43,469 bases of DNA from Escherichia phage vB_EcoM-689R6, in sequence record ON470584. One strand, written 5' to 3'. The notes beneath the pieces are model-generated. The model saw only the letters and a list, made by a program, of their open reading frames with translations. It did not search any database and had not been told where the DNA came from. Positions 1-43,469 of the stretch are shown piece by piece. The position numbers were made by a program, and so were the translations under genes. How positions within the stretch are numbered: position 1 is the stretch's first letter; every line of letters begins with the position of its first letter.

Positions 1-27
1 TTCCTGCTTTTGCTAGGGAGATCTACC

Positions 28-582
28 ATGCTTATTGGCTATGTACGTGTGTCAACAAATGACCAGAACACAGATCTACAACGTAATGCGCTGAACTGTG
101 CAGGATGCGAGCTGATTTTTGAAGACAAGATAAGCGGTACAAAGTCCGAAAGGCCGGGACTGAAAAAACTGCTCAGGACATTATCGGCAGGTGACACTCT
201 GGTTGTCTGGAAGCTGGATCGGCTGGGGCGCAGTATGCGGCATCTGGTCATTCTGGTTGAGGAGTTGCGCGAACGTGGCGTTAATTTTCGCAGCCTGACG
301 GATGCTATTGATACCAGCACACCGATGGGGCGTTTTTTCTTTCATGTGATGGGTGCCCTGGCTGAAATGGAACGAGAACTGATTGTTGAACGAACAAAAG
401 CTGGACTGGAAGCTGCTCGCGCACAGGGACGAATTGGGGGACGTCGTCCCAAACTTACACTAGAACAATGGGCGCAGGCCGGGCGATTAATTGCATCAGG
501 CATTCCTCGCCAGAAGGTGGCGATTATCTATGATGTTGGTGTGTCAACTTTGTATAAGAGGTTTCCTGCAGGGGATAAATAA
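28..582 (+). CDS. pinE: Serine recombinase / DNA invertase (Hin-Gin-Pin family)
   Basis: Translation begins MLIGYVRVSTNDQ, the resolvase/invertase N-terminal catalytic motif (Ser at the VRVST position), with a C-terminal HTH. ATG at 28 is preceded by AGGGAG at 15-20; the ORF track extends to a TTG at 10. Length 184 aa. Followed by mcrA as in prophage e14. Confidence 0.85.
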   Translation: MLIGYVRVSTNDQNTDLQRNALNCAGCELIFEDKISGTKSERPGLKKLLRTLSAGDTLVVWKLDRLGRSMRHLVILVEELRERGVNFRSLTDAIDTSTPMGRFFFHVMGALAEMERELIVERTKAGLEAARAQGRIGGRRPKLTLEQWAQAGRLIASGIPRQKVAIIYDVGVSTLYKRFPAGDK

Positions 583-683
583 AGTTAAAGACACTTTGTG
601 TACAAAATAAAACAACAGCAACTTGTTGCAATTTTATCAATAAAAGTAGTATTGTCGTAAAAAATTGATTAAAGATTAATGCT

Positions 684-1517
684 ATGCATGTTTTTGATAA
701 TAATGGAATTGAACTAAAAGCTGAGTGTTCGATAGGTGAAGAGGATGGCGTTTATGGTCTAATCCTTGAGTCGTGGGGGCCGGGTGACAGAAACAAAGAT
801 TACAATATCGCTCTTGATTATATCATTGAACGGTTGGTTGATTCTGGTGTATCCCAAATCGTAGTATATCTGGCGTCATCATCAGTCAGAAAACATATGC
901 ATTCTTTGGATGAAAGAAAAATCCATCCTGGTGAATATTTTACTTTGATTGGTAATAGCCCCCGCGATATACGCTTGAAGATGTGTGGTTATCAGGCTTA
1001 TTTTAGTCGTACGGGGAGAAAGGAAATTCCTTCCGGCAATAGAACGAAACGAATATTGATAAATGTTCCAGGTATTTATAGTGACAGTTTTTGGGCGTCT
1101 ATAATACGTGGAGATCTATCAGAGCTTTCACAGCCTACAGATGATGAATCGCTTCTGAATATGAGGGTTAGTAAATTAATTAAGAAAACGTTGAGTCAAC
1201 CCGAGGGCTCCAGAAAACCAGTTGAGGTAGAAAGACTACAAAAAGTTTATCTCCGAGACCCGATGGTAAAAGCTTGGATTTTACAGCAAAGTAAAGGTAT
1301 ATGTGAAAACTGTGGTAAAAATGCTCCGTTTTATTTAAATGATGGAAGCCCATACTTGGAAGTGCATCATGTAATTCCCCTGTCTTCAGGTGGTGCTGAT
1401 ACAACAGATAACTGTGTTGCCCTTTGTCCGAATTGCCATAGAGAATTGCACTATAGTAAAAATGCAAAAGAACTAATCGAGATGCTTTACGTTAATATAA
1501 ACCGATTACAGAAATAA
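684..1517 (+). CDS. mcrA: HNH endonuclease, 5-methylcytosine-specific restriction enzyme McrA-like
   Basis: 277 aa with C-terminal HNH motif CENCGKNAPF...LEVHHVIPLSSGGADTTDNCVALCPNCHRELH. AT-rich gene immediately downstream of pin, matching the e14 pinE-mcrA arrangement. Confidence 0.8.
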   Translation: MHVFDNNGIELKAECSIGEEDGVYGLILESWGPGDRNKDYNIALDYIIERLVDSGVSQIVVYLASSSVRKHMHSLDERKIHPGEYFTLIGNSPRDIRLKMCGYQAYFSRTGRKEIPSGNRTKRILINVPGIYSDSFWASIIRGDLSELSQPTDDESLLNMRVSKLIKKTLSQPEGSRKPVEVERLQKVYLRDPMVKAWILQQSKGICENCGKNAPFYLNDGSPYLEVHHVIPLSSGGADTTDNCVALCPNCHRELHYSKNAKELIEMLYVNINRLQK

Positions 1518-1750
1518 AATTGTTTATTAAAGTCACATTTAAGACGTAATACCTTACAGGGTAAAAATTTTCTCTGATCTTAACTTCTGCAAATGTTAAC
1601 TGCTTTTTTTATGCTAAAAATGGTTATCAAAACTCAAAAACACATGTTGATAATCAATGAGTTATGGAAATGCTAAGAGCTAATGAGTTATATGCAAATT
1701 AGTAAAATTATGTTGCTATGTCAAATAGTTACGATTTAATCATCTAACTA

Positions 1751-1810
1751 ATGCTGCGCCATATGGGCTGGACTGAAGCCGCAGACCTGATTGTTAAAGG
1801 TATGGAAGGC
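1751..1810 (+). pseudogene. Displaced 3' fragment of icd (icdC-like), truncated by the assembly gap
   Basis: 1751..1810 encodes [20 protein letters not shown] and is the exact reverse complement of 37509..37568 inside the intact icd gene. Sequence upstream of 1751 has no icd similarity. Confidence 0.8.
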
Positions 1811-1820
1811 NNNNNNNNNN
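1811..1820. other. Assembly gap (run of 10 N)
   Basis: Ten consecutive N characters; the flanking sequences have incompatible orientation (see findings). Confidence 0.95.
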
Positions 1821-2309
1821 TCCACGTCCGTCATCCCAGCCACGAATAAATTCACCGCGTAAATCAGGCAATTTATTTGTCGGGTAAGCCTTTGCCAGTT
1901 CCGGGTATTCTTCAGCAGAAAAAGCTGCTCCGTTGCATTTTAGCCAGCCTGTTGGCGGAGTGGCTGAGGGCCACGGAACAGGCACACCAACAGGTAATGC
2001 AGAGCCTTCTCCCAAACCAAGGTTTTCGAGAGCCGTTTTCACCGTGCCGTCCGATTTGATATCGCCAAACGGATTTTTGCGGCTTAACAGTAGCGCACTA
2101 AGCGCGGTAAGCAGCTGGTCGTGCCGCCCCTTCTCCAGGCTGGCACCGGATGCCTCCACCACGCCGCAAAGCTCCTCCTGCAACATGTCAAAGTAGTCAT
2201 CATCCAGATCGGTGGCAGGTGTGCCGGTCTGGGGGTTACCACGGGTAAAACCGTTCTTACCCGCGCCGAACTTATCCTTCTGCGCGGTTTTCGTGTCTAT
2301 ACGATGCAT
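1821..2309 (-). CDS. Tail fibre protein, N-terminal part (3' end lost in gap)
   Basis: ORF starts at 2309 directly after the gp48-like gene and runs into the N gap. Contains a tail-collar-like motif ([19 protein letters not shown]...[17 protein letters not shown]). An invertase crossover site lies inside the coding sequence. Confidence 0.65.
2007..2032. other. Din-family invertase crossover site (hix/gix-like 26-bp site)
   Basis: TTCTCCCAAACCAAGGTTTTCGAGAG: imperfect 12-bp inverted half-sites around a central AA. Closely resembles the Hin hixL site TTCTTGAAAACCAAGGTTTTTGATAA as I recall it. Located within the tail fibre gene. Confidence 0.6.
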
Positions 2310-2312
2310 GGA

Positions 2313-2897
2313 TTACTCCGGATATTTAAAAATTACGTAGGTATGCGACGGGCAGAGTTTGTTAAGCACACACTCGACAACGGTGTCGCCCCAGATACGC
2401 AGTGCGGAATCACAGGGATCGCCACATGTCATCCAGGTGGTGTTGGTGGCAGCTGCCATGTTGACCTGCCAGTAATACCGCCATTCCGGCGCATTCACCG
2501 CGTCAGTACAGGCCGATGAGCAGGTGAACGTGCTTTTGTCGTATCGCGTGATGCTGGCGTCTGGTCTGCCCAGGGCAGCAAGCTGGGCAAGGTAAAAATC
2601 CTCGTTGATGCCGCCCGCCAGGTTAACCTTCGCATCCAGCCGTTGCTGACGCTGGCGAAGGGTCTGTGTCCCTGTGGGAATACATTCATCCGGCAGACCG
2701 CACAGACGCTCCCAGCGATTTATCAGTTCGGTGGTGGTGCGCGGATCCAGCTCCCGCATCAGGGCATCCGCACGCTGATGAACACGGGTTAATGAAGGCG
2801 CCGCACCGGCAATCGCCGGATCGCTGGCTGACCACGCCGGACCGGGCGGCAACAGTGCCGATAACAGGCGGATGTAATCATCGTTTGTCACGTCCAT
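2313..2897 (-). CDS. Phage tail protein, Mu gp48-like (DUF2313 type)
   Basis: 194 aa; sits between the baseplate J-like gene and the tail fibre gene; stop/start overlap with the upstream gene. Family call is from synteny and general resemblance to YmfQ-like proteins. Confidence 0.6.
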
Positions 2898-3946
2898 GAA
2901 ATCGTCCCCAGAACCGCCAGTTCATTTTTCGCAATGGAGATATTGTCCGCCGGAGCAAGCAACTGATGGCTGTATTCCCCGTTCGCACCGGAAATCGCTT
3001 CACTGATACGTGACACCTTCAGTTCTCCCTGCGGATAACCATCACGCAGCAGGAACGAACGCAACTCCGCGGTGATGGCAGCCCGTATTTCCGGTGTGTC
3101 CGGCGTCACGCGGATATGAAAATCCACCGTATGCGCCACCGGCCTGAACACATACAAATCAGAGCCTGCCACCGGGGCCAGTGGCTCGATGTGTTGTCTT
3201 GCCGCCGTTTCCGTTGATTCTTCCGGAATGGGATTAATCAGGTCACTGCCGGCAATCATCACACCGACAGTTCCCGTTCCCATCCAGTGACGGTATGTCC
3301 ATGCGCGGGTAATGCCGGGCACTTCTTTAGCCCAGACGACATAGTCCCCGTCAGCCCCGCCCTGCGGCGTCCAGTAATACCGCTCAATGACGCGGGCGCG
3401 CCACGTTTCCAGATCTTCAGTATCAAATCCGCCTGTCAGAGTGTCAGCCACACCGGAAGACGGCAGACCATTCACCGGCGTGACCAGGATTAATGCCGTA
3501 CCGTCGTCAGCGTTACCGACCGCGCCTGCACTTGAGCAGGCGATCGGCACGCGCAGGACACCACCGGAGCTGGTTGCATCGGCAGTTGCCGTGTACTGAA
3601 CCAGGTCATCGCGCTGAATCACGCTCCCGGCGGTCACTTTCAGGCCATCGCTGACACCTTCCCAGCGCATATACCCGCTGGCAGCCGTGGCCCCCTTGCG
3701 CGGACACCGTTTCATCGCAGCATGTCGCGCCAGCCAGGACTCATCGCACAGGTCAGGCAGCATGTTCATTGCCAGATAATCGATGTACCCGTAAACCGTA
3801 TGCAGCGCCGCCGCATACACCTTTGCCCGCACGTCTTCATCCATGCGCCGGAGCGTGTCGCTGACGTCCAGCCTGGCGAATAAATCGTTACGGAGCATAC
3901 TGATATTTTCTGCCAGCGTCGGGCGCTGAAATTCACTGTCCGCCAT
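2888..3946 (-). CDS. Baseplate J-like protein (Mu gp47-like)
   Basis: 352 aa, position in baseplate module; overlaps neighbours at both ends as in an operon. Confidence 0.7.
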
Positions 3947-4361
3947 GCGTTATCGCACTCCACAGATCATCAAAAGAAATCATTACCGGTCCGTCACGAC
4001 GCCAGAGAGTGATACTGTTACCCAGTTCATTAATCCCGGTGCGGCGGATATCCAGATCAATACGGGACACCACACCGTCATCAATCATCCATTGCAGGCA
4101 TTCGCGGATATACCCCCTTACCGTCTGCACCAGCTGATTGGTCAGTTTGCTGCGCTGAAGCAGCCACAGCCGGGAGCCGTAACGGTCATTCTGTACCGCA
4201 GGCCAGGTATCCCCCCACCATCCCATCGGGACGTCGGCGTTGTCATCAGGCTCCGCCCGCCGCCAGGTAAACAGGGAAATCACCACGGCGCGGGTCAGCG
4301 GATCCAGCGGTGTGCTGGCGCAGGTGCGTTTACCGTTCACCATCAGCCACAGTTCCATCAT
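3933..4361 (-). CDS. Baseplate protein, Mu gp46-like (GP46 family)
   Basis: 142 aa protein between the V-like and J-like baseplate genes; start overlaps the upstream gene. Confidence 0.6.
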   Translation of the reverse strand: MMELWLMVNGKRTCASTPLDPLTRAVVISLFTWRRAEPDDNADVPMGWWGDTWPAVQNDRYGSRLWLLQRSKLTNQLVQTVRGYIRECLQWMIDDGVVSRIDLDIRRTGINELGNSITLWRRDGPVMISFDDLWSAITHGGQ

Positions 4362-4906
4362 GCCTCCATTGCTTTATCAGGTTTGTCGGTGTTACTGCCC
4401 TGACCGTTCTCTCTGTGACGATGCCCGTTATAGGCAAGCCGCATCGCTGACATGGTGGTGCCGCTGGAGTCGCACAGGTCTTTCACCTGTCCGGTCACTT
4501 CCAGGTCCATTTCAAAACGTGCTTTAGGTGAATTGCGAAACGTGATCGTTTTACCTGCACCGTCCACCACGATCCCCTCCCGGGTCAGCGTCACGGACTG
4601 CCCCTGATCGTCATAGACAGCCACCTCACCCGTCTGCAGCCCTTTCAGGCGGTAGCGCCGGTCCGACACCGTAACAACCACCGCATGAGAACGGTCGCCA
4701 TCCGGAAACAACACCACCGCTTCCGCACCGCTGTTTGCCCTTGCGGTAAAACCGTAGGGTTCAAGATGTTCAACCCCGGCTTTGGGTTCACCGGCAATCA
4801 GAGACACATCCACGGTCTGACATTTCGTGGCGGCACTGATGCTTTTCACCACGGCCCGCCCAATCAGGCCGAGGAGTTGTCGCTGCATGGCTTCAATCGT
4901 CCTCAT
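4358..4906 (-). CDS. Baseplate assembly protein V / spike (Mu gp45-like)
   Basis: 182 aa, in conserved position downstream of the hub gene; 1-nt overlap with the upstream gene. Confidence 0.6.
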   Translation of the reverse strand: MRTIEAMQRQLLGLIGRAVVKSISAATKCQTVDVSLIAGEPKAGVEHLEPYGFTARANSGAEAVVLFPDGDRSHAVVVTVSDRRYRLKGLQTGEVAVYDDQGQSVTLTREGIVVDGAGKTITFRNSPKARFEMDLEVTGQVKDLCDSSGTTMSAMRLAYNGHRHRENGQGSNTDKPDKAMEA

Positions 4907-5985
4907 CAGAACGGGTCCTCCTGTACTCTGGCTTTTTTCTTTTTCCGCGCGCCGGGGGCTTCGGGTTCAGGCAGATAAGCATCAGGTGGGCCGACACGGA
5001 TTTCCGTCAGGGTGCCGTTCTGGTCCTGAGTAAACGTGACTTCCGAAACAAGCAGTTCGGTATTGTCGAAACCACAGACCGGATCAAAGACAATCACCCG
5101 CTGGTTGGGCTGCCACAGCGTACCGTTACCCTGTCGCCAGCCCTGCACCACATAGGTGGTTTCATCCGTCCGCGCCGCCCGTTGTTTGGCTTCAAAGTCC
5201 GCACGGGCAATACAGCCTGCCCCCGTAGCCTGCCCTGTCTGCCTGATATACATCGGACGGTAACGGGCAATAAATGCGTCCTCTGTGCGGGCCCGCAGCG
5301 CGGTGGTGGTGGCCTCACCGAAATCATCGTCGTTTCCGGCACGCTGCCCCGCCACCTGGTAAACAGAAAACCGCTCCCGGATACTCTTCTCCGTATCGCA
5401 GGAAAGGATGTTTTCCCCGAGTACCAGCGCAGTATGTGCCCGCGTTGAGCCAATACCGCCAATCACCAGCCTGCCGTGCGGGTCGTCGTAAGCCAGTGCC
5501 TGCTGCTGACCGAGTATTTTGTTGATTACCTCAATCACCGTTTCACCGTGATCAGGCTGGACATCAGGAATAACACCCGACGGCGCACCGTTGTTCACCA
5601 CCTCAATGCCGAAAGGCGCAGCAAGCGCCTGCGCAATCTGTACCAGCGATCGTCCGTTAAACTGTGTCGGTTCGGCTGCACAGTCAATCAGGTCAGCAGT
5701 CAGACTACGTCCGGCAATACCGGTGCTGACCGAACGGGCATCGTAACGAACGGGGGTCGCCTCCACCCAGCCGGTGATCACCAGCTCATCACCAATCAGC
5801 ACTTCCACTTTTGAACCATTTTTAATGCGCGGCTGAAGCGTGGTGATACCCTCATCTCCCGGCCACTGGCGGGTGATCTCCACACTGAAATCCCGCGCCA
5901 GCCGTTCAATACCGGCACCGATGCGCACCGATGTCCAGCCATTCCACTCCCGGCCATTTACCCGTAGCGTGACGTTATCGTTCAT
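4906..5985 (-). CDS. Tail/baseplate hub protein (Mu gp44 / P2 gpD-like)
   Basis: 359 aa with basic C-terminal tail (GARKKKKARV); follows the DNA circularisation-like gene in Mu order. Confidence 0.6.
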   Translation of the reverse strand: MNDNVTLRVNGREWNGWTSVRIGAGIERLARDFSVEITRQWPGDEGITTLQPRIKNGSKVEVLIGDELVITGWVEATPVRYDARSVSTGIAGRSLTADLIDCAAEPTQFNGRSLVQIAQALAAPFGIEVVNNGAPSGVIPDVQPDHGETVIEVINKILGQQQALAYDDPHGRLVIGGIGSTRAHTALVLGENILSCDTEKSIRERFSVYQVAGQRAGNDDDFGEATTTALRARTEDAFIARYRPMYIRQTGQATGAGCIARADFEAKQRAARTDETTYVVQGWRQGNGTLWQPNQRVIVFDPVCGFDNTELLVSEVTFTQDQNGTLTEIRVGPPDAYLPEPEAPGARKKKKARVQEDPF

Positions 5986-7352
5986 TGCACTGGCACCTTC
6001 AGAGGGATCACCGGCACAAAGCCGGGATGTTTAATGGCATTACGCCGGATAATGTCCGCGTCACGCGCCGCGTTATCAAACCAGGTCGCCGCCAGCACCA
6101 GCGCGGGTAAGACCTCATCCGGCGTGCGCTGAATGATCCGTGCAGACTGTTCAAGGCGCGTGTTGATATCCGCATTCAGATCTGCTTTCACCCGGCGCAG
6201 TGCCAGAAACAGCGCATCACTGGTTGTACGGGACAACTCCTTATCAATTGCCGTATTCAGCGTGTCGCGAATGTCGGTCAGTTCTTCCCACGTTGGCAGG
6301 TCAACCGTGTTTTTCACCGCCGGTGCATTGTTCAGTGCCGGATGCGTGACAGAAGGCCAGCCGGTGCTCTGCGCGGGTGTTGTTGACTGCCCCACTGTGG
6401 CATTCTGCATCACCGCGGAAGTTGTGGGCGCAGGCAATCGTGTGACGGCATACGCCGCTTCGCTGATTGCGGTCGTACGAAGGGTACTGGCAACCACGTT
6501 ACGCTGCTGCGTCGCCGTGGCGGTGGTTTTACTGTCCGTTTTCCAGACGCCGCGCGGTTGCAGATCGCTGCCGAGGCTGACACCGGAAAGCGTTTTGATC
6601 ATGGTGACCAGGTCGCTGGCGTTACCATAAAGGCGTTTCCCGGTACGCCACATTTTCTGCACCTGCTCAACGAAATTTTTGCCTGACGATGGCGGCGGCA
6701 GAAGTACCGAGATATCCCCCTGCAACAGCCTGGCGGCATCCGATACGGCAGAATCCACCACTTTCATCGCATCAGAAACATACCCAAGCATTGTGCTGGC
6801 ATTACCGACGACGTCGTTCTGCACAAAATCTGCCACGCCATCGATACTGAAACCACTGAAACTGTCACTGATGCAGTCATCCAGTGCAGAACAGGATGAC
6901 ATCAGCGTCTGCGCCGTCGCCGCACCTGATGTGGGGTAAGAGAGTTCTCCCGCTTCGACAAACTTCAGGTCAAAGCGGACAATACGCCCTTCACTCTTCG
7001 ATGTGCTGACCCGAACCTCTCCGTCAACACAGACTTTCAGCTCACCGTAAGTCGGATGGACAAGCGTGCCGGGACCGGGTTTATTCAGCGCGTCAATCAG
7101 GCGATCACGCTGGTCAAAGCAGTCATCTCCCACCACATAAGCCGTGATGGACGGGCGAAAAGTGATTTTCCCCAGGTCTTCGGTATAGGGCTTGTCGCGG
7201 TTCGGATATTCGTGTGTTTCCACACGGCGACCGGTTCCCGCACTTTCTTCTTCAACCTTAAACGGCACACCGCGAAATGACGCGTCCTGAAGCCTGTCTT
7301 TCCACGTCATATAAACTCCGTACATAAAAAATCCCACCGGAGTGGGACTCAT
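5982..7352 (-). CDS. DNA circularisation protein N-like tail protein (Mu gp43-like)
   Basis: 456 aa; N-terminus MSPTPVGFFMYGVYMTWKDRLQDASFRGVPFKVEEESAGTGRR resembles the Mu N DNA-circulation N-terminal domain; directly downstream of the tape measure gene. Confidence 0.65.
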   Translation of the reverse strand: MSPTPVGFFMYGVYMTWKDRLQDASFRGVPFKVEEESAGTGRRVETHEYPNRDKPYTEDLGKITFRPSITAYVVGDDCFDQRDRLIDALNKPGPGTLVHPTYGELKVCVDGEVRVSTSKSEGRIVRFDLKFVEAGELSYPTSGAATAQTLMSSCSALDDCISDSFSGFSIDGVADFVQNDVVGNASTMLGYVSDAMKVVDSAVSDAARLLQGDISVLLPPPSSGKNFVEQVQKMWRTGKRLYGNASDLVTMIKTLSGVSLGSDLQPRGVWKTDSKTTATATQQRNVVASTLRTTAISEAAYAVTRLPAPTTSAVMQNATVGQSTTPAQSTGWPSVTHPALNNAPAVKNTVDLPTWEELTDIRDTLNTAIDKELSRTTSDALFLALRRVKADLNADINTRLEQSARIIQRTPDEVLPALVLAATWFDNAARDADIIRRNAIKHPGFVPVIPLKVPVQ

Positions 7353-7370
7353 TAACAGATTAATTTTTCA

Positions 7371-9206
7371 TTACCTGCCAAAGCGCGTATAGCCAACATC
7401 ATGGCTGACATCAAAACCGCTGGATCGCGTTTCCATAACCCGCATACCCGGAGGCGAATTCACAAAAGAGACCTTGATCTCACCATCAACTTTTGGCGCA
7501 GAAGCTTTGTTGATCATGAAGGGATTCGGGCCTGTGGCACCGGAGGCGTTGTTTGCCTGAGCCGGATCCACCGCCGGATAAGGAGTGTATCCCCGTGGCG
7601 GTATTCCCGTCCCATAAGCATCATAAGCACCCGCGCCCCACTGCGCCGAGTTAATGGCATCGACCGTGTCACCGGAACTGTCGGTAAACCATTCAATAAT
7701 CGGCTTCAGCTTGTCCCACATATCCTGAAACCACTTAACAACCGGTCCCCAGTTATTGATCACCATCCCCAGCGGCGACCAGGCAAAAACCTTCTTCAGA
7801 AGTTCCCAGCCTGCCTCAAAATAAGGACCAATAGTTTCCCAGAGCTTCTTGAAATAAGGTCCGACAACATCCCAGTTAGTGATAATTAATCCCGCAGCCA
7901 GAGCAATCGCCGTCGCAATCATGCCAATCGGCGTCATCGACATGATCCTGCTGACAATACTGATGGCACCGCCCACGCCCATCAATCCCAGTTTCAGAAT
8001 CGCAAGACCGGCAGCAAGCCCGACGACGCCGCGAATAACCCGGGGATTTTCATCCGCAAACTTCGTGAATTTCTCCCCCAACTCCCCCAGCCACTGCGTG
8101 ATGTTCTTAGCGTCACCAGAAAATGCGCCGCCAATAGCCGCAAGGCCGTTAGTTGCGGTCCCCGTCATTGCCTCCCACAGGTTGGACAGCGTACCAAGCT
8201 GGGCCTGAACACGTTTATTCAGGCTGGCCTGTTTATTCATCTTCTGCTGGATCTGATCGTAGCCATCCTTTCCTTTATCGATCAGCGCATTGACCACCTG
8301 AAGGGTTTCGGCATCATCACCAAATATTGCCTTAAGTACACCGGTTCGCTTAACGTCGGTCAGTTTTCGCAGCTTTGCCAGTTGCCTGAACATGTTATCA
8401 AGACCGCCAAAACTCCCTTTGCCATCAGTAAAATCGAGCTGTACCCCGAGTTTCTGGCGGGCCATGATTTTATTGACGTCCCTGATTTTCTTAACGCTTA
8501 ATCCGGACTGGATAACTTTTCGCAGGGCATTACCTGCCGACTCCCCGTTCATCCCCATCTGATCCATCATGACACTGATGGGGGCAAGACTCTGTGCAGC
8601 CTGAAGACCGTCCTTGTTCACCATCTTCAGAACAGAGCTGGTTTTAGTGAAGAATGACAACATGTTGGTGTCGTCAACGCCCAGATAAAACGCCTTCTGA
8701 ATTGTGTCGAACAGCCCCATCATGTCTTCTGAGGCCGTTCCGGTAGCATCCTGCATCTTTGCAGCAAACTCAGCAGCCGCTTCCGGTGTTTTTTTCAGTT
8801 GTACCGCAAGATAAGCTGTCGCTTTACCCACACCACCAAGAATGTTTTCTGCCGGGATCCCCTGACGCACCAGCATCTGCATCATGTTCTGGAAATCAGC
8901 CGTTGTACCGGGTAGCTGGTTACCCAGGCCAATAGCCAGTTTATTGATGTCCTGAAAGCTCTTTCCAACCTCGCCGTTCGCATCCATCATGGCGACTTTC
9001 AGCCCGGTGGCGGCGTTTTCCTGATCGGCATAAGATTTCAGGGAAAGCGTCAGACCCGCTGCCAGTCCGCCACCAAGCGCCAGCCCACCCTGTGACGCTT
9101 CTTCCGCCTGGCGTTTAAATCCCCGGATTTTCTTTTGCATTTTCGACAGCGCGGGAGAAAGCCTGTCGACACCGGTGATCAACGCCTTAAGCTCAAATTC
9201 AGCCAT
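7371..9206 (-). CDS. Tail tape measure protein
   Basis: 611 aa, Ala/Gly/Leu-rich helical protein with a hydrophobic membrane-like segment near the C-terminal third; lies between the tail chaperone ORFs and baseplate genes. Confidence 0.8.
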   Translation of the reverse strand: MAEFELKALITGVDRLSPALSKMQKKIRGFKRQAEEASQGGLALGGGLAAGLTLSLKSYADQENAATGLKVAMMDANGEVGKSFQDINKLAIGLGNQLPGTTADFQNMMQMLVRQGIPAENILGGVGKATAYLAVQLKKTPEAAAEFAAKMQDATGTASEDMMGLFDTIQKAFYLGVDDTNMLSFFTKTSSVLKMVNKDGLQAAQSLAPISVMMDQMGMNGESAGNALRKVIQSGLSVKKIRDVNKIMARQKLGVQLDFTDGKGSFGGLDNMFRQLAKLRKLTDVKRTGVLKAIFGDDAETLQVVNALIDKGKDGYDQIQQKMNKQASLNKRVQAQLGTLSNLWEAMTGTATNGLAAIGGAFSGDAKNITQWLGELGEKFTKFADENPRVIRGVVGLAAGLAILKLGLMGVGGAISIVSRIMSMTPIGMIATAIALAAGLIITNWDVVGPYFKKLWETIGPYFEAGWELLKKVFAWSPLGMVINNWGPVVKWFQDMWDKLKPIIEWFTDSSGDTVDAINSAQWGAGAYDAYGTGIPPRGYTPYPAVDPAQANNASGATGPNPFMINKASAPKVDGEIKVSFVNSPPGMRVMETRSSGFDVSHDVGYTRFGR

Positions 9207-9381
9207 GTGTGCGTTTCTCCTGCTCTATCCTGTTTGCCTGACTGACCAGCAAGGGAATTTCACTGATCGGCATATTCAGCAATTCGAAGGGATTAATGCG
9301 CCAGTAGCTGGCGCAGTCAAAGAAGCGATCAGTGAGGTATTCAGCCGTCAGGCCTGGAGGAAAAAACCAGCCACAAGCCAC
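9199..9381 (-). CDS. Possible frameshift extension of the tail assembly chaperone (G-T-like)
   Basis: 60-aa ORF in a different frame overlapping the 3' end of the chaperone ORF and the tape measure start; this geometry is typical of programmed frameshift chaperone pairs. Confidence 0.3.
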   Translation of the reverse strand: MACGWFFPPGLTAEYLTDRFFDCASYWRINPFELLNMPISEIPLLVSQANRIEQEKRTHG

Positions 9382-9617
9382 GCCGCTGCATTCAGGTCTG
9401 CCGGAGACATCTGGTCGACAGAGCTTTGCGGCACTTTCGCCAGCCGCACAATGTATTTCGACACCACATGCGCCAGAAGTCTGACGGACTCATCCTGATT
9501 CATCTGGTAGGGATACCCCAGCTCGCGGACATCCTTCCCGGTGGGTTCATCAAACTCCAGTACGGAGAGTGTCTCGCCATGAGCGATAATCGGTTTCTTT
9601 AACTCAAGCTCTTTCAT
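9348..9617 (-). CDS. Tail assembly chaperone
   Basis: 89 aa ORF between the tail tube and tape measure genes; start overlaps the tube gene stop. Confidence 0.5.
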   Translation of the reverse strand: MKELELKKPIIAHGETLSVLEFDEPTGKDVRELGYPYQMNQDESVRLLAHVVSKYIVRLAKVPQSSVDQMSPADLNAAAWLVAGFFLQA

Positions 9618-9973
9618 TACTGGTAATCCCCTTCTTCACCGTGGAACTCAAGATCAACCGTGCCTTCTTCGGCATTATGGTTCGCTTCGCCGTGCAGCCA
9701 GGCGGACGACAATACATAGACCTGACCGTTCGCCAGCTCGGCAGTGATGGTCATCTCATCAGACGAGGTGATTTTGCTCACCGGAAAATTCTTCGGCACC
9801 TTGAAGGTCCCTTTGACATAAGGCGCACGGTGAGTTTCCTTGCGGTCCACTGAACCGTCCAGGCCGATGATGTCATCATTGACCGTCCTGTTCATGGGCA
9901 CCTCAATGCCGCCGGTCAGCGATAGCTGCTGACCGTCAATTTTGAAATAACAGGTTCCCCCGATACGGGCCAT
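9617..9973 (-). CDS. Tail tube protein
   Basis: 118 aa, immediately downstream of the sheath gene with a 1-nt overlap. Confidence 0.7.
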   Translation of the reverse strand: MARIGGTCYFKIDGQQLSLTGGIEVPMNRTVNDDIIGLDGSVDRKETHRAPYVKGTFKVPKNFPVSKITSSDEMTITAELANGQVYVLSSAWLHGEANHNAEEGTVDLEFHGEEGDYQ

Positions 9974-11466
9974 TATGCAGACTCCTCTGAATACTGAAGA
10001 CGGAACTGGTTAACCACGGCAAAGACACGCAACTGGTTAACATAGTCAGGCGGGAACAGCGTGTTCAGGCGGTTCGGATCGCTGGCATCACGCTCCACAA
10101 CCAGGTACTGCTTAAACAGTTCGTAGTTTTCCACGATCCCCGCACGCTCAAGCTGACGGTAGGTTGCCAGCAGTTCCCCTTTGATCACCGCCGGGGTGAC
10201 AATCGCCTGACCGGGACCAAAGCGGGTACCGTCGCTGGCAAGCTTGTGACGCCCGTACTTACTGGTAATGACGGATTTCAGTTTGCGCAGTACATACGCA
10301 CTGGTATACAGCGTCTCGCTGTCGAGATAGCTGTTATCCGCAACCCCGTAAGCGTTTTTCCTGTACGTGGTGACATCACGCTGAATGCGCAGTACCCCGC
10401 TTTCGACATACGCCGTTGCCACGCCATGAGACAGCAGGGTCTGTTGTTCGGTCATCGTGAACCGTTTCCCCTTCGGCGCAGGCAGCATACCCACCAGCTC
10501 ACCGGTCTGCGTGGGACGTGCCGGATCGTTGCGGATAAACACCGCTGCGCGGGCGGTACGGCTTGCCGCCAGCTCATCGGCAGGCGTCTGGGTGTCTTTT
10601 TCGTACCCCGCCAGGGTAATGTGCTGCTGGTTAAACTGGTCACCTGCGGTCACCAGTTCTGACAGCGTGCCGATCTTTGCCGTATACACATGACCATACA
10701 GCTGACGCGCATAGCTCCAGCGACCGCTGGTATCGTTCATCTCGGTCACCAGCGTGTTAACGGAGGCCGTGTCGTTGAACGGCAGGCCGATATAATCAAA
10801 CGGCTCATCCGCCATTGCAGCCACCGCGCCGGTGAGAACCGGAGCACCCGTTCCGGCGGTACCCGTCGCCACGGCAATCTGTACGCCCGCTGGCAGCACT
10901 TCGCCCCCACCAAAGCCGTAGTAATTGAGGCTGACAGGAATTTCATTCCCGCAAAGCCCCTTATGACGCGCGGTCAGTGTGACCACGCCAGCCGAAGATG
11001 AGGCCGTAAACGGCAGGGCCGGAACGGCATTGATGGCATCCTGGATACTGCTGGCAATCGTCGCAACGTTATCGCCGTTGGTCACCGGTGCCTGCACGCG
11101 GGTACGTCCCACATAAACATTCACCGTGCCGCTTTCGGTTGCTTCCCCGGTCACCGTCAGCGTAACCGTTGCCGCCGCGCCTGTGGCTTCCGGAACGGCA
11201 ATCACATACAGCTCACCAAACGGGTCGGTCTGGCGATAAGCCTCGACCATACGCGCCAGCTGACTTCCCGCACCACAAATCTGGCGTGCATAGTCTGCCG
11301 ATGGCATCAGCACCAGACTGTTGGCAACAATCTCTGCACCGTTATTGGCATGACCAATCAGCAGCGATGCTCCGCTGTCCTGTGCAGTATTCGCCGCCGA
11401 GTTATCCATTTCCGCATAAAAAATCGGAACCAGCGTATTTGACGGAATGGTGTTAAAGCTCGTCAT
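9973..11466 (-). CDS. Contractile tail sheath protein
   Basis: 497 aa; size and position upstream of tube/chaperone/tape measure fit a myovirus sheath. Confidence 0.8.
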   Translation of the reverse strand: MTSFNTIPSNTLVPIFYAEMDNSAANTAQDSGASLLIGHANNGAEIVANSLVLMPSADYARQICGAGSQLARMVEAYRQTDPFGELYVIAVPEATGAAATVTLTVTGEATESGTVNVYVGRTRVQAPVTNGDNVATIASSIQDAINAVPALPFTASSSAGVVTLTARHKGLCGNEIPVSLNYYGFGGGEVLPAGVQIAVATGTAGTGAPVLTGAVAAMADEPFDYIGLPFNDTASVNTLVTEMNDTSGRWSYARQLYGHVYTAKIGTLSELVTAGDQFNQQHITLAGYEKDTQTPADELAASRTARAAVFIRNDPARPTQTGELVGMLPAPKGKRFTMTEQQTLLSHGVATAYVESGVLRIQRDVTTYRKNAYGVADNSYLDSETLYTSAYVLRKLKSVITSKYGRHKLASDGTRFGPGQAIVTPAVIKGELLATYRQLERAGIVENYELFKQYLVVERDASDPNRLNTLFPPDYVNQLRVFAVVNQFRLQYSEESA

Positions 11467-11620
11467 CGGTATTCACCTTTTCATTCACGCGCCGGATATC
11501 ACCCGCTGCTTCACGGCGCAGCCAGTAGTTGTTCTCGTCAACATTTCGCCCTTCGGTGGGCAAAAGGTCACCGCGGGCAGGGTCAGGCACTGACCGCCCT
11601 TTAACAGGTTTCACAAACAT
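11453..11620 (-). CDS. Small hypothetical protein preceding the sheath gene
   Basis: 55-aa ORF (MFVKPVKGRSVPDPARGDLLPTEG...) found by manual translation, not in the ORF track; its stop overlaps the sheath start. Confidence 0.3.
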   Translation of the reverse strand: MFVKPVKGRSVPDPARGDLLPTEGRNVDENNYWLRREAAGDIRRVNEKVNTDDEL

Positions 11621-11628
11621 GAAGATTC

Positions 11629-12189
11629 TCAGGAAGGAAGGGTTATTTCGGTGTGATGTTCGATATCGCCGTCAGGCCCGTTACCGGGATCGAGATAATC
11701 AACATCAATCGCCAGCGTTTGCAGTTCATCCAGACTGTTCAGATCATCCTGCTGGCGGGTATCGTCTTCAGTCAGCTCGCTGATGACCGAAAAATCGAAC
11801 TGATAAATCAGCTCATGACGATTCAGATCCAGCAGCGTGCCGCCGTCATAGGTAATCGGGTTACCGCACGCCTCCGGGTTCCAGCCCAGCAGAGCCTTAA
11901 AGAGCATCTGCCGGACATCGTCCACCACATCATACGAGGCAAACTGACCGCGCTCATCACGCCCGTTACTCAGTATGACAACCACGGAGAAACCCTCTTT
12001 CAGCTCCTGCCAGTAGTCGGTCTGGCTTTTGTTTTCTCCCGGAGAATCATCACCCGGTACAACATATGCCGCAGGGAGTTTCAGCTTTCCGACCTCCGGC
12101 AGATTTTTGAACTGGGCCGCGCCTGCAACCCGGTATTCAAAATACGGACAGCGGGCACGCAGTGCAGCAATAACAGGCGTCAGTTTCAT
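11629..12189 (-). CDS. Tail completion / head-tail joining protein (Mu gp37-like position)
   Basis: 186 aa ORF in the head-tail joining block; overlaps the upstream gene by 4 nt. Confidence 0.45.
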   Translation of the reverse strand: MKLTPVIAALRARCPYFEYRVAGAAQFKNLPEVGKLKLPAAYVVPGDDSPGENKSQTDYWQELKEGFSVVVILSNGRDERGQFASYDVVDDVRQMLFKALLGWNPEACGNPITYDGGTLLDLNRHELIYQFDFSVISELTEDDTRQQDDLNSLDELQTLAIDVDYLDPGNGPDGDIEHHTEITLPS

Positions 12190-12692
12190 CTGTGTCGTCG
12201 CTCCGGCTTCAGTGATTTACGCAATTCCCGCGCCAGAAAATAGCGTGTCCAGCTGCGGTTCTTTTCAAGCGTTTCCACCATGAAGTTATTACGTGGAGCC
12301 AGTCGCCAGCCGCTGCCACCGGATGCACCACGATGATGGCTGCGACGACGCTTTGCCCCTCGCCTCACGCCATAGAACAAAAAAGCCGGATAAAAATCAC
12401 CGGTGATACGGCGGTTTCCCTCTCCATTACGCTGGTTAGGGGCTATACGTGCCATAAAACCAGGGCGATGTTTACTGGCTCTGGGTACCATGTAACCAAT
12501 CGAACGAGCCAGGCGTCCGGTCTGATAACCGGGGTTTTCACCCGGTGCCGACCGCGCACGGCGCATCACCAGCCGACGGGCATCACGCATATGACGCTGA
12601 CCAATCGTGACAAACGCCCGCCGGACACGGGCGCGGTTAAAGCGCATCTCCGCGGGCTGCTGAAAATCAACGTGCAAAAAGGAAGTCGTCAT
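12186..12692 (-). CDS. Virion morphogenesis / tail component (HK97 gp10-like)
   Basis: 168 aa, highly basic; located in the head-tail joining block. Confidence 0.45.
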   Translation of the reverse strand: MTTSFLHVDFQQPAEMRFNRARVRRAFVTIGQRHMRDARRLVMRRARSAPGENPGYQTGRLARSIGYMVPRASKHRPGFMARIAPNQRNGEGNRRITGDFYPAFLFYGVRRGAKRRRSHHRGASGGSGWRLAPRNNFMVETLEKNRSWTRYFLARELRKSLKPERRHR

Positions 12693-13077
12693 TGTTGCCT
12701 CCGTGACTCTGCCTACATTCGCCCAGCTCCGTACACTCCAGCAGCAGAAAGCGCCGCGCCCCGTTCAGATCGCGCTGACGTTTCACCCGGTACACACTGT
12801 CACCGCAGACCACCTCATAATCAGCGGTGATCCCCCGGCGGTAACGAATGGTGATGTAATGGGTGATGGCGTCCCCGGTCTGCGCGGTTTCCTGCCAGGT
12901 GGTGGCACTGGTCTGGATAACCTTCGCCCATGTCCGGAACGTAACCGGGTATTGAGGCTCCACGCCAAAGTTATCCGCGGGCATATCCACCCGCAGGCGG
13001 ATCAGGACGCGTTTATTCAGTTCACCGGGGTCCGGCAGAATGTAGGTTGCGCTGGTCTGCGCCTGACGAATTTTCAT
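12667..13077 (-). CDS. Head-tail adaptor / head closure protein
   Basis: 136 aa ORF following the gp6-like connector gene. Confidence 0.55.
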   Translation of the reverse strand: MKIRQAQTSATYILPDPGELNKRVLIRLRVDMPADNFGVEPQYPVTFRTWAKVIQTSATTWQETAQTGDAITHYITIRYRRGITADYEVVCGDSVYRVKRQRDLNGARRFLLLECTELGECRQSHGGNNDDFLFAR

Positions 13078-13397
13078 TGCGGAAAGTACCTGTACGGGCC
13101 GACAAGCCAGCCAAAACTCTGCGGCATGTCGAGTTTCTCCACTTCCGTAACCGACGAGCGGTTTTCGTAAAAATGGCTGATAAGCATCAGCATCCCCAGA
13201 CGAATATCATCCGGCAGGTGCAGCCCGTCCGGATCGCTGTCCGGAATGGTTTCATCCGGTGCATAGAGCTTCCGGTTCAGATACGTTTCCGTCCGCTTTT
13301 GTGCCGCATAGGCCAGCAGTTGCAGATGGCGGTCATCAGCATCGAAATCCTCATCCAGCCGGAGTTGGGCTTTAATCTCTTCCATTGTCAGAAGCAT
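13074..13397 (-). CDS. Head-tail connector protein (gp6-like)
   Basis: 107 aa, acidic (MLLTMEEIKAQLRLDEDFDADDRHLQLL...); position after the capsid gene. Confidence 0.55.
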   Translation of the reverse strand: MLLTMEEIKAQLRLDEDFDADDRHLQLLAYAAQKRTETYLNRKLYAPDETIPDSDPDGLHLPDDIRLGMLMLISHFYENRSSVTEVEKLDMPQSFGWLVGPYRYFPQ

Positions 13398-13399
13398 AC

Positions 13400-13600
13400 T
13401 CAGCCCTCTTTACTGGTCGTGGCTTTTTTCTCTTTTGTCGCTTTACTGCTTTTTGCACTGGTTCCGCGCTCTGCTAACCCGGCCTGAAGTGCAACCTCCT
13501 GCACCCGGGCAGGAAGCGCCCCGTCGTCATACTCACCGGCCCGAATGACCTCAACACGCATACCGTCCGGTGACCATTTCAGATCTTGTTTCAGGATCAT
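13400..13600 (-). CDS. Hypothetical small protein (head module)
   Basis: 66 aa ORF with Lys/Ser/Thr-rich C-terminus, between the capsid and connector genes. Confidence 0.35.
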   Translation of the reverse strand: MILKQDLKWSPDGMRVEVIRAGEYDDGALPARVQEVALQAGLAERGTSAKSSKATKEKKATTSKEG

Positions 13601-13648
13601 GATTCTTCACCCATCAGAACAGGGGCGCGGTTCCGCGCCCCTGAGTGA

Positions 13649-14854
13649 TTACGCCACTGCAATCTTCAGCAGTTTGATGGCCTGCGAATCGACCAGCATG
13701 CCGCCGGTGCGTTTGGTGGTATAAAAACCGACAAACGGTTTATTGGTGTACGGGTCACGCAGAATGCGGGTGCCGATACGGTCAACGATGGTGTAACCCC
13801 GTTTGAAGTTACCAAATGCAATGGCTTTCGCATCAGCGGCGATATCCGGCATCTGTTCGTTTTCAGCGATACCGTAACCCGCCAGAGAGGACGGCTGCCC
13901 CAGTTCCAGCCCCGGACGCCACAGATAGTTACCCTCGGTGTCTTTCAGCAGACGGATGGCAAACAGGCTGTTGTTGTTCATCATGAACTTCGCGCCAGTG
14001 CGGTGTGCCTTTCGCAGCGTGTAAATCAGTTTGATAATGGCGTCTGCGGTCACCGCAGTCGCGTCGCCGGATACAATATGCTGAAGTTTGCCGAACGCCC
14101 GGACCTTATCGGTTTCATCCGTGGATTCATACGCCAGGAACCCTTTCGGCTTCTTGGTACCATCGCCGGTGGTAAAGGCAATTTCTTCCTGTTCGGCAAA
14201 TTCGGTTGCCAGCTCGCTGTTGATCCAGGCCTCCACGTTGAAAAAGGCATCATCCAGCATTTTCTGGGTGGCCTGCGGGTTACCGTAGATTTCCCCCATG
14301 AAAGGTTCAATCAGCCCCAGTTTTGAGGTGGCAGTCTGGGAGCGCGCGTCAGTCTCGCCAACCCATCCGGAAGCCGTGCCGCCCAGATTCACCAGTTTTT
14401 TGTAGTCGGAACCACCAACGGTGATCACCGTGGCTTCCTGACGCATCACCACTTCATCTTTCAGCAGGTTAAGAATGTTGCGATCCAGTTCTTCCGGCAC
14501 GGCGTAGCCACCGTCTTCATCGGTGCCCACCTGCAATGCCTTACGCTCCAGATCGCGCAGACCGTCTTCACGGCCTTTACGCAGGAAGCCCACAAACGCC
14601 TCTTTATGCTCGGTGGCCAGTTTATTTTGCGCACCACCTGCCGGACGTTTCAGCTCAAGCAGCTCTTTTTCAAGATCGCTTTTGAGGTTTTCCAGCTCGC
14701 TGAGTTTCCCGTTCAGGGTTTCCACCTGCCCGGCAAGTTTGCCTTTTTCCTGCTCAATCGCATCCACGCGCTTGTCGTTCTTTGCTTTGAAGTCGTCAAA
14801 CTTCTGCTGCAGCTCCTGCGCGACCTGTTCGACATCTTTAATATCAACCGCCAT
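13649..14854 (-). CDS. Major capsid protein, HK97 family
   Basis: 401 aa with coiled-coil N-terminal scaffold-like delta domain (LNGKLSELENLKSDLEKELLELK) followed by a capsid body; preceded by protease and portal genes. Confidence 0.85.
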   Translation of the reverse strand: MAVDIKDVEQVAQELQQKFDDFKAKNDKRVDAIEQEKGKLAGQVETLNGKLSELENLKSDLEKELLELKRPAGGAQNKLATEHKEAFVGFLRKGREDGLRDLERKALQVGTDEDGGYAVPEELDRNILNLLKDEVVMRQEATVITVGGSDYKKLVNLGGTASGWVGETDARSQTATSKLGLIEPFMGEIYGNPQATQKMLDDAFFNVEAWINSELATEFAEQEEIAFTTGDGTKKPKGFLAYESTDETDKVRAFGKLQHIVSGDATAVTADAIIKLIYTLRKAHRTGAKFMMNNNSLFAIRLLKDTEGNYLWRPGLELGQPSSLAGYGIAENEQMPDIAADAKAIAFGNFKRGYTIVDRIGTRILRDPYTNKPFVGFYTTKRTGGMLVDSQAIKLLKIAVA

Positions 14855-14868
14855 CGTATTTCTCCTGA

Positions 14869-15555
14869 TTAGAAGTTCAGATTTTTCAGTGCATTCAGTG
14901 CAGAGCCCACATCCTCAGCGTCGCGCAGGGACAGTGCGCCATAGCCCCCGGCCATGAATGCTTTGGCCTGGGTACGGGAGAGTCCGACATCACGCAGGAC
15001 TCTTTCGATTTTTTTCTGTTCGGGGATTTCCCCGCGGGCCAGCGCGTTCTTGACGTCGCTGATCCGCGCCTCGTCGTTAGACGGAAACGTCACCAGACTG
15101 ACTTCCCAGAGGTCGATTTCTTTCAGCAGAAAGGCTTCTTTCGTCTGGTCGTATTCCCAGTCCTTCAGGACGTACCCAATAGAAAGGCCGGTTAACGAAC
15201 CGGCCTTCATGTGTGCATGTGCGCGTTTTGCCAGAGGATCATCATCAATGAGCAACCGCCCCCTGACGTAAAGCCCGACATCGTCTTCCTTCATTTCGGT
15301 GTAAACACCGATGGGCTCATCCATGCGGTGCTGCCAGAGCAGCGCAGGTAACGCTTTTCTGTCACTCCACGCCCGCAGGGAAGCAGCAAATGCCCCGGAC
15401 ATCACCACATCATCGTGGCTGTCCTTTACACCAAAGACGGAGCCATACCCTTCAAACTCACCGGAGTCACTGACAGATTTCAGACTCAGCGGTACATCAA
15501 GACGTTGTTTCGTCTGCATTGGCGTTATCCTTCTGCTTACCGGCTTTACTGCCAT
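14869..15555 (-). CDS. Prohead protease, HK97 family
   Basis: About 216-228 aa between portal and capsid. The likely true start is the internal Met at 15519 (MQTKQRL...), just after the portal stop. Confidence 0.8.
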   Translation of the reverse strand: MAVKPVSRRITPMQTKQRLDVPLSLKSVSDSGEFEGYGSVFGVKDSHDDVVMSGAFAASLRAWSDRKALPALLWQHRMDEPIGVYTEMKEDDVGLYVRGRLLIDDDPLAKRAHAHMKAGSLTGLSIGYVLKDWEYDQTKEAFLLKEIDLWEVSLVTFPSNDEARISDVKNALARGEIPEQKKIERVLRDVGLSRTQAKAFMAGGYGALSLRDAEDVGSALNALKNLNF

Positions 15556-16738
15556 CGGAGGGTTTCGTGGTCATGTTCATCGGTGTGAGATAGACATCCC
15601 CACCGGGACGCGGATTCATATCTTCCAGGTCGCGGCAGTCATTGGGAGAGTAAATTCCCCAGTTAATCCCGGTGGCGTAGGCTTCAAAACGGGACTTCAT
15701 ATCCCCGCGCAGTAACGCCCCGGCGTTAAATTTGGCGTAATAAACGCCCTGCTTACTTTTTCGTACCAGTCCGGTGTTGATCCGCTGTTCGATGCGGGTC
15801 AGATACGGCACCAGTGAATAGTTGATAAATCCGAGCCCCAGTTCTTCGATATTGTTGAAGGTGGCGCGATCGGTGTTCTGCACCATGTGCAACGGTACCC
15901 GGAACAGACGACAGATTTCTTCAAGCTGAAACTTGCGGGTTTCCAGGAACTGGCTGTCCTCGGCGTTCAGCGCCATCGACTTCCAGTCCAGCCCCATCTC
16001 AAGGATCATCGGGCGGTGAGCATTGCCAAGCCCGGTGTGACGCTCCTCAAAATCTTTCTTCAGGCGCTCATAAGCCTGATCTGACAGCGTCTGCTCTGTA
16101 CGCAACACACCCGACGTCACCGCACCATTGCTGAACAGTCTGGCCCCGTGCTCTTCAGTCGCTGCCGCCAGCGATATTGCCTCGCGGGCATAGGCGACGG
16201 GATTCAGCCCCACCAGTCCGTCCAGCGTCAGCGTGCGCACATGCCAGATATCCTCCTGGCTCAGCACATCCGTGGAGCCGTCCGGGAATGTGACCTGATA
16301 GACCGGCTCCCAGCTACTGTTAAGCTTCGGTACCACACAGCCGGGATCGACGGGCAGCAGTTCAGCCACTTCGCCAAATGCTTTCACTTTGTAGGCGTAA
16401 AAGTTTCCCCGCAGGCACAGACAGGTGACCACCAGCTCCCAGAACTCCTGCGGCGTCATATAGCCATTGGGATGCGTGGAGATCAGCTTATGCAGACGTT
16501 CGCCGGTGGCCCTCTGTTTCAGGCTGCCGTTCAGGTGATACAGATTGCAGGGCAACATCCCGACCGACTCTGCCAGCACCCTGACGCAGGAAAAAACCGC
16601 CGTCAGTCGCATGGCCCGCTGGCTGCTGATCTGCTTTCCGGTATAGGTGTCATATGACAGCCCGATAGCATCCGCCAGCTCTGCTGGCGTGGTCACCGGC
16701 GCGTCACTTTTTCGTTGAAATAATCCCGAAAAGAACAC
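15497..16738 (-). CDS. Portal protein, HK97 family
   Basis: 413 aa, downstream of the large terminase gene. Confidence 0.85.
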   Translation of the reverse strand: MFFSGLFQRKSDAPVTTPAELADAIGLSYDTYTGKQISSQRAMRLTAVFSCVRVLAESVGMLPCNLYHLNGSLKQRATGERLHKLISTHPNGYMTPQEFWELVVTCLCLRGNFYAYKVKAFGEVAELLPVDPGCVVPKLNSSWEPVYQVTFPDGSTDVLSQEDIWHVRTLTLDGLVGLNPVAYAREAISLAAATEEHGARLFSNGAVTSGVLRTEQTLSDQAYERLKKDFEERHTGLGNAHRPMILEMGLDWKSMALNAEDSQFLETRKFQLEEICRLFRVPLHMVQNTDRATFNNIEELGLGFINYSLVPYLTRIEQRINTGLVRKSKQGVYYAKFNAGALLRGDMKSRFEAYATGINWGIYSPNDCRDLEDMNPRPGGDVYLTPMNMTTKPSDGSKAGKQKDNANADETTS

Positions 16739-16920
16739 TATTTACCTCCGCCGACAGACGACTGTGTACGGTCAAGATATCGCGCCACCAGCCACGACCA
16801 GAACAGGCACAACGCCCCGGCAACAACAAACCCCGCCGGGGGATAAATCAGCCAGGCACCATACGCCAGCAAAAGCGCCCCCAGCACGCCCACCAGAGGC
16901 GCGAGAATCAGCATGATCAT
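16738..16920 (-). CDS. Small membrane protein (two predicted TM helices)
   Basis: 60-aa hydrophobic ORF between the terminase large subunit and portal genes; 1-nt overlap with the portal start. Confidence 0.35.
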
Positions 16921-16931
16921 AATTACCTCAG

Positions 16932-18665
16932 TTAAAGCGAGCGGATCCCATAGGACTCAATGTGGTCAGACAACGTGTCTTCTTTCTCGTACAGCATGGC
17001 TCTGCCAACCGCCATAATCAGCGCAACTGCACCATCGATTTTGTTTTCCGCCTGCTCTTTAACGGGCTTCACCACATCATCGTTACCCGGAATGGTTTTG
17101 CCGACCACGTTGCCGATACACCAGGTCATGATGGGATTGCCATCATGATGAAAGCGCCCCGATTCAATTGCCGCTTCCAGCTCTTTCATCGGGTCGGACA
17201 TGTTGGTGTAGTTCTGAATGATAGTGATGGGGTTCAGGTCTTCATCAGCAAGGTCATGTGACAACCCGGTCGCCCCGAAGGGGTCGATGGGTGACTCACT
17301 GACCGGGCTGATTTTGTTCGCCGCTTTGGCCTCCTCGAGGATGTAGCGATAATCCACCTCCGCACCATCGGTAACGGTCAGAACGCCCATTTCCACCCAT
17401 TTCTGAAAGCGTTCGGCTGTCCGTCGATCTTCATTTTTCTCGACGCTGTACACCGTGTCATACGGTACCCAGAAACGCGGGGCCACACTGTAGTAATGCG
17501 TTTTACCGTCAATCTCGCGGGTATAAAGTCGCGCCATGCTGTTCATATCCAGCTTACGCGCCAGGTCAAAGGCCAGAATGCACGGCTGCCCCTCGAACTG
17601 CTCAAGGGTCAGTGATTTATCCTCGCAGCTCTGCCAGCTCACCAGGTTGAAATACGCCGAACGCGCCGACACCCAGATATTGAGGTGTTTTGTTTTAAAG
17701 ACGTTTGCCAGACGGGCGTTATTTTTCGCACGCTGCTGCTGACTTAACAAAAATTCGCGATAAACCGACACGCCAATATTTGGATTGGCTTTTTCCAGCA
17801 CCTGCGGGTCGGTCCAGTCGTCACCTTCATCAACGGTATAGATGATCCCGAACAGTTCATCGTTAGGCACCGAGCCGTTGAGCATCTCGATGACTTCCCG
17901 CCGTTTGTCGTAGCACGGCCCCTCAATGTTGTACCCGGCGGTAGTGATAGCCCACATCAGTGGCTGACGTCGCGCCCCCATCCCGGTAAGCATCGTGGTG
18001 TAAAGCGCATCTGTGGCGTGCTCGTGATATTCATCCACCACCGCACAGTGGGGTGATGAACCATCACCGGGGTTACCGATCAGCGGTTCAAAACGCGCAC
18101 CATCCTCCGGACGGTTCATGTTTGAGGCGTTAACCTCAATCCCGAACGCTTCCGTCAGCATGGGTGTGCGTTTACACATCAGTCTTGCCGGACGAAAGAC
18201 TTCCCATGCCTGTTTCTCCGTCGTGGCACCGGAATACACTTCCGCGCCGAACTCGTTATCACAGGCAAAACAATACAGGGCGACACCGGCAGAGATTGCC
18301 GATTTGCCGTTCTTACGGGGGATTTCGGTATACACCTCACGGAAGCGGCGCAGCCGGGAGCCTTTATTGACCCAGCCAAACGCGCAGCAGATCACAAAGA
18401 GCTGCCACGGCTCCAGCGTGATGGGCATCCTCTTAAATGCCCACTCACCCTTGGTGTGCGGCAACAGCTGAATAAATTTCGCGGCCCGTTCAGCCAGGTC
18501 CTTGTCGAAGCGGTAACGAAACGACTTACTTTTTTCCTCCATTAGGTCATCAAGATGGCGCTGGCAGGCCTGAATCACAAACTGGCAGGCCACAATCTTT
18601 CCGCGCACGACATCACGGGCATACTGATTGGCAGCATTTACGTTGGGGTAAGATTTCCGGCTCAT
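16932..18665 (-). CDS. Terminase large subunit
   Basis: 577 aa; start overlaps the small subunit stop by 4 nt. Confidence 0.85.
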
Positions 18666-19156
18666 GATTCGATGATTTTCAGAAACGGGTTAGTGGCTTT
18701 CTTCTGCCCCGCCAGGCCAATCAGACGCTGGCGGCTGCTGGGGTCGAGTCCGAGCATTGCCCCCGTACTGCTCATCTCGGACTCCTGTTCTTTTTTGGCG
18801 GTCAGCTCCGGATTTTTGACCATACCGCCCATTGCACCGGTGATGGTGTTGCCCTGTCTGGCAATATTTTTCACGGCACGTCGCCAGAACTCGTAGGCCA
18901 CGCACCACCGCTCAAGCACCGCGAGGTCAGTCACGCACAGCAGGCCCTGACCGCAGAGTTCTTTAGTTGTCAGTTGCCACATGATCGTAGCGAGAGGGAG
19001 ATCTTCTTCAGCGAACCACTCCGGTGGCTCAACACCTTTGATGGGCGTAAAAACAGGTTCATCTTTATTCAGGGCTCGCTTGCCGGGGTTTCCGGCCAGC
19101 GCCTTGCGCGCCGTTGGCTTGGGGCGACGCCCGGAACGCCCCGCCGTTCCAGCCAT
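18662..19156 (-). CDS. Terminase small subunit (P27-like)
   Basis: Begins [36 protein letters not shown]. The ORF track extends this into the N run; the ATG at 19156 lies just downstream of the gap and is the probable start. Confidence 0.65.
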
Positions 19157-19161
19157 ATGCG

Positions 19162-19185
19162 NNNNNNNNNNNNNNNNNNNNNNNN
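19162..19185. other. Assembly gap (run of 24 N)
   Basis: 24 consecutive N characters in the HNH-terminase intergenic region. Confidence 0.95.
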
Positions 19186-19291
19186 ATTTCATTTTTCGCG
19201 GGTATAAAAAAACGATGGGGCGGGCAGTCCGGAAGACGTCAGGCCGCAGGGATTTGACCCGCCCCTCCCCTCAGGAAGTTGAGAATCATTA

Positions 19292-19642
19292 TCACTTCAA
19301 CCGTTCACGGGCCGTCTTCGCCTTATGACACGGCCAGCACAGACTCTGCAGATTACAGTCGGCATCAGTGCCGCCATGCGCTTTAGGGATGATGTGGTCA
19401 ACGGTTTTCGCTTCACGCACCACACCGGCACGCAGACATAACTGACATAAACCTTTGTCACGTTTCAGTACACGTTCACGGATAGCATCCCATTTCGAAC
19501 CGTAGCCGCGCTGATGACGGGATTGTCCTGGCTTGTATTGCTTCCAGCCTTCGCTTTTGTGGCTTTCGCAGTAGCCTGACGGGTCAGTAGTGGTATGGCG
19601 GCAGCCGCGAACGCGGCAGGATTTTGGGATTCGTGGTGGCAT
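19292..19642 (-). CDS. HNH endonuclease (terminase-associated)
   Basis: 116 aa; Cys-rich with HNH motif (TVDHIIPKAHGGTDADCNLQSLCWPCHKAKT); located just upstream of the terminase small subunit. Confidence 0.8.
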   Translation of the reverse strand: MPPRIPKSCRVRGCRHTTTDPSGYCESHKSEGWKQYKPGQSRHQRGYGSKWDAIRERVLKRDKGLCQLCLRAGVVREAKTVDHIIPKAHGGTDADCNLQSLCWPCHKAKTARERLK

Positions 19643-19699
19643 TGAAGAAAACTCTTTGTAATAAGCATAAAAACCCCATATTGAATGGGGCTTGATGAA

Positions 19700-20206
19700 T
19701 TACTGTCCTAAAGCACTTTTTGCCAATATTGAAGCAATTGAAGCAAACGTCGGATTTTCCAATAGCTTTTGCCAAAGGCTTTTAACCTCTGGATCATTGC
19801 AATGCTCTATAGCATCATGTAGTTGTTGAATGGTTATATTCTTTGTGATCGAATTATCATTACCGGCTTGAAAATCACCACCAGCATTAATAGCACCGTT
19901 AAACGTCAAATGGGTCGTAATCTGCTTCGGCTTCTCTTTTACATCCAATGCCTTCACTATCAATACCGCCAAATGTGAGTAGCCAGGGCAACCAACCTCG
20001 AGACTAATTTGCACCTCGTAATCAAGCACTTCAAATAGTCTTTCCCTGTCGACCATTTTTTGCACAATGATATCGCCGATATTAAATGGGCATAAGTCAC
20101 TTTCAATAGGAATATACAATCGGCCTTTAGATGAGTCACGTTGACCATAATAGGTGGATGAATTAAAGGTAAAAGTATCTGGATAGAAAAATTGATCTGG
20201 TCTCAT
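19700..20206 (-). CDS. Hypothetical protein (AT-rich cargo gene)
   Basis: 168-aa ORF in a markedly AT-rich block between the lysis cassette and the HNH/terminase genes; no recognisable motifs. Confidence 0.5.
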   Translation of the reverse strand: MRPDQFFYPDTFTFNSSTYYGQRDSSKGRLYIPIESDLCPFNIGDIIVQKMVDRERLFEVLDYEVQISLEVGCPGYSHLAVLIVKALDVKEKPKQITTHLTFNGAINAGGDFQAGNDNSITKNITIQQLHDAIEHCNDPEVKSLWQKLLENPTFASIASILAKSALGQ

Positions 20207-20410
20207 AATAGTCCCTTTTGTGTTTTGTGGATATCTCCATTAATTAGACTATTACTTTATCTCTTTTCCCAAATACATACATTCAAAATTAAGAGCATTA
20301 TCACAGATAATTTCGAAGCGATATTGCAATGCCTACCCATGACCTGTATTCAACGAATACGTATCAGAGGAATACCTTGTTCGTTATCTACATGACGATA
20401 AAAATATACA

Positions 20411-20659
20411 TCAATTTTGATTATCAATGATTCTGATATCTGACTTATCCCTATTACATTGAGCCAACGCGGATAACAAACTTACATTCAAATCAAGACT
20501 TGCACCATACGTCAGTGGGTTGGGTATAAACGGTACAGGTGTATCAGAAGTCAAGCTGACTGGTAGTGGAGTCTTCGGAATGCTCACGTAAACTGTTCGC
20601 GTACTTCCACAACCGGTCAGCAGCGGCAGCAGGCACAGGGCGTACAGCACAATCATCAT
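20411..20659 (-). CDS. Rz1-like outer-membrane spanin lipoprotein
   Basis: Internal start MMIVLYALCLLPLLTGCGS has a signal peptide and lipobox LTGC, followed by a Pro-rich mature region; in a different frame overlapping the 3' end of the Rz-like gene. Confidence 0.55.
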   Translation of the reverse strand: MMIVLYALCLLPLLTGCGSTRTVYVSIPKTPLPVSLTSDTPVPFIPNPLTYGASLDLNVSLLSALAQCNRDKSDIRIIDNQN

Positions 20660-20936
20660 CCGCAACAGCCACTTTGATATCAGCCTGGGTTCTCTGTGAC
20701 TCCAGTGCGATCTGCTGTTTTGCATGCTGGTTAGCCTCCAGAACTGTATTGACGATTTGCAGTGATTGCAGGACGTTATTGGTAATAGCGGTTGCCGATT
20801 CGGCATTTTGTACAGCCTCATCAGCACGTTTCTTTTCGCGCTGGTATTTGCTGTGGTAGTGGTTAGCTGACCAGACGAGAGAACCGAATAAAGTCAGGAG
20901 GAAAGCAGAAATAACCAGCTTATAGCGAAGTTTCAT
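20544..20936 (-). CDS. Rz-like inner-membrane spanin
   Basis: Start at MKLRYKLVISAFLLTLFGSLVW gives an N-terminal TM helix then a coiled-coil-like charged region; immediately after the endolysin gene. Confidence 0.7.
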   Translation of the reverse strand: MKLRYKLVISAFLLTLFGSLVWSANHYHSKYQREKKRADEAVQNAESATAITNNVLQSLQIVNTVLEANQHAKQQIALESQRTQADIKVAVADDDCAVRPVPAAAADRLWKYANSLREHSEDSTTSQLDF

Positions 20937-21396
20937 TAACCACCCCGCCAGCTTCTTTGAATTTGGCAATCAGACTATCGATCTTGTGTTCATACTGACC
21001 GTAGCCAGCACCGGGCAATGAAGCCCAAATATTGCTGCAACGGTCGATTGCCTGACGAATATTGCCACGGTCAATCATCGGTAAAGCGCCACGCTCTTTA
21101 ATCTGCTGCAGAGCTACAGCGTCCTGGCTTTCTGGAGAAAAATCTTTCAGGCCAAGCTGTTTACGGTAAGCATCCCACCAGCGTGAAAGAAGCTGGTAAC
21201 GTCCGGCGGCTGTTGACTTGAGTTTCGGGTTTAGCGTGACAAGTTTGCGAGGGTGATCGGAGTAATCAGTGAAGAGTTCACCACCGACAATAACGTCATA
21301 ACCGTGGTTACGTGTCGGTTGTCGTCCGTTATCCGTTCCTTCTGACCAAGCCACCATATCAAGGAAAGCTTTACGCTGGGAATTTAGTACCTGCAT
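20920..21396 (-). CDS. Endolysin, lambda R-like lytic transglycosylase
   Basis: 158 aa; MQVLNSQRKAFLDMVAWSEGTDNGRQPTRNHGYDVIVGGELFTDYSDHPRK... is near-identical in pattern to lambda R as I recall it. Confidence 0.85.
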   Translation of the reverse strand: MQVLNSQRKAFLDMVAWSEGTDNGRQPTRNHGYDVIVGGELFTDYSDHPRKLVTLNPKLKSTAAGRYQLLSRWWDAYRKQLGLKDFSPESQDAVALQQIKERGALPMIDRGNIRQAIDRCSNIWASLPGAGYGQYEHKIDSLIAKFKEAGGVVNETSL

Positions 21397-21399
21397 AAA

Positions 21400-21726
21400 T
21401 TACTCCTTAGAGCCACCAAATTTGTTACCGATTACTCGCATTGCAGCCCCACGAATAGCATCGACACCGATCAGCCCCACCCCACCACCAATGGCAACAG
21501 AAAGTGATTTAGGCCATCCGACATACTCAAGAGCGGATGCAAAAGTCAGCGTCAGAGCGCCACAGAGTAGAATTTCGAGCGTTTTTCGCTTCCAGCCACC
21601 ACCACCGCCAAAATAGGCGATGCGCAAACCAGCCATAACGATCGACATAATCACTGCACCCAGCGGTGTGTCTCCACGCCACCAGCTCTGGACCAAGTCC
21701 AGCCAGGTATTTGGGTTATGAGGCAT
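21400..21726 (-). CDS. Holin
   Basis: About 108 aa from the Met at 21726 with three hydrophobic segments and a charged C-terminus; directly upstream of the endolysin gene. The ORF track extends to 21822. Confidence 0.6.
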   Translation of the reverse strand: MPHNPNTWLDLVQSWWRGDTPLGAVIMSIVMAGLRIAYFGGGGGWKRKTLEILLCGALTLTFASALEYVGWPKSLSVAIGGGVGLIGVDAIRGAAMRVIGNKFGGSKE

Positions 21727-21862
21727 TTCGTCATCTCTCACCTCGCGATATTTGCGGGTGCTGTGTTGGAAATAAAAAGGCCACGCAACGTGGCCACCAG
21801 AATTATTTCCCCACCAGTTCACTTACCTCTTTCACCGTCTGATTAAACCGCTCTGACTCAAG

Positions 21863-22177
21863 TTAAACACCTAACGCCCGACGCCCCAGCGCCATTGCTG
21901 CTTTTATTGTGGAACCGAATCCCATAAAGAAATCAGCAACCAGATCACCAGGTCGACTACTGGCATTGATTATTTGCCTGAGCATATCCGCCGGTTTCTC
22001 GCACGGATGTTTACCCGGGTAGAACTGAACGGGCTTATGCGTCCTGACATCGGTATAAGGCACGGAGACTGATACGGAGAAATAGCGCCGGTGAGATTTA
22101 AACTCATCCAGCAATTCAGAAGATTTGCAATTCAGTGAATCATGAGATACCACCAACTGGTGGTAGGATTGTCTCAA
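21863..22177 (-). pseudogene. Remnant of a DNA methyltransferase (motif I region only)
   Basis: 104-aa ORF containing HPCEKPADMLRQIINASSRPGDLVADFFMGFGSTIKAAMALGRRALGV, which matches the C-terminal HP-x-x-KP ... D-F-G-GS AdoMet region of beta-class N6/N4 methyltransferases. No catalytic DPPY motif is present and the reading frame ends early. Confidence 0.45.
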
Positions 22178-22345
22178 CTAGTGAGCTTTATACATTTAAG
22201 TGCGATGCACAGATAATAACCACGCCAATGGAATATCACACACAAAATTGATAGAACACTAACAATAAGCCACAAAATAATTCACAATTTATTTTTACAG
22301 TGGATAAGTAGCAAAGTAGTGAATGTGAATAACGGCTAACTAAGA

Positions 22346-22376
22346 TGAAACAAAAAGCCCCACAATATGTGGGGCT
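22346..22376 (-). terminator. Rho-independent terminator
   Basis: Perfect 9-bp stem AGCCCCACA/TGTGGGGCT with 3-nt loop (22356..22376), followed on the minus strand by a T-rich run. Confidence 0.5.
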
Positions 22377-22434
22377 CCTTCGCGATTTATAGTAAAATAA
22401 TCGATTCTCTAGCTGAAAAAATCTTTAAAAATTA

Positions 22435-22620
22435 TCAGCAATACGCAAGTTTTTTACCGTCATCCGGTACTAGTTTGATCACTACACCAGGATTCTTACG
22501 CTCTAACATCTGAGTTTGACTCCATGTAATACCAAAGGTTTCCATTGGAGATGCATTGCCAGCAAAGAGTTCGGCGACGACTTTAGCTGCCTCAATCTCT
22601 ATCTGCTCATGATGTTTCAT
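22435..22620 (-). CDS. Hypothetical small protein
   Basis: 61 aa from the Met at 22620 (MKHHEQIEIEAAK...), preceded by AAGGGG at suitable spacing; followed by the terminator hairpin. Confidence 0.4.
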   Translation of the reverse strand: MKHHEQIEIEAAKVVAELFAGNASPMETFGITWSQTQMLERKNPGVVIKLVPDDGKKLAYC

Positions 22621-22811
22621 AAAAATCCCCTTGTTCAGCACTAAGCTGTAGTTGCTTCTTTGAAGCATAAAGGCAACAAAGTTTGTTACCTGAAGATGTA
22701 TAAAGTAAAGCGTAGTACATTTTGTGTGTGCTTTGTGTGGATCCAGATTGCATCAACTAAAAGAGGTTTTCAATACTTTTGTAATGATTCTGGAGAAATT
22801 AAGAATCTAAC

Positions 22812-23354
22812 TCACACTGATTGGTTAGGTAAAACGCTCCTAAGCACCATTGCGCAACCACCTCGTTCGTAATCAGCAATGTACTCAAAACCACTTTCAG
22901 TATAGTATCTTATTGCCCCATCAACTGGACTAACTAAAGCTATCGAATCAATAGATTCACCCTGAAGGTTCAGAAATCGTGCATATGCAGAGAAGCAATC
23001 CAAAACGATACCAAGCATCTGATGGTCTAGGTCTTCATGTGCATCATTACGTTTTTCCATCCAGCAAATATGCACCGCATTTTTCGGCTTACAGTAACAC
23101 CCAAATGCAAATCCAATAGGCTCCCCACGATAATAAACAACTAGTTTTATCGGGTGTTCTTCCATCATATCCATAAACACTCGCGACTTTAGTCCGGGAT
23201 CCCACCGCAGTTTATTGTTAGCCTTGAGGAACTCCATATCTTTTAGTACCAGCTCGTCGGCATATACGAGCCCTAACGACTTATGAGGGAAGCGCCCTTT
23301 TAAATACTCTGCAACATTTTTAAATACTGCTGTTTGGAAGGCTTGAAACATCAT
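22812..23354 (-). CDS. Hypothetical protein (AT-rich cargo gene downstream of Q)
   Basis: 180-aa ORF in an AT-rich block between the Q/terminator region and the lysis genes. Weak, unverified resemblance to an acyltransferase-type fold (IRYYTESGFEYI). Confidence 0.5.
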   Translation of the reverse strand: MMFQAFQTAVFKNVAEYLKGRFPHKSLGLVYADELVLKDMEFLKANNKLRWDPGLKSRVFMDMMEEHPIKLVVYYRGEPIGFAFGCYCKPKNAVHICWMEKRNDAHEDLDHQMLGIVLDCFSAYARFLNLQGESIDSIALVSPVDGAIRYYTESGFEYIADYERGGCAMVLRSVLPNQSV

Positions 23355-23432
23355 GTCGATCCAGACGAGACGAAAGTTTAAATTCTACCTACTCGCCGAA
23401 TACCATTTCAATGCCACACATCTAAAATTCCG

Positions 23433-23460
23433 AAAAAAAAACCGCACATCAGCGGGTTTT
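23433..23460 (-). terminator. Candidate intrinsic terminator downstream of Q (tR'-like position)
   Basis: On the minus strand, hairpin CCGC-TGATGT-GCGG followed by nine consecutive T; lies about 100 bp downstream of the Q gene stop. Confidence 0.4.
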
Positions 23461-23565
23461 CTACTTTTTATTAAAGCCGGACACACAATGCCTATCATTG
23501 AGATAATATTATCCATTTTTTTTGAAAAATGCAAGCATCATGTCGCCATTTTCGTCGAAAATCAT

Positions 23566-24318
23566 TCATCTCGTCACTTTCCTCAATTGTGTCTCAGCAT
23601 ACGCTTCTTCCTGCCAGCACTTTGTAACCAGTTTATCAATGACATCTGCATATCCTTTGTACCACTGATAATCCGTCAGGTCTGGTACCAGCTTCTGGAC
23701 ATGAAGCCGCGCCAGTGTGGTTGGTAAACGGCTAAACCGGTTTCCATTGCAACGCCCACAAACCTTATAAACAGGCGTGCCATGAAGCCGGGTTCTTTTT
23801 TCATCCAGGACAATACCTTTACCCTTACACCCTCTGCACGCTGTGCTGACTTCTCCCTTACCATGACAATGCTGACACAGTTCCTTCACCCACTCTTCCT
23901 TGATAACAGATTCCCCGCTTCTGGAGTGTTTCACCACCTCGCGCAATACATCATGAAATCCAGTACCAGCACAATGCTCACAGCGAGCCTTACTTGCCGC
24001 AGACCTGGAATAATCAGCAAAGGCAAAATTCACAAGGTAAGGAATGATCTGTAGCCGGGTTTCTTCACTCAATTTGTTCAATGTCGGGTTATCCAGTGCC
24101 ATCGCGTAATTGAGCAGACCTTCAATCGCAAACTGAGGATCCTGAACACCAACTTTTGCCAGGAATAAGGCAAACCCAAGCGGTGCTTTCGACTGCACCA
24201 TCCCCTGCGCAGCCATTACATCCGTAATTGTTAAACCACCAGAGCCTGTCGCCGGTGCGTCATCGCTCAATTTTGGAGATTTTGGGGAGTAATATTTCGG
24301 TAAGGCTTCAAGGTTCAT
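23566..24318 (-). CDS. Late-gene antiterminator Q-like protein
   Basis: 250 aa with Cys/His-rich region (CEHCAGTGF...CQHCHGKGEVSTACRGCKGKGIV...CGRCNGNRF); positioned upstream of the terminator and lysis cassette. Confidence 0.7.
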   Translation of the reverse strand: MNLEALPKYYSPKSPKLSDDAPATGSGGLTITDVMAAQGMVQSKAPLGFALFLAKVGVQDPQFAIEGLLNYAMALDNPTLNKLSEETRLQIIPYLVNFAFADYSRSAASKARCEHCAGTGFHDVLREVVKHSRSGESVIKEEWVKELCQHCHGKGEVSTACRGCKGKGIVLDEKRTRLHGTPVYKVCGRCNGNRFSRLPTTLARLHVQKLVPDLTDYQWYKGYADVIDKLVTKCWQEEAYAETQLRKVTR

Positions 24319-24331
24319 GCTCGTTCTCCAC

Positions 24332-25327
24332 TTACGCCAGTACGCCTATTGCCAGCGCACGATCGATAAAACGAAATATCAGCTCCAGCTGGGAGCCATA
24401 CATCTCTTCAAATGCCACGGTATCCGCATGCAACTCGTCGTGATGCTTTCTGCACAAAGGCAACACAAAGAGGTCATGCGCTTTTGTACCCATTCCCCCC
24501 TGACCGTGGCCTATCAGGTGGTGGGGATCATCAGCAGGCTTTCCACAACATGCACACGGCTGTGTCTTAACCCAGCGCGTGTACTTTTCATTAACCCAGC
24601 GGCGACGTTTTGGGCGTAACATAAAAGACTCCGGCGACTCCGGATCCACTTTCAGCGCCAGCACCTTTTTCGCCTTATCCTGGATGATGCTGGTGGCAGG
24701 AACCGAAGGCACAAGGTCACTTTCCCGGGTAACAGACGGCACAACAGGCTTCGGTAATCTCAGTGCCTTACGGGCTGCACTTTCCGGTAAGGCATCCGCC
24801 AGATCATTACGAATCAGCCACCAGCACAGTTCCGGCATTGTCACAACGTGACTGTCATCAAAACCGAGATCCCGACGCACGACAGATAACACCCACCGGA
24901 CACAGTTATCCGTTGCCATTGATTCCAGCCGTTCCGTGAACTGATCGCGCAGCTGGTTATCGCAGTGCCAGCACAGACGGATTGCGCCCGGCGCGTGTCG
25001 CATTGTGGTCATGTTCTCGCTGTGCCAGTCGGAATGAGGCCACTGGCAGCCTTTTTCACGAAGTAACCAGCTTTCAAGACATTCCACGCCACCAGCACGA
25101 CGGATCACTGCCTCATTGCGGAACACGGCCCGAACGGCAGGATCATCCGCCAGCGGTTGTGATGCCGCCGGAACGGCACCACTGGCGAAAGATGAATAAC
25201 GCTCCGGCTCAGGCTCCAGCAGGACACGCCCCTGCATAAACAGGGGCATCAGCTCTGAACCTGGCCTGAACAATACGATCCCCATACGCGGGGCAATTTC
25301 AGGGGTCAGTAGTGCTCTCACGGTCAC
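24332..25327 (-). CDS. DUF968-type protein with C-terminal HNH-like motif
   Basis: 331 aa; C-terminus CACCGKPADDPHHLIGHGQGGMGTKAHDLFVLPLCRKHHDELH; nin-region position. Confidence 0.6.
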   Translation of the reverse strand: MTVRALLTPEIAPRMGIVLFRPGSELMPLFMQGRVLLEPEPERYSSFASGAVPAASQPLADDPAVRAVFRNEAVIRRAGGVECLESWLLREKGCQWPHSDWHSENMTTMRHAPGAIRLCWHCDNQLRDQFTERLESMATDNCVRWVLSVVRRDLGFDDSHVVTMPELCWWLIRNDLADALPESAARKALRLPKPVVPSVTRESDLVPSVPATSIIQDKAKKVLALKVDPESPESFMLRPKRRRWVNEKYTRWVKTQPCACCGKPADDPHHLIGHGQGGMGTKAHDLFVLPLCRKHHDELHADTVAFEEMYGSQLELIFRFIDRALAIGVLA

Positions 25328-25328
25328 C

Positions 25329-26138
25329 TCAATGAACGGTATCGAGCAGCTTTAACAGCTCAGGGAATCGGGATTCGAAGAAATGCGGCTGCGTCTCGCG
25401 CGGATTTGCGGGACTGGTGATGTTCTTGCCGAACATGCAACCTTTCGCTGTCAGCGACCAGAATTTTTTGATGTTGTTAATCGCGGTACGGCTGTATCGT
25501 TCGCGCTGCTCGACGATCCCCAGTTTCACCATCTGGTGATATGCCTGATTAGCCGTCAGGCGTATACCATACTGTTTCAGCAGTGCACTCAGTGACAGTG
25601 TCGGGCGACTTGAGCCATCGTGTGCATCAGCAGGAGCATCAATGGCATAGCGCGGTGCCAGATTCGGTAAGCCAACAGCCTCCTGGAGTTTCTGACAGGC
25701 ACCAAGCACTGAAGAGTTAGACAGGTTTAACTCCCGGCGCATAAAGTCCAGCAGGATCACGCCAGCCTGCATCTTGTCAGCAGCCTGTCCGGATAATTTT
25801 TCCGGTGCGCTGGTTACCATATCGAAAGTACGGATCACCTTCAGATGGAATGACGGGCTGATCCACATTGCATAGGCATACACCAGTTCCTTGCAGACAT
25901 ACGTTCCCCGTTCATTTCCCCCATGAATCACACTCACCGGGTCAACACCCAAATTCTGGGTGTTGGTCAATTCATGAACAAGCTCAACAGTTTGTTGGCT
26001 GGAAAGAAACTTTCCCGGCTCCTTGGTTCTGGCATTTGCACCAGATGCTACTGCTGCGCGATGCAGATCGTTCAGGCTGTAACGCCCATAAGCATCACGA
26101 CGAACTTCAATACCATCAATGACCATCAGATTATTCAT
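25329..26138 (-). CDS. KilA-N domain protein
   Basis: 269 aa; N-terminus MNNLMVIDGIEVRRDAYGRYSLNDLHRAA is typical of a KilA-N DNA-binding domain. Confidence 0.6.
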   Translation of the reverse strand: MNNLMVIDGIEVRRDAYGRYSLNDLHRAAVASGANARTKEPGKFLSSQQTVELVHELTNTQNLGVDPVSVIHGGNERGTYVCKELVYAYAMWISPSFHLKVIRTFDMVTSAPEKLSGQAADKMQAGVILLDFMRRELNLSNSSVLGACQKLQEAVGLPNLAPRYAIDAPADAHDGSSRPTLSLSALLKQYGIRLTANQAYHQMVKLGIVEQRERYSRTAINNIKKFWSLTAKGCMFGKNITSPANPRETQPHFFESRFPELLKLLDTVH

Positions 26139-26157
26139 ACTTCGTTTCTCCTCTTAA

Positions 26158-26547
26158 TCAGGCAGCTGCACCCGCCGTTTTCTCGTACTTACTGATAGTG
26201 ATCTCGACCTTCCCTTCCGGGATAACCGGTCCCCACTCCACCAGCATTCTTTTCACCTGACTGTCGTCTTCCCACACCCCCGCGTGGGTCAGGGCGTCAA
26301 ACAGCGCCTTGTTATAGTTGTCCAGATCGCGGATCCTGTTATCCGGAGGAAACAACACGATCTCCACTGAAGCAGGTGCCGACGTTGGTTTCGGCAGACG
26401 ACGTAACTGCTCAACTATTGCTGCGTACGCCGCGCTCTGGAATTTTCGCCCAGCCGCGCTTATCAGGCTCTTACCAGCAAACGCCCCTTTGTTGGGGTGT
26501 CGCCAGTACGTGTTCACGCTGGGCGGAAAAGGCAGGATCAGCTTCAT
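26158..26547 (-). CDS. rusA: Holliday junction resolvase RusA
   Basis: 129 aa with RusA-like pattern (LPFPPSVNTYWRH ... RDLDNYNKALFDALTHAGVWEDDSQV); overlaps the upstream gene by 4 nt. Confidence 0.8.
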   Translation of the reverse strand: MKLILPFPPSVNTYWRHPNKGAFAGKSLISAAGRKFQSAAYAAIVEQLRRLPKPTSAPASVEIVLFPPDNRIRDLDNYNKALFDALTHAGVWEDDSQVKRMLVEWGPVIPEGKVEITISKYEKTAGAAA

Positions 26548-26870
26548 ACTTTCAGGCCCCTCTCATGTAACCAGTGGGCTGCACGCAGCCTTGCGTTTTC
26601 CTCACCGGCAAGCAGTGAGCGGATAATCCCGACCGCCTCGCTGTCGTCGTCCTTCACCGCAGTATGAAGCGTGATGCCCCGGGCCACGCCACGCTTTATC
26701 GTGATGACGCCTTTTTTCTCCAGTGCGCGAAGATGCTCCACCGCTGCATTCACTGAACGGTATCCCAGCATGGTTGCCACCTCCTGATTGGTTGGCGGGA
26801 AGCCACGTTCTTTCTGATAAGAAATCAGCATATCCAGCACCTGCTGCTGGCATTGAGTTAACGTCGTCAT
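26544..26870 (-). CDS. LexA-type winged-HTH DNA-binding domain protein (no peptidase domain)
   Basis: 108 aa; LTQCQQQVLDMLISYQKERGFPPTNQEVATMLGYRSVNAAVEHLRALEKKGVI matches the LexA N-terminal DNA-binding domain consensus. Confidence 0.65.
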   Translation of the reverse strand: MTTLTQCQQQVLDMLISYQKERGFPPTNQEVATMLGYRSVNAAVEHLRALEKKGVITIKRGVARGITLHTAVKDDDSEAVGIIRSLLAGEENARLRAAHWLHERGLKV

Positions 26871-27520
26871 GCCGCCATCTCCCTGACCAGTTTTTCTGCC
26901 TGCTGGCGAACCTGCGCCAGAAAGGCCTCACCACATGCCTCAAGTTCATCGCGCCCGATGTAGCTGATTGCCGGTCCCTTCCAGGTCTTGTCGAAAACAG
27001 CAATAGCACCAGCGAAGAAAGCGCCTGTCGGCACCTGCTTCTCATCCTTCGGGATAAACCAGGCAGGCAGTTCAAAACCAATACGCCCGCGAATAAAAGC
27101 AATATGATCTGCATCTTCCGGCCACCACACTTCGCTGGTGGCAGCTTTGATCAGGAAAACATAGCGCCCGCCTTTATCACGCATGGCACTGGCATGCTTC
27201 ATGATGTAACGCATGCCGGTGATGTATTGCCCCTCATGCTGACTGGCGCGGCTGTATGGGGGATTACCAAAGGCAGCACCTTTAAGCTCCGCAAGGCGTT
27301 CTGACCAGTCATGCGCCAGCGCGTTGTCTTCCGCCGTGTAATACGCAGCACATTTGGCGTTATCACCGTCAGTGAACAGATCCAGAACAAACGGGCCAAA
27401 CAGGGTGTTAATTCCCCAGAAAATGTTGTCCGGCGTGCGCCACTGATCGCCCACTTCCTTCAGTTCATGGGCTGGTTTGTTCCGCAGTTCCACCAGCGCC
27501 TGGCAATATTTATTACTCAT
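26867..27520 (-). CDS. Phage-type DNA N6-adenine methyltransferase (Dam family)
   Basis: Catalytic NPPY motif (AAFGNPPYSRA); start at 27520 (MSNKYCQALVELRN) overlaps the upstream stop by 1 nt; 217 aa. The ORF track extends to 27553. Confidence 0.8.
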   Translation of the reverse strand: MSNKYCQALVELRNKPAHELKEVGDQWRTPDNIFWGINTLFGPFVLDLFTDGDNAKCAAYYTAEDNALAHDWSERLAELKGAAFGNPPYSRASQHEGQYITGMRYIMKHASAMRDKGGRYVFLIKAATSEVWWPEDADHIAFIRGRIGFELPAWFIPKDEKQVPTGAFFAGAIAVFDKTWKGPAISYIGRDELEACGEAFLAQVRQQAEKLVREMAA

Positions 27521-28014
27521 TAAGCCCCCACGTAATTCCCTGAGAGATACCACTCTTCACCTGATGCAGCCCGCTTACTGCTTTTCCGTAAACACCGTTC
27601 ACGACGCGCCAGAAAATTGTTTCGTTCTGGCTGGGAGTGGCTTTCACGGAATGCCGCCATCCACACCGTTGCAGCACGACGGTATAAGCCCCTGGACTCC
27701 AGTTCTTCCGCCTGGCGGGTCAGGCACAAAATCACCCGGGGATCGTTAGTGCCGACATAGAAATTGCGCACAGGTCTGGTTTCACGAACTGGTTGTGGTT
27801 CCGGCTCCTGCGCTCTCTCAGTCAGGCGCGGGAAATGTCTGCGTGTATCTCCTTCACAACGGTGAGCCACACGCCCACTCTGACGTAACTTGCTTGCAGA
27901 CTGCAGAACGCGCTGCCGTGAGTAACCTGCAAAAGCATCCGCAATGTCTCCGGAAGTACACCCCGGATGGGCTTCAATGAATTTCTGAACGTCATTTAAC
28001 AGACTCATGATCAC
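27520..28014 (-). CDS. PerC-like transcriptional regulator homologue
   Basis: 164 aa; the segment AEELESRGLYRRAATVWMAAF resembles the conserved core of PerC/Pch-type regulators as I recall it. Confidence 0.45.
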   Translation of the reverse strand: MIMSLLNDVQKFIEAHPGCTSGDIADAFAGYSRQRVLQSASKLRQSGRVAHRCEGDTRRHFPRLTERAQEPEPQPVRETRPVRNFYVGTNDPRVILCLTRQAEELESRGLYRRAATVWMAAFRESHSQPERNNFLARRERCLRKSSKRAASGEEWYLSGNYVGA

Positions 28015-28952
28015 CCCCTGAATCCTGCCGGGATCTGGCTGTAGTCCACGTTGTCGTAACTGGATTTGAAGTACGGGTCTTCGCGTTTTTCGGTGTACGT
28101 GCTGACGGACGGTGATAAGCGCAGGGAAAGCTCATCCCATTTTTCCCGCAACTTCGACGGGCTGAGCACGTTACGGCACCAGAACGGATCGCGGCTGACG
28201 CGGCTGTACATCTCGCAGATTTGTTTGTGAGTACGACCATCCTGTACACACATCAGGCGAATTTCGTTTGCCCAGGCTGTCCAGTTCGGTTCTTTGGGAC
28301 GAACCACCTCGCCGTCACATTCGGCGGCTTGCTCGTACAGGGCGATGATTTTTTTCCAGAGCCACTGTGCGCAGGTCAAATCATCCTGCGTTCCCCACTG
28401 GCGCTTTTTAGGGCTGAATACAACCGCATCAGGATGGCGAGTTAAAAAATCCTGTTCATCCGTCTGCGTGTCCGGTTGCGAAGCGTCCGGACGAGAAGGT
28501 TTTTTATCTGACGGATCATGTTTTGATTTTACTGACGGATCCCCGCCAGATTCTGACGGGTGAAAACCCGCTTTTTTGCCAGATTTCGACGCATCAAATT
28601 TTGACGGGTCAGATTTTGATGCGTCAGATTTTGACGGGTCAGAATCTGACAGTTGAGAAAATGCCGCTGCCTGAAGCTTCGCAACGTTAAGCTGATAAAC
28701 ATTCGACGCATTGCGGTTACCCTGGCGACGCGCCTTACGCGTTAACCAGCCTTCTGCTTCCAGCCGTGCGATAGCCGTCCTGACGGTACTCATCCCCGCG
28801 CCAATCTGACGGGCAATAGTTTCAATTGATGGCCAGCACACACCTTCGTCATTACTGAAATCAGCCAGGCGGGCCATAATTGCCACGCTGGATAATTTCA
28901 TGCCTGATGCAGCGCAACCATCCCATACATAGCCGGTTAATTTAGTGCTCAT
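28011..28952 (-). CDS. Replication initiation protein (O-like, N-terminal HTH, internal iterons)
   Basis: 313 aa; N-terminal HTH-like region; central low-complexity segment SDSDPSKSDASKSDPSKFDASKSG encoded by direct DNA repeats; first large gene after the cro-proximal small genes. Confidence 0.65.
   Translation of the reverse strand: MSTKLTGYVWDGCAASGMKLSSVAIMARLADFSNDEGVCWPSIETIARQIGAGMSTVRTAIARLEAEGWLTRKARRQGNRNASNVYQLNVAKLQAAAFSQLSDSDPSKSDASKSDPSKFDASKSGKKAGFHPSESGGDPSVKSKHDPSDKKPSRPDASQPDTQTDEQDFLTRHPDAVVFSPKKRQWGTQDDLTCAQWLWKKIIALYEQAAECDGEVVRPKEPNWTAWANEIRLMCVQDGRTHKQICEMYSRVSRDPFWCRNVLSPSKLREKWDELSLRLSPSVSTYTEKREDPYFKSSYDNVDYSQIPAGFRG
28509..28652. repeat. Iteron-like direct repeats (probable replication origin) inside the replication gene
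   Basis: Roughly seven copies of a ~15-bp unit (TCAGATTTTGACGGG and variants such as CCAGATTCTGACGGG, TCAGATTTTGATGCG) in tandem. Confidence 0.55.
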
Positions 28953-28961
28953 GACCGACCT

Positions 28962-29300
28962 CTATTTCCCTGAATTTACGACGAAACTGTTCGAGCGGGC
29001 TGAAGCACTCATGCTCATAGCCTTCGCGGAGGTAGATAACTCGTTGTGTTTCCGGCTCCCAACGAATGACTCTGACGGGCACTCCGTAGTGATCTTTGAA
29101 CCAGCGGTTAACTTGTCGCAAAGGACTGTCTCCTTCTGCCGGTTGAAATCACCCACAGCCCACTCAGCAAAGCTGTGGGTTACAATTTCCCTGTCACCTG
29201 GTACATTAACTGCATAGCAATACTCCACCTTCGCTTTTCCACCCGGTACAGGAAGCGCAATCAGTTGCGAGCGACGGTAGTGTGTTGTTAAACTGTTCAT
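28962..29300 (-). CDS. Hypothetical early-operon protein (e14 YmfM-like position)
   Basis: 112-aa ORF whose start overlaps the upstream gene stop (ATGA). Confidence 0.4.
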
Positions 29301-37403: not shown

Positions 37404-38654
37404 TTACATGTTCTTGATGATCGCATCACCAAACTCTGAACATTTCAGCAGCTTAGCGCCTTCCATCAGACGTTCGAAGTCATAGGTTACGGTCTTGGCG
37501 TTGATTGCGCCTTCCATACCTTTAACAATCAGGTCTGCGGCTTCAGTCCAGCCCATATGGCGCAGCATCATCTCAGCGGAGAGAATAATAGAGCCTGGGT
37601 TTACTTTGTCCTGACCGGCATATTTCGGCGCAGTACCGTGGGTGGCTTCAAACAGGGCGCATTCGTCACCGATGTTTGCGCCTGGGGCGATACCGATACC
37701 GCCGACCTGTGCAGCCAGAGCGTCAGAAATGTAGTCACCGTTCAGGTTCATACAGGCGATAACATCATATTCAGCCGGACGCAGCAGGATCTGTTGCAGG
37801 AATGCGTCAGCAATCACGTCTTTAATGACGATCTCTTTGCCGGTATTCGGGTTTTTAACTTTCATCCACGGGCCGCCGTCGATCAGTTCACCGCCAAACT
37901 CTTCACGCGCCAGCTGGTAGCCCCAGTCTTTAAACGCGCCTTCGGTGAACTTCATGATGTTGCCTTTGTGCACCAGGGTCACAGAGTCACGATCGTTAGC
38001 AATTGCGTATTCGATCGCTGCACGAACCAGACGTTTGGTGCCTTCTTCCGAACACGGCTTAATACCGATACCGCAATGTTCCGGGAAGCGAATTTTCTTC
38101 ACGCCCATCTCTTCACGCAGGAATTTAATCACTTTCTCGGCGTCGGCAGAGTCAGCTTTCCATTCGATACCCGCATAAATGTCTTCCGAGTTTTCACGGA
38201 AGATAACCATATCGGTCAGTTCAGGATGTTTAACCGGGCTTGGGGTGCCCTGATAGTAACGTACCGGACGCAGGCAGATGTAGAGATCCAGTTCCTGGCG
38301 CAGGGCAACGTTCAGAGAACGAATACCGCCACCAACCGGAGTGGTCAGAGGGCCTTTAATGGCAACGCGATATTCACGAATCAGATCAAGGGTTTCAGCA
38401 GGCAGCCAGACATCCTGACCATAAACCTGTGTGGATTTTTCACCGGTGTAAATTTCCATCCAGGAGATTTTACGCTCGCCTTTATAGGCTTTCTCGACTG
38501 CAGCGTCGACCACTTTCAGCATGGCTGGGGTTACATCTACACCGATTCCATCACCTTCAATGTAAGGGATAATCGGATTTTCAGGAACGTTGAGTTTGCC
38601 GTTTTGCAGGGTGATCTTCTTGCCTTGTGCCGGAACAACTACTTTACTTTCCAT
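37404..38654 (-). CDS. icd: Isocitrate dehydrogenase (NADP)
   Basis: 416 aa, [46 protein letters not shown]... through ...[10 protein letters not shown]; full length. Confidence 0.95.
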
Positions 38655-38825
38655 TCACCTCTCCTTCGAGCGCTACTGGTTTGCTCGTCTGCCACCACGT
38701 TGCATATGCGTTTGCGTCCTGCGATACGGATGCATTAGAGCAATTTTTTGTTAATGATTTGTAATTGGCTTGTCAATACTACCCTATTGTTTGCCGTCAT
38801 GAAAGATGCGCGTTATTAGGCTATA

Positions 38826-38966
38826 ATGCGGCAATTCATAATCTCTGAAAATACCATGCAAAAAACTTCTTTTAGACCAAAGACAGTATTTTTCAGACCT
38901 TCAAATAAGGCATTAAATATCAATAAGTTACACCAGTTTTTAAGCAATAAAAAAAACCACCAGAGA
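38826..38966 (+). pseudogene. Displaced 5' fragment of rluE
   Basis: Short ORF MRQFIISENTMQKTSFRPKT... matches the rluE N-terminus as I recall it and shares ACCATG...CTTCTTTTAGA with the start region of the intact rluE at 40350..40384, then diverges. Confidence 0.4.
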
Positions 38967-39235
38967 TAACTAACAGGATGCTATTTGGTCAAAATTTGAC
39001 ATTACTCGACTCAGCGACTATCTCACTTTGAGCACTATTGGGAAAATTATCAAAAGTCATGGTTGAAGCGACAAGCAACGAGTAAATTATGGCATCCCCC
39101 CTTTTTGAGGTTCACATGAAACGCTTTGCACTGATAGCTGTGAAACTCGTTGCCTTTACTGGTTCTGCATCTGCTGCAACCGAAGAAATCAACTTCAAGT
39201 AACAGAAACACTATATAACAATGGAGTGTTGACAA

Positions 39236-39685
39236 ATGGATACTACCGAAGAACGCAATGGAACATATTTCTACAGAGGACACCCGAACCTGTCCAAAAT
39301 AGAACTACTCAACGTCATATTCCTTGAAGAATTCTGTAAGGAATTGGGGATTGATTCGGTATCAGGTGCAGCAATCTTATCTGGTCAACCGTGGCTGGGT
39401 ACAAGAGCGAAGCCGCAAGGGGCAACCCTGGGAACAAGTGTTGTCTCAAAGTATGCGCGTATACTGATGAGAGATGCACGCATGCCTTTTGGTATTTCTG
39501 TTCATACACCAGTGGGTGTAAGGATGCAGAAATCTAATAAGCTTGCTGCAATTATCGCTCGTTGGGTCCCGTGGATTGGTTGGGCTTCACTGTCGATGAG
39601 TCTTTACAGGGTTTCGACTCGTACCCAGGAAAAATACAATCTGATTGCCAAACCTCAAGACCGTATTAAGTGGACTTCCTTCTAA
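39236..39685 (+). CDS. Hypothetical protein with C-terminal hydrophobic helix
   Basis: 149 aa ORF with ribosome-binding site; C-terminal AAIIARWVPWIGWASLSMSLY is TM-like; lies in inserted DNA between icd and rluE. Confidence 0.45.
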   Translation: MDTTEERNGTYFYRGHPNLSKIELLNVIFLEEFCKELGIDSVSGAAILSGQPWLGTRAKPQGATLGTSVVSKYARILMRDARMPFGISVHTPVGVRMQKSNKLAAIIARWVPWIGWASLSMSLYRVSTRTQEKYNLIAKPQDRIKWTSF

Positions 39686-40020
39686 TGGCGACAACAATCA
39701 CAGACGAAGTTTTAGCACTGTTCCGTGATGAGATTCCAGGTTATCAGGATGACCACGGGAAGGAAATTCCGTTAGAACTGGACTCTGATTTGTTCGACTA
39801 TCCACGAGATGATTTAGAGGACGCTATACGGAAATACAAAGAGAGGTTTGGGATTAACCTGGATAATCTGGACTGGTCTTTGTACCTTCCATGGGAGTCT
39901 GCACCATTGCTTCAACGATGGTTCAAGCTCAAGCGGGAAGAGGTAGAAACAACACGTTTACCGTTAACTGTACGGATGTTTGCAGAATCAGCAGAAGCGG
40001 GAAAATGGCTGTATCAGTAG
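39685..40020 (+). CDS. Hypothetical small acidic protein
   Basis: 111 aa from ATG 39685, which overlaps the upstream stop (TAATG). Acidic, with an LELDSDLFDY segment. The ORF track starts at a GTG at 39670. Confidence 0.45.
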   Translation: MATTITDEVLALFRDEIPGYQDDHGKEIPLELDSDLFDYPRDDLEDAIRKYKERFGINLDNLDWSLYLPWESAPLLQRWFKLKREEVETTRLPLTVRMFAESAEAGKWLYQ

Positions 40021-40352
40021 AATAAAAAAGAAGGCTGCGATGCCCCTCTTATTACTGCTGATGATGGTAGTGGTAAAGCATCATCCTGAACTTGAACAGT
40101 GAAGTGCTGTCACCCATCAGTAATACAGAAACACTATTTTTCATACCAGTATTTATTCAATTCATCAATGTAAAATGTGTTCATTGGGCCATATTTATCA
40201 CCATGCAGCCACACAACCGCTGCTCACTAACCCAGGTATTGATGAAACCGCGCTGAAGAGCCTGAACCCTGAACCTCTAACGAGTACCTTAAAAGTCCAA
40301 TGCAATCCGACACTGTGCTACCCTCTGCGTATAGCTCTATTTGGAATTTACC

Positions 40353-40991
40353 ATGAAATACTTTAGCGATTCTAAATCTTCTTTTAGAAAAAAACAGGTT
40401 AGTCGACTAAACTCGCAACACTCCACTAAGCGTAAACCTGAAAACCAGCCCACGCGCGTGATCCTGTTCAATAAACCCTACGATGTTCTTCCGCAGTTCA
40501 CCGATGAAGCCGGACGCAAAACATTAAAAGAATTCATCCCGGTTCAGGGCGTTTATGCAGCAGGTCGTCTTGACCGCGATAGCGAAGGGTTACTGGTGCT
40601 GACCAATAACGGCGCGTTGCAGGCGCGTTTAACCCAGCCGGGTAAACGCACCGGAAAAATCTATTATGTGCAGGTGGAAGGTATTCCCACACAAGACGCA
40701 CTTGAAGCCTTGCGCAATGGCGTAACCTTAAATGATGGCCCTACCCTGCCCGCAGGCGTAGAGCTGGTTGACGAACCCGCGTGGTTATGGCCGCGGAATC
40801 CACCAATTCGTGAACGCAAAAGTATTCCCACCAGCTGGCTGAAGATCACCTTATATGAAGGACGTAATCGCCAGGTGCGCCGCATGACCGCCCATGTTGG
40901 TTTCCCCACGCTGCGACTGATTCGCTATGCGATGGGTGATTACTCTTTGGATAATCTTGCCAACGGCGAATGGCGAGAAGCGACAGATTAA
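40353..40991 (+). CDS. rluE: 23S rRNA pseudouridine synthase RluE
   Basis: Conserved body ...[60 protein letters not shown]...; N-terminus differs from the fragment at 38826. Start codon uncertain (ATG 40353 or TTG 40341). Confidence 0.8.
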
Positions 40992-41000
40992 GGACGCAAA

Positions 41001-42622
<1,622 letters not shown>

Positions 42623-42657
42623 TTATTATCTTTACTTAAAACAAGGAAGCAGTGAAC

Positions 42658-43299
42658 GTGGCAAAGAATTACTATGACATCACCCTCGCCCTAGCCGGTA
42701 TTTGTCAGTCGGCACGCCTGGTGCAACAACTCGCTCACCAGGGGCATTGTGATGCCGATGCGCTACACGTCTCACTCAACAGTATTATTGATATGAACCC
42801 CAGCTCGACGCTGGCGGTTTTTGGCGGCAGCGAAGCCAACCTGCGCGTCGGGCTGGAAACCTTGCTCGGCGTGCTCAATGCCAGCAGTCGCCAGGGCTTA
42901 AACGCTGAGTTAACCCGCTACACACTCAGCCTGATGGTGCTTGAGCGCAAACTCTCCTCAGCGAAAGGTGCGCTCGACACTCTGGGCAACCGGATCAACG
43001 GCCTGCAACGCCAGCTCGAACACTTCGATTTACAGTCCGAAACGCTGATGAGCGCGATGGCTGCTATCTATGTTGATGTGATTAGCCCGCTTGGCCCGCG
43101 CATTCAGGTAACCGGTTCCCCTGCTGTACTGCAAAGCCCACAAGTGCAGGCGAAAGTTCGCGCAACCCTGCTGGCAGGCATTCGCGCCGCCGTGCTCTGG
43201 CACCAGGTTGGCGGCGGACGTCTGCAACTGATGTTTTCTCGTAATCGCCTGACCACTCAGGCAAAACAAATTCTTGCTCATTTAACCCCGGAGTTGTGA
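42658..43299 (+). CDS. hflD: High-frequency-of-lysogenisation protein HflD
   Basis: About 213 aa ([29 protein letters not shown]...); start could be GTG at 42652 or 42658. Confidence 0.85.

Positions 43300-43469
<170 letters not shown>

Follow-up and report, generated by a model that had tools for sequence, protein, structure and literature searches.

Genes and features of the window

The window, the whole stretch of 43,469 nucleotides analysed here, consists of a small block and a large one separated by a run of ten N. The small left block carries a DNA invertase gene, an endonuclease gene and a fragment of the host gene icd; the large right block begins inside a tail-fibre gene and extends through an e14-type prophage to its integrase gene, intact icd and the host genes beyond. 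The features on which our argument depends are as follows.

1..1810, plus strand: contig A (block A), made up of pinE, mcrA and the start of icd'; argued below to lie in the wrong orientation in the scaffold
28..582, plus strand: pinE, a 184-aa serine DNA invertase (Pfam Resolvase, 8e-52; HTH_7, 4e-14); the identical DNA is annotated as pinE in RefSeq
684..1517, plus strand: mcrA, a 277-aa 5-methylcytosine-specific HNH endonuclease (Pfam HNH, 2e-15); the identical DNA is annotated as mcrA in RefSeq
1751..1810, plus strand: the displaced 3' fragment of host icd (icd', attR side), of which the first 60 nt are present before the contig end cuts it
1811..1820: a run of exactly ten N, the placeholder of a scaffold gap
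1821..43469: contig B (block B), 41.6 kb, an e14-type prophage on the minus strand from 1821 to intE and intact icd
1821..2309, minus strand: the N-terminal 163 codons of a tail-fibre gene (Pfam Collar, 7e-16), cut by the gap
2007..2032, plus strand: pixL (TTCTCCCAAACCAAGGTTTTCGAGAG), the P-segment crossover site on the left; its central AA, 2019..2020, is where exchange occurs
19162..19185: a second N run, of 24 N, absent from the earlier note on this DNA
34337..35467, plus strand: intE, at the prophage's attL end, encoding a tyrosine integrase of the lambda type (Pfam Arm-DNA-bind_1 and Phage_integrase; annotated as intE in RefSeq)
37404..38654, minus strand: intact icd (Pfam Iso_dh, 5e-92), with a 3' end supplied by the prophage and a copy of the repeat at 37509..37568

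To the right of the gap, the tail, head and baseplate genes all lie on the minus strand. Beyond the tail-fibre fragment there is a complete set of baseplate, tail, head, terminase, lysis and regulatory genes, and intact icd is followed by the host genes rluE, nudJ, mnmA, hflD and purB. The tail-fibre gene is 251 aa (756 nt) when complete and is annotated as 'phage tail protein' in NZ_CP145634.1 (hereafter L001), a closed genome in which positions 41407..41895 are identical to window 1821..2309. Within the fragment, the constant part of the gene runs from 2309 to about 2021, and the first 198 nt of its invertible variable part occupy 2018..1821.

The two ends of the element share a repeat of icd sequence. 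Translation of the piece of icd' at 1751..1810 gives Icd residues 363-382 (20 aa), and an exact reverse-complement copy of it is found at 37509..37568, within intact icd. In the closed genome L001, the icd' pseudogene extends to position 45482 and the exact icd/icd' repeat measures 77 nt, such that contig A ends 60 nt into the repeat. Over its 3' 217 nt, intact icd and the displaced icd' of that genome are 92% identical. As in e14-type elements, integration is at the 3' end of icd, with a replacement 3' end borne by the phage and the displaced icd' at the far end; a lambda-type tyrosine integrase adjoins icd, and xisE is annotated in the 99.93%-identical closed genome. The 77-nt exact repeat would be the product of e14-type prophage integration into icd.

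One feature departs from the e14 type. As assembled, icd', mcrA and pinE lie on the plus strand and are not co-directional with icd and the tail genes, which lie on the minus strand. The earlier note had drawn attention to this discrepancy, and its description holds: pin, mcrA, the icd' fragment at 1751..1810, intact icd and the tail genes are all found where it had placed them and on the strands it had given. It had also observed that the icd' fragment runs into the N gap and is followed by a tail-fibre gene, and indeed the N occupy exactly 1811..1820 with the fibre gene beginning at 1821 and continuing to 2309 on the minus strand.

Block A in complete genomes

Five complete E. coli genomes carry both blocks at 99.9-100% identity; the block 1..1810 is found at 100% in five complete chromosomes, and the block 1821..4400 at 100% in three of the five. 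In NZ_CP145634.1 (L001), NZ_AP041134.1 and NZ_AP041137.1, block A is 100% identical to the window and block B (1821..43469) is 99.93% identical, with the two blocks aligning on opposite strands. In L001, window 1821..43469 aligns to the minus strand and window 1..1810 to the plus strand, at 43568..45377. Base 1 of the window faces base 1821 at a spacing of 1672 bp in each of these three genomes, and base 1810 in L001 faces away, toward the remainder of icd' and host DNA. With the N run excluded, block B differs from its closed relatives by three SNPs and one 1-bp indel in 41.6 kb, and the window and L001 are thus essentially one lineage.

We fetched 14 loci and compared block A, the tip of block B (1821..2005) and the constant part of block B separately. 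In all 12 long loci that have both, those of the five genomes above and seven others, including the K-12-like e14 locus L014, block A lies opposite to the constant part of block B; the window differs from these 12 in having the two on the same strand. Likewise, icd', mcrA and pinE are co-directional with icd and the tail genes throughout the 12 long loci used for reference, as they are in 311 complete genomes. Our census covered 5426 complete E. coli genomes, of which 329 contain at least 80% of block A. The window junction, with 300 bp included from either flank of the gap, was contiguous in none of the 5426, nor was window 1..4032 as drawn. Reverse-complementing 1..1810 and following it with 2033..4032 gave an order that is contiguous in 311 of the 5426. 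Both contig ends run on at 100% identity into the standard arrangement of the closed relatives.

Taken together, these comparisons indicate that the 1.8 kb block A has very probably been joined to the 41.6 kb block B in the wrong orientation, as an artefact of a draft E. coli scaffold. We attribute the loss of co-directionality to the scaffold, not to the element, and the odd gene order reads as an assembly artefact laid over well-known biology, not as a real feature. The argument on orientation is built on near-identical relatives of the sequenced strain, from which the correct orientation of block A, the size and content of the missing piece and the positions of the crossover sites can be read directly. 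The earlier note had proposed a scaffold orientation error, had predicted that reverse-complementing 1..1810 would restore the expected order and had suggested comparison with a closed genome as a check. In near-identical relatives that comparison gave the predicted result: the restored order is that of the 12 long loci and the 311 complete genomes, and the orientation drawn in the window occurs in none of the 5426.

On this evidence, the true order would be host DNA, the rest of icd', the reverse complement of block A (with icd', mcrA and pinE all on the minus strand), 39 bp containing the right crossover site, 1633 bp of the P segment and then block B; the ten N would stand for about 1.7 kb of unassembled sequence. 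The corrected layout reads icd, intE, xisE, regulatory and morphogenesis genes, ymfQ, a P segment of fibre, tfa, tfa and fibre', pinE, mcrA and icd'.

Once 1..1810 is reverse-complemented, gene order and strands are identical to those of K-12 e14, in which the order is icd - intE ... stfP/tfaP/tfaE/stfE - pinE - mcrA - icd'. The integration site is also the same, with intact icd carrying a phage-supplied 3' end and a displaced icd', and the two elements have in common intE, pinE, mcrA, ymfQ and the 16-nt inverted repeat of the P segment. Block A is 97.6% identical to the K-12-like e14 locus. The element in the window is full length (about 35 kb) and retains intact genes for terminase, portal, capsid, sheath, tube, tape measure and baseplate; K-12 e14, in contrast, is what deletions have left, with partial genes fused together. 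Beside intE the cargo also differs, being a GmrSD_N/DUF262 gene and a 220-aa ORF in the window and lit/ymfD/ymfE in K-12 e14, and the variable cassettes of the tail fibre diverge from those of the K-12-like e14 (about 94% identity in the tip). Neither the full length nor the different cargo has a bearing on the orientation finding.

The invertible P segment and the content of the gap

The gap hides most of the Pin-invertible P segment. The inverted crossover sites in L001 are at 41685..41710 and 43515..43540; the first corresponds to window 2007..2032, and the second, the right site, lies 27 nt from window base 1. The 16-nt repeat CCTTCTCCCAAACCAA, at window 2005..2020, is the inverted repeat given for the e14 P segment (PMC12529663). 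A search of the window for the partner of pixL, the right crossover site, did not find it, and pixL is the only such site there. Of the invertible segment, some 198 nt (1821..2018) are in the window, and the remainder is missing.

The P segment flips naturally among near-identical strains. Alignments of the window to genomes in the P(+) and P(-) states change strand within 2006..2020. In NZ_CP195459.1 and NZ_LR890714.1, block A is 100% identical to the window and the P segment is flipped: window 2006..6148 aligns on one strand and 1821..2020 on the other. In this flipped state, 1821..2020 (plus) lies 39 bp upstream of 1..1810 (plus), the two co-oriented as they are in the window. Among the 11 loci that contain block A, the constant part of block B and the tip of block B, five are P(+) (L001, L004, L007, L008 and L011) and six are P(-) (L002, L003, L009, L010, L012 and L014). 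Only the tip of block B changes strand among the long loci; block A never flips relative to the constant part of block B. Wild-type K-12 cultures mix both orientations of the e14 P segment, with about 30% inverted, and the inverted state is found in 33% of 562 deposited genomes (PMC12529663).

PinE has the Resolvase catalytic domain and C-terminal HTH_7 domain of the Pin family, and its segment is found in both orientations. The locus in the closed relatives shows no mechanistic difference from the Gin, Cin, Hin and Pin switches (the Mu G, P1 C and e14 P segments). As in those systems, the serine recombinase gene stands just outside a segment of about 1.8 kb that has inverted 26-bp sites at its ends, one of these sites falls within the fibre gene where its constant part meets its variable part, two alternative fibre C-termini are encoded in opposite orientations, each with its own tfa chaperone, and both orientations occur among otherwise identical genomes. 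For Gin, Hin and Cin, a Fis-dependent recombinational enhancer is known within the 5' part of the invertase gene. Compared with a complete switch, the window has one site and 198 nt only, the remainder being unassembled.

The sequence hidden by the gap can be read from L001, where it spans 41896..43567 (1672 bp), of which the P segment accounts for 1633 bp. It contains the final 88 of the tail fibre's 251 codons and a 197-aa tail-fibre assembly protein (tfa) on the same strand as the fibre, followed by a 146-aa assembly protein (tfa) and a gp53-like alternative fibre end, both on the strand opposite to the fibre. It also includes 39 bp outside the exchange point (L001 43529..43567), holding the outer part of the right crossover site. 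Thus, where the earlier note had placed the rest of the invertible tail-fibre region in the gap, most of it does fall within these 1672 bp; about 198 bp (1821..2018), though, are present in the window.

If the scaffold is left uncorrected, the prophage boundary would be drawn wrongly, with attR seemingly inside the element; the tail-fibre gene would be called truncated; and the invertible switch would seem to be absent. The correction consists of reverse-complementing 1..1810 and treating the gap as about 1.7 kb that contain the rest of the P segment. The value of this finding is limited to that of a quality note, as the underlying biology is ordinary and already known.

Alternative readings and the origin of the scaffold orientation

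The two N runs bear on how the blocks came to be joined. The 24-N run stands for 14 bp of the closed genome, GCACTCCTGGTTAA, and because 24 N replace 14 bp, the N runs must record estimated scaffold gaps, not masked stretches whose length was known. By convention ten N is the shortest gap written, and therefore the run at 1811..1820 is uninformative about the real distance. As is typical of scaffold gaps, the number of N does not match the length that is missing (ten N correspond to 1672 bp, and only after block A is flipped), and the flanks of the gap are non-contiguous in finished genomes. As to size, about 1.7 kb are really missing where the scaffold shows some 10 bp.

The best-surviving alternative is that the ten N are a mere spacer between concatenated or ordered contigs, such as those of a pseudomolecule or a list ordered by reference, in which case the orientation carries no information and nothing was mis-scaffolded. 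The conventional length of the run would suit a spacer, as would the fact that the window begins exactly at a contig start. We nevertheless regard this reading as improbable: the other run, with 24 N for 14 bp, resembles an estimated gap size, and blocks A and B are true neighbours 1.7 kb apart, which arbitrary concatenation is unlikely to produce and which argues that some linking evidence was used. Ordering against a reference, moreover, would normally have oriented block A correctly too.

Less probable still, to the point of being a very long shot, is that the arrangement is real, with pin-mcrA-icd' turned round and joined to a truncated tail-fibre gene, and with little of the P segment left. 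Either illegitimate recombination or the action of Pin at a cryptic site could have brought this about, and the result would be a rearranged e14-type prophage with its switch locked. Such a rearrangement has no positive support, and it keeps this slight probability because the junction, being a run of N, was never sequenced. Against it, the junction and orientation occur in none of the 5426 complete genomes; icd' holds no crossover-like site, and the whole window has a single such site; and the contig ends have no overlap or microhomology in either orientation. Both ends, moreover, continue at 100% into the standard order in closed relatives, and block A stops within an exact repeat, which is typical of assembly breaks. 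A milder reading that is not an artefact is that the scaffold orientation records a sub-population with a flipped P segment, which would be ordinary Pin biology. The notion that the N run masks a short, contiguous and correctly assembled stretch is effectively refuted: N-masking does occur in some public collections, but the flanks of the gap are contiguous in no complete genome (0 of 5426) and lie on opposite strands in each relative compared (all 12 long loci), and the second run has 24 N where 14 bp were replaced.

Returning to a misoriented block A, the locus offers reasons for an assembly to break there. Block A would be bounded by two features that break short-read assemblies, the Pin-invertible segment on one side and the 77-nt icd/icd' repeat on the other. 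Of 1101 collection blocks with this exact McrA, 463 place it on a contig of less than 2 kb, and hence block A is routinely a small orphan contig. The end of an independent 5.19-Mb contig (L013) coincides exactly with the right crossover site's inner edge. Evidently, assemblies break at this locus habitually. The situation resembles known cases of small-contig mis-orientation in short-read assemblies in that block A sits between an inversion switch and an exact repeat and is joined through a minimum N run, and in that independent assemblies also break at the locus. Breaks in short-read assemblies are routine here because of Pin-type switches and the icd/icd' duplication, which can also mislead scaffolders.

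Why the scaffolder chose this orientation is a separate matter, on which we put forward a preferred cause only tentatively: the sequenced culture may have held both orientations of the P segment, which would have prompted the misorientation. In flipped molecules, the tip of block B (1821..2020) would lie 39 bp upstream of block A, on the strand that the window shows. Such molecules would yield read pairs that co-orient blocks A and B with an impossible negative distance, which could plausibly be written out as a minimum gap of ten N. The misorientation may then be a by-product of Pin inversion and not random. The alternative cause is a generic mis-orientation of a small contig.

The mixed-orientation account fits both the orientation and the ten N, and it leaves unexplained how far block B reaches into the segment (198 nt) and how far block A is offset (40 nt). 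Neither of these contig ends falls at a crossover point: the left end of contig A is 27 nt past the right crossover site and 40 nt outside the right exchange point, and contig B extends 198 nt into the P segment. A simple de Bruijn graph of a culture with mixed orientations is thus an incomplete explanation, as it predicts contig ends at the inner edges of the inverted repeats, as seen in L013, and not 198 nt inside or 40 nt outside.

We also considered whether the 1672 bp were lost as a collapsed repeat of another prophage. For the closest relatives this was unsupported, as each of the three nearest P(+) closed genomes has the hidden sequence once only, and for the same reason an ordinary dispersed repeat does not explain a loss there; in the draft strain itself such a collapse may have occurred. 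At the other end of block A, it is tempting to speculate that a contig ending 60 nt into the 77-nt repeat would fit unitigs built with k = 61 (k-1 = 60).

Gene content compared with K-12 e14

Compared with L014, the K-12-like e14 locus, the window prophage (1821..37400) is of the e14 type and full length, at ~35 kb. It has intact genes for terminase, portal, capsid, sheath, tube, tape measure and a Mu-like baseplate, whereas K-12 e14 keeps only fused partial genes, namely an HTH/terminase fusion and a portal/baseplate J fusion. The two elements also differ in their cargo between intE and icd, as the site that holds lit, ymfD and ymfE in K-12 e14 is occupied in the window by two other genes:

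35567..37278: intE-icd cargo, first a 350-aa GmrSD_N/DUF262 gene, then a 220-aa ORF that overlaps it

The 220-aa ORF has no Pfam match. Together with the GmrSD_N/DUF262 gene, it may form a two-gene defence module.

Differences from the closed relative

The 220-aa ORF has an intact reading frame in the draft window. However, at a poly-A run (window 36924; ~6800 in L001, the corresponding locus of the closed genome), NZ_CP145634.1 has one more A, which breaks the ORF into 103-aa and 83-aa parts, and the region is without annotation there. Thus, the additional A in the closed genome may be a homopolymer error, or the frameshift there may be real. Over 41.6 kb, the window and NZ_CP145634.1 are separated by three substitutions in total, one of which (window 9541) is nonsynonymous and falls in an 89-aa tail assembly chaperone, with Thr26 in the window and Ile26 in NZ_CP145634.1.

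Gaps, contig ends and repeats

The window contains a second run of N:

19162..19185: 24 N, corresponding to 14 bp in the closed relative (GCACTCCTGGTTAA)

By comparison with the closed relative, GCACTCCTGGTTAA is the ribosome-binding region immediately upstream of the small-terminase start codon. As 24 N stand for 14 bp, the N-run lengths in the window's scaffold are estimates.

In an independent near-complete assembly (GCA_046937505.1), the end of the main contig, of 5.19 Mb (L013 1..60), coincides precisely with the right crossover site's inner edge (CTTCTCCCAAACCAAC...). Assemblies besides that of the window are therefore also disrupted by the invertible segment.

Beyond icd', the displaced host icd 3' fragment, the closed relatives carry two IS200C copies:

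L001 (NZ_CP145634.1), 45678..46847
L002 (P segment flipped), 8111..9280
L003 (P segment flipped), 8111..10147

The spacing between the copies differs among these relatives, with iraM and ymgK in between in some genomes. The pair is an additional repeat structure downstream of the true right neighbour of contig A (window 1..1810).

An identical mcrA is found in CP133644.1 (L006), where it adjoins a truncated pin remnant of 68 aa. Its surroundings there are unrelated, fragmented genes, and the e14 tail genes are absent. The locus has either been rearranged or been poorly assembled.

Follow-up and report, generated by a model that had tools for sequence, protein, structure and literature searches.

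The window analysed here is the whole 43,469-nucleotide stretch of sequence record ON470584 (Escherichia phage vB_EcoM-689R6), which we found to be a draft scaffold with two runs of N, at 1811-1820 and 19162-19185. The first of these lies between a contig carrying an invertase gene and a contig which begins inside a tail-fibre gene. The features on which the analysis turns are the following:

1-27, plus strand: leader of pin with its ribosome-binding site; in complete relatives, 27 bp separate base 1 from the end of a partner crossover site upstream
28-582, plus strand: pin (pinE), an intact serine DNA invertase gene of 184 aa (Resolvase 8e-52, HTH_7 4e-14)
46-117, plus strand: putative Fis-dependent recombinational enhancer within the 5' end of pin, positioned as the annotated enhancer of P1 cin
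684-1517, plus strand: mcrA, an HNH type IV restriction enzyme gene which marks the right end of e14
1748-1810, plus strand: fragment of icdC, in which the contig stops; icdC is the second copy of the icd 3' end, found at the right junction of the prophage
1811-1820, no strand: scaffold spacer of 10 N with no true adjacency, the left contig being attached by the wrong end
2309-1821, minus strand: tail-fibre gene (an open reading frame with a Collar domain), with its ATG at 2309 and running into the N run at 1820
2020-2309, minus strand: constant N-terminal part of the fibre gene (nt 1-290, approximately 97 codons), outside the invertible segment
2007-2032, minus strand: Pin crossover site on the fibre-gene side of the P segment, assigned by identity to K-12 e14 and likeness to cix and gix, and unique in the window
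1821-2019, minus strand: first 199 nt of variable end A of the fibre (Collar domain), inside the invertible segment and cut by the contig end
2313-2897, minus strand: ymfQ, a Mu gp48-like baseplate wedge gene which directly precedes the fibre gene in the late operon
34337-35467: int, a lambda-type integrase gene
37404-38654: icd, intact

From 1821 onwards the minus strand carries the genes for the fibre, ymfQ, baseplate J, gp46, V, P, the DNA circulation protein and the tape measure. Beyond these tail genes lie head, lysis and lambdoid control genes, followed by the integrase and icd. Integration in icd with a duplicated 3' end was evident, as the last 60 bases of the first contig (1751-1810) recur without a difference within the window's intact icd; int stands at one end of the element and pin-mcrA-icdC (1-1810) at the other. 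E. coli genomes carry the annotation pinE - mcrA - icdC for the stretch 1-1810. The pin-mcrA region has 96% identity to that of E. coli K-12. On its sequence the window looks like a complete e14-type prophage in icd, with tail genes resembling those of phage SfV. It should also be noted that the interval between int and icd (35567-37278) encodes a 350-aa GmrSD_N (DUF262) protein and an overlapping 220-aa open reading frame without a Pfam match, the latter unannotated in the RefSeq relative; K-12 e14 has lit, ymfD and ymfE there. The genes of this interval may be defence cargo.

The initial annotation had placed a Pin invertase near the fibre gene, and the intact 184-aa product of 28-582 bears this out. 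The protein has a resolvase domain with the catalytic Ser9 within YVRVSTNDQ and a C-terminal helix-turn-helix, the arrangement of a small serine recombinase. It shares 83% identity with P1 Cin, 7 of its 184 residues are not those of K-12 PinE, and its match to the Gin structure 3UJ3 scores 1e-93. The stretch at 46-117 agrees with the P1 enhancer at 55 of 72 positions and with K-12 pinE at 70 of 72, although this is coding DNA and the likeness is not independent evidence. A regular expression for the Fis motif, too degenerate to decide the matter, gave no match in the enhancer-homologous stretch of pin and one palindromic match in P1. We infer a putative enhancer at 46-117 from position and similarity alone.

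The 26-mer at 2007-2032 is TTCTCCCAAACCAAGGTTTTCGAGAG, which can be written as TTCTCCCAAACC AA GGTTTTCGAGAG. It has the layout of a Din-family crossover site, with imperfectly symmetric 12-bp half-sites at 2007-2018 and 2021-2032 around a 2-bp AA core at 2019-2020. All 26 positions are identical to the left site of the E. coli K-12 e14 P segment, which lies in stfP, and the published 16-bp e14 inverted repeat CCTTCTCCCAAACCAA was found at 2005-2020 (PMC12529663). The annotated P1 sites cixL and cixR each agree with it at 20 of 26 positions, with the AA core at the annotated crossover point, and the Mu gix sites, taken from the annotated boundaries of the G segment, agree at 18 of 26. The site is in frame within the fibre gene, as had been proposed; the crossover falls after nt 290 of the gene, and the minus strand encodes ENLGLGE there.

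At this site, too, the constant part of the fibre meets the variable part. Fibre residues 1-105 have 95% identity to K-12 StfP, and the DNA of the constant part up to the site has 97-98% identity to the fibre genes of Shigella phages SfI, SfII and SfV. The variable part belonging to end A (residues 96-251 of the complete fibre) has 61% identity to K-12 stfE over a 174-column alignment.

A chance likeness of the 26-mer to hix and gix, without function, would be compatible with the short AT-rich cix matches of 16-18 of 26 positions which occur elsewhere in the window. However, only one 26-mer in the whole window reached at least 20 of 26 positions with a cix site and none did so in 20 shuffles, the 26-mer is identical to a site in experimental use, and a natural inversion has its breakpoint exactly there (below). 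We therefore rejected a chance match, whose probability we regard as negligible. Matches of 18 of 26 to P1 cix were seen at 39047, 40221 and 40367 in the AT-rich host flank, where mononucleotide shuffles lead to an expectation of 0.35; these are probably an effect of composition, and none has an invertase or fibre gene near it. The comparisons confirm 2007-2032 as what, judged by its sequence, is a genuine recombination site of the Pin/P-segment switch of an e14 prophage.

A site alone is no proof of invertibility, because phage SfV has the identical 26-bp site with neither a partner nor an invertase. In SfV orf21 the constant fibre part and the site (locus extract L008, 1449-1474) are the same as here and the fibre continues with an end-B-like sequence, GLGEAAKRD. 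The SfV fibre genes are followed by O-antigen conversion genes and int, which leaves the fibre fixed, and the SfV site is a Din site orphaned at the junction of two modules. The window itself has no second site, neither by a search with the 14-bp inner half-site plus core (up to 2 mismatches) nor by one with the full partner 26-mer (up to 3 mismatches), and the homology to SfI, SfII, SfV and SfIV, which extends over 7.3 kb of tail and baseplate genes at 97-98% identity, starts exactly at the site (2006 onward). It could then be supposed that the site at 2007-2032 is likewise a fossil, an old junction for module exchange whose segment or partner has been lost, leaving the fibre fixed as in SfV. 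What speaks against such a loss comes from complete genomes of close relatives.

Three complete E. coli genomes (NZ_CP145634.1, NZ_AP041134.1 and NZ_AP041137.1) have 100% identity to both window pieces, and all three share the same missing 1672 bp, which link window base 1821 to base 1 (two of the three were read through). In NZ_AP041137.1 the match is 100% over the whole 1672 bp. The pin-mcrA-icdC contig (1-1810) is, by this comparison, joined by its icdC end, and its pin end should face base 1821. The 10 N at 1811-1820 mark no true adjacency, because the contig is attached by its icdC end and it is the pin end which adjoins the fibre contig in relatives. The missing DNA holds the partner site, the rest of end A, two convergent genes for assembly proteins of 197 aa and 146 aa and, in inverted orientation, a 131-aa open reading frame whose C-terminal domain is Gp53-like (end B). 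Alternative fibre C-termini with their assembly genes, for which a search had been advised, are hence to be found there in relatives as end B, tfaA and tfaB.

The partner site in relatives is TTCTCCCAAACC AA CATTTATGAAAA, with the same inner half-site and core as the window site and in inverted orientation. It ends 27 bp before window base 1, its core is 1831 bp from that of the fibre-side site and its crossover lies 67 bp before the ATG of pin. An inverted second site upstream of pin, as anticipated, is therefore absent from the window and present in the complete genomes which are identical to both flanks; the partner site of ON470584's own strain is inferred from these identical relatives. 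The initial annotation had supposed that the partner and the alternative fibre ends were in the gap. They do lie in DNA missing from the scaffold, as judged from the 1672 bp of relatives, but not at the position given to the 10 N.

No mutation has truncated the fibre gene at 1821-2309; it is cut by the assembly break inside the invertible segment, and the complete fibre with end A in NZ_CP145634.1 is 251 aa long. Repeats do not account for the gap as far as the three closest complete genomes show, the missing 1672 bp being single-copy in them. The break might reflect a culture of mixed orientations. This is no clean explanation, because the contig ends do not fall exactly at the crossover points, one being 186 bp inside and the other 40 bp outside. 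The second gap (19162-19185) has 24 N for only 14 bp, which read TTAACCAGGAGTGC in NZ_CP145634.1; it separates a gene for an HNH endonuclease from the beginning of the gene for the terminase small subunit.

We constructed the post-inversion sequence in silico and searched for its new junction (600 nt). At 100% identity over its 600 nt, the predicted flipped junction is present in NZ_CP195459.1 and NZ_LR890714.1, two further complete genomes which also match the pin contig at 100%. NZ_CP195459.1 becomes equal to NZ_AP041134.1 after a 1831-bp core-to-core inversion, with 0 mismatches over 7.7 kb as against 1339 when unflipped. All five genomes which match the pin contig at 100% have the invertible segment, with orientation A in three and orientation B in two, and for three of the five both sites were read directly. 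Both orientations were seen in this way among the genomes of relatives rather than in the window's own strain, for which the window shows orientation A. The switch works in nature, because prophages of different isolates which are the same in all else are set apart by precisely the 1831-bp inversion that was predicted; the same difference upholds the proposal that inversion swaps the C-terminal part of the fibre as in the Mu G and P1 C segments.

Loss of the segment or partner is difficult to reconcile with these genomes: every one with an identical pin contig has the segment, both orientations occur, and the three which are also identical over the fibre piece share the missing DNA. Moreover, the 186 bases beyond the site, toward the contig end, are identical to end A of the complete relatives, and the neighbouring contig, which starts 40 bp from the partner crossover of relatives, carries an intact pin. 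We consider it very unlikely that the site is a fossil in this prophage.

Besides the inversion, the only differences between these loci are copies of IS200C; the closest complete genomes have one or two of them just past icdC, beyond what the window's first contig covers (locus extracts L001 7178-8001, L002 366-824 and L005 1-824). A contig search with an exact 49-mer from the missing segment gave a Shigella flexneri complete genome as its only match. This genome, Shigella flexneri SFBU0723 (CP182557.1; locus extract L009, 5600-7555), has a related two-site invertible fibre segment at 90-92% identity, with sites of 24/26 and 21/26 approximately 1.9 kb apart.

Each orientation yields an in-frame fibre with a different C-terminus and an assembly gene of its own, as would be expected of a host-range switch. 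The product of orientation A is a 251-aa fibre with a Collar domain together with a 197-aa Caudo_TAP protein, and that of orientation B is a 215-aa fibre with a Gp53-like_C domain together with a 146-aa Caudo_TAP protein. The locus had been called a shufflon, a term for systems with more than two crossover sites and several segments, such as R64 Rci and p15B Min. Relatives have two sites, none inside the segment, and one segment, and the enzyme is a serine invertase rather than an Rci-type tyrosine recombinase. The label is therefore unfit, and the arrangement is that of a two-site binary switch.

With high confidence we interpret the locus as the P-segment switch of an e14-type prophage integrated in the icd gene of E. 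coli, in which inversion swaps the tip of the fibre. The constant fibre part (2309-2020) ends in the 26-bp Pin site. In the complete genome the 1831-bp invertible segment (core to core) comes next; it holds end A with its own assembly gene, pointing one way, and assembly gene B with end B, pointing the other way, and the inverted partner site closes it. By analogy with the Hin/Gin/Cin family, Pin dimers would bind both sites and bring them into synapsis with Fis bound to the enhancer in the 5' end of pin; Ser9 of Pin would then cut the 2-bp AA/TT core, and the subunits would rotate and religate the DNA with the segment inverted. A population of lysogens would in this manner yield virions of two receptor specificities.

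The system is one already known, the e14 P segment itself. The P segment and Pin were described in 1985 by Plasterk and van de Putte, as cited in PMC4272514, and inversion has been re-measured several times since (PMC4272514, PMC12529663). In K-12, PinE-dependent inversion of the P segment and mixed populations of e14 have both been shown by experiment (PMC12529663; PMC4272514), and PinQ and PinR also act on the K-12 segment in trans (PMC12529663). The element described here shares with K-12 e14 the integration in icd and the order ymfQ - fibre - tfa - tfa' - fibre end' - pin - mcrA - icdC. Alongside the identical fibre-side site, the partner site differs at 1 of 26 positions and the segment is 1831 bp core to core, compared with 1827 bp in K-12. 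However, K-12 e14 is reduced to a 15-kb remnant which lacks head and tail genes, whereas the prophage here is approximately 39 kb with a full virion module. The cargo also differs: tfaA has 64% identity to TfaE and tfaB 55% to TfaP, and end B, whose C-terminal domain is gp53-like, has no relationship to the StfP variable part of K-12. The MG1655 reference has the orientation opposite to that in the window.

The likeness extends to the G segment of Mu with Gin, where the order is again constant part, site, Sv-U, inverted U'-Sv', site and an invertase gene 67 bp past the crossover (gixR-gin), and the baseplate genes here are Mu-like (gp47, gp48). In contrast to the present locus, the Mu segment is 3.06 kb rather than 1.8 kb, its sites agree at only 18 of 26 positions, its constant fibre part is 509 nt (approximately 170 codons, compared with approximately 97 aa), and the head and regulatory genes here are lambdoid/HK97-like and not those of a transposable phage. 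The C segment of P1 with Cin is similar in its sites (20/26, with the AA core at the annotated crossover), in the 83% identity of Cin to Pin, in the frame in which the site is read (LGL(R/G)E, being YLGLRE in P1) and in the position of the enhancer, here putative, at the 5' end of the invertase gene. It differs in that one cix overlaps the 3' end of cin, whereas here the partner lies upstream of pin, and in that the segment is 4.2 kb and the constant part of S approximately 454 codons, compared with approximately 97 here.

A different role, main or additional, would be the defence of the lysogen: inversion would alter an open reading frame divergent from pin, consisting of MMPFARYFCIFINVGLGE plus the unused fibre end, and the altered product would block phage adsorption. 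In complete relatives this open reading frame starts 3 bp before window base 1 (MMPFARYFCIFINVGLGE...) on the minus strand (locus extract L001, 5065-4670) and takes the fibre end which is not on the fibre; it is the counterpart of K-12 stfE, 'StfE2' in PMC12529663. The K-12 P segment is reported to give rise on inversion to StfE2, a protein that hinders the adsorption of T2 (PMC12529663), and the leader open reading frame of the complete relatives is annotated both ways, at 131 aa and 167 aa. However, its ribosome-binding site is poorly spaced by eye, and the fibre ends are unlike those of K-12, with no similarity between end B and the StfP variable part and 61% identity of end A to stfE. As the prophage looks complete, virion host-range switching is also the simpler role. 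We consider a defence role unlikely here; it is compatible with the P-segment switch of the virion fibre and not exclusive of it. A dual job in an intact e14/SfV-like prophage, with inversion serving both as a virion receptor switch and to provide a pin-divergent chimeric protein which protects the lysogen, is conceivable but unlikely. If it were true, the anti-phage targets would differ from those of K-12, since the fibre ends differ.

As a discovery the P-segment switch in this prophage carries little weight, and its practical value is one of annotation, concerning the contig join, the cut fibre gene and the missing DNA which is known from relatives. For the biology of the family, a cargo unlike that of K-12 fits the view of Din sites as junctions for the exchange of fibre modules; SfV has this site as an orphan. 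Unlike in the K-12 remnant, the full virion module appears to be present, and the switch could therefore alter the host range of a viable phage.

What the first reader, a model, noticed from the sequence alone, without database searches (positions are those of the whole stretch)
38826..40384. A 1.5 kb insertion in the 5' end of rluE with a duplicated gene start and a two-gene cargo
A short ORF at 38826 and the intact rluE start region at 40350..40384 share ACCATG ... CTTCTTTTAGA and similar following codons. That implies about 1.5 kb of DNA was inserted into the 5' end of rluE, supplying a replacement N-terminus. The insert carries a 149-aa protein with a C-terminal TM helix coupled to a 111-aa acidic protein, which is reminiscent of toxin-immunity or toxin-antitoxin pairs. 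It also has a signal-peptide-like mini-ORF (39116..39202) and a 20-aa hydrophobic peptide ORF (40040..40102). My recollection is that icd and rluE are directly adjacent in K-12.
Basis: partly seen in the sequence, partly recalled or inferred. Interest (0 to 1): 0.6.

Follow-up and report, generated by a model that had tools for sequence, protein, structure and literature searches.

The report
Orphan toxin–immunity islet inside rluE
About 7% of E. coli carry 1.5 kb of foreign DNA in the start of the rRNA-modification gene rluE; it brings a replacement gene start and an uncharacterised toxin–immunity gene pair that other bacteria attach to type VI secretion (Hcp) or Rhs toxin-delivery genes.

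Summary
375 genomes (7%) and this window carry a net +1,512 bp. Homology to the empty site stops at 38876 (…CTTCTTTTAGA) and resumes at the same 11-mer at 40378. The next 39 nt (40391-40429) are a diverged rluE copy, strictly linked to the insert. So foreign DNA runs from 38877 to about 40429 and supplies a new RluE N-terminus (212 aa instead of 217).

The cargo is one STM2901-family (Pfam DUF8209) gene translationally coupled to a DUF1493 gene. In 63 loci from other Enterobacterales the pair is always together. An hcp gene lies next to it in 45 of them. In distant bacteria the DUF8209 domain sits at the C-terminus of Rhs-core proteins, and DUF1493 is the next gene in 6 of 9 cases examined. 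The pair is therefore a polymorphic-toxin/immunity module, here an orphan with no hcp.

The two mini-ORFs and the "TM helix" are not supported. The donor of the flanks and of the rluE start was not found. No paper mentions DUF8209, and none found assigns a function to STM2901 or DUF1493. Toxicity, secretion and protection are inferred, not shown.

The parts
38655..38825 (+). Native icd-rluE intergenic region, with a sigma70-like site (38799-38827, ATGAAA-17-TATAAT) upstream of the displaced rluE start.
   Evidence: 99.6% identical to empty-site genomes; promoter-like site (a consensus match only).
38826..38876 (+). Displaced remnant of the native rluE 5' end (MRQFIISENTMQKTSFR). It now reads on into foreign DNA as a 47-aa ORF ending at 38969.
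   Evidence: Alignment to the empty site ends exactly at 38876. The junction AGA|CCAAAG is identical in 5 diverse carriers. Not annotated in RefSeq.
38877..39235 (+). Left flank of the insert. Origin unknown, GC 37%, and the most variable part among carriers. It contains the signal-peptide-like mini-ORF 39116-39202.
   Evidence: Found only in the 375 carrier genomes, once each, at 93-100% identity. No similarity to 63 related loci. The mini-ORF has 6-nt indels and a frameshift among carriers.
39236..39685 (+). 149-aa STM2901-family / DUF8209 protein, pI 10.0: the putative toxin (stand-alone polymorphic-toxin domain).
   Evidence: NF045926 at 156 bits; PF26636 = DUF8209. hcp-linked in relatives. 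C-terminal to the Rhs core in distant homologues. dN/dS 0.05-0.10 against other genera.
39685..40020 (+). 111-aa DUF1493 protein, pI 4.5, with an acyl-carrier-protein-like fold: the putative cognate immunity protein. Its start overlaps the toxin stop (TAATG).
40021..40352 (+). Right flank of the insert. Origin unknown, GC 42%. It contains the 20-aa mini-ORF 40040-40102 and must carry, or pass on, transcription into rluE.
   Evidence: Found only in the 375 carriers, at >=99% identity in 365. No Rfam hit. No unusual RNA fold. No + strand terminator.
40353..40429 (+). Foreign, diverged rluE 5' end ([26 protein letters not shown]…), which replaces the native N-terminus.
   Evidence: 13 of 45 nt differ from the native allele between 40389 and 40433, then 1 in about 180. 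The variant is strictly linked to the insert: 377 records at >=95% identity against 5,051 at 80-90%.
40430..40991 (+). E. coli-type body of rluE, with the catalytic core intact. Together with 40353-40429 it encodes the 212-aa RluE.
   Evidence: NF008487 RluE equivalog at 470 bits; 195/205 identical to the native RluE.
38866..38876 (+). Left copy of the 11-nt repeat CTTCTTTTAGA (right copy at 40378-40388).
   Evidence: It is the conserved K-(T/S)-S-F-R codon block of two homologous rluE starts.
40378..40388 (+). Right copy of the 11-nt repeat CTTCTTTTAGA.

Best explanation
This is a small horizontally acquired islet, net +1,512 bp. It sits in the first codons of rluE in a minority of Escherichia.

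Cargo. The islet carries one polymorphic-toxin/immunity module. The toxin is a stand-alone DUF8209 (STM2901-family) domain of 149 aa and pI 10. The next gene is translationally coupled to it and encodes an acidic, ACP-fold DUF1493 protein. I read that protein as the cognate immunity protein, neutralising the toxin by direct binding in the cytoplasm.

Delivery context in other bacteria. In other Enterobacterales the same pair usually lies directly behind an orphan hcp gene, as cargo of the type VI secretion tube. In distant bacteria the toxin domain is fused behind an Rhs core. The E. coli copy has lost, or never had, its hcp, so it is an orphan pair.

Likely role (inferred). The immunity gene protects against type VI attack by neighbours that fire this toxin family. 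The toxin gene makes the pair self-stabilising, and it could be fired if a compatible Hcp exists elsewhere in the genome.

Expression (inferred). The insert lies downstream of the native rluE promoter region and has no + strand terminator. The pair and rluE are therefore probably co-transcribed from the housekeeping promoter.

Effect on rluE. The gene stays functional because the foreign DNA ends in a diverged rluE 5' end that is joined in frame to the resident gene.

Route of acquisition (inferred). A single event imported DNA from an unidentified relative in which the pair lay upstream of rluE. One crossover fell inside rluE, near 40430. One illegitimate joint fell at 38876/38877 inside the resident rluE start. 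The islet then spread among Escherichia lineages by homologous recombination of its flanks.
For: Shown, for the insertion:
- It is present in 375 of 5,426 genomes, at one place each.
- The junctions are defined by alignment to the empty site.
- The left junction is identical in five diverse carriers, including Escherichia sp. E1V33.
- The variant rluE segment is strictly linked to the insert.
- GC is 43% against 50-53% in the flanking genes.
- None of 63 loci with the pair in other genera has icd or rluE nearby.
- In E1V33 the rluE body is 9% diverged, but the insert is 1.6-4.5% and the icd side 0.4% diverged.

Shown, for the cargo:
- NF045926 and PF07377 hits.
- The pair is adjacent in all 63 loci.
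- hcp (PF05638) lies under 60 nt upstream in 34 loci and within 1.5 kb downstream in 11.
- 42 other E. coli genomes carry an hcp'-'DUF1493 deletion remnant.
- The profile search finds the domain at the extreme C-terminus of long proteins.
- 6 of 10 long proteins tested have the RHS repeat-associated core (TIGR03696) upstream of it, and their sequences show the Rhs-core-end motif just before the domain.
- DUF1493 is the next gene in 6 of 9 such loci.
- dN/dS against other genera is 0.04-0.14 for both genes.
- 374 of 375 carriers are >=99% identical over the cargo, against 246 of 375 for the left flank.
- RluE scores 470 bits on its equivalog model.
Against: - No hcp or hcp remnant was found in the 43-kb window. 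Whether the host has a T6SS was not tested.
- The toxin's activity is unknown. The AF2 model is poor (pLDDT 61) and has no meaningful fold match. The residues invariant across the family (G50, T67, S68, S71, R109, P112) do not point to a known catalytic type.
- Three of nine Rhs-type homologues have a downstream gene that is not detectably DUF1493.
- Within Escherichia the toxin gene shows dN/dS 0.77. That rests on only 7 substitutions, so the E. coli copy could be drifting.
- The donor of the flanks and of the variant rluE start was not found, so the acquisition route is inference.
- The promoter and read-through model rests only on consensus scans.
Confidence: 0.72

Rival explanations
1. The pair is an intracellular toxin-antitoxin (addiction or abortive-infection) module. 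It has no role in secretion and simply stabilises itself or defends against phage.
For: There is no hcp at this locus, and 17 of 63 related loci also lack hcp. Distant homologues sit among prophage tail-fibre genes in IMG/VR contigs. The toxin/antidote gene coupling is TA-like.
Against: hcp is adjacent in 45 of 62 informative loci. The domain is an Rhs C-terminal domain elsewhere. There are no PADLOC or Pfam TA hits. The downstream protein has an ACP-like fold with no DNA-binding domain. This reading is not exclusive: an orphan effector-immunity pair can also behave as an addiction module.
Confidence: 0.12
2. The 1.5 kb is ancestral to Escherichia and was deleted in most E. coli. It is not an insertion.
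For: The left flank differs by up to 7% among carriers, so the allele is old. It is also present in a second Escherichia species.
Against: A truncated native rluE start lies to the left of the insert. A deletion between the 11-mers would give a hybrid allele (native start plus variant segment), and none of 5,426 genomes shows one. GC is low. No other genus has the pair next to icd or rluE. In E1V33 the insert is far less diverged than the adjacent rluE body.
Confidence: 0.04
3. An integrase-driven mobile element inserted site-specifically at an att core CTTCTTTTAGA, carrying a spare gene start as e14 does for the icd 3' end. What remains is a decayed remnant.
For: An 11-nt direct repeat lies at both ends. 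A gene-end replacement is typical of integrative elements that target coding sequence (established knowledge of e14/icd). This window has such a prophage at the other end of icd.
Against: The insert has no recombinase gene or remnant. The sequence just right of the second repeat is not the native one, which a crossover at that core would require. The same site carries no other cargo in 5,426 genomes. There are no matches in phage or true plasmid collections. The repeat is expected anyway, because both copies are homologous rluE starts.
Confidence: 0.08
4. DUF1493 is not an immunity protein. It is a chaperone or adaptor, or an ACP-like cofactor, needed for stability, loading or activation of the toxin.
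For: It has an ACP-like fold. The toxin is poorly structured on its own in the model. The protein is cytosolic and acidic, whereas the toxin has hydrophobic conserved segments.
Against: It occupies the immediately downstream, often overlapping, position that immunity genes hold behind Rhs C-terminal domains. No third conserved gene that could be the immunity gene accompanies the pair. The ACP Ser position is not conserved.
Confidence: 0.1

Closest known systems
Hcp-linked small T6SS effector-immunity modules of Enterobacteriaceae, e.g. Ssp6-Sip6 of Serratia marcescens (PMC6889166)
   Same: Both have a small stand-alone effector gene with an overlapping downstream antidote gene. Both are scattered across Enterobacteriaceae, sometimes next to orphan hcp genes and sometimes alone. 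Silent orphan copies exist in both (compared).
   Different: Sip6 is a 204-bp ORF (about 67 aa) with two TM helices and localises to the membrane. DUF1493 is a 111-aa soluble acidic ACP-fold protein. Ssp6 is experimentally a pore former, whereas DUF8209 has no known activity. Sequence relatedness to Ssp6 could not be tested.
Rhs polymorphic toxins with C-terminal toxin domains, and orphan C-terminal-domain/immunity cassettes
   Same: The DUF8209 domain occupies the position after the Rhs core in distant homologues, with DUF1493 encoded next. Orphan toxin/immunity copies away from the delivery gene are typical of such systems.
   Different: The E. coli protein has no Rhs, PAAR or other trafficking domain. 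It starts with a conserved MDTTEExNGTYFY N-terminus specific to the stand-alone enterobacterial forms.
Gene-end replacement by integrated DNA, e.g. prophage e14 at the icd 3' end (own knowledge; the same kind of prophage occupies icd in this window)
   Same: Foreign DNA interrupts a housekeeping gene but carries a diverged copy of the interrupted end. The gene stays intact, and a displaced native fragment remains.
   Different: Here the 5' end is replaced and there is no integrase. The displaced native fragment is only 51 nt, and the breakpoints do not fit a single att-core crossover.
Orphan immunity genes that protect non-producers from T6SS or CDI attack (own knowledge of the concept)
   Same: An immunity gene is kept in genomes that lack the linked delivery gene.
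   Different: Here the toxin gene is retained intact as well, and protection has not been shown.

Membership tests
T6SS Hcp-cargo effector-immunity pair | The effector gene is genetically linked to hcp at this locus. | tested here: not met
   tblastn of 46 Hcp proteins against the whole window finds nothing (best E 0.12). The left flank has no hcp remnant.
T6SS Hcp-cargo effector-immunity pair | The family as a whole is linked to hcp. | tested here: met
   hcp (PF05638, E 1e-21 to 1e-34) lies directly upstream in 34 and within 1.5 kb downstream in 11 of 63 loci. There is also an hcp'-'DUF1493 remnant in 42 E. coli genomes.
T6SS Hcp-cargo effector-immunity pair | The effector is small enough to ride inside the Hcp ring (roughly under 20 kDa; established knowledge). 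| tested here: met
   149 aa.
T6SS Hcp-cargo effector-immunity pair | T6SS-dependent secretion, Hcp binding, and a T6SS in the host genome. | not tested
   Secretion and binding need experiments. The presence of a T6SS in the carrier genomes was not examined.
Polymorphic toxin system (Rhs-type C-terminal toxin plus immunity) | The domain occurs as the extreme C-terminal module after the Rhs core. | tested here: met
   6 of 10 long homologues carry TIGR03696 upstream of the domain. Their sequences show the Rhs-core-end motif followed by the domain.
Polymorphic toxin system (Rhs-type C-terminal toxin plus immunity) | A specific small gene immediately downstream co-varies with the toxin domain across delivery contexts. 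| tested here: met
   DUF1493 is the next gene in 6 of 9 distant loci and in all 63 enterobacterial loci. It was not detected in 3 loci.
Polymorphic toxin system (Rhs-type C-terminal toxin plus immunity) | An N-terminal trafficking domain on this protein. | tested here: not met
   The protein is a 149-aa stand-alone domain. Pfam finds only a sub-threshold KELAA hit.
Polymorphic toxin system (Rhs-type C-terminal toxin plus immunity) | Toxicity of the domain and its neutralisation by the downstream protein. | not testable with these tools
   Needs expression experiments.
Type II toxin-antitoxin system | An antitoxin with a DNA-binding domain, or membership of a known TA or defence family. | tested here: not met
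   The DUF1493 model is an ACP-like helical bundle. There are no Pfam TA families and no PADLOC hit.
Integrase-mediated genomic island with att duplication | A recombinase gene, and flanking repeats with native sequence outside both of them. | tested here: not met
   The insert has no recombinase ORF. The sequence right of the second repeat is the diverged allele, not the native one.
Acyl carrier protein (for the 111-aa protein) | A four-helix ACP fold. | tested here: met
Acyl carrier protein (for the 111-aa protein) | A conserved phosphopantetheine-attachment Ser (DSL) at the start of helix II. | tested here: not met
   Helix II (residues 41-55 in the model) starts (G/R)-D-D-L. The only nearby Ser (S34) is replaced by Y, T, F or D in 11 of 53 homologues.
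Ssp6/Sip6 family | An immunity protein of about 67 aa with two TM helices. | tested here: not met
   DUF1493 is 111 aa with GRAVY -0.60 and pI 4.5. Sip6 is described in PMC6889166.
RluE (23S rRNA pseudouridine 2457 synthase), for the rescued gene | A full-length match to the equivalog model above its cut-off. | tested here: met
   NF008487 at 469.6 bits against a cut-off of 284, covering residues 8-212.

The most novel reading that the evidence does not exclude
DUF8209 (the STM2901 family) is a so far unstudied toxin domain that bacteria deliver in two ways: as Hcp cargo in Enterobacterales and as an Rhs C-terminal domain elsewhere. Its dedicated immunity protein is an acyl-carrier-protein mimic. 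That would suggest the toxin acts on ACP or an ACP-dependent step, with immunity working by target mimicry. In 7% of E. coli an intact orphan pair is wired behind the rluE promoter, where it would give standing immunity against type VI attack by gut Enterobacter, Citrobacter and Klebsiella.
Probability: 0.15. Interest if true: 0.65.

Novelty: new member of a known kind. Interest (0 to 1): 0.42.

Why it matters
For E. coli genomics, this is a clean and old presence/absence polymorphism next to a core gene. It changes the N-terminus of RluE in 7% of strains and places foreign genes under what is probably a housekeeping promoter.

For type VI secretion and polymorphic-toxin biology, the comparative data link two domains of unknown function into one testable toxin-immunity family. 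DUF8209/STM2901 would be the toxin and DUF1493 the immunity protein. The family is widespread in Enterobacterales, including the STM2901 locus beside SPI-1 in Salmonella. No experimental work on it was found in the searchable literature.

If the pair is active, carriers would differ from other E. coli in resistance to, or use of, contact-dependent killing in the gut.

Tried and rejected
1. Donor of the variant rluE start.
   - A protein search with the 45-aa N-terminus gave only E. coli fragments.
   - A metagenome scan kept 80 loci. All carried either the identical variant or native E. coli alleles, with no intermediates.
   - The first attempt at that scan failed because the query was too short.
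2. Origin of the flanks 38877-39235 and 40021-40352.
   - They gave no hits outside the 375 carriers in E. coli genomes.
   - Phages gave none. The only plasmid-collection hits were one E. coli record matching the insert's first 785 nt and three records matching only the cargo genes; two of those three are very large records, probably chromosomal.
   - tblastx and blastn-short against 80 related loci gave none.
3. An hcp remnant in the left flank: none found.
4. RNA elements: Rfam gave nothing. Folds of both flanks are no better than shuffles (z -0.64 and +0.27).
6. Defence-system models: no PADLOC hit.
7. Literature: DUF1493, STM2901 and STM2902 appear only in gene lists, and DUF8209 appears in no paper.
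8. The motif ACAGAAACACTAT (39202, 40125) and its weak third copy at the left junction were considered as recombination sites. An exact 13-mer pair is near chance expectation in a region this size. A related ATAGATACACTAT lies about 45 nt upstream of hcp in five loci, where it looks like a -10 region. This is left unexplained.
9. The 20-aa Leu/Val-rich ORF was considered as a leader peptide or type I toxin. It has 12 hydrophobic residues and no terminator-like fold, so this was rejected as unsupported.
Full report
OBSERVATION. icd lies on the minus strand (37404-38654) and rluE on the plus strand (40353-40991), with 1.7 kb between them. A megablast of 38600-40500 against 5,426 complete E. coli genomes matched all of them. 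Only 375 genomes cover 80% or more of the query. The rest match only the two ends, and in them icd and rluE are 171 bp apart.

JUNCTIONS. Alignment to an empty site (L002) shows 276/277 identity up to 38876 (…ACCATGCAAAAAACTTCTTTTAGA). That stretch is the native intergenic region plus the first 17 codons of the annotated native rluE. Homology resumes at 40374, with the same 11-mer at 40378-40388.
- Between 40391 and 40429 the two alleles differ at 13 positions. After that there is one difference in about 180 nt.
- A search with 40389-40480 splits the genomes cleanly: 377 records at 95% identity or more and 5,051 at 80-90%, with nothing in between.
- The foreign DNA therefore runs from 38877 to about 40429. 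It replaces about 41 nt of native rluE and adds a net 1,512 bp.
- The resulting RluE is 212 aa ([27 protein letters not shown]…) instead of 217 aa. It is 195/205 identical to the native protein from residue 8 on and scores 470 bits on the RluE equivalog model.
- The 11-mer repeat alone would not be significant. It is simply the conserved K-(T/S)-S-F-R block of two homologous gene starts.

ONE OLD EVENT. Both non-coding flanks occur only in the same 375 genomes, once each. The left junction AGA|CCAAAG is identical in five diverse carriers, including Escherichia sp. E1V33.
- The left flank is variable: 246 genomes at 99% or more, 104 at 95-99%, 25 at 90-95%, with indels.
- The two genes are at 99% or more in 374 of 375 carriers.
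- In E1V33 the rluE body is 9% diverged from this window. The insert is only 1.6-4.5% diverged and the icd side 0.4%. The islet has therefore moved between Escherichia lineages by recombination of its flanks.
- GC is 43% in the insert against 50-53% in the neighbouring genes.
- None of 63 loci carrying the pair in other genera has icd, rluE, nudJ or mnmA within 6 kb.
- Secondary IS3/group II intron insertions hit the right flank in some carriers.

CARGO.
- The 149-aa protein is an STM2901-family protein (NF045926, 156 bits). Its Pfam family is PF26636, named DUF8209.
- The 111-aa protein is DUF1493 (PF07377, E 1e-29). The two genes overlap in TAATG.
- The proteins have pI 10.0 and 4.5.
- DNA similarity to other genera is confined to 39216-40027, which is the two genes only.

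COMPARATIVE EVIDENCE FOR FUNCTION.
1. In 63 loci from one-genome-per-species Enterobacterales the two genes are always adjacent and in this order.
2. A gene for the type VI tube protein Hcp (PF05638) ends less than 60 nt upstream in 34 loci. It lies within 1.5 kb downstream in 11 more. 17 loci have none. These are three-gene orphan-hcp islets at many different chromosomal sites, several of them next to mutS. In Salmonella, STM2901 lies next to SPI-1.
3. 42 other E. coli genomes hold an hcp'-'DUF1493 deletion remnant on an integrative island.
4. A profile search of 1.84 billion representative proteins found 367 relatives. Many are long proteins with the domain at the very C-terminus. Six of ten long proteins tested carry the RHS repeat-associated core domain upstream of it, and their sequences show the Rhs-core-end motif followed by the domain.
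5. In six of nine such distant loci the next gene, often overlapping, is again DUF1493. In three it is not detectable.
6. Both genes are under purifying selection between genera, with dN/dS 0.04-0.14.
Together these are the signatures of a polymorphic-toxin domain and its cognate immunity protein.

STRUCTURE.
- It lacks a conserved phosphopantetheine Ser. Helix II begins (G/R)DDL, and S34 is variable. It is therefore not a true carrier protein.
- The toxin models poorly (pLDDT 61, with residues 51-99 disordered) and has no meaningful fold or PDB match.
- Family-wide invariant residues are G50, T67, S68, S71, R109 and P112, within the motifs TRxK…GTSxxS and GRxxPxxGW. None suggests a known enzyme class.
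- The hydrophobic segment around residue 112 reaches only 1.24 on the Kyte-Doolittle scale.
- Because the immunity protein is soluble and acidic, I infer that the toxin acts in the cytoplasm or at the inner face of the membrane.

HOW IT LIKELY WORKS HERE (inferred). The islet is an orphan pair with no hcp in the 43-kb window. Most plausibly the immunity gene protects against neighbours that fire this toxin family. The intact toxin gene makes the pair self-stabilising, or usable if a compatible Hcp exists elsewhere; that was not tested. The insert sits downstream of the native rluE promoter-like site (38799-38827) and contains no + strand terminator-like site. The pair and rluE are therefore probably read from one housekeeping promoter.

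HOW IT GOT THERE (inferred). The right end is a homologous crossover inside rluE. The left end is an illegitimate joint within the resident rluE start. This fits import of DNA from a relative in which the pair already lay upstream of rluE.
- An integrase/att model is disfavoured. There is no recombinase. The sequence right of the second repeat is not the native one. The site carries no other cargo in 5,426 genomes. There are no phage hits, and no hits on true plasmids.
- An ancestral-region/deletion model is disfavoured by the displaced native gene start, the absence of hybrid alleles and the low GC.
- The donor was not found.

MINOR FEATURES.
- The signal-peptide-like mini-ORF (39116-39202) carries 6-nt indels among carriers and is frameshifted in E1V33. 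It is probably a gene remnant.
- The 20-aa ORF (40040-40102) has no support.

COMPARISON WITH KNOWN SYSTEMS AND NOVELTY. The closest described systems are Hcp-linked small effector/immunity pairs such as Ssp6-Sip6, and Rhs C-terminal toxin/immunity cassettes. Sip6 is a roughly 67-aa protein with two TM helices, which is unlike DUF1493. No paper in the library mentions DUF8209, and none assigns a function to DUF1493 or STM2901. The islet is thus a new member of a known kind, namely an orphan polymorphic-toxin/immunity module. It has an unusual landing site that rewrites the start of a housekeeping gene. Toxicity, neutralisation and secretion remain to be shown.

Noticed in passing
window 1-37300: A complete tailed prophage (terminase, portal, capsid, sheath/tube tail, lysis genes, intE/xisE at 34111-35467) is integrated at the 3' end of icd. 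Between the integrase and icd lie a DUF262 gene (35567-36619) and a 216-aa hypothetical gene (36628-37278) at GC 31-37%. This looks like a defence-type cargo pair at the prophage end.
   Followed up: partly
window 39202-39214 and 40125-40137 (weak third copy at 38878-38899): An exact 13-mer ACAGAAACACTAT lies 22 nt upstream of the toxin gene and again about 105 nt after the immunity gene. A 22-nt, 82% match to the second copy sits right at the left junction. A related ATAGATACACTAT lies about 45 nt upstream of hcp in five related loci. It could be a promoter -10 region or a recombination scar; this is unresolved.
   Followed up: partly
window 38877-38960: Among carriers the first ~90 nt after the left junction are far more variable than the cargo genes (2-5% against 0-0.9%). 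This suggests either relaxed constraint or a mutational hot spot just behind the displaced rluE start.
   Followed up: partly
window 40124-40132; L003 7527-11050; L164 from 3122: In about 10 carriers the right flank is interrupted by an IS3-family element, which in L003 itself carries a group II intron (ltrA). The window matches on either side overlap by 9 nt. In these strains rluE sits about 3.5 kb further from the cargo.
   Followed up: partly
L167 8789-9111 (E. coli E16 and 41 other genomes): A partial hcp is fused directly to a partial DUF1493 gene, with the toxin gene deleted. It sits on an integrative/mobilisable island next to a His-Xaa-Ser (hxsABCD) radical-SAM cluster.
   Followed up: partly
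L078 8001-8785 (IMG/VR contig) and 12 similar viral contigs: Homologues of the toxin-immunity pair (36-47% identical to the toxin) occur without an adjacent hcp in 13 of 14 IMG/VR contigs; one has an hcp-like gene about 2.4 kb away. In L078 the pair sits between prophage tail-fibre genes and a tail-fibre assembly gene, as a moron-like insert.
   Followed up: partly
window 39235-39273 compared with L047-L059: The first 39 nt of the toxin gene (MDTTEExNGTYFY) stay 84-90% identical at the DNA level in loci whose proteins are only 38-43% identical overall. The N-terminus is specific to the stand-alone enterobacterial forms, so it could be an Hcp-recognition or translation signal.
   Followed up: no
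H4, E. coli STO_Bone1B (NZ_CP054169.1): An empty-site genome has an IS1 inserted between icd and rluE, so this short intergenic region tolerates other insertions.
   Followed up: no
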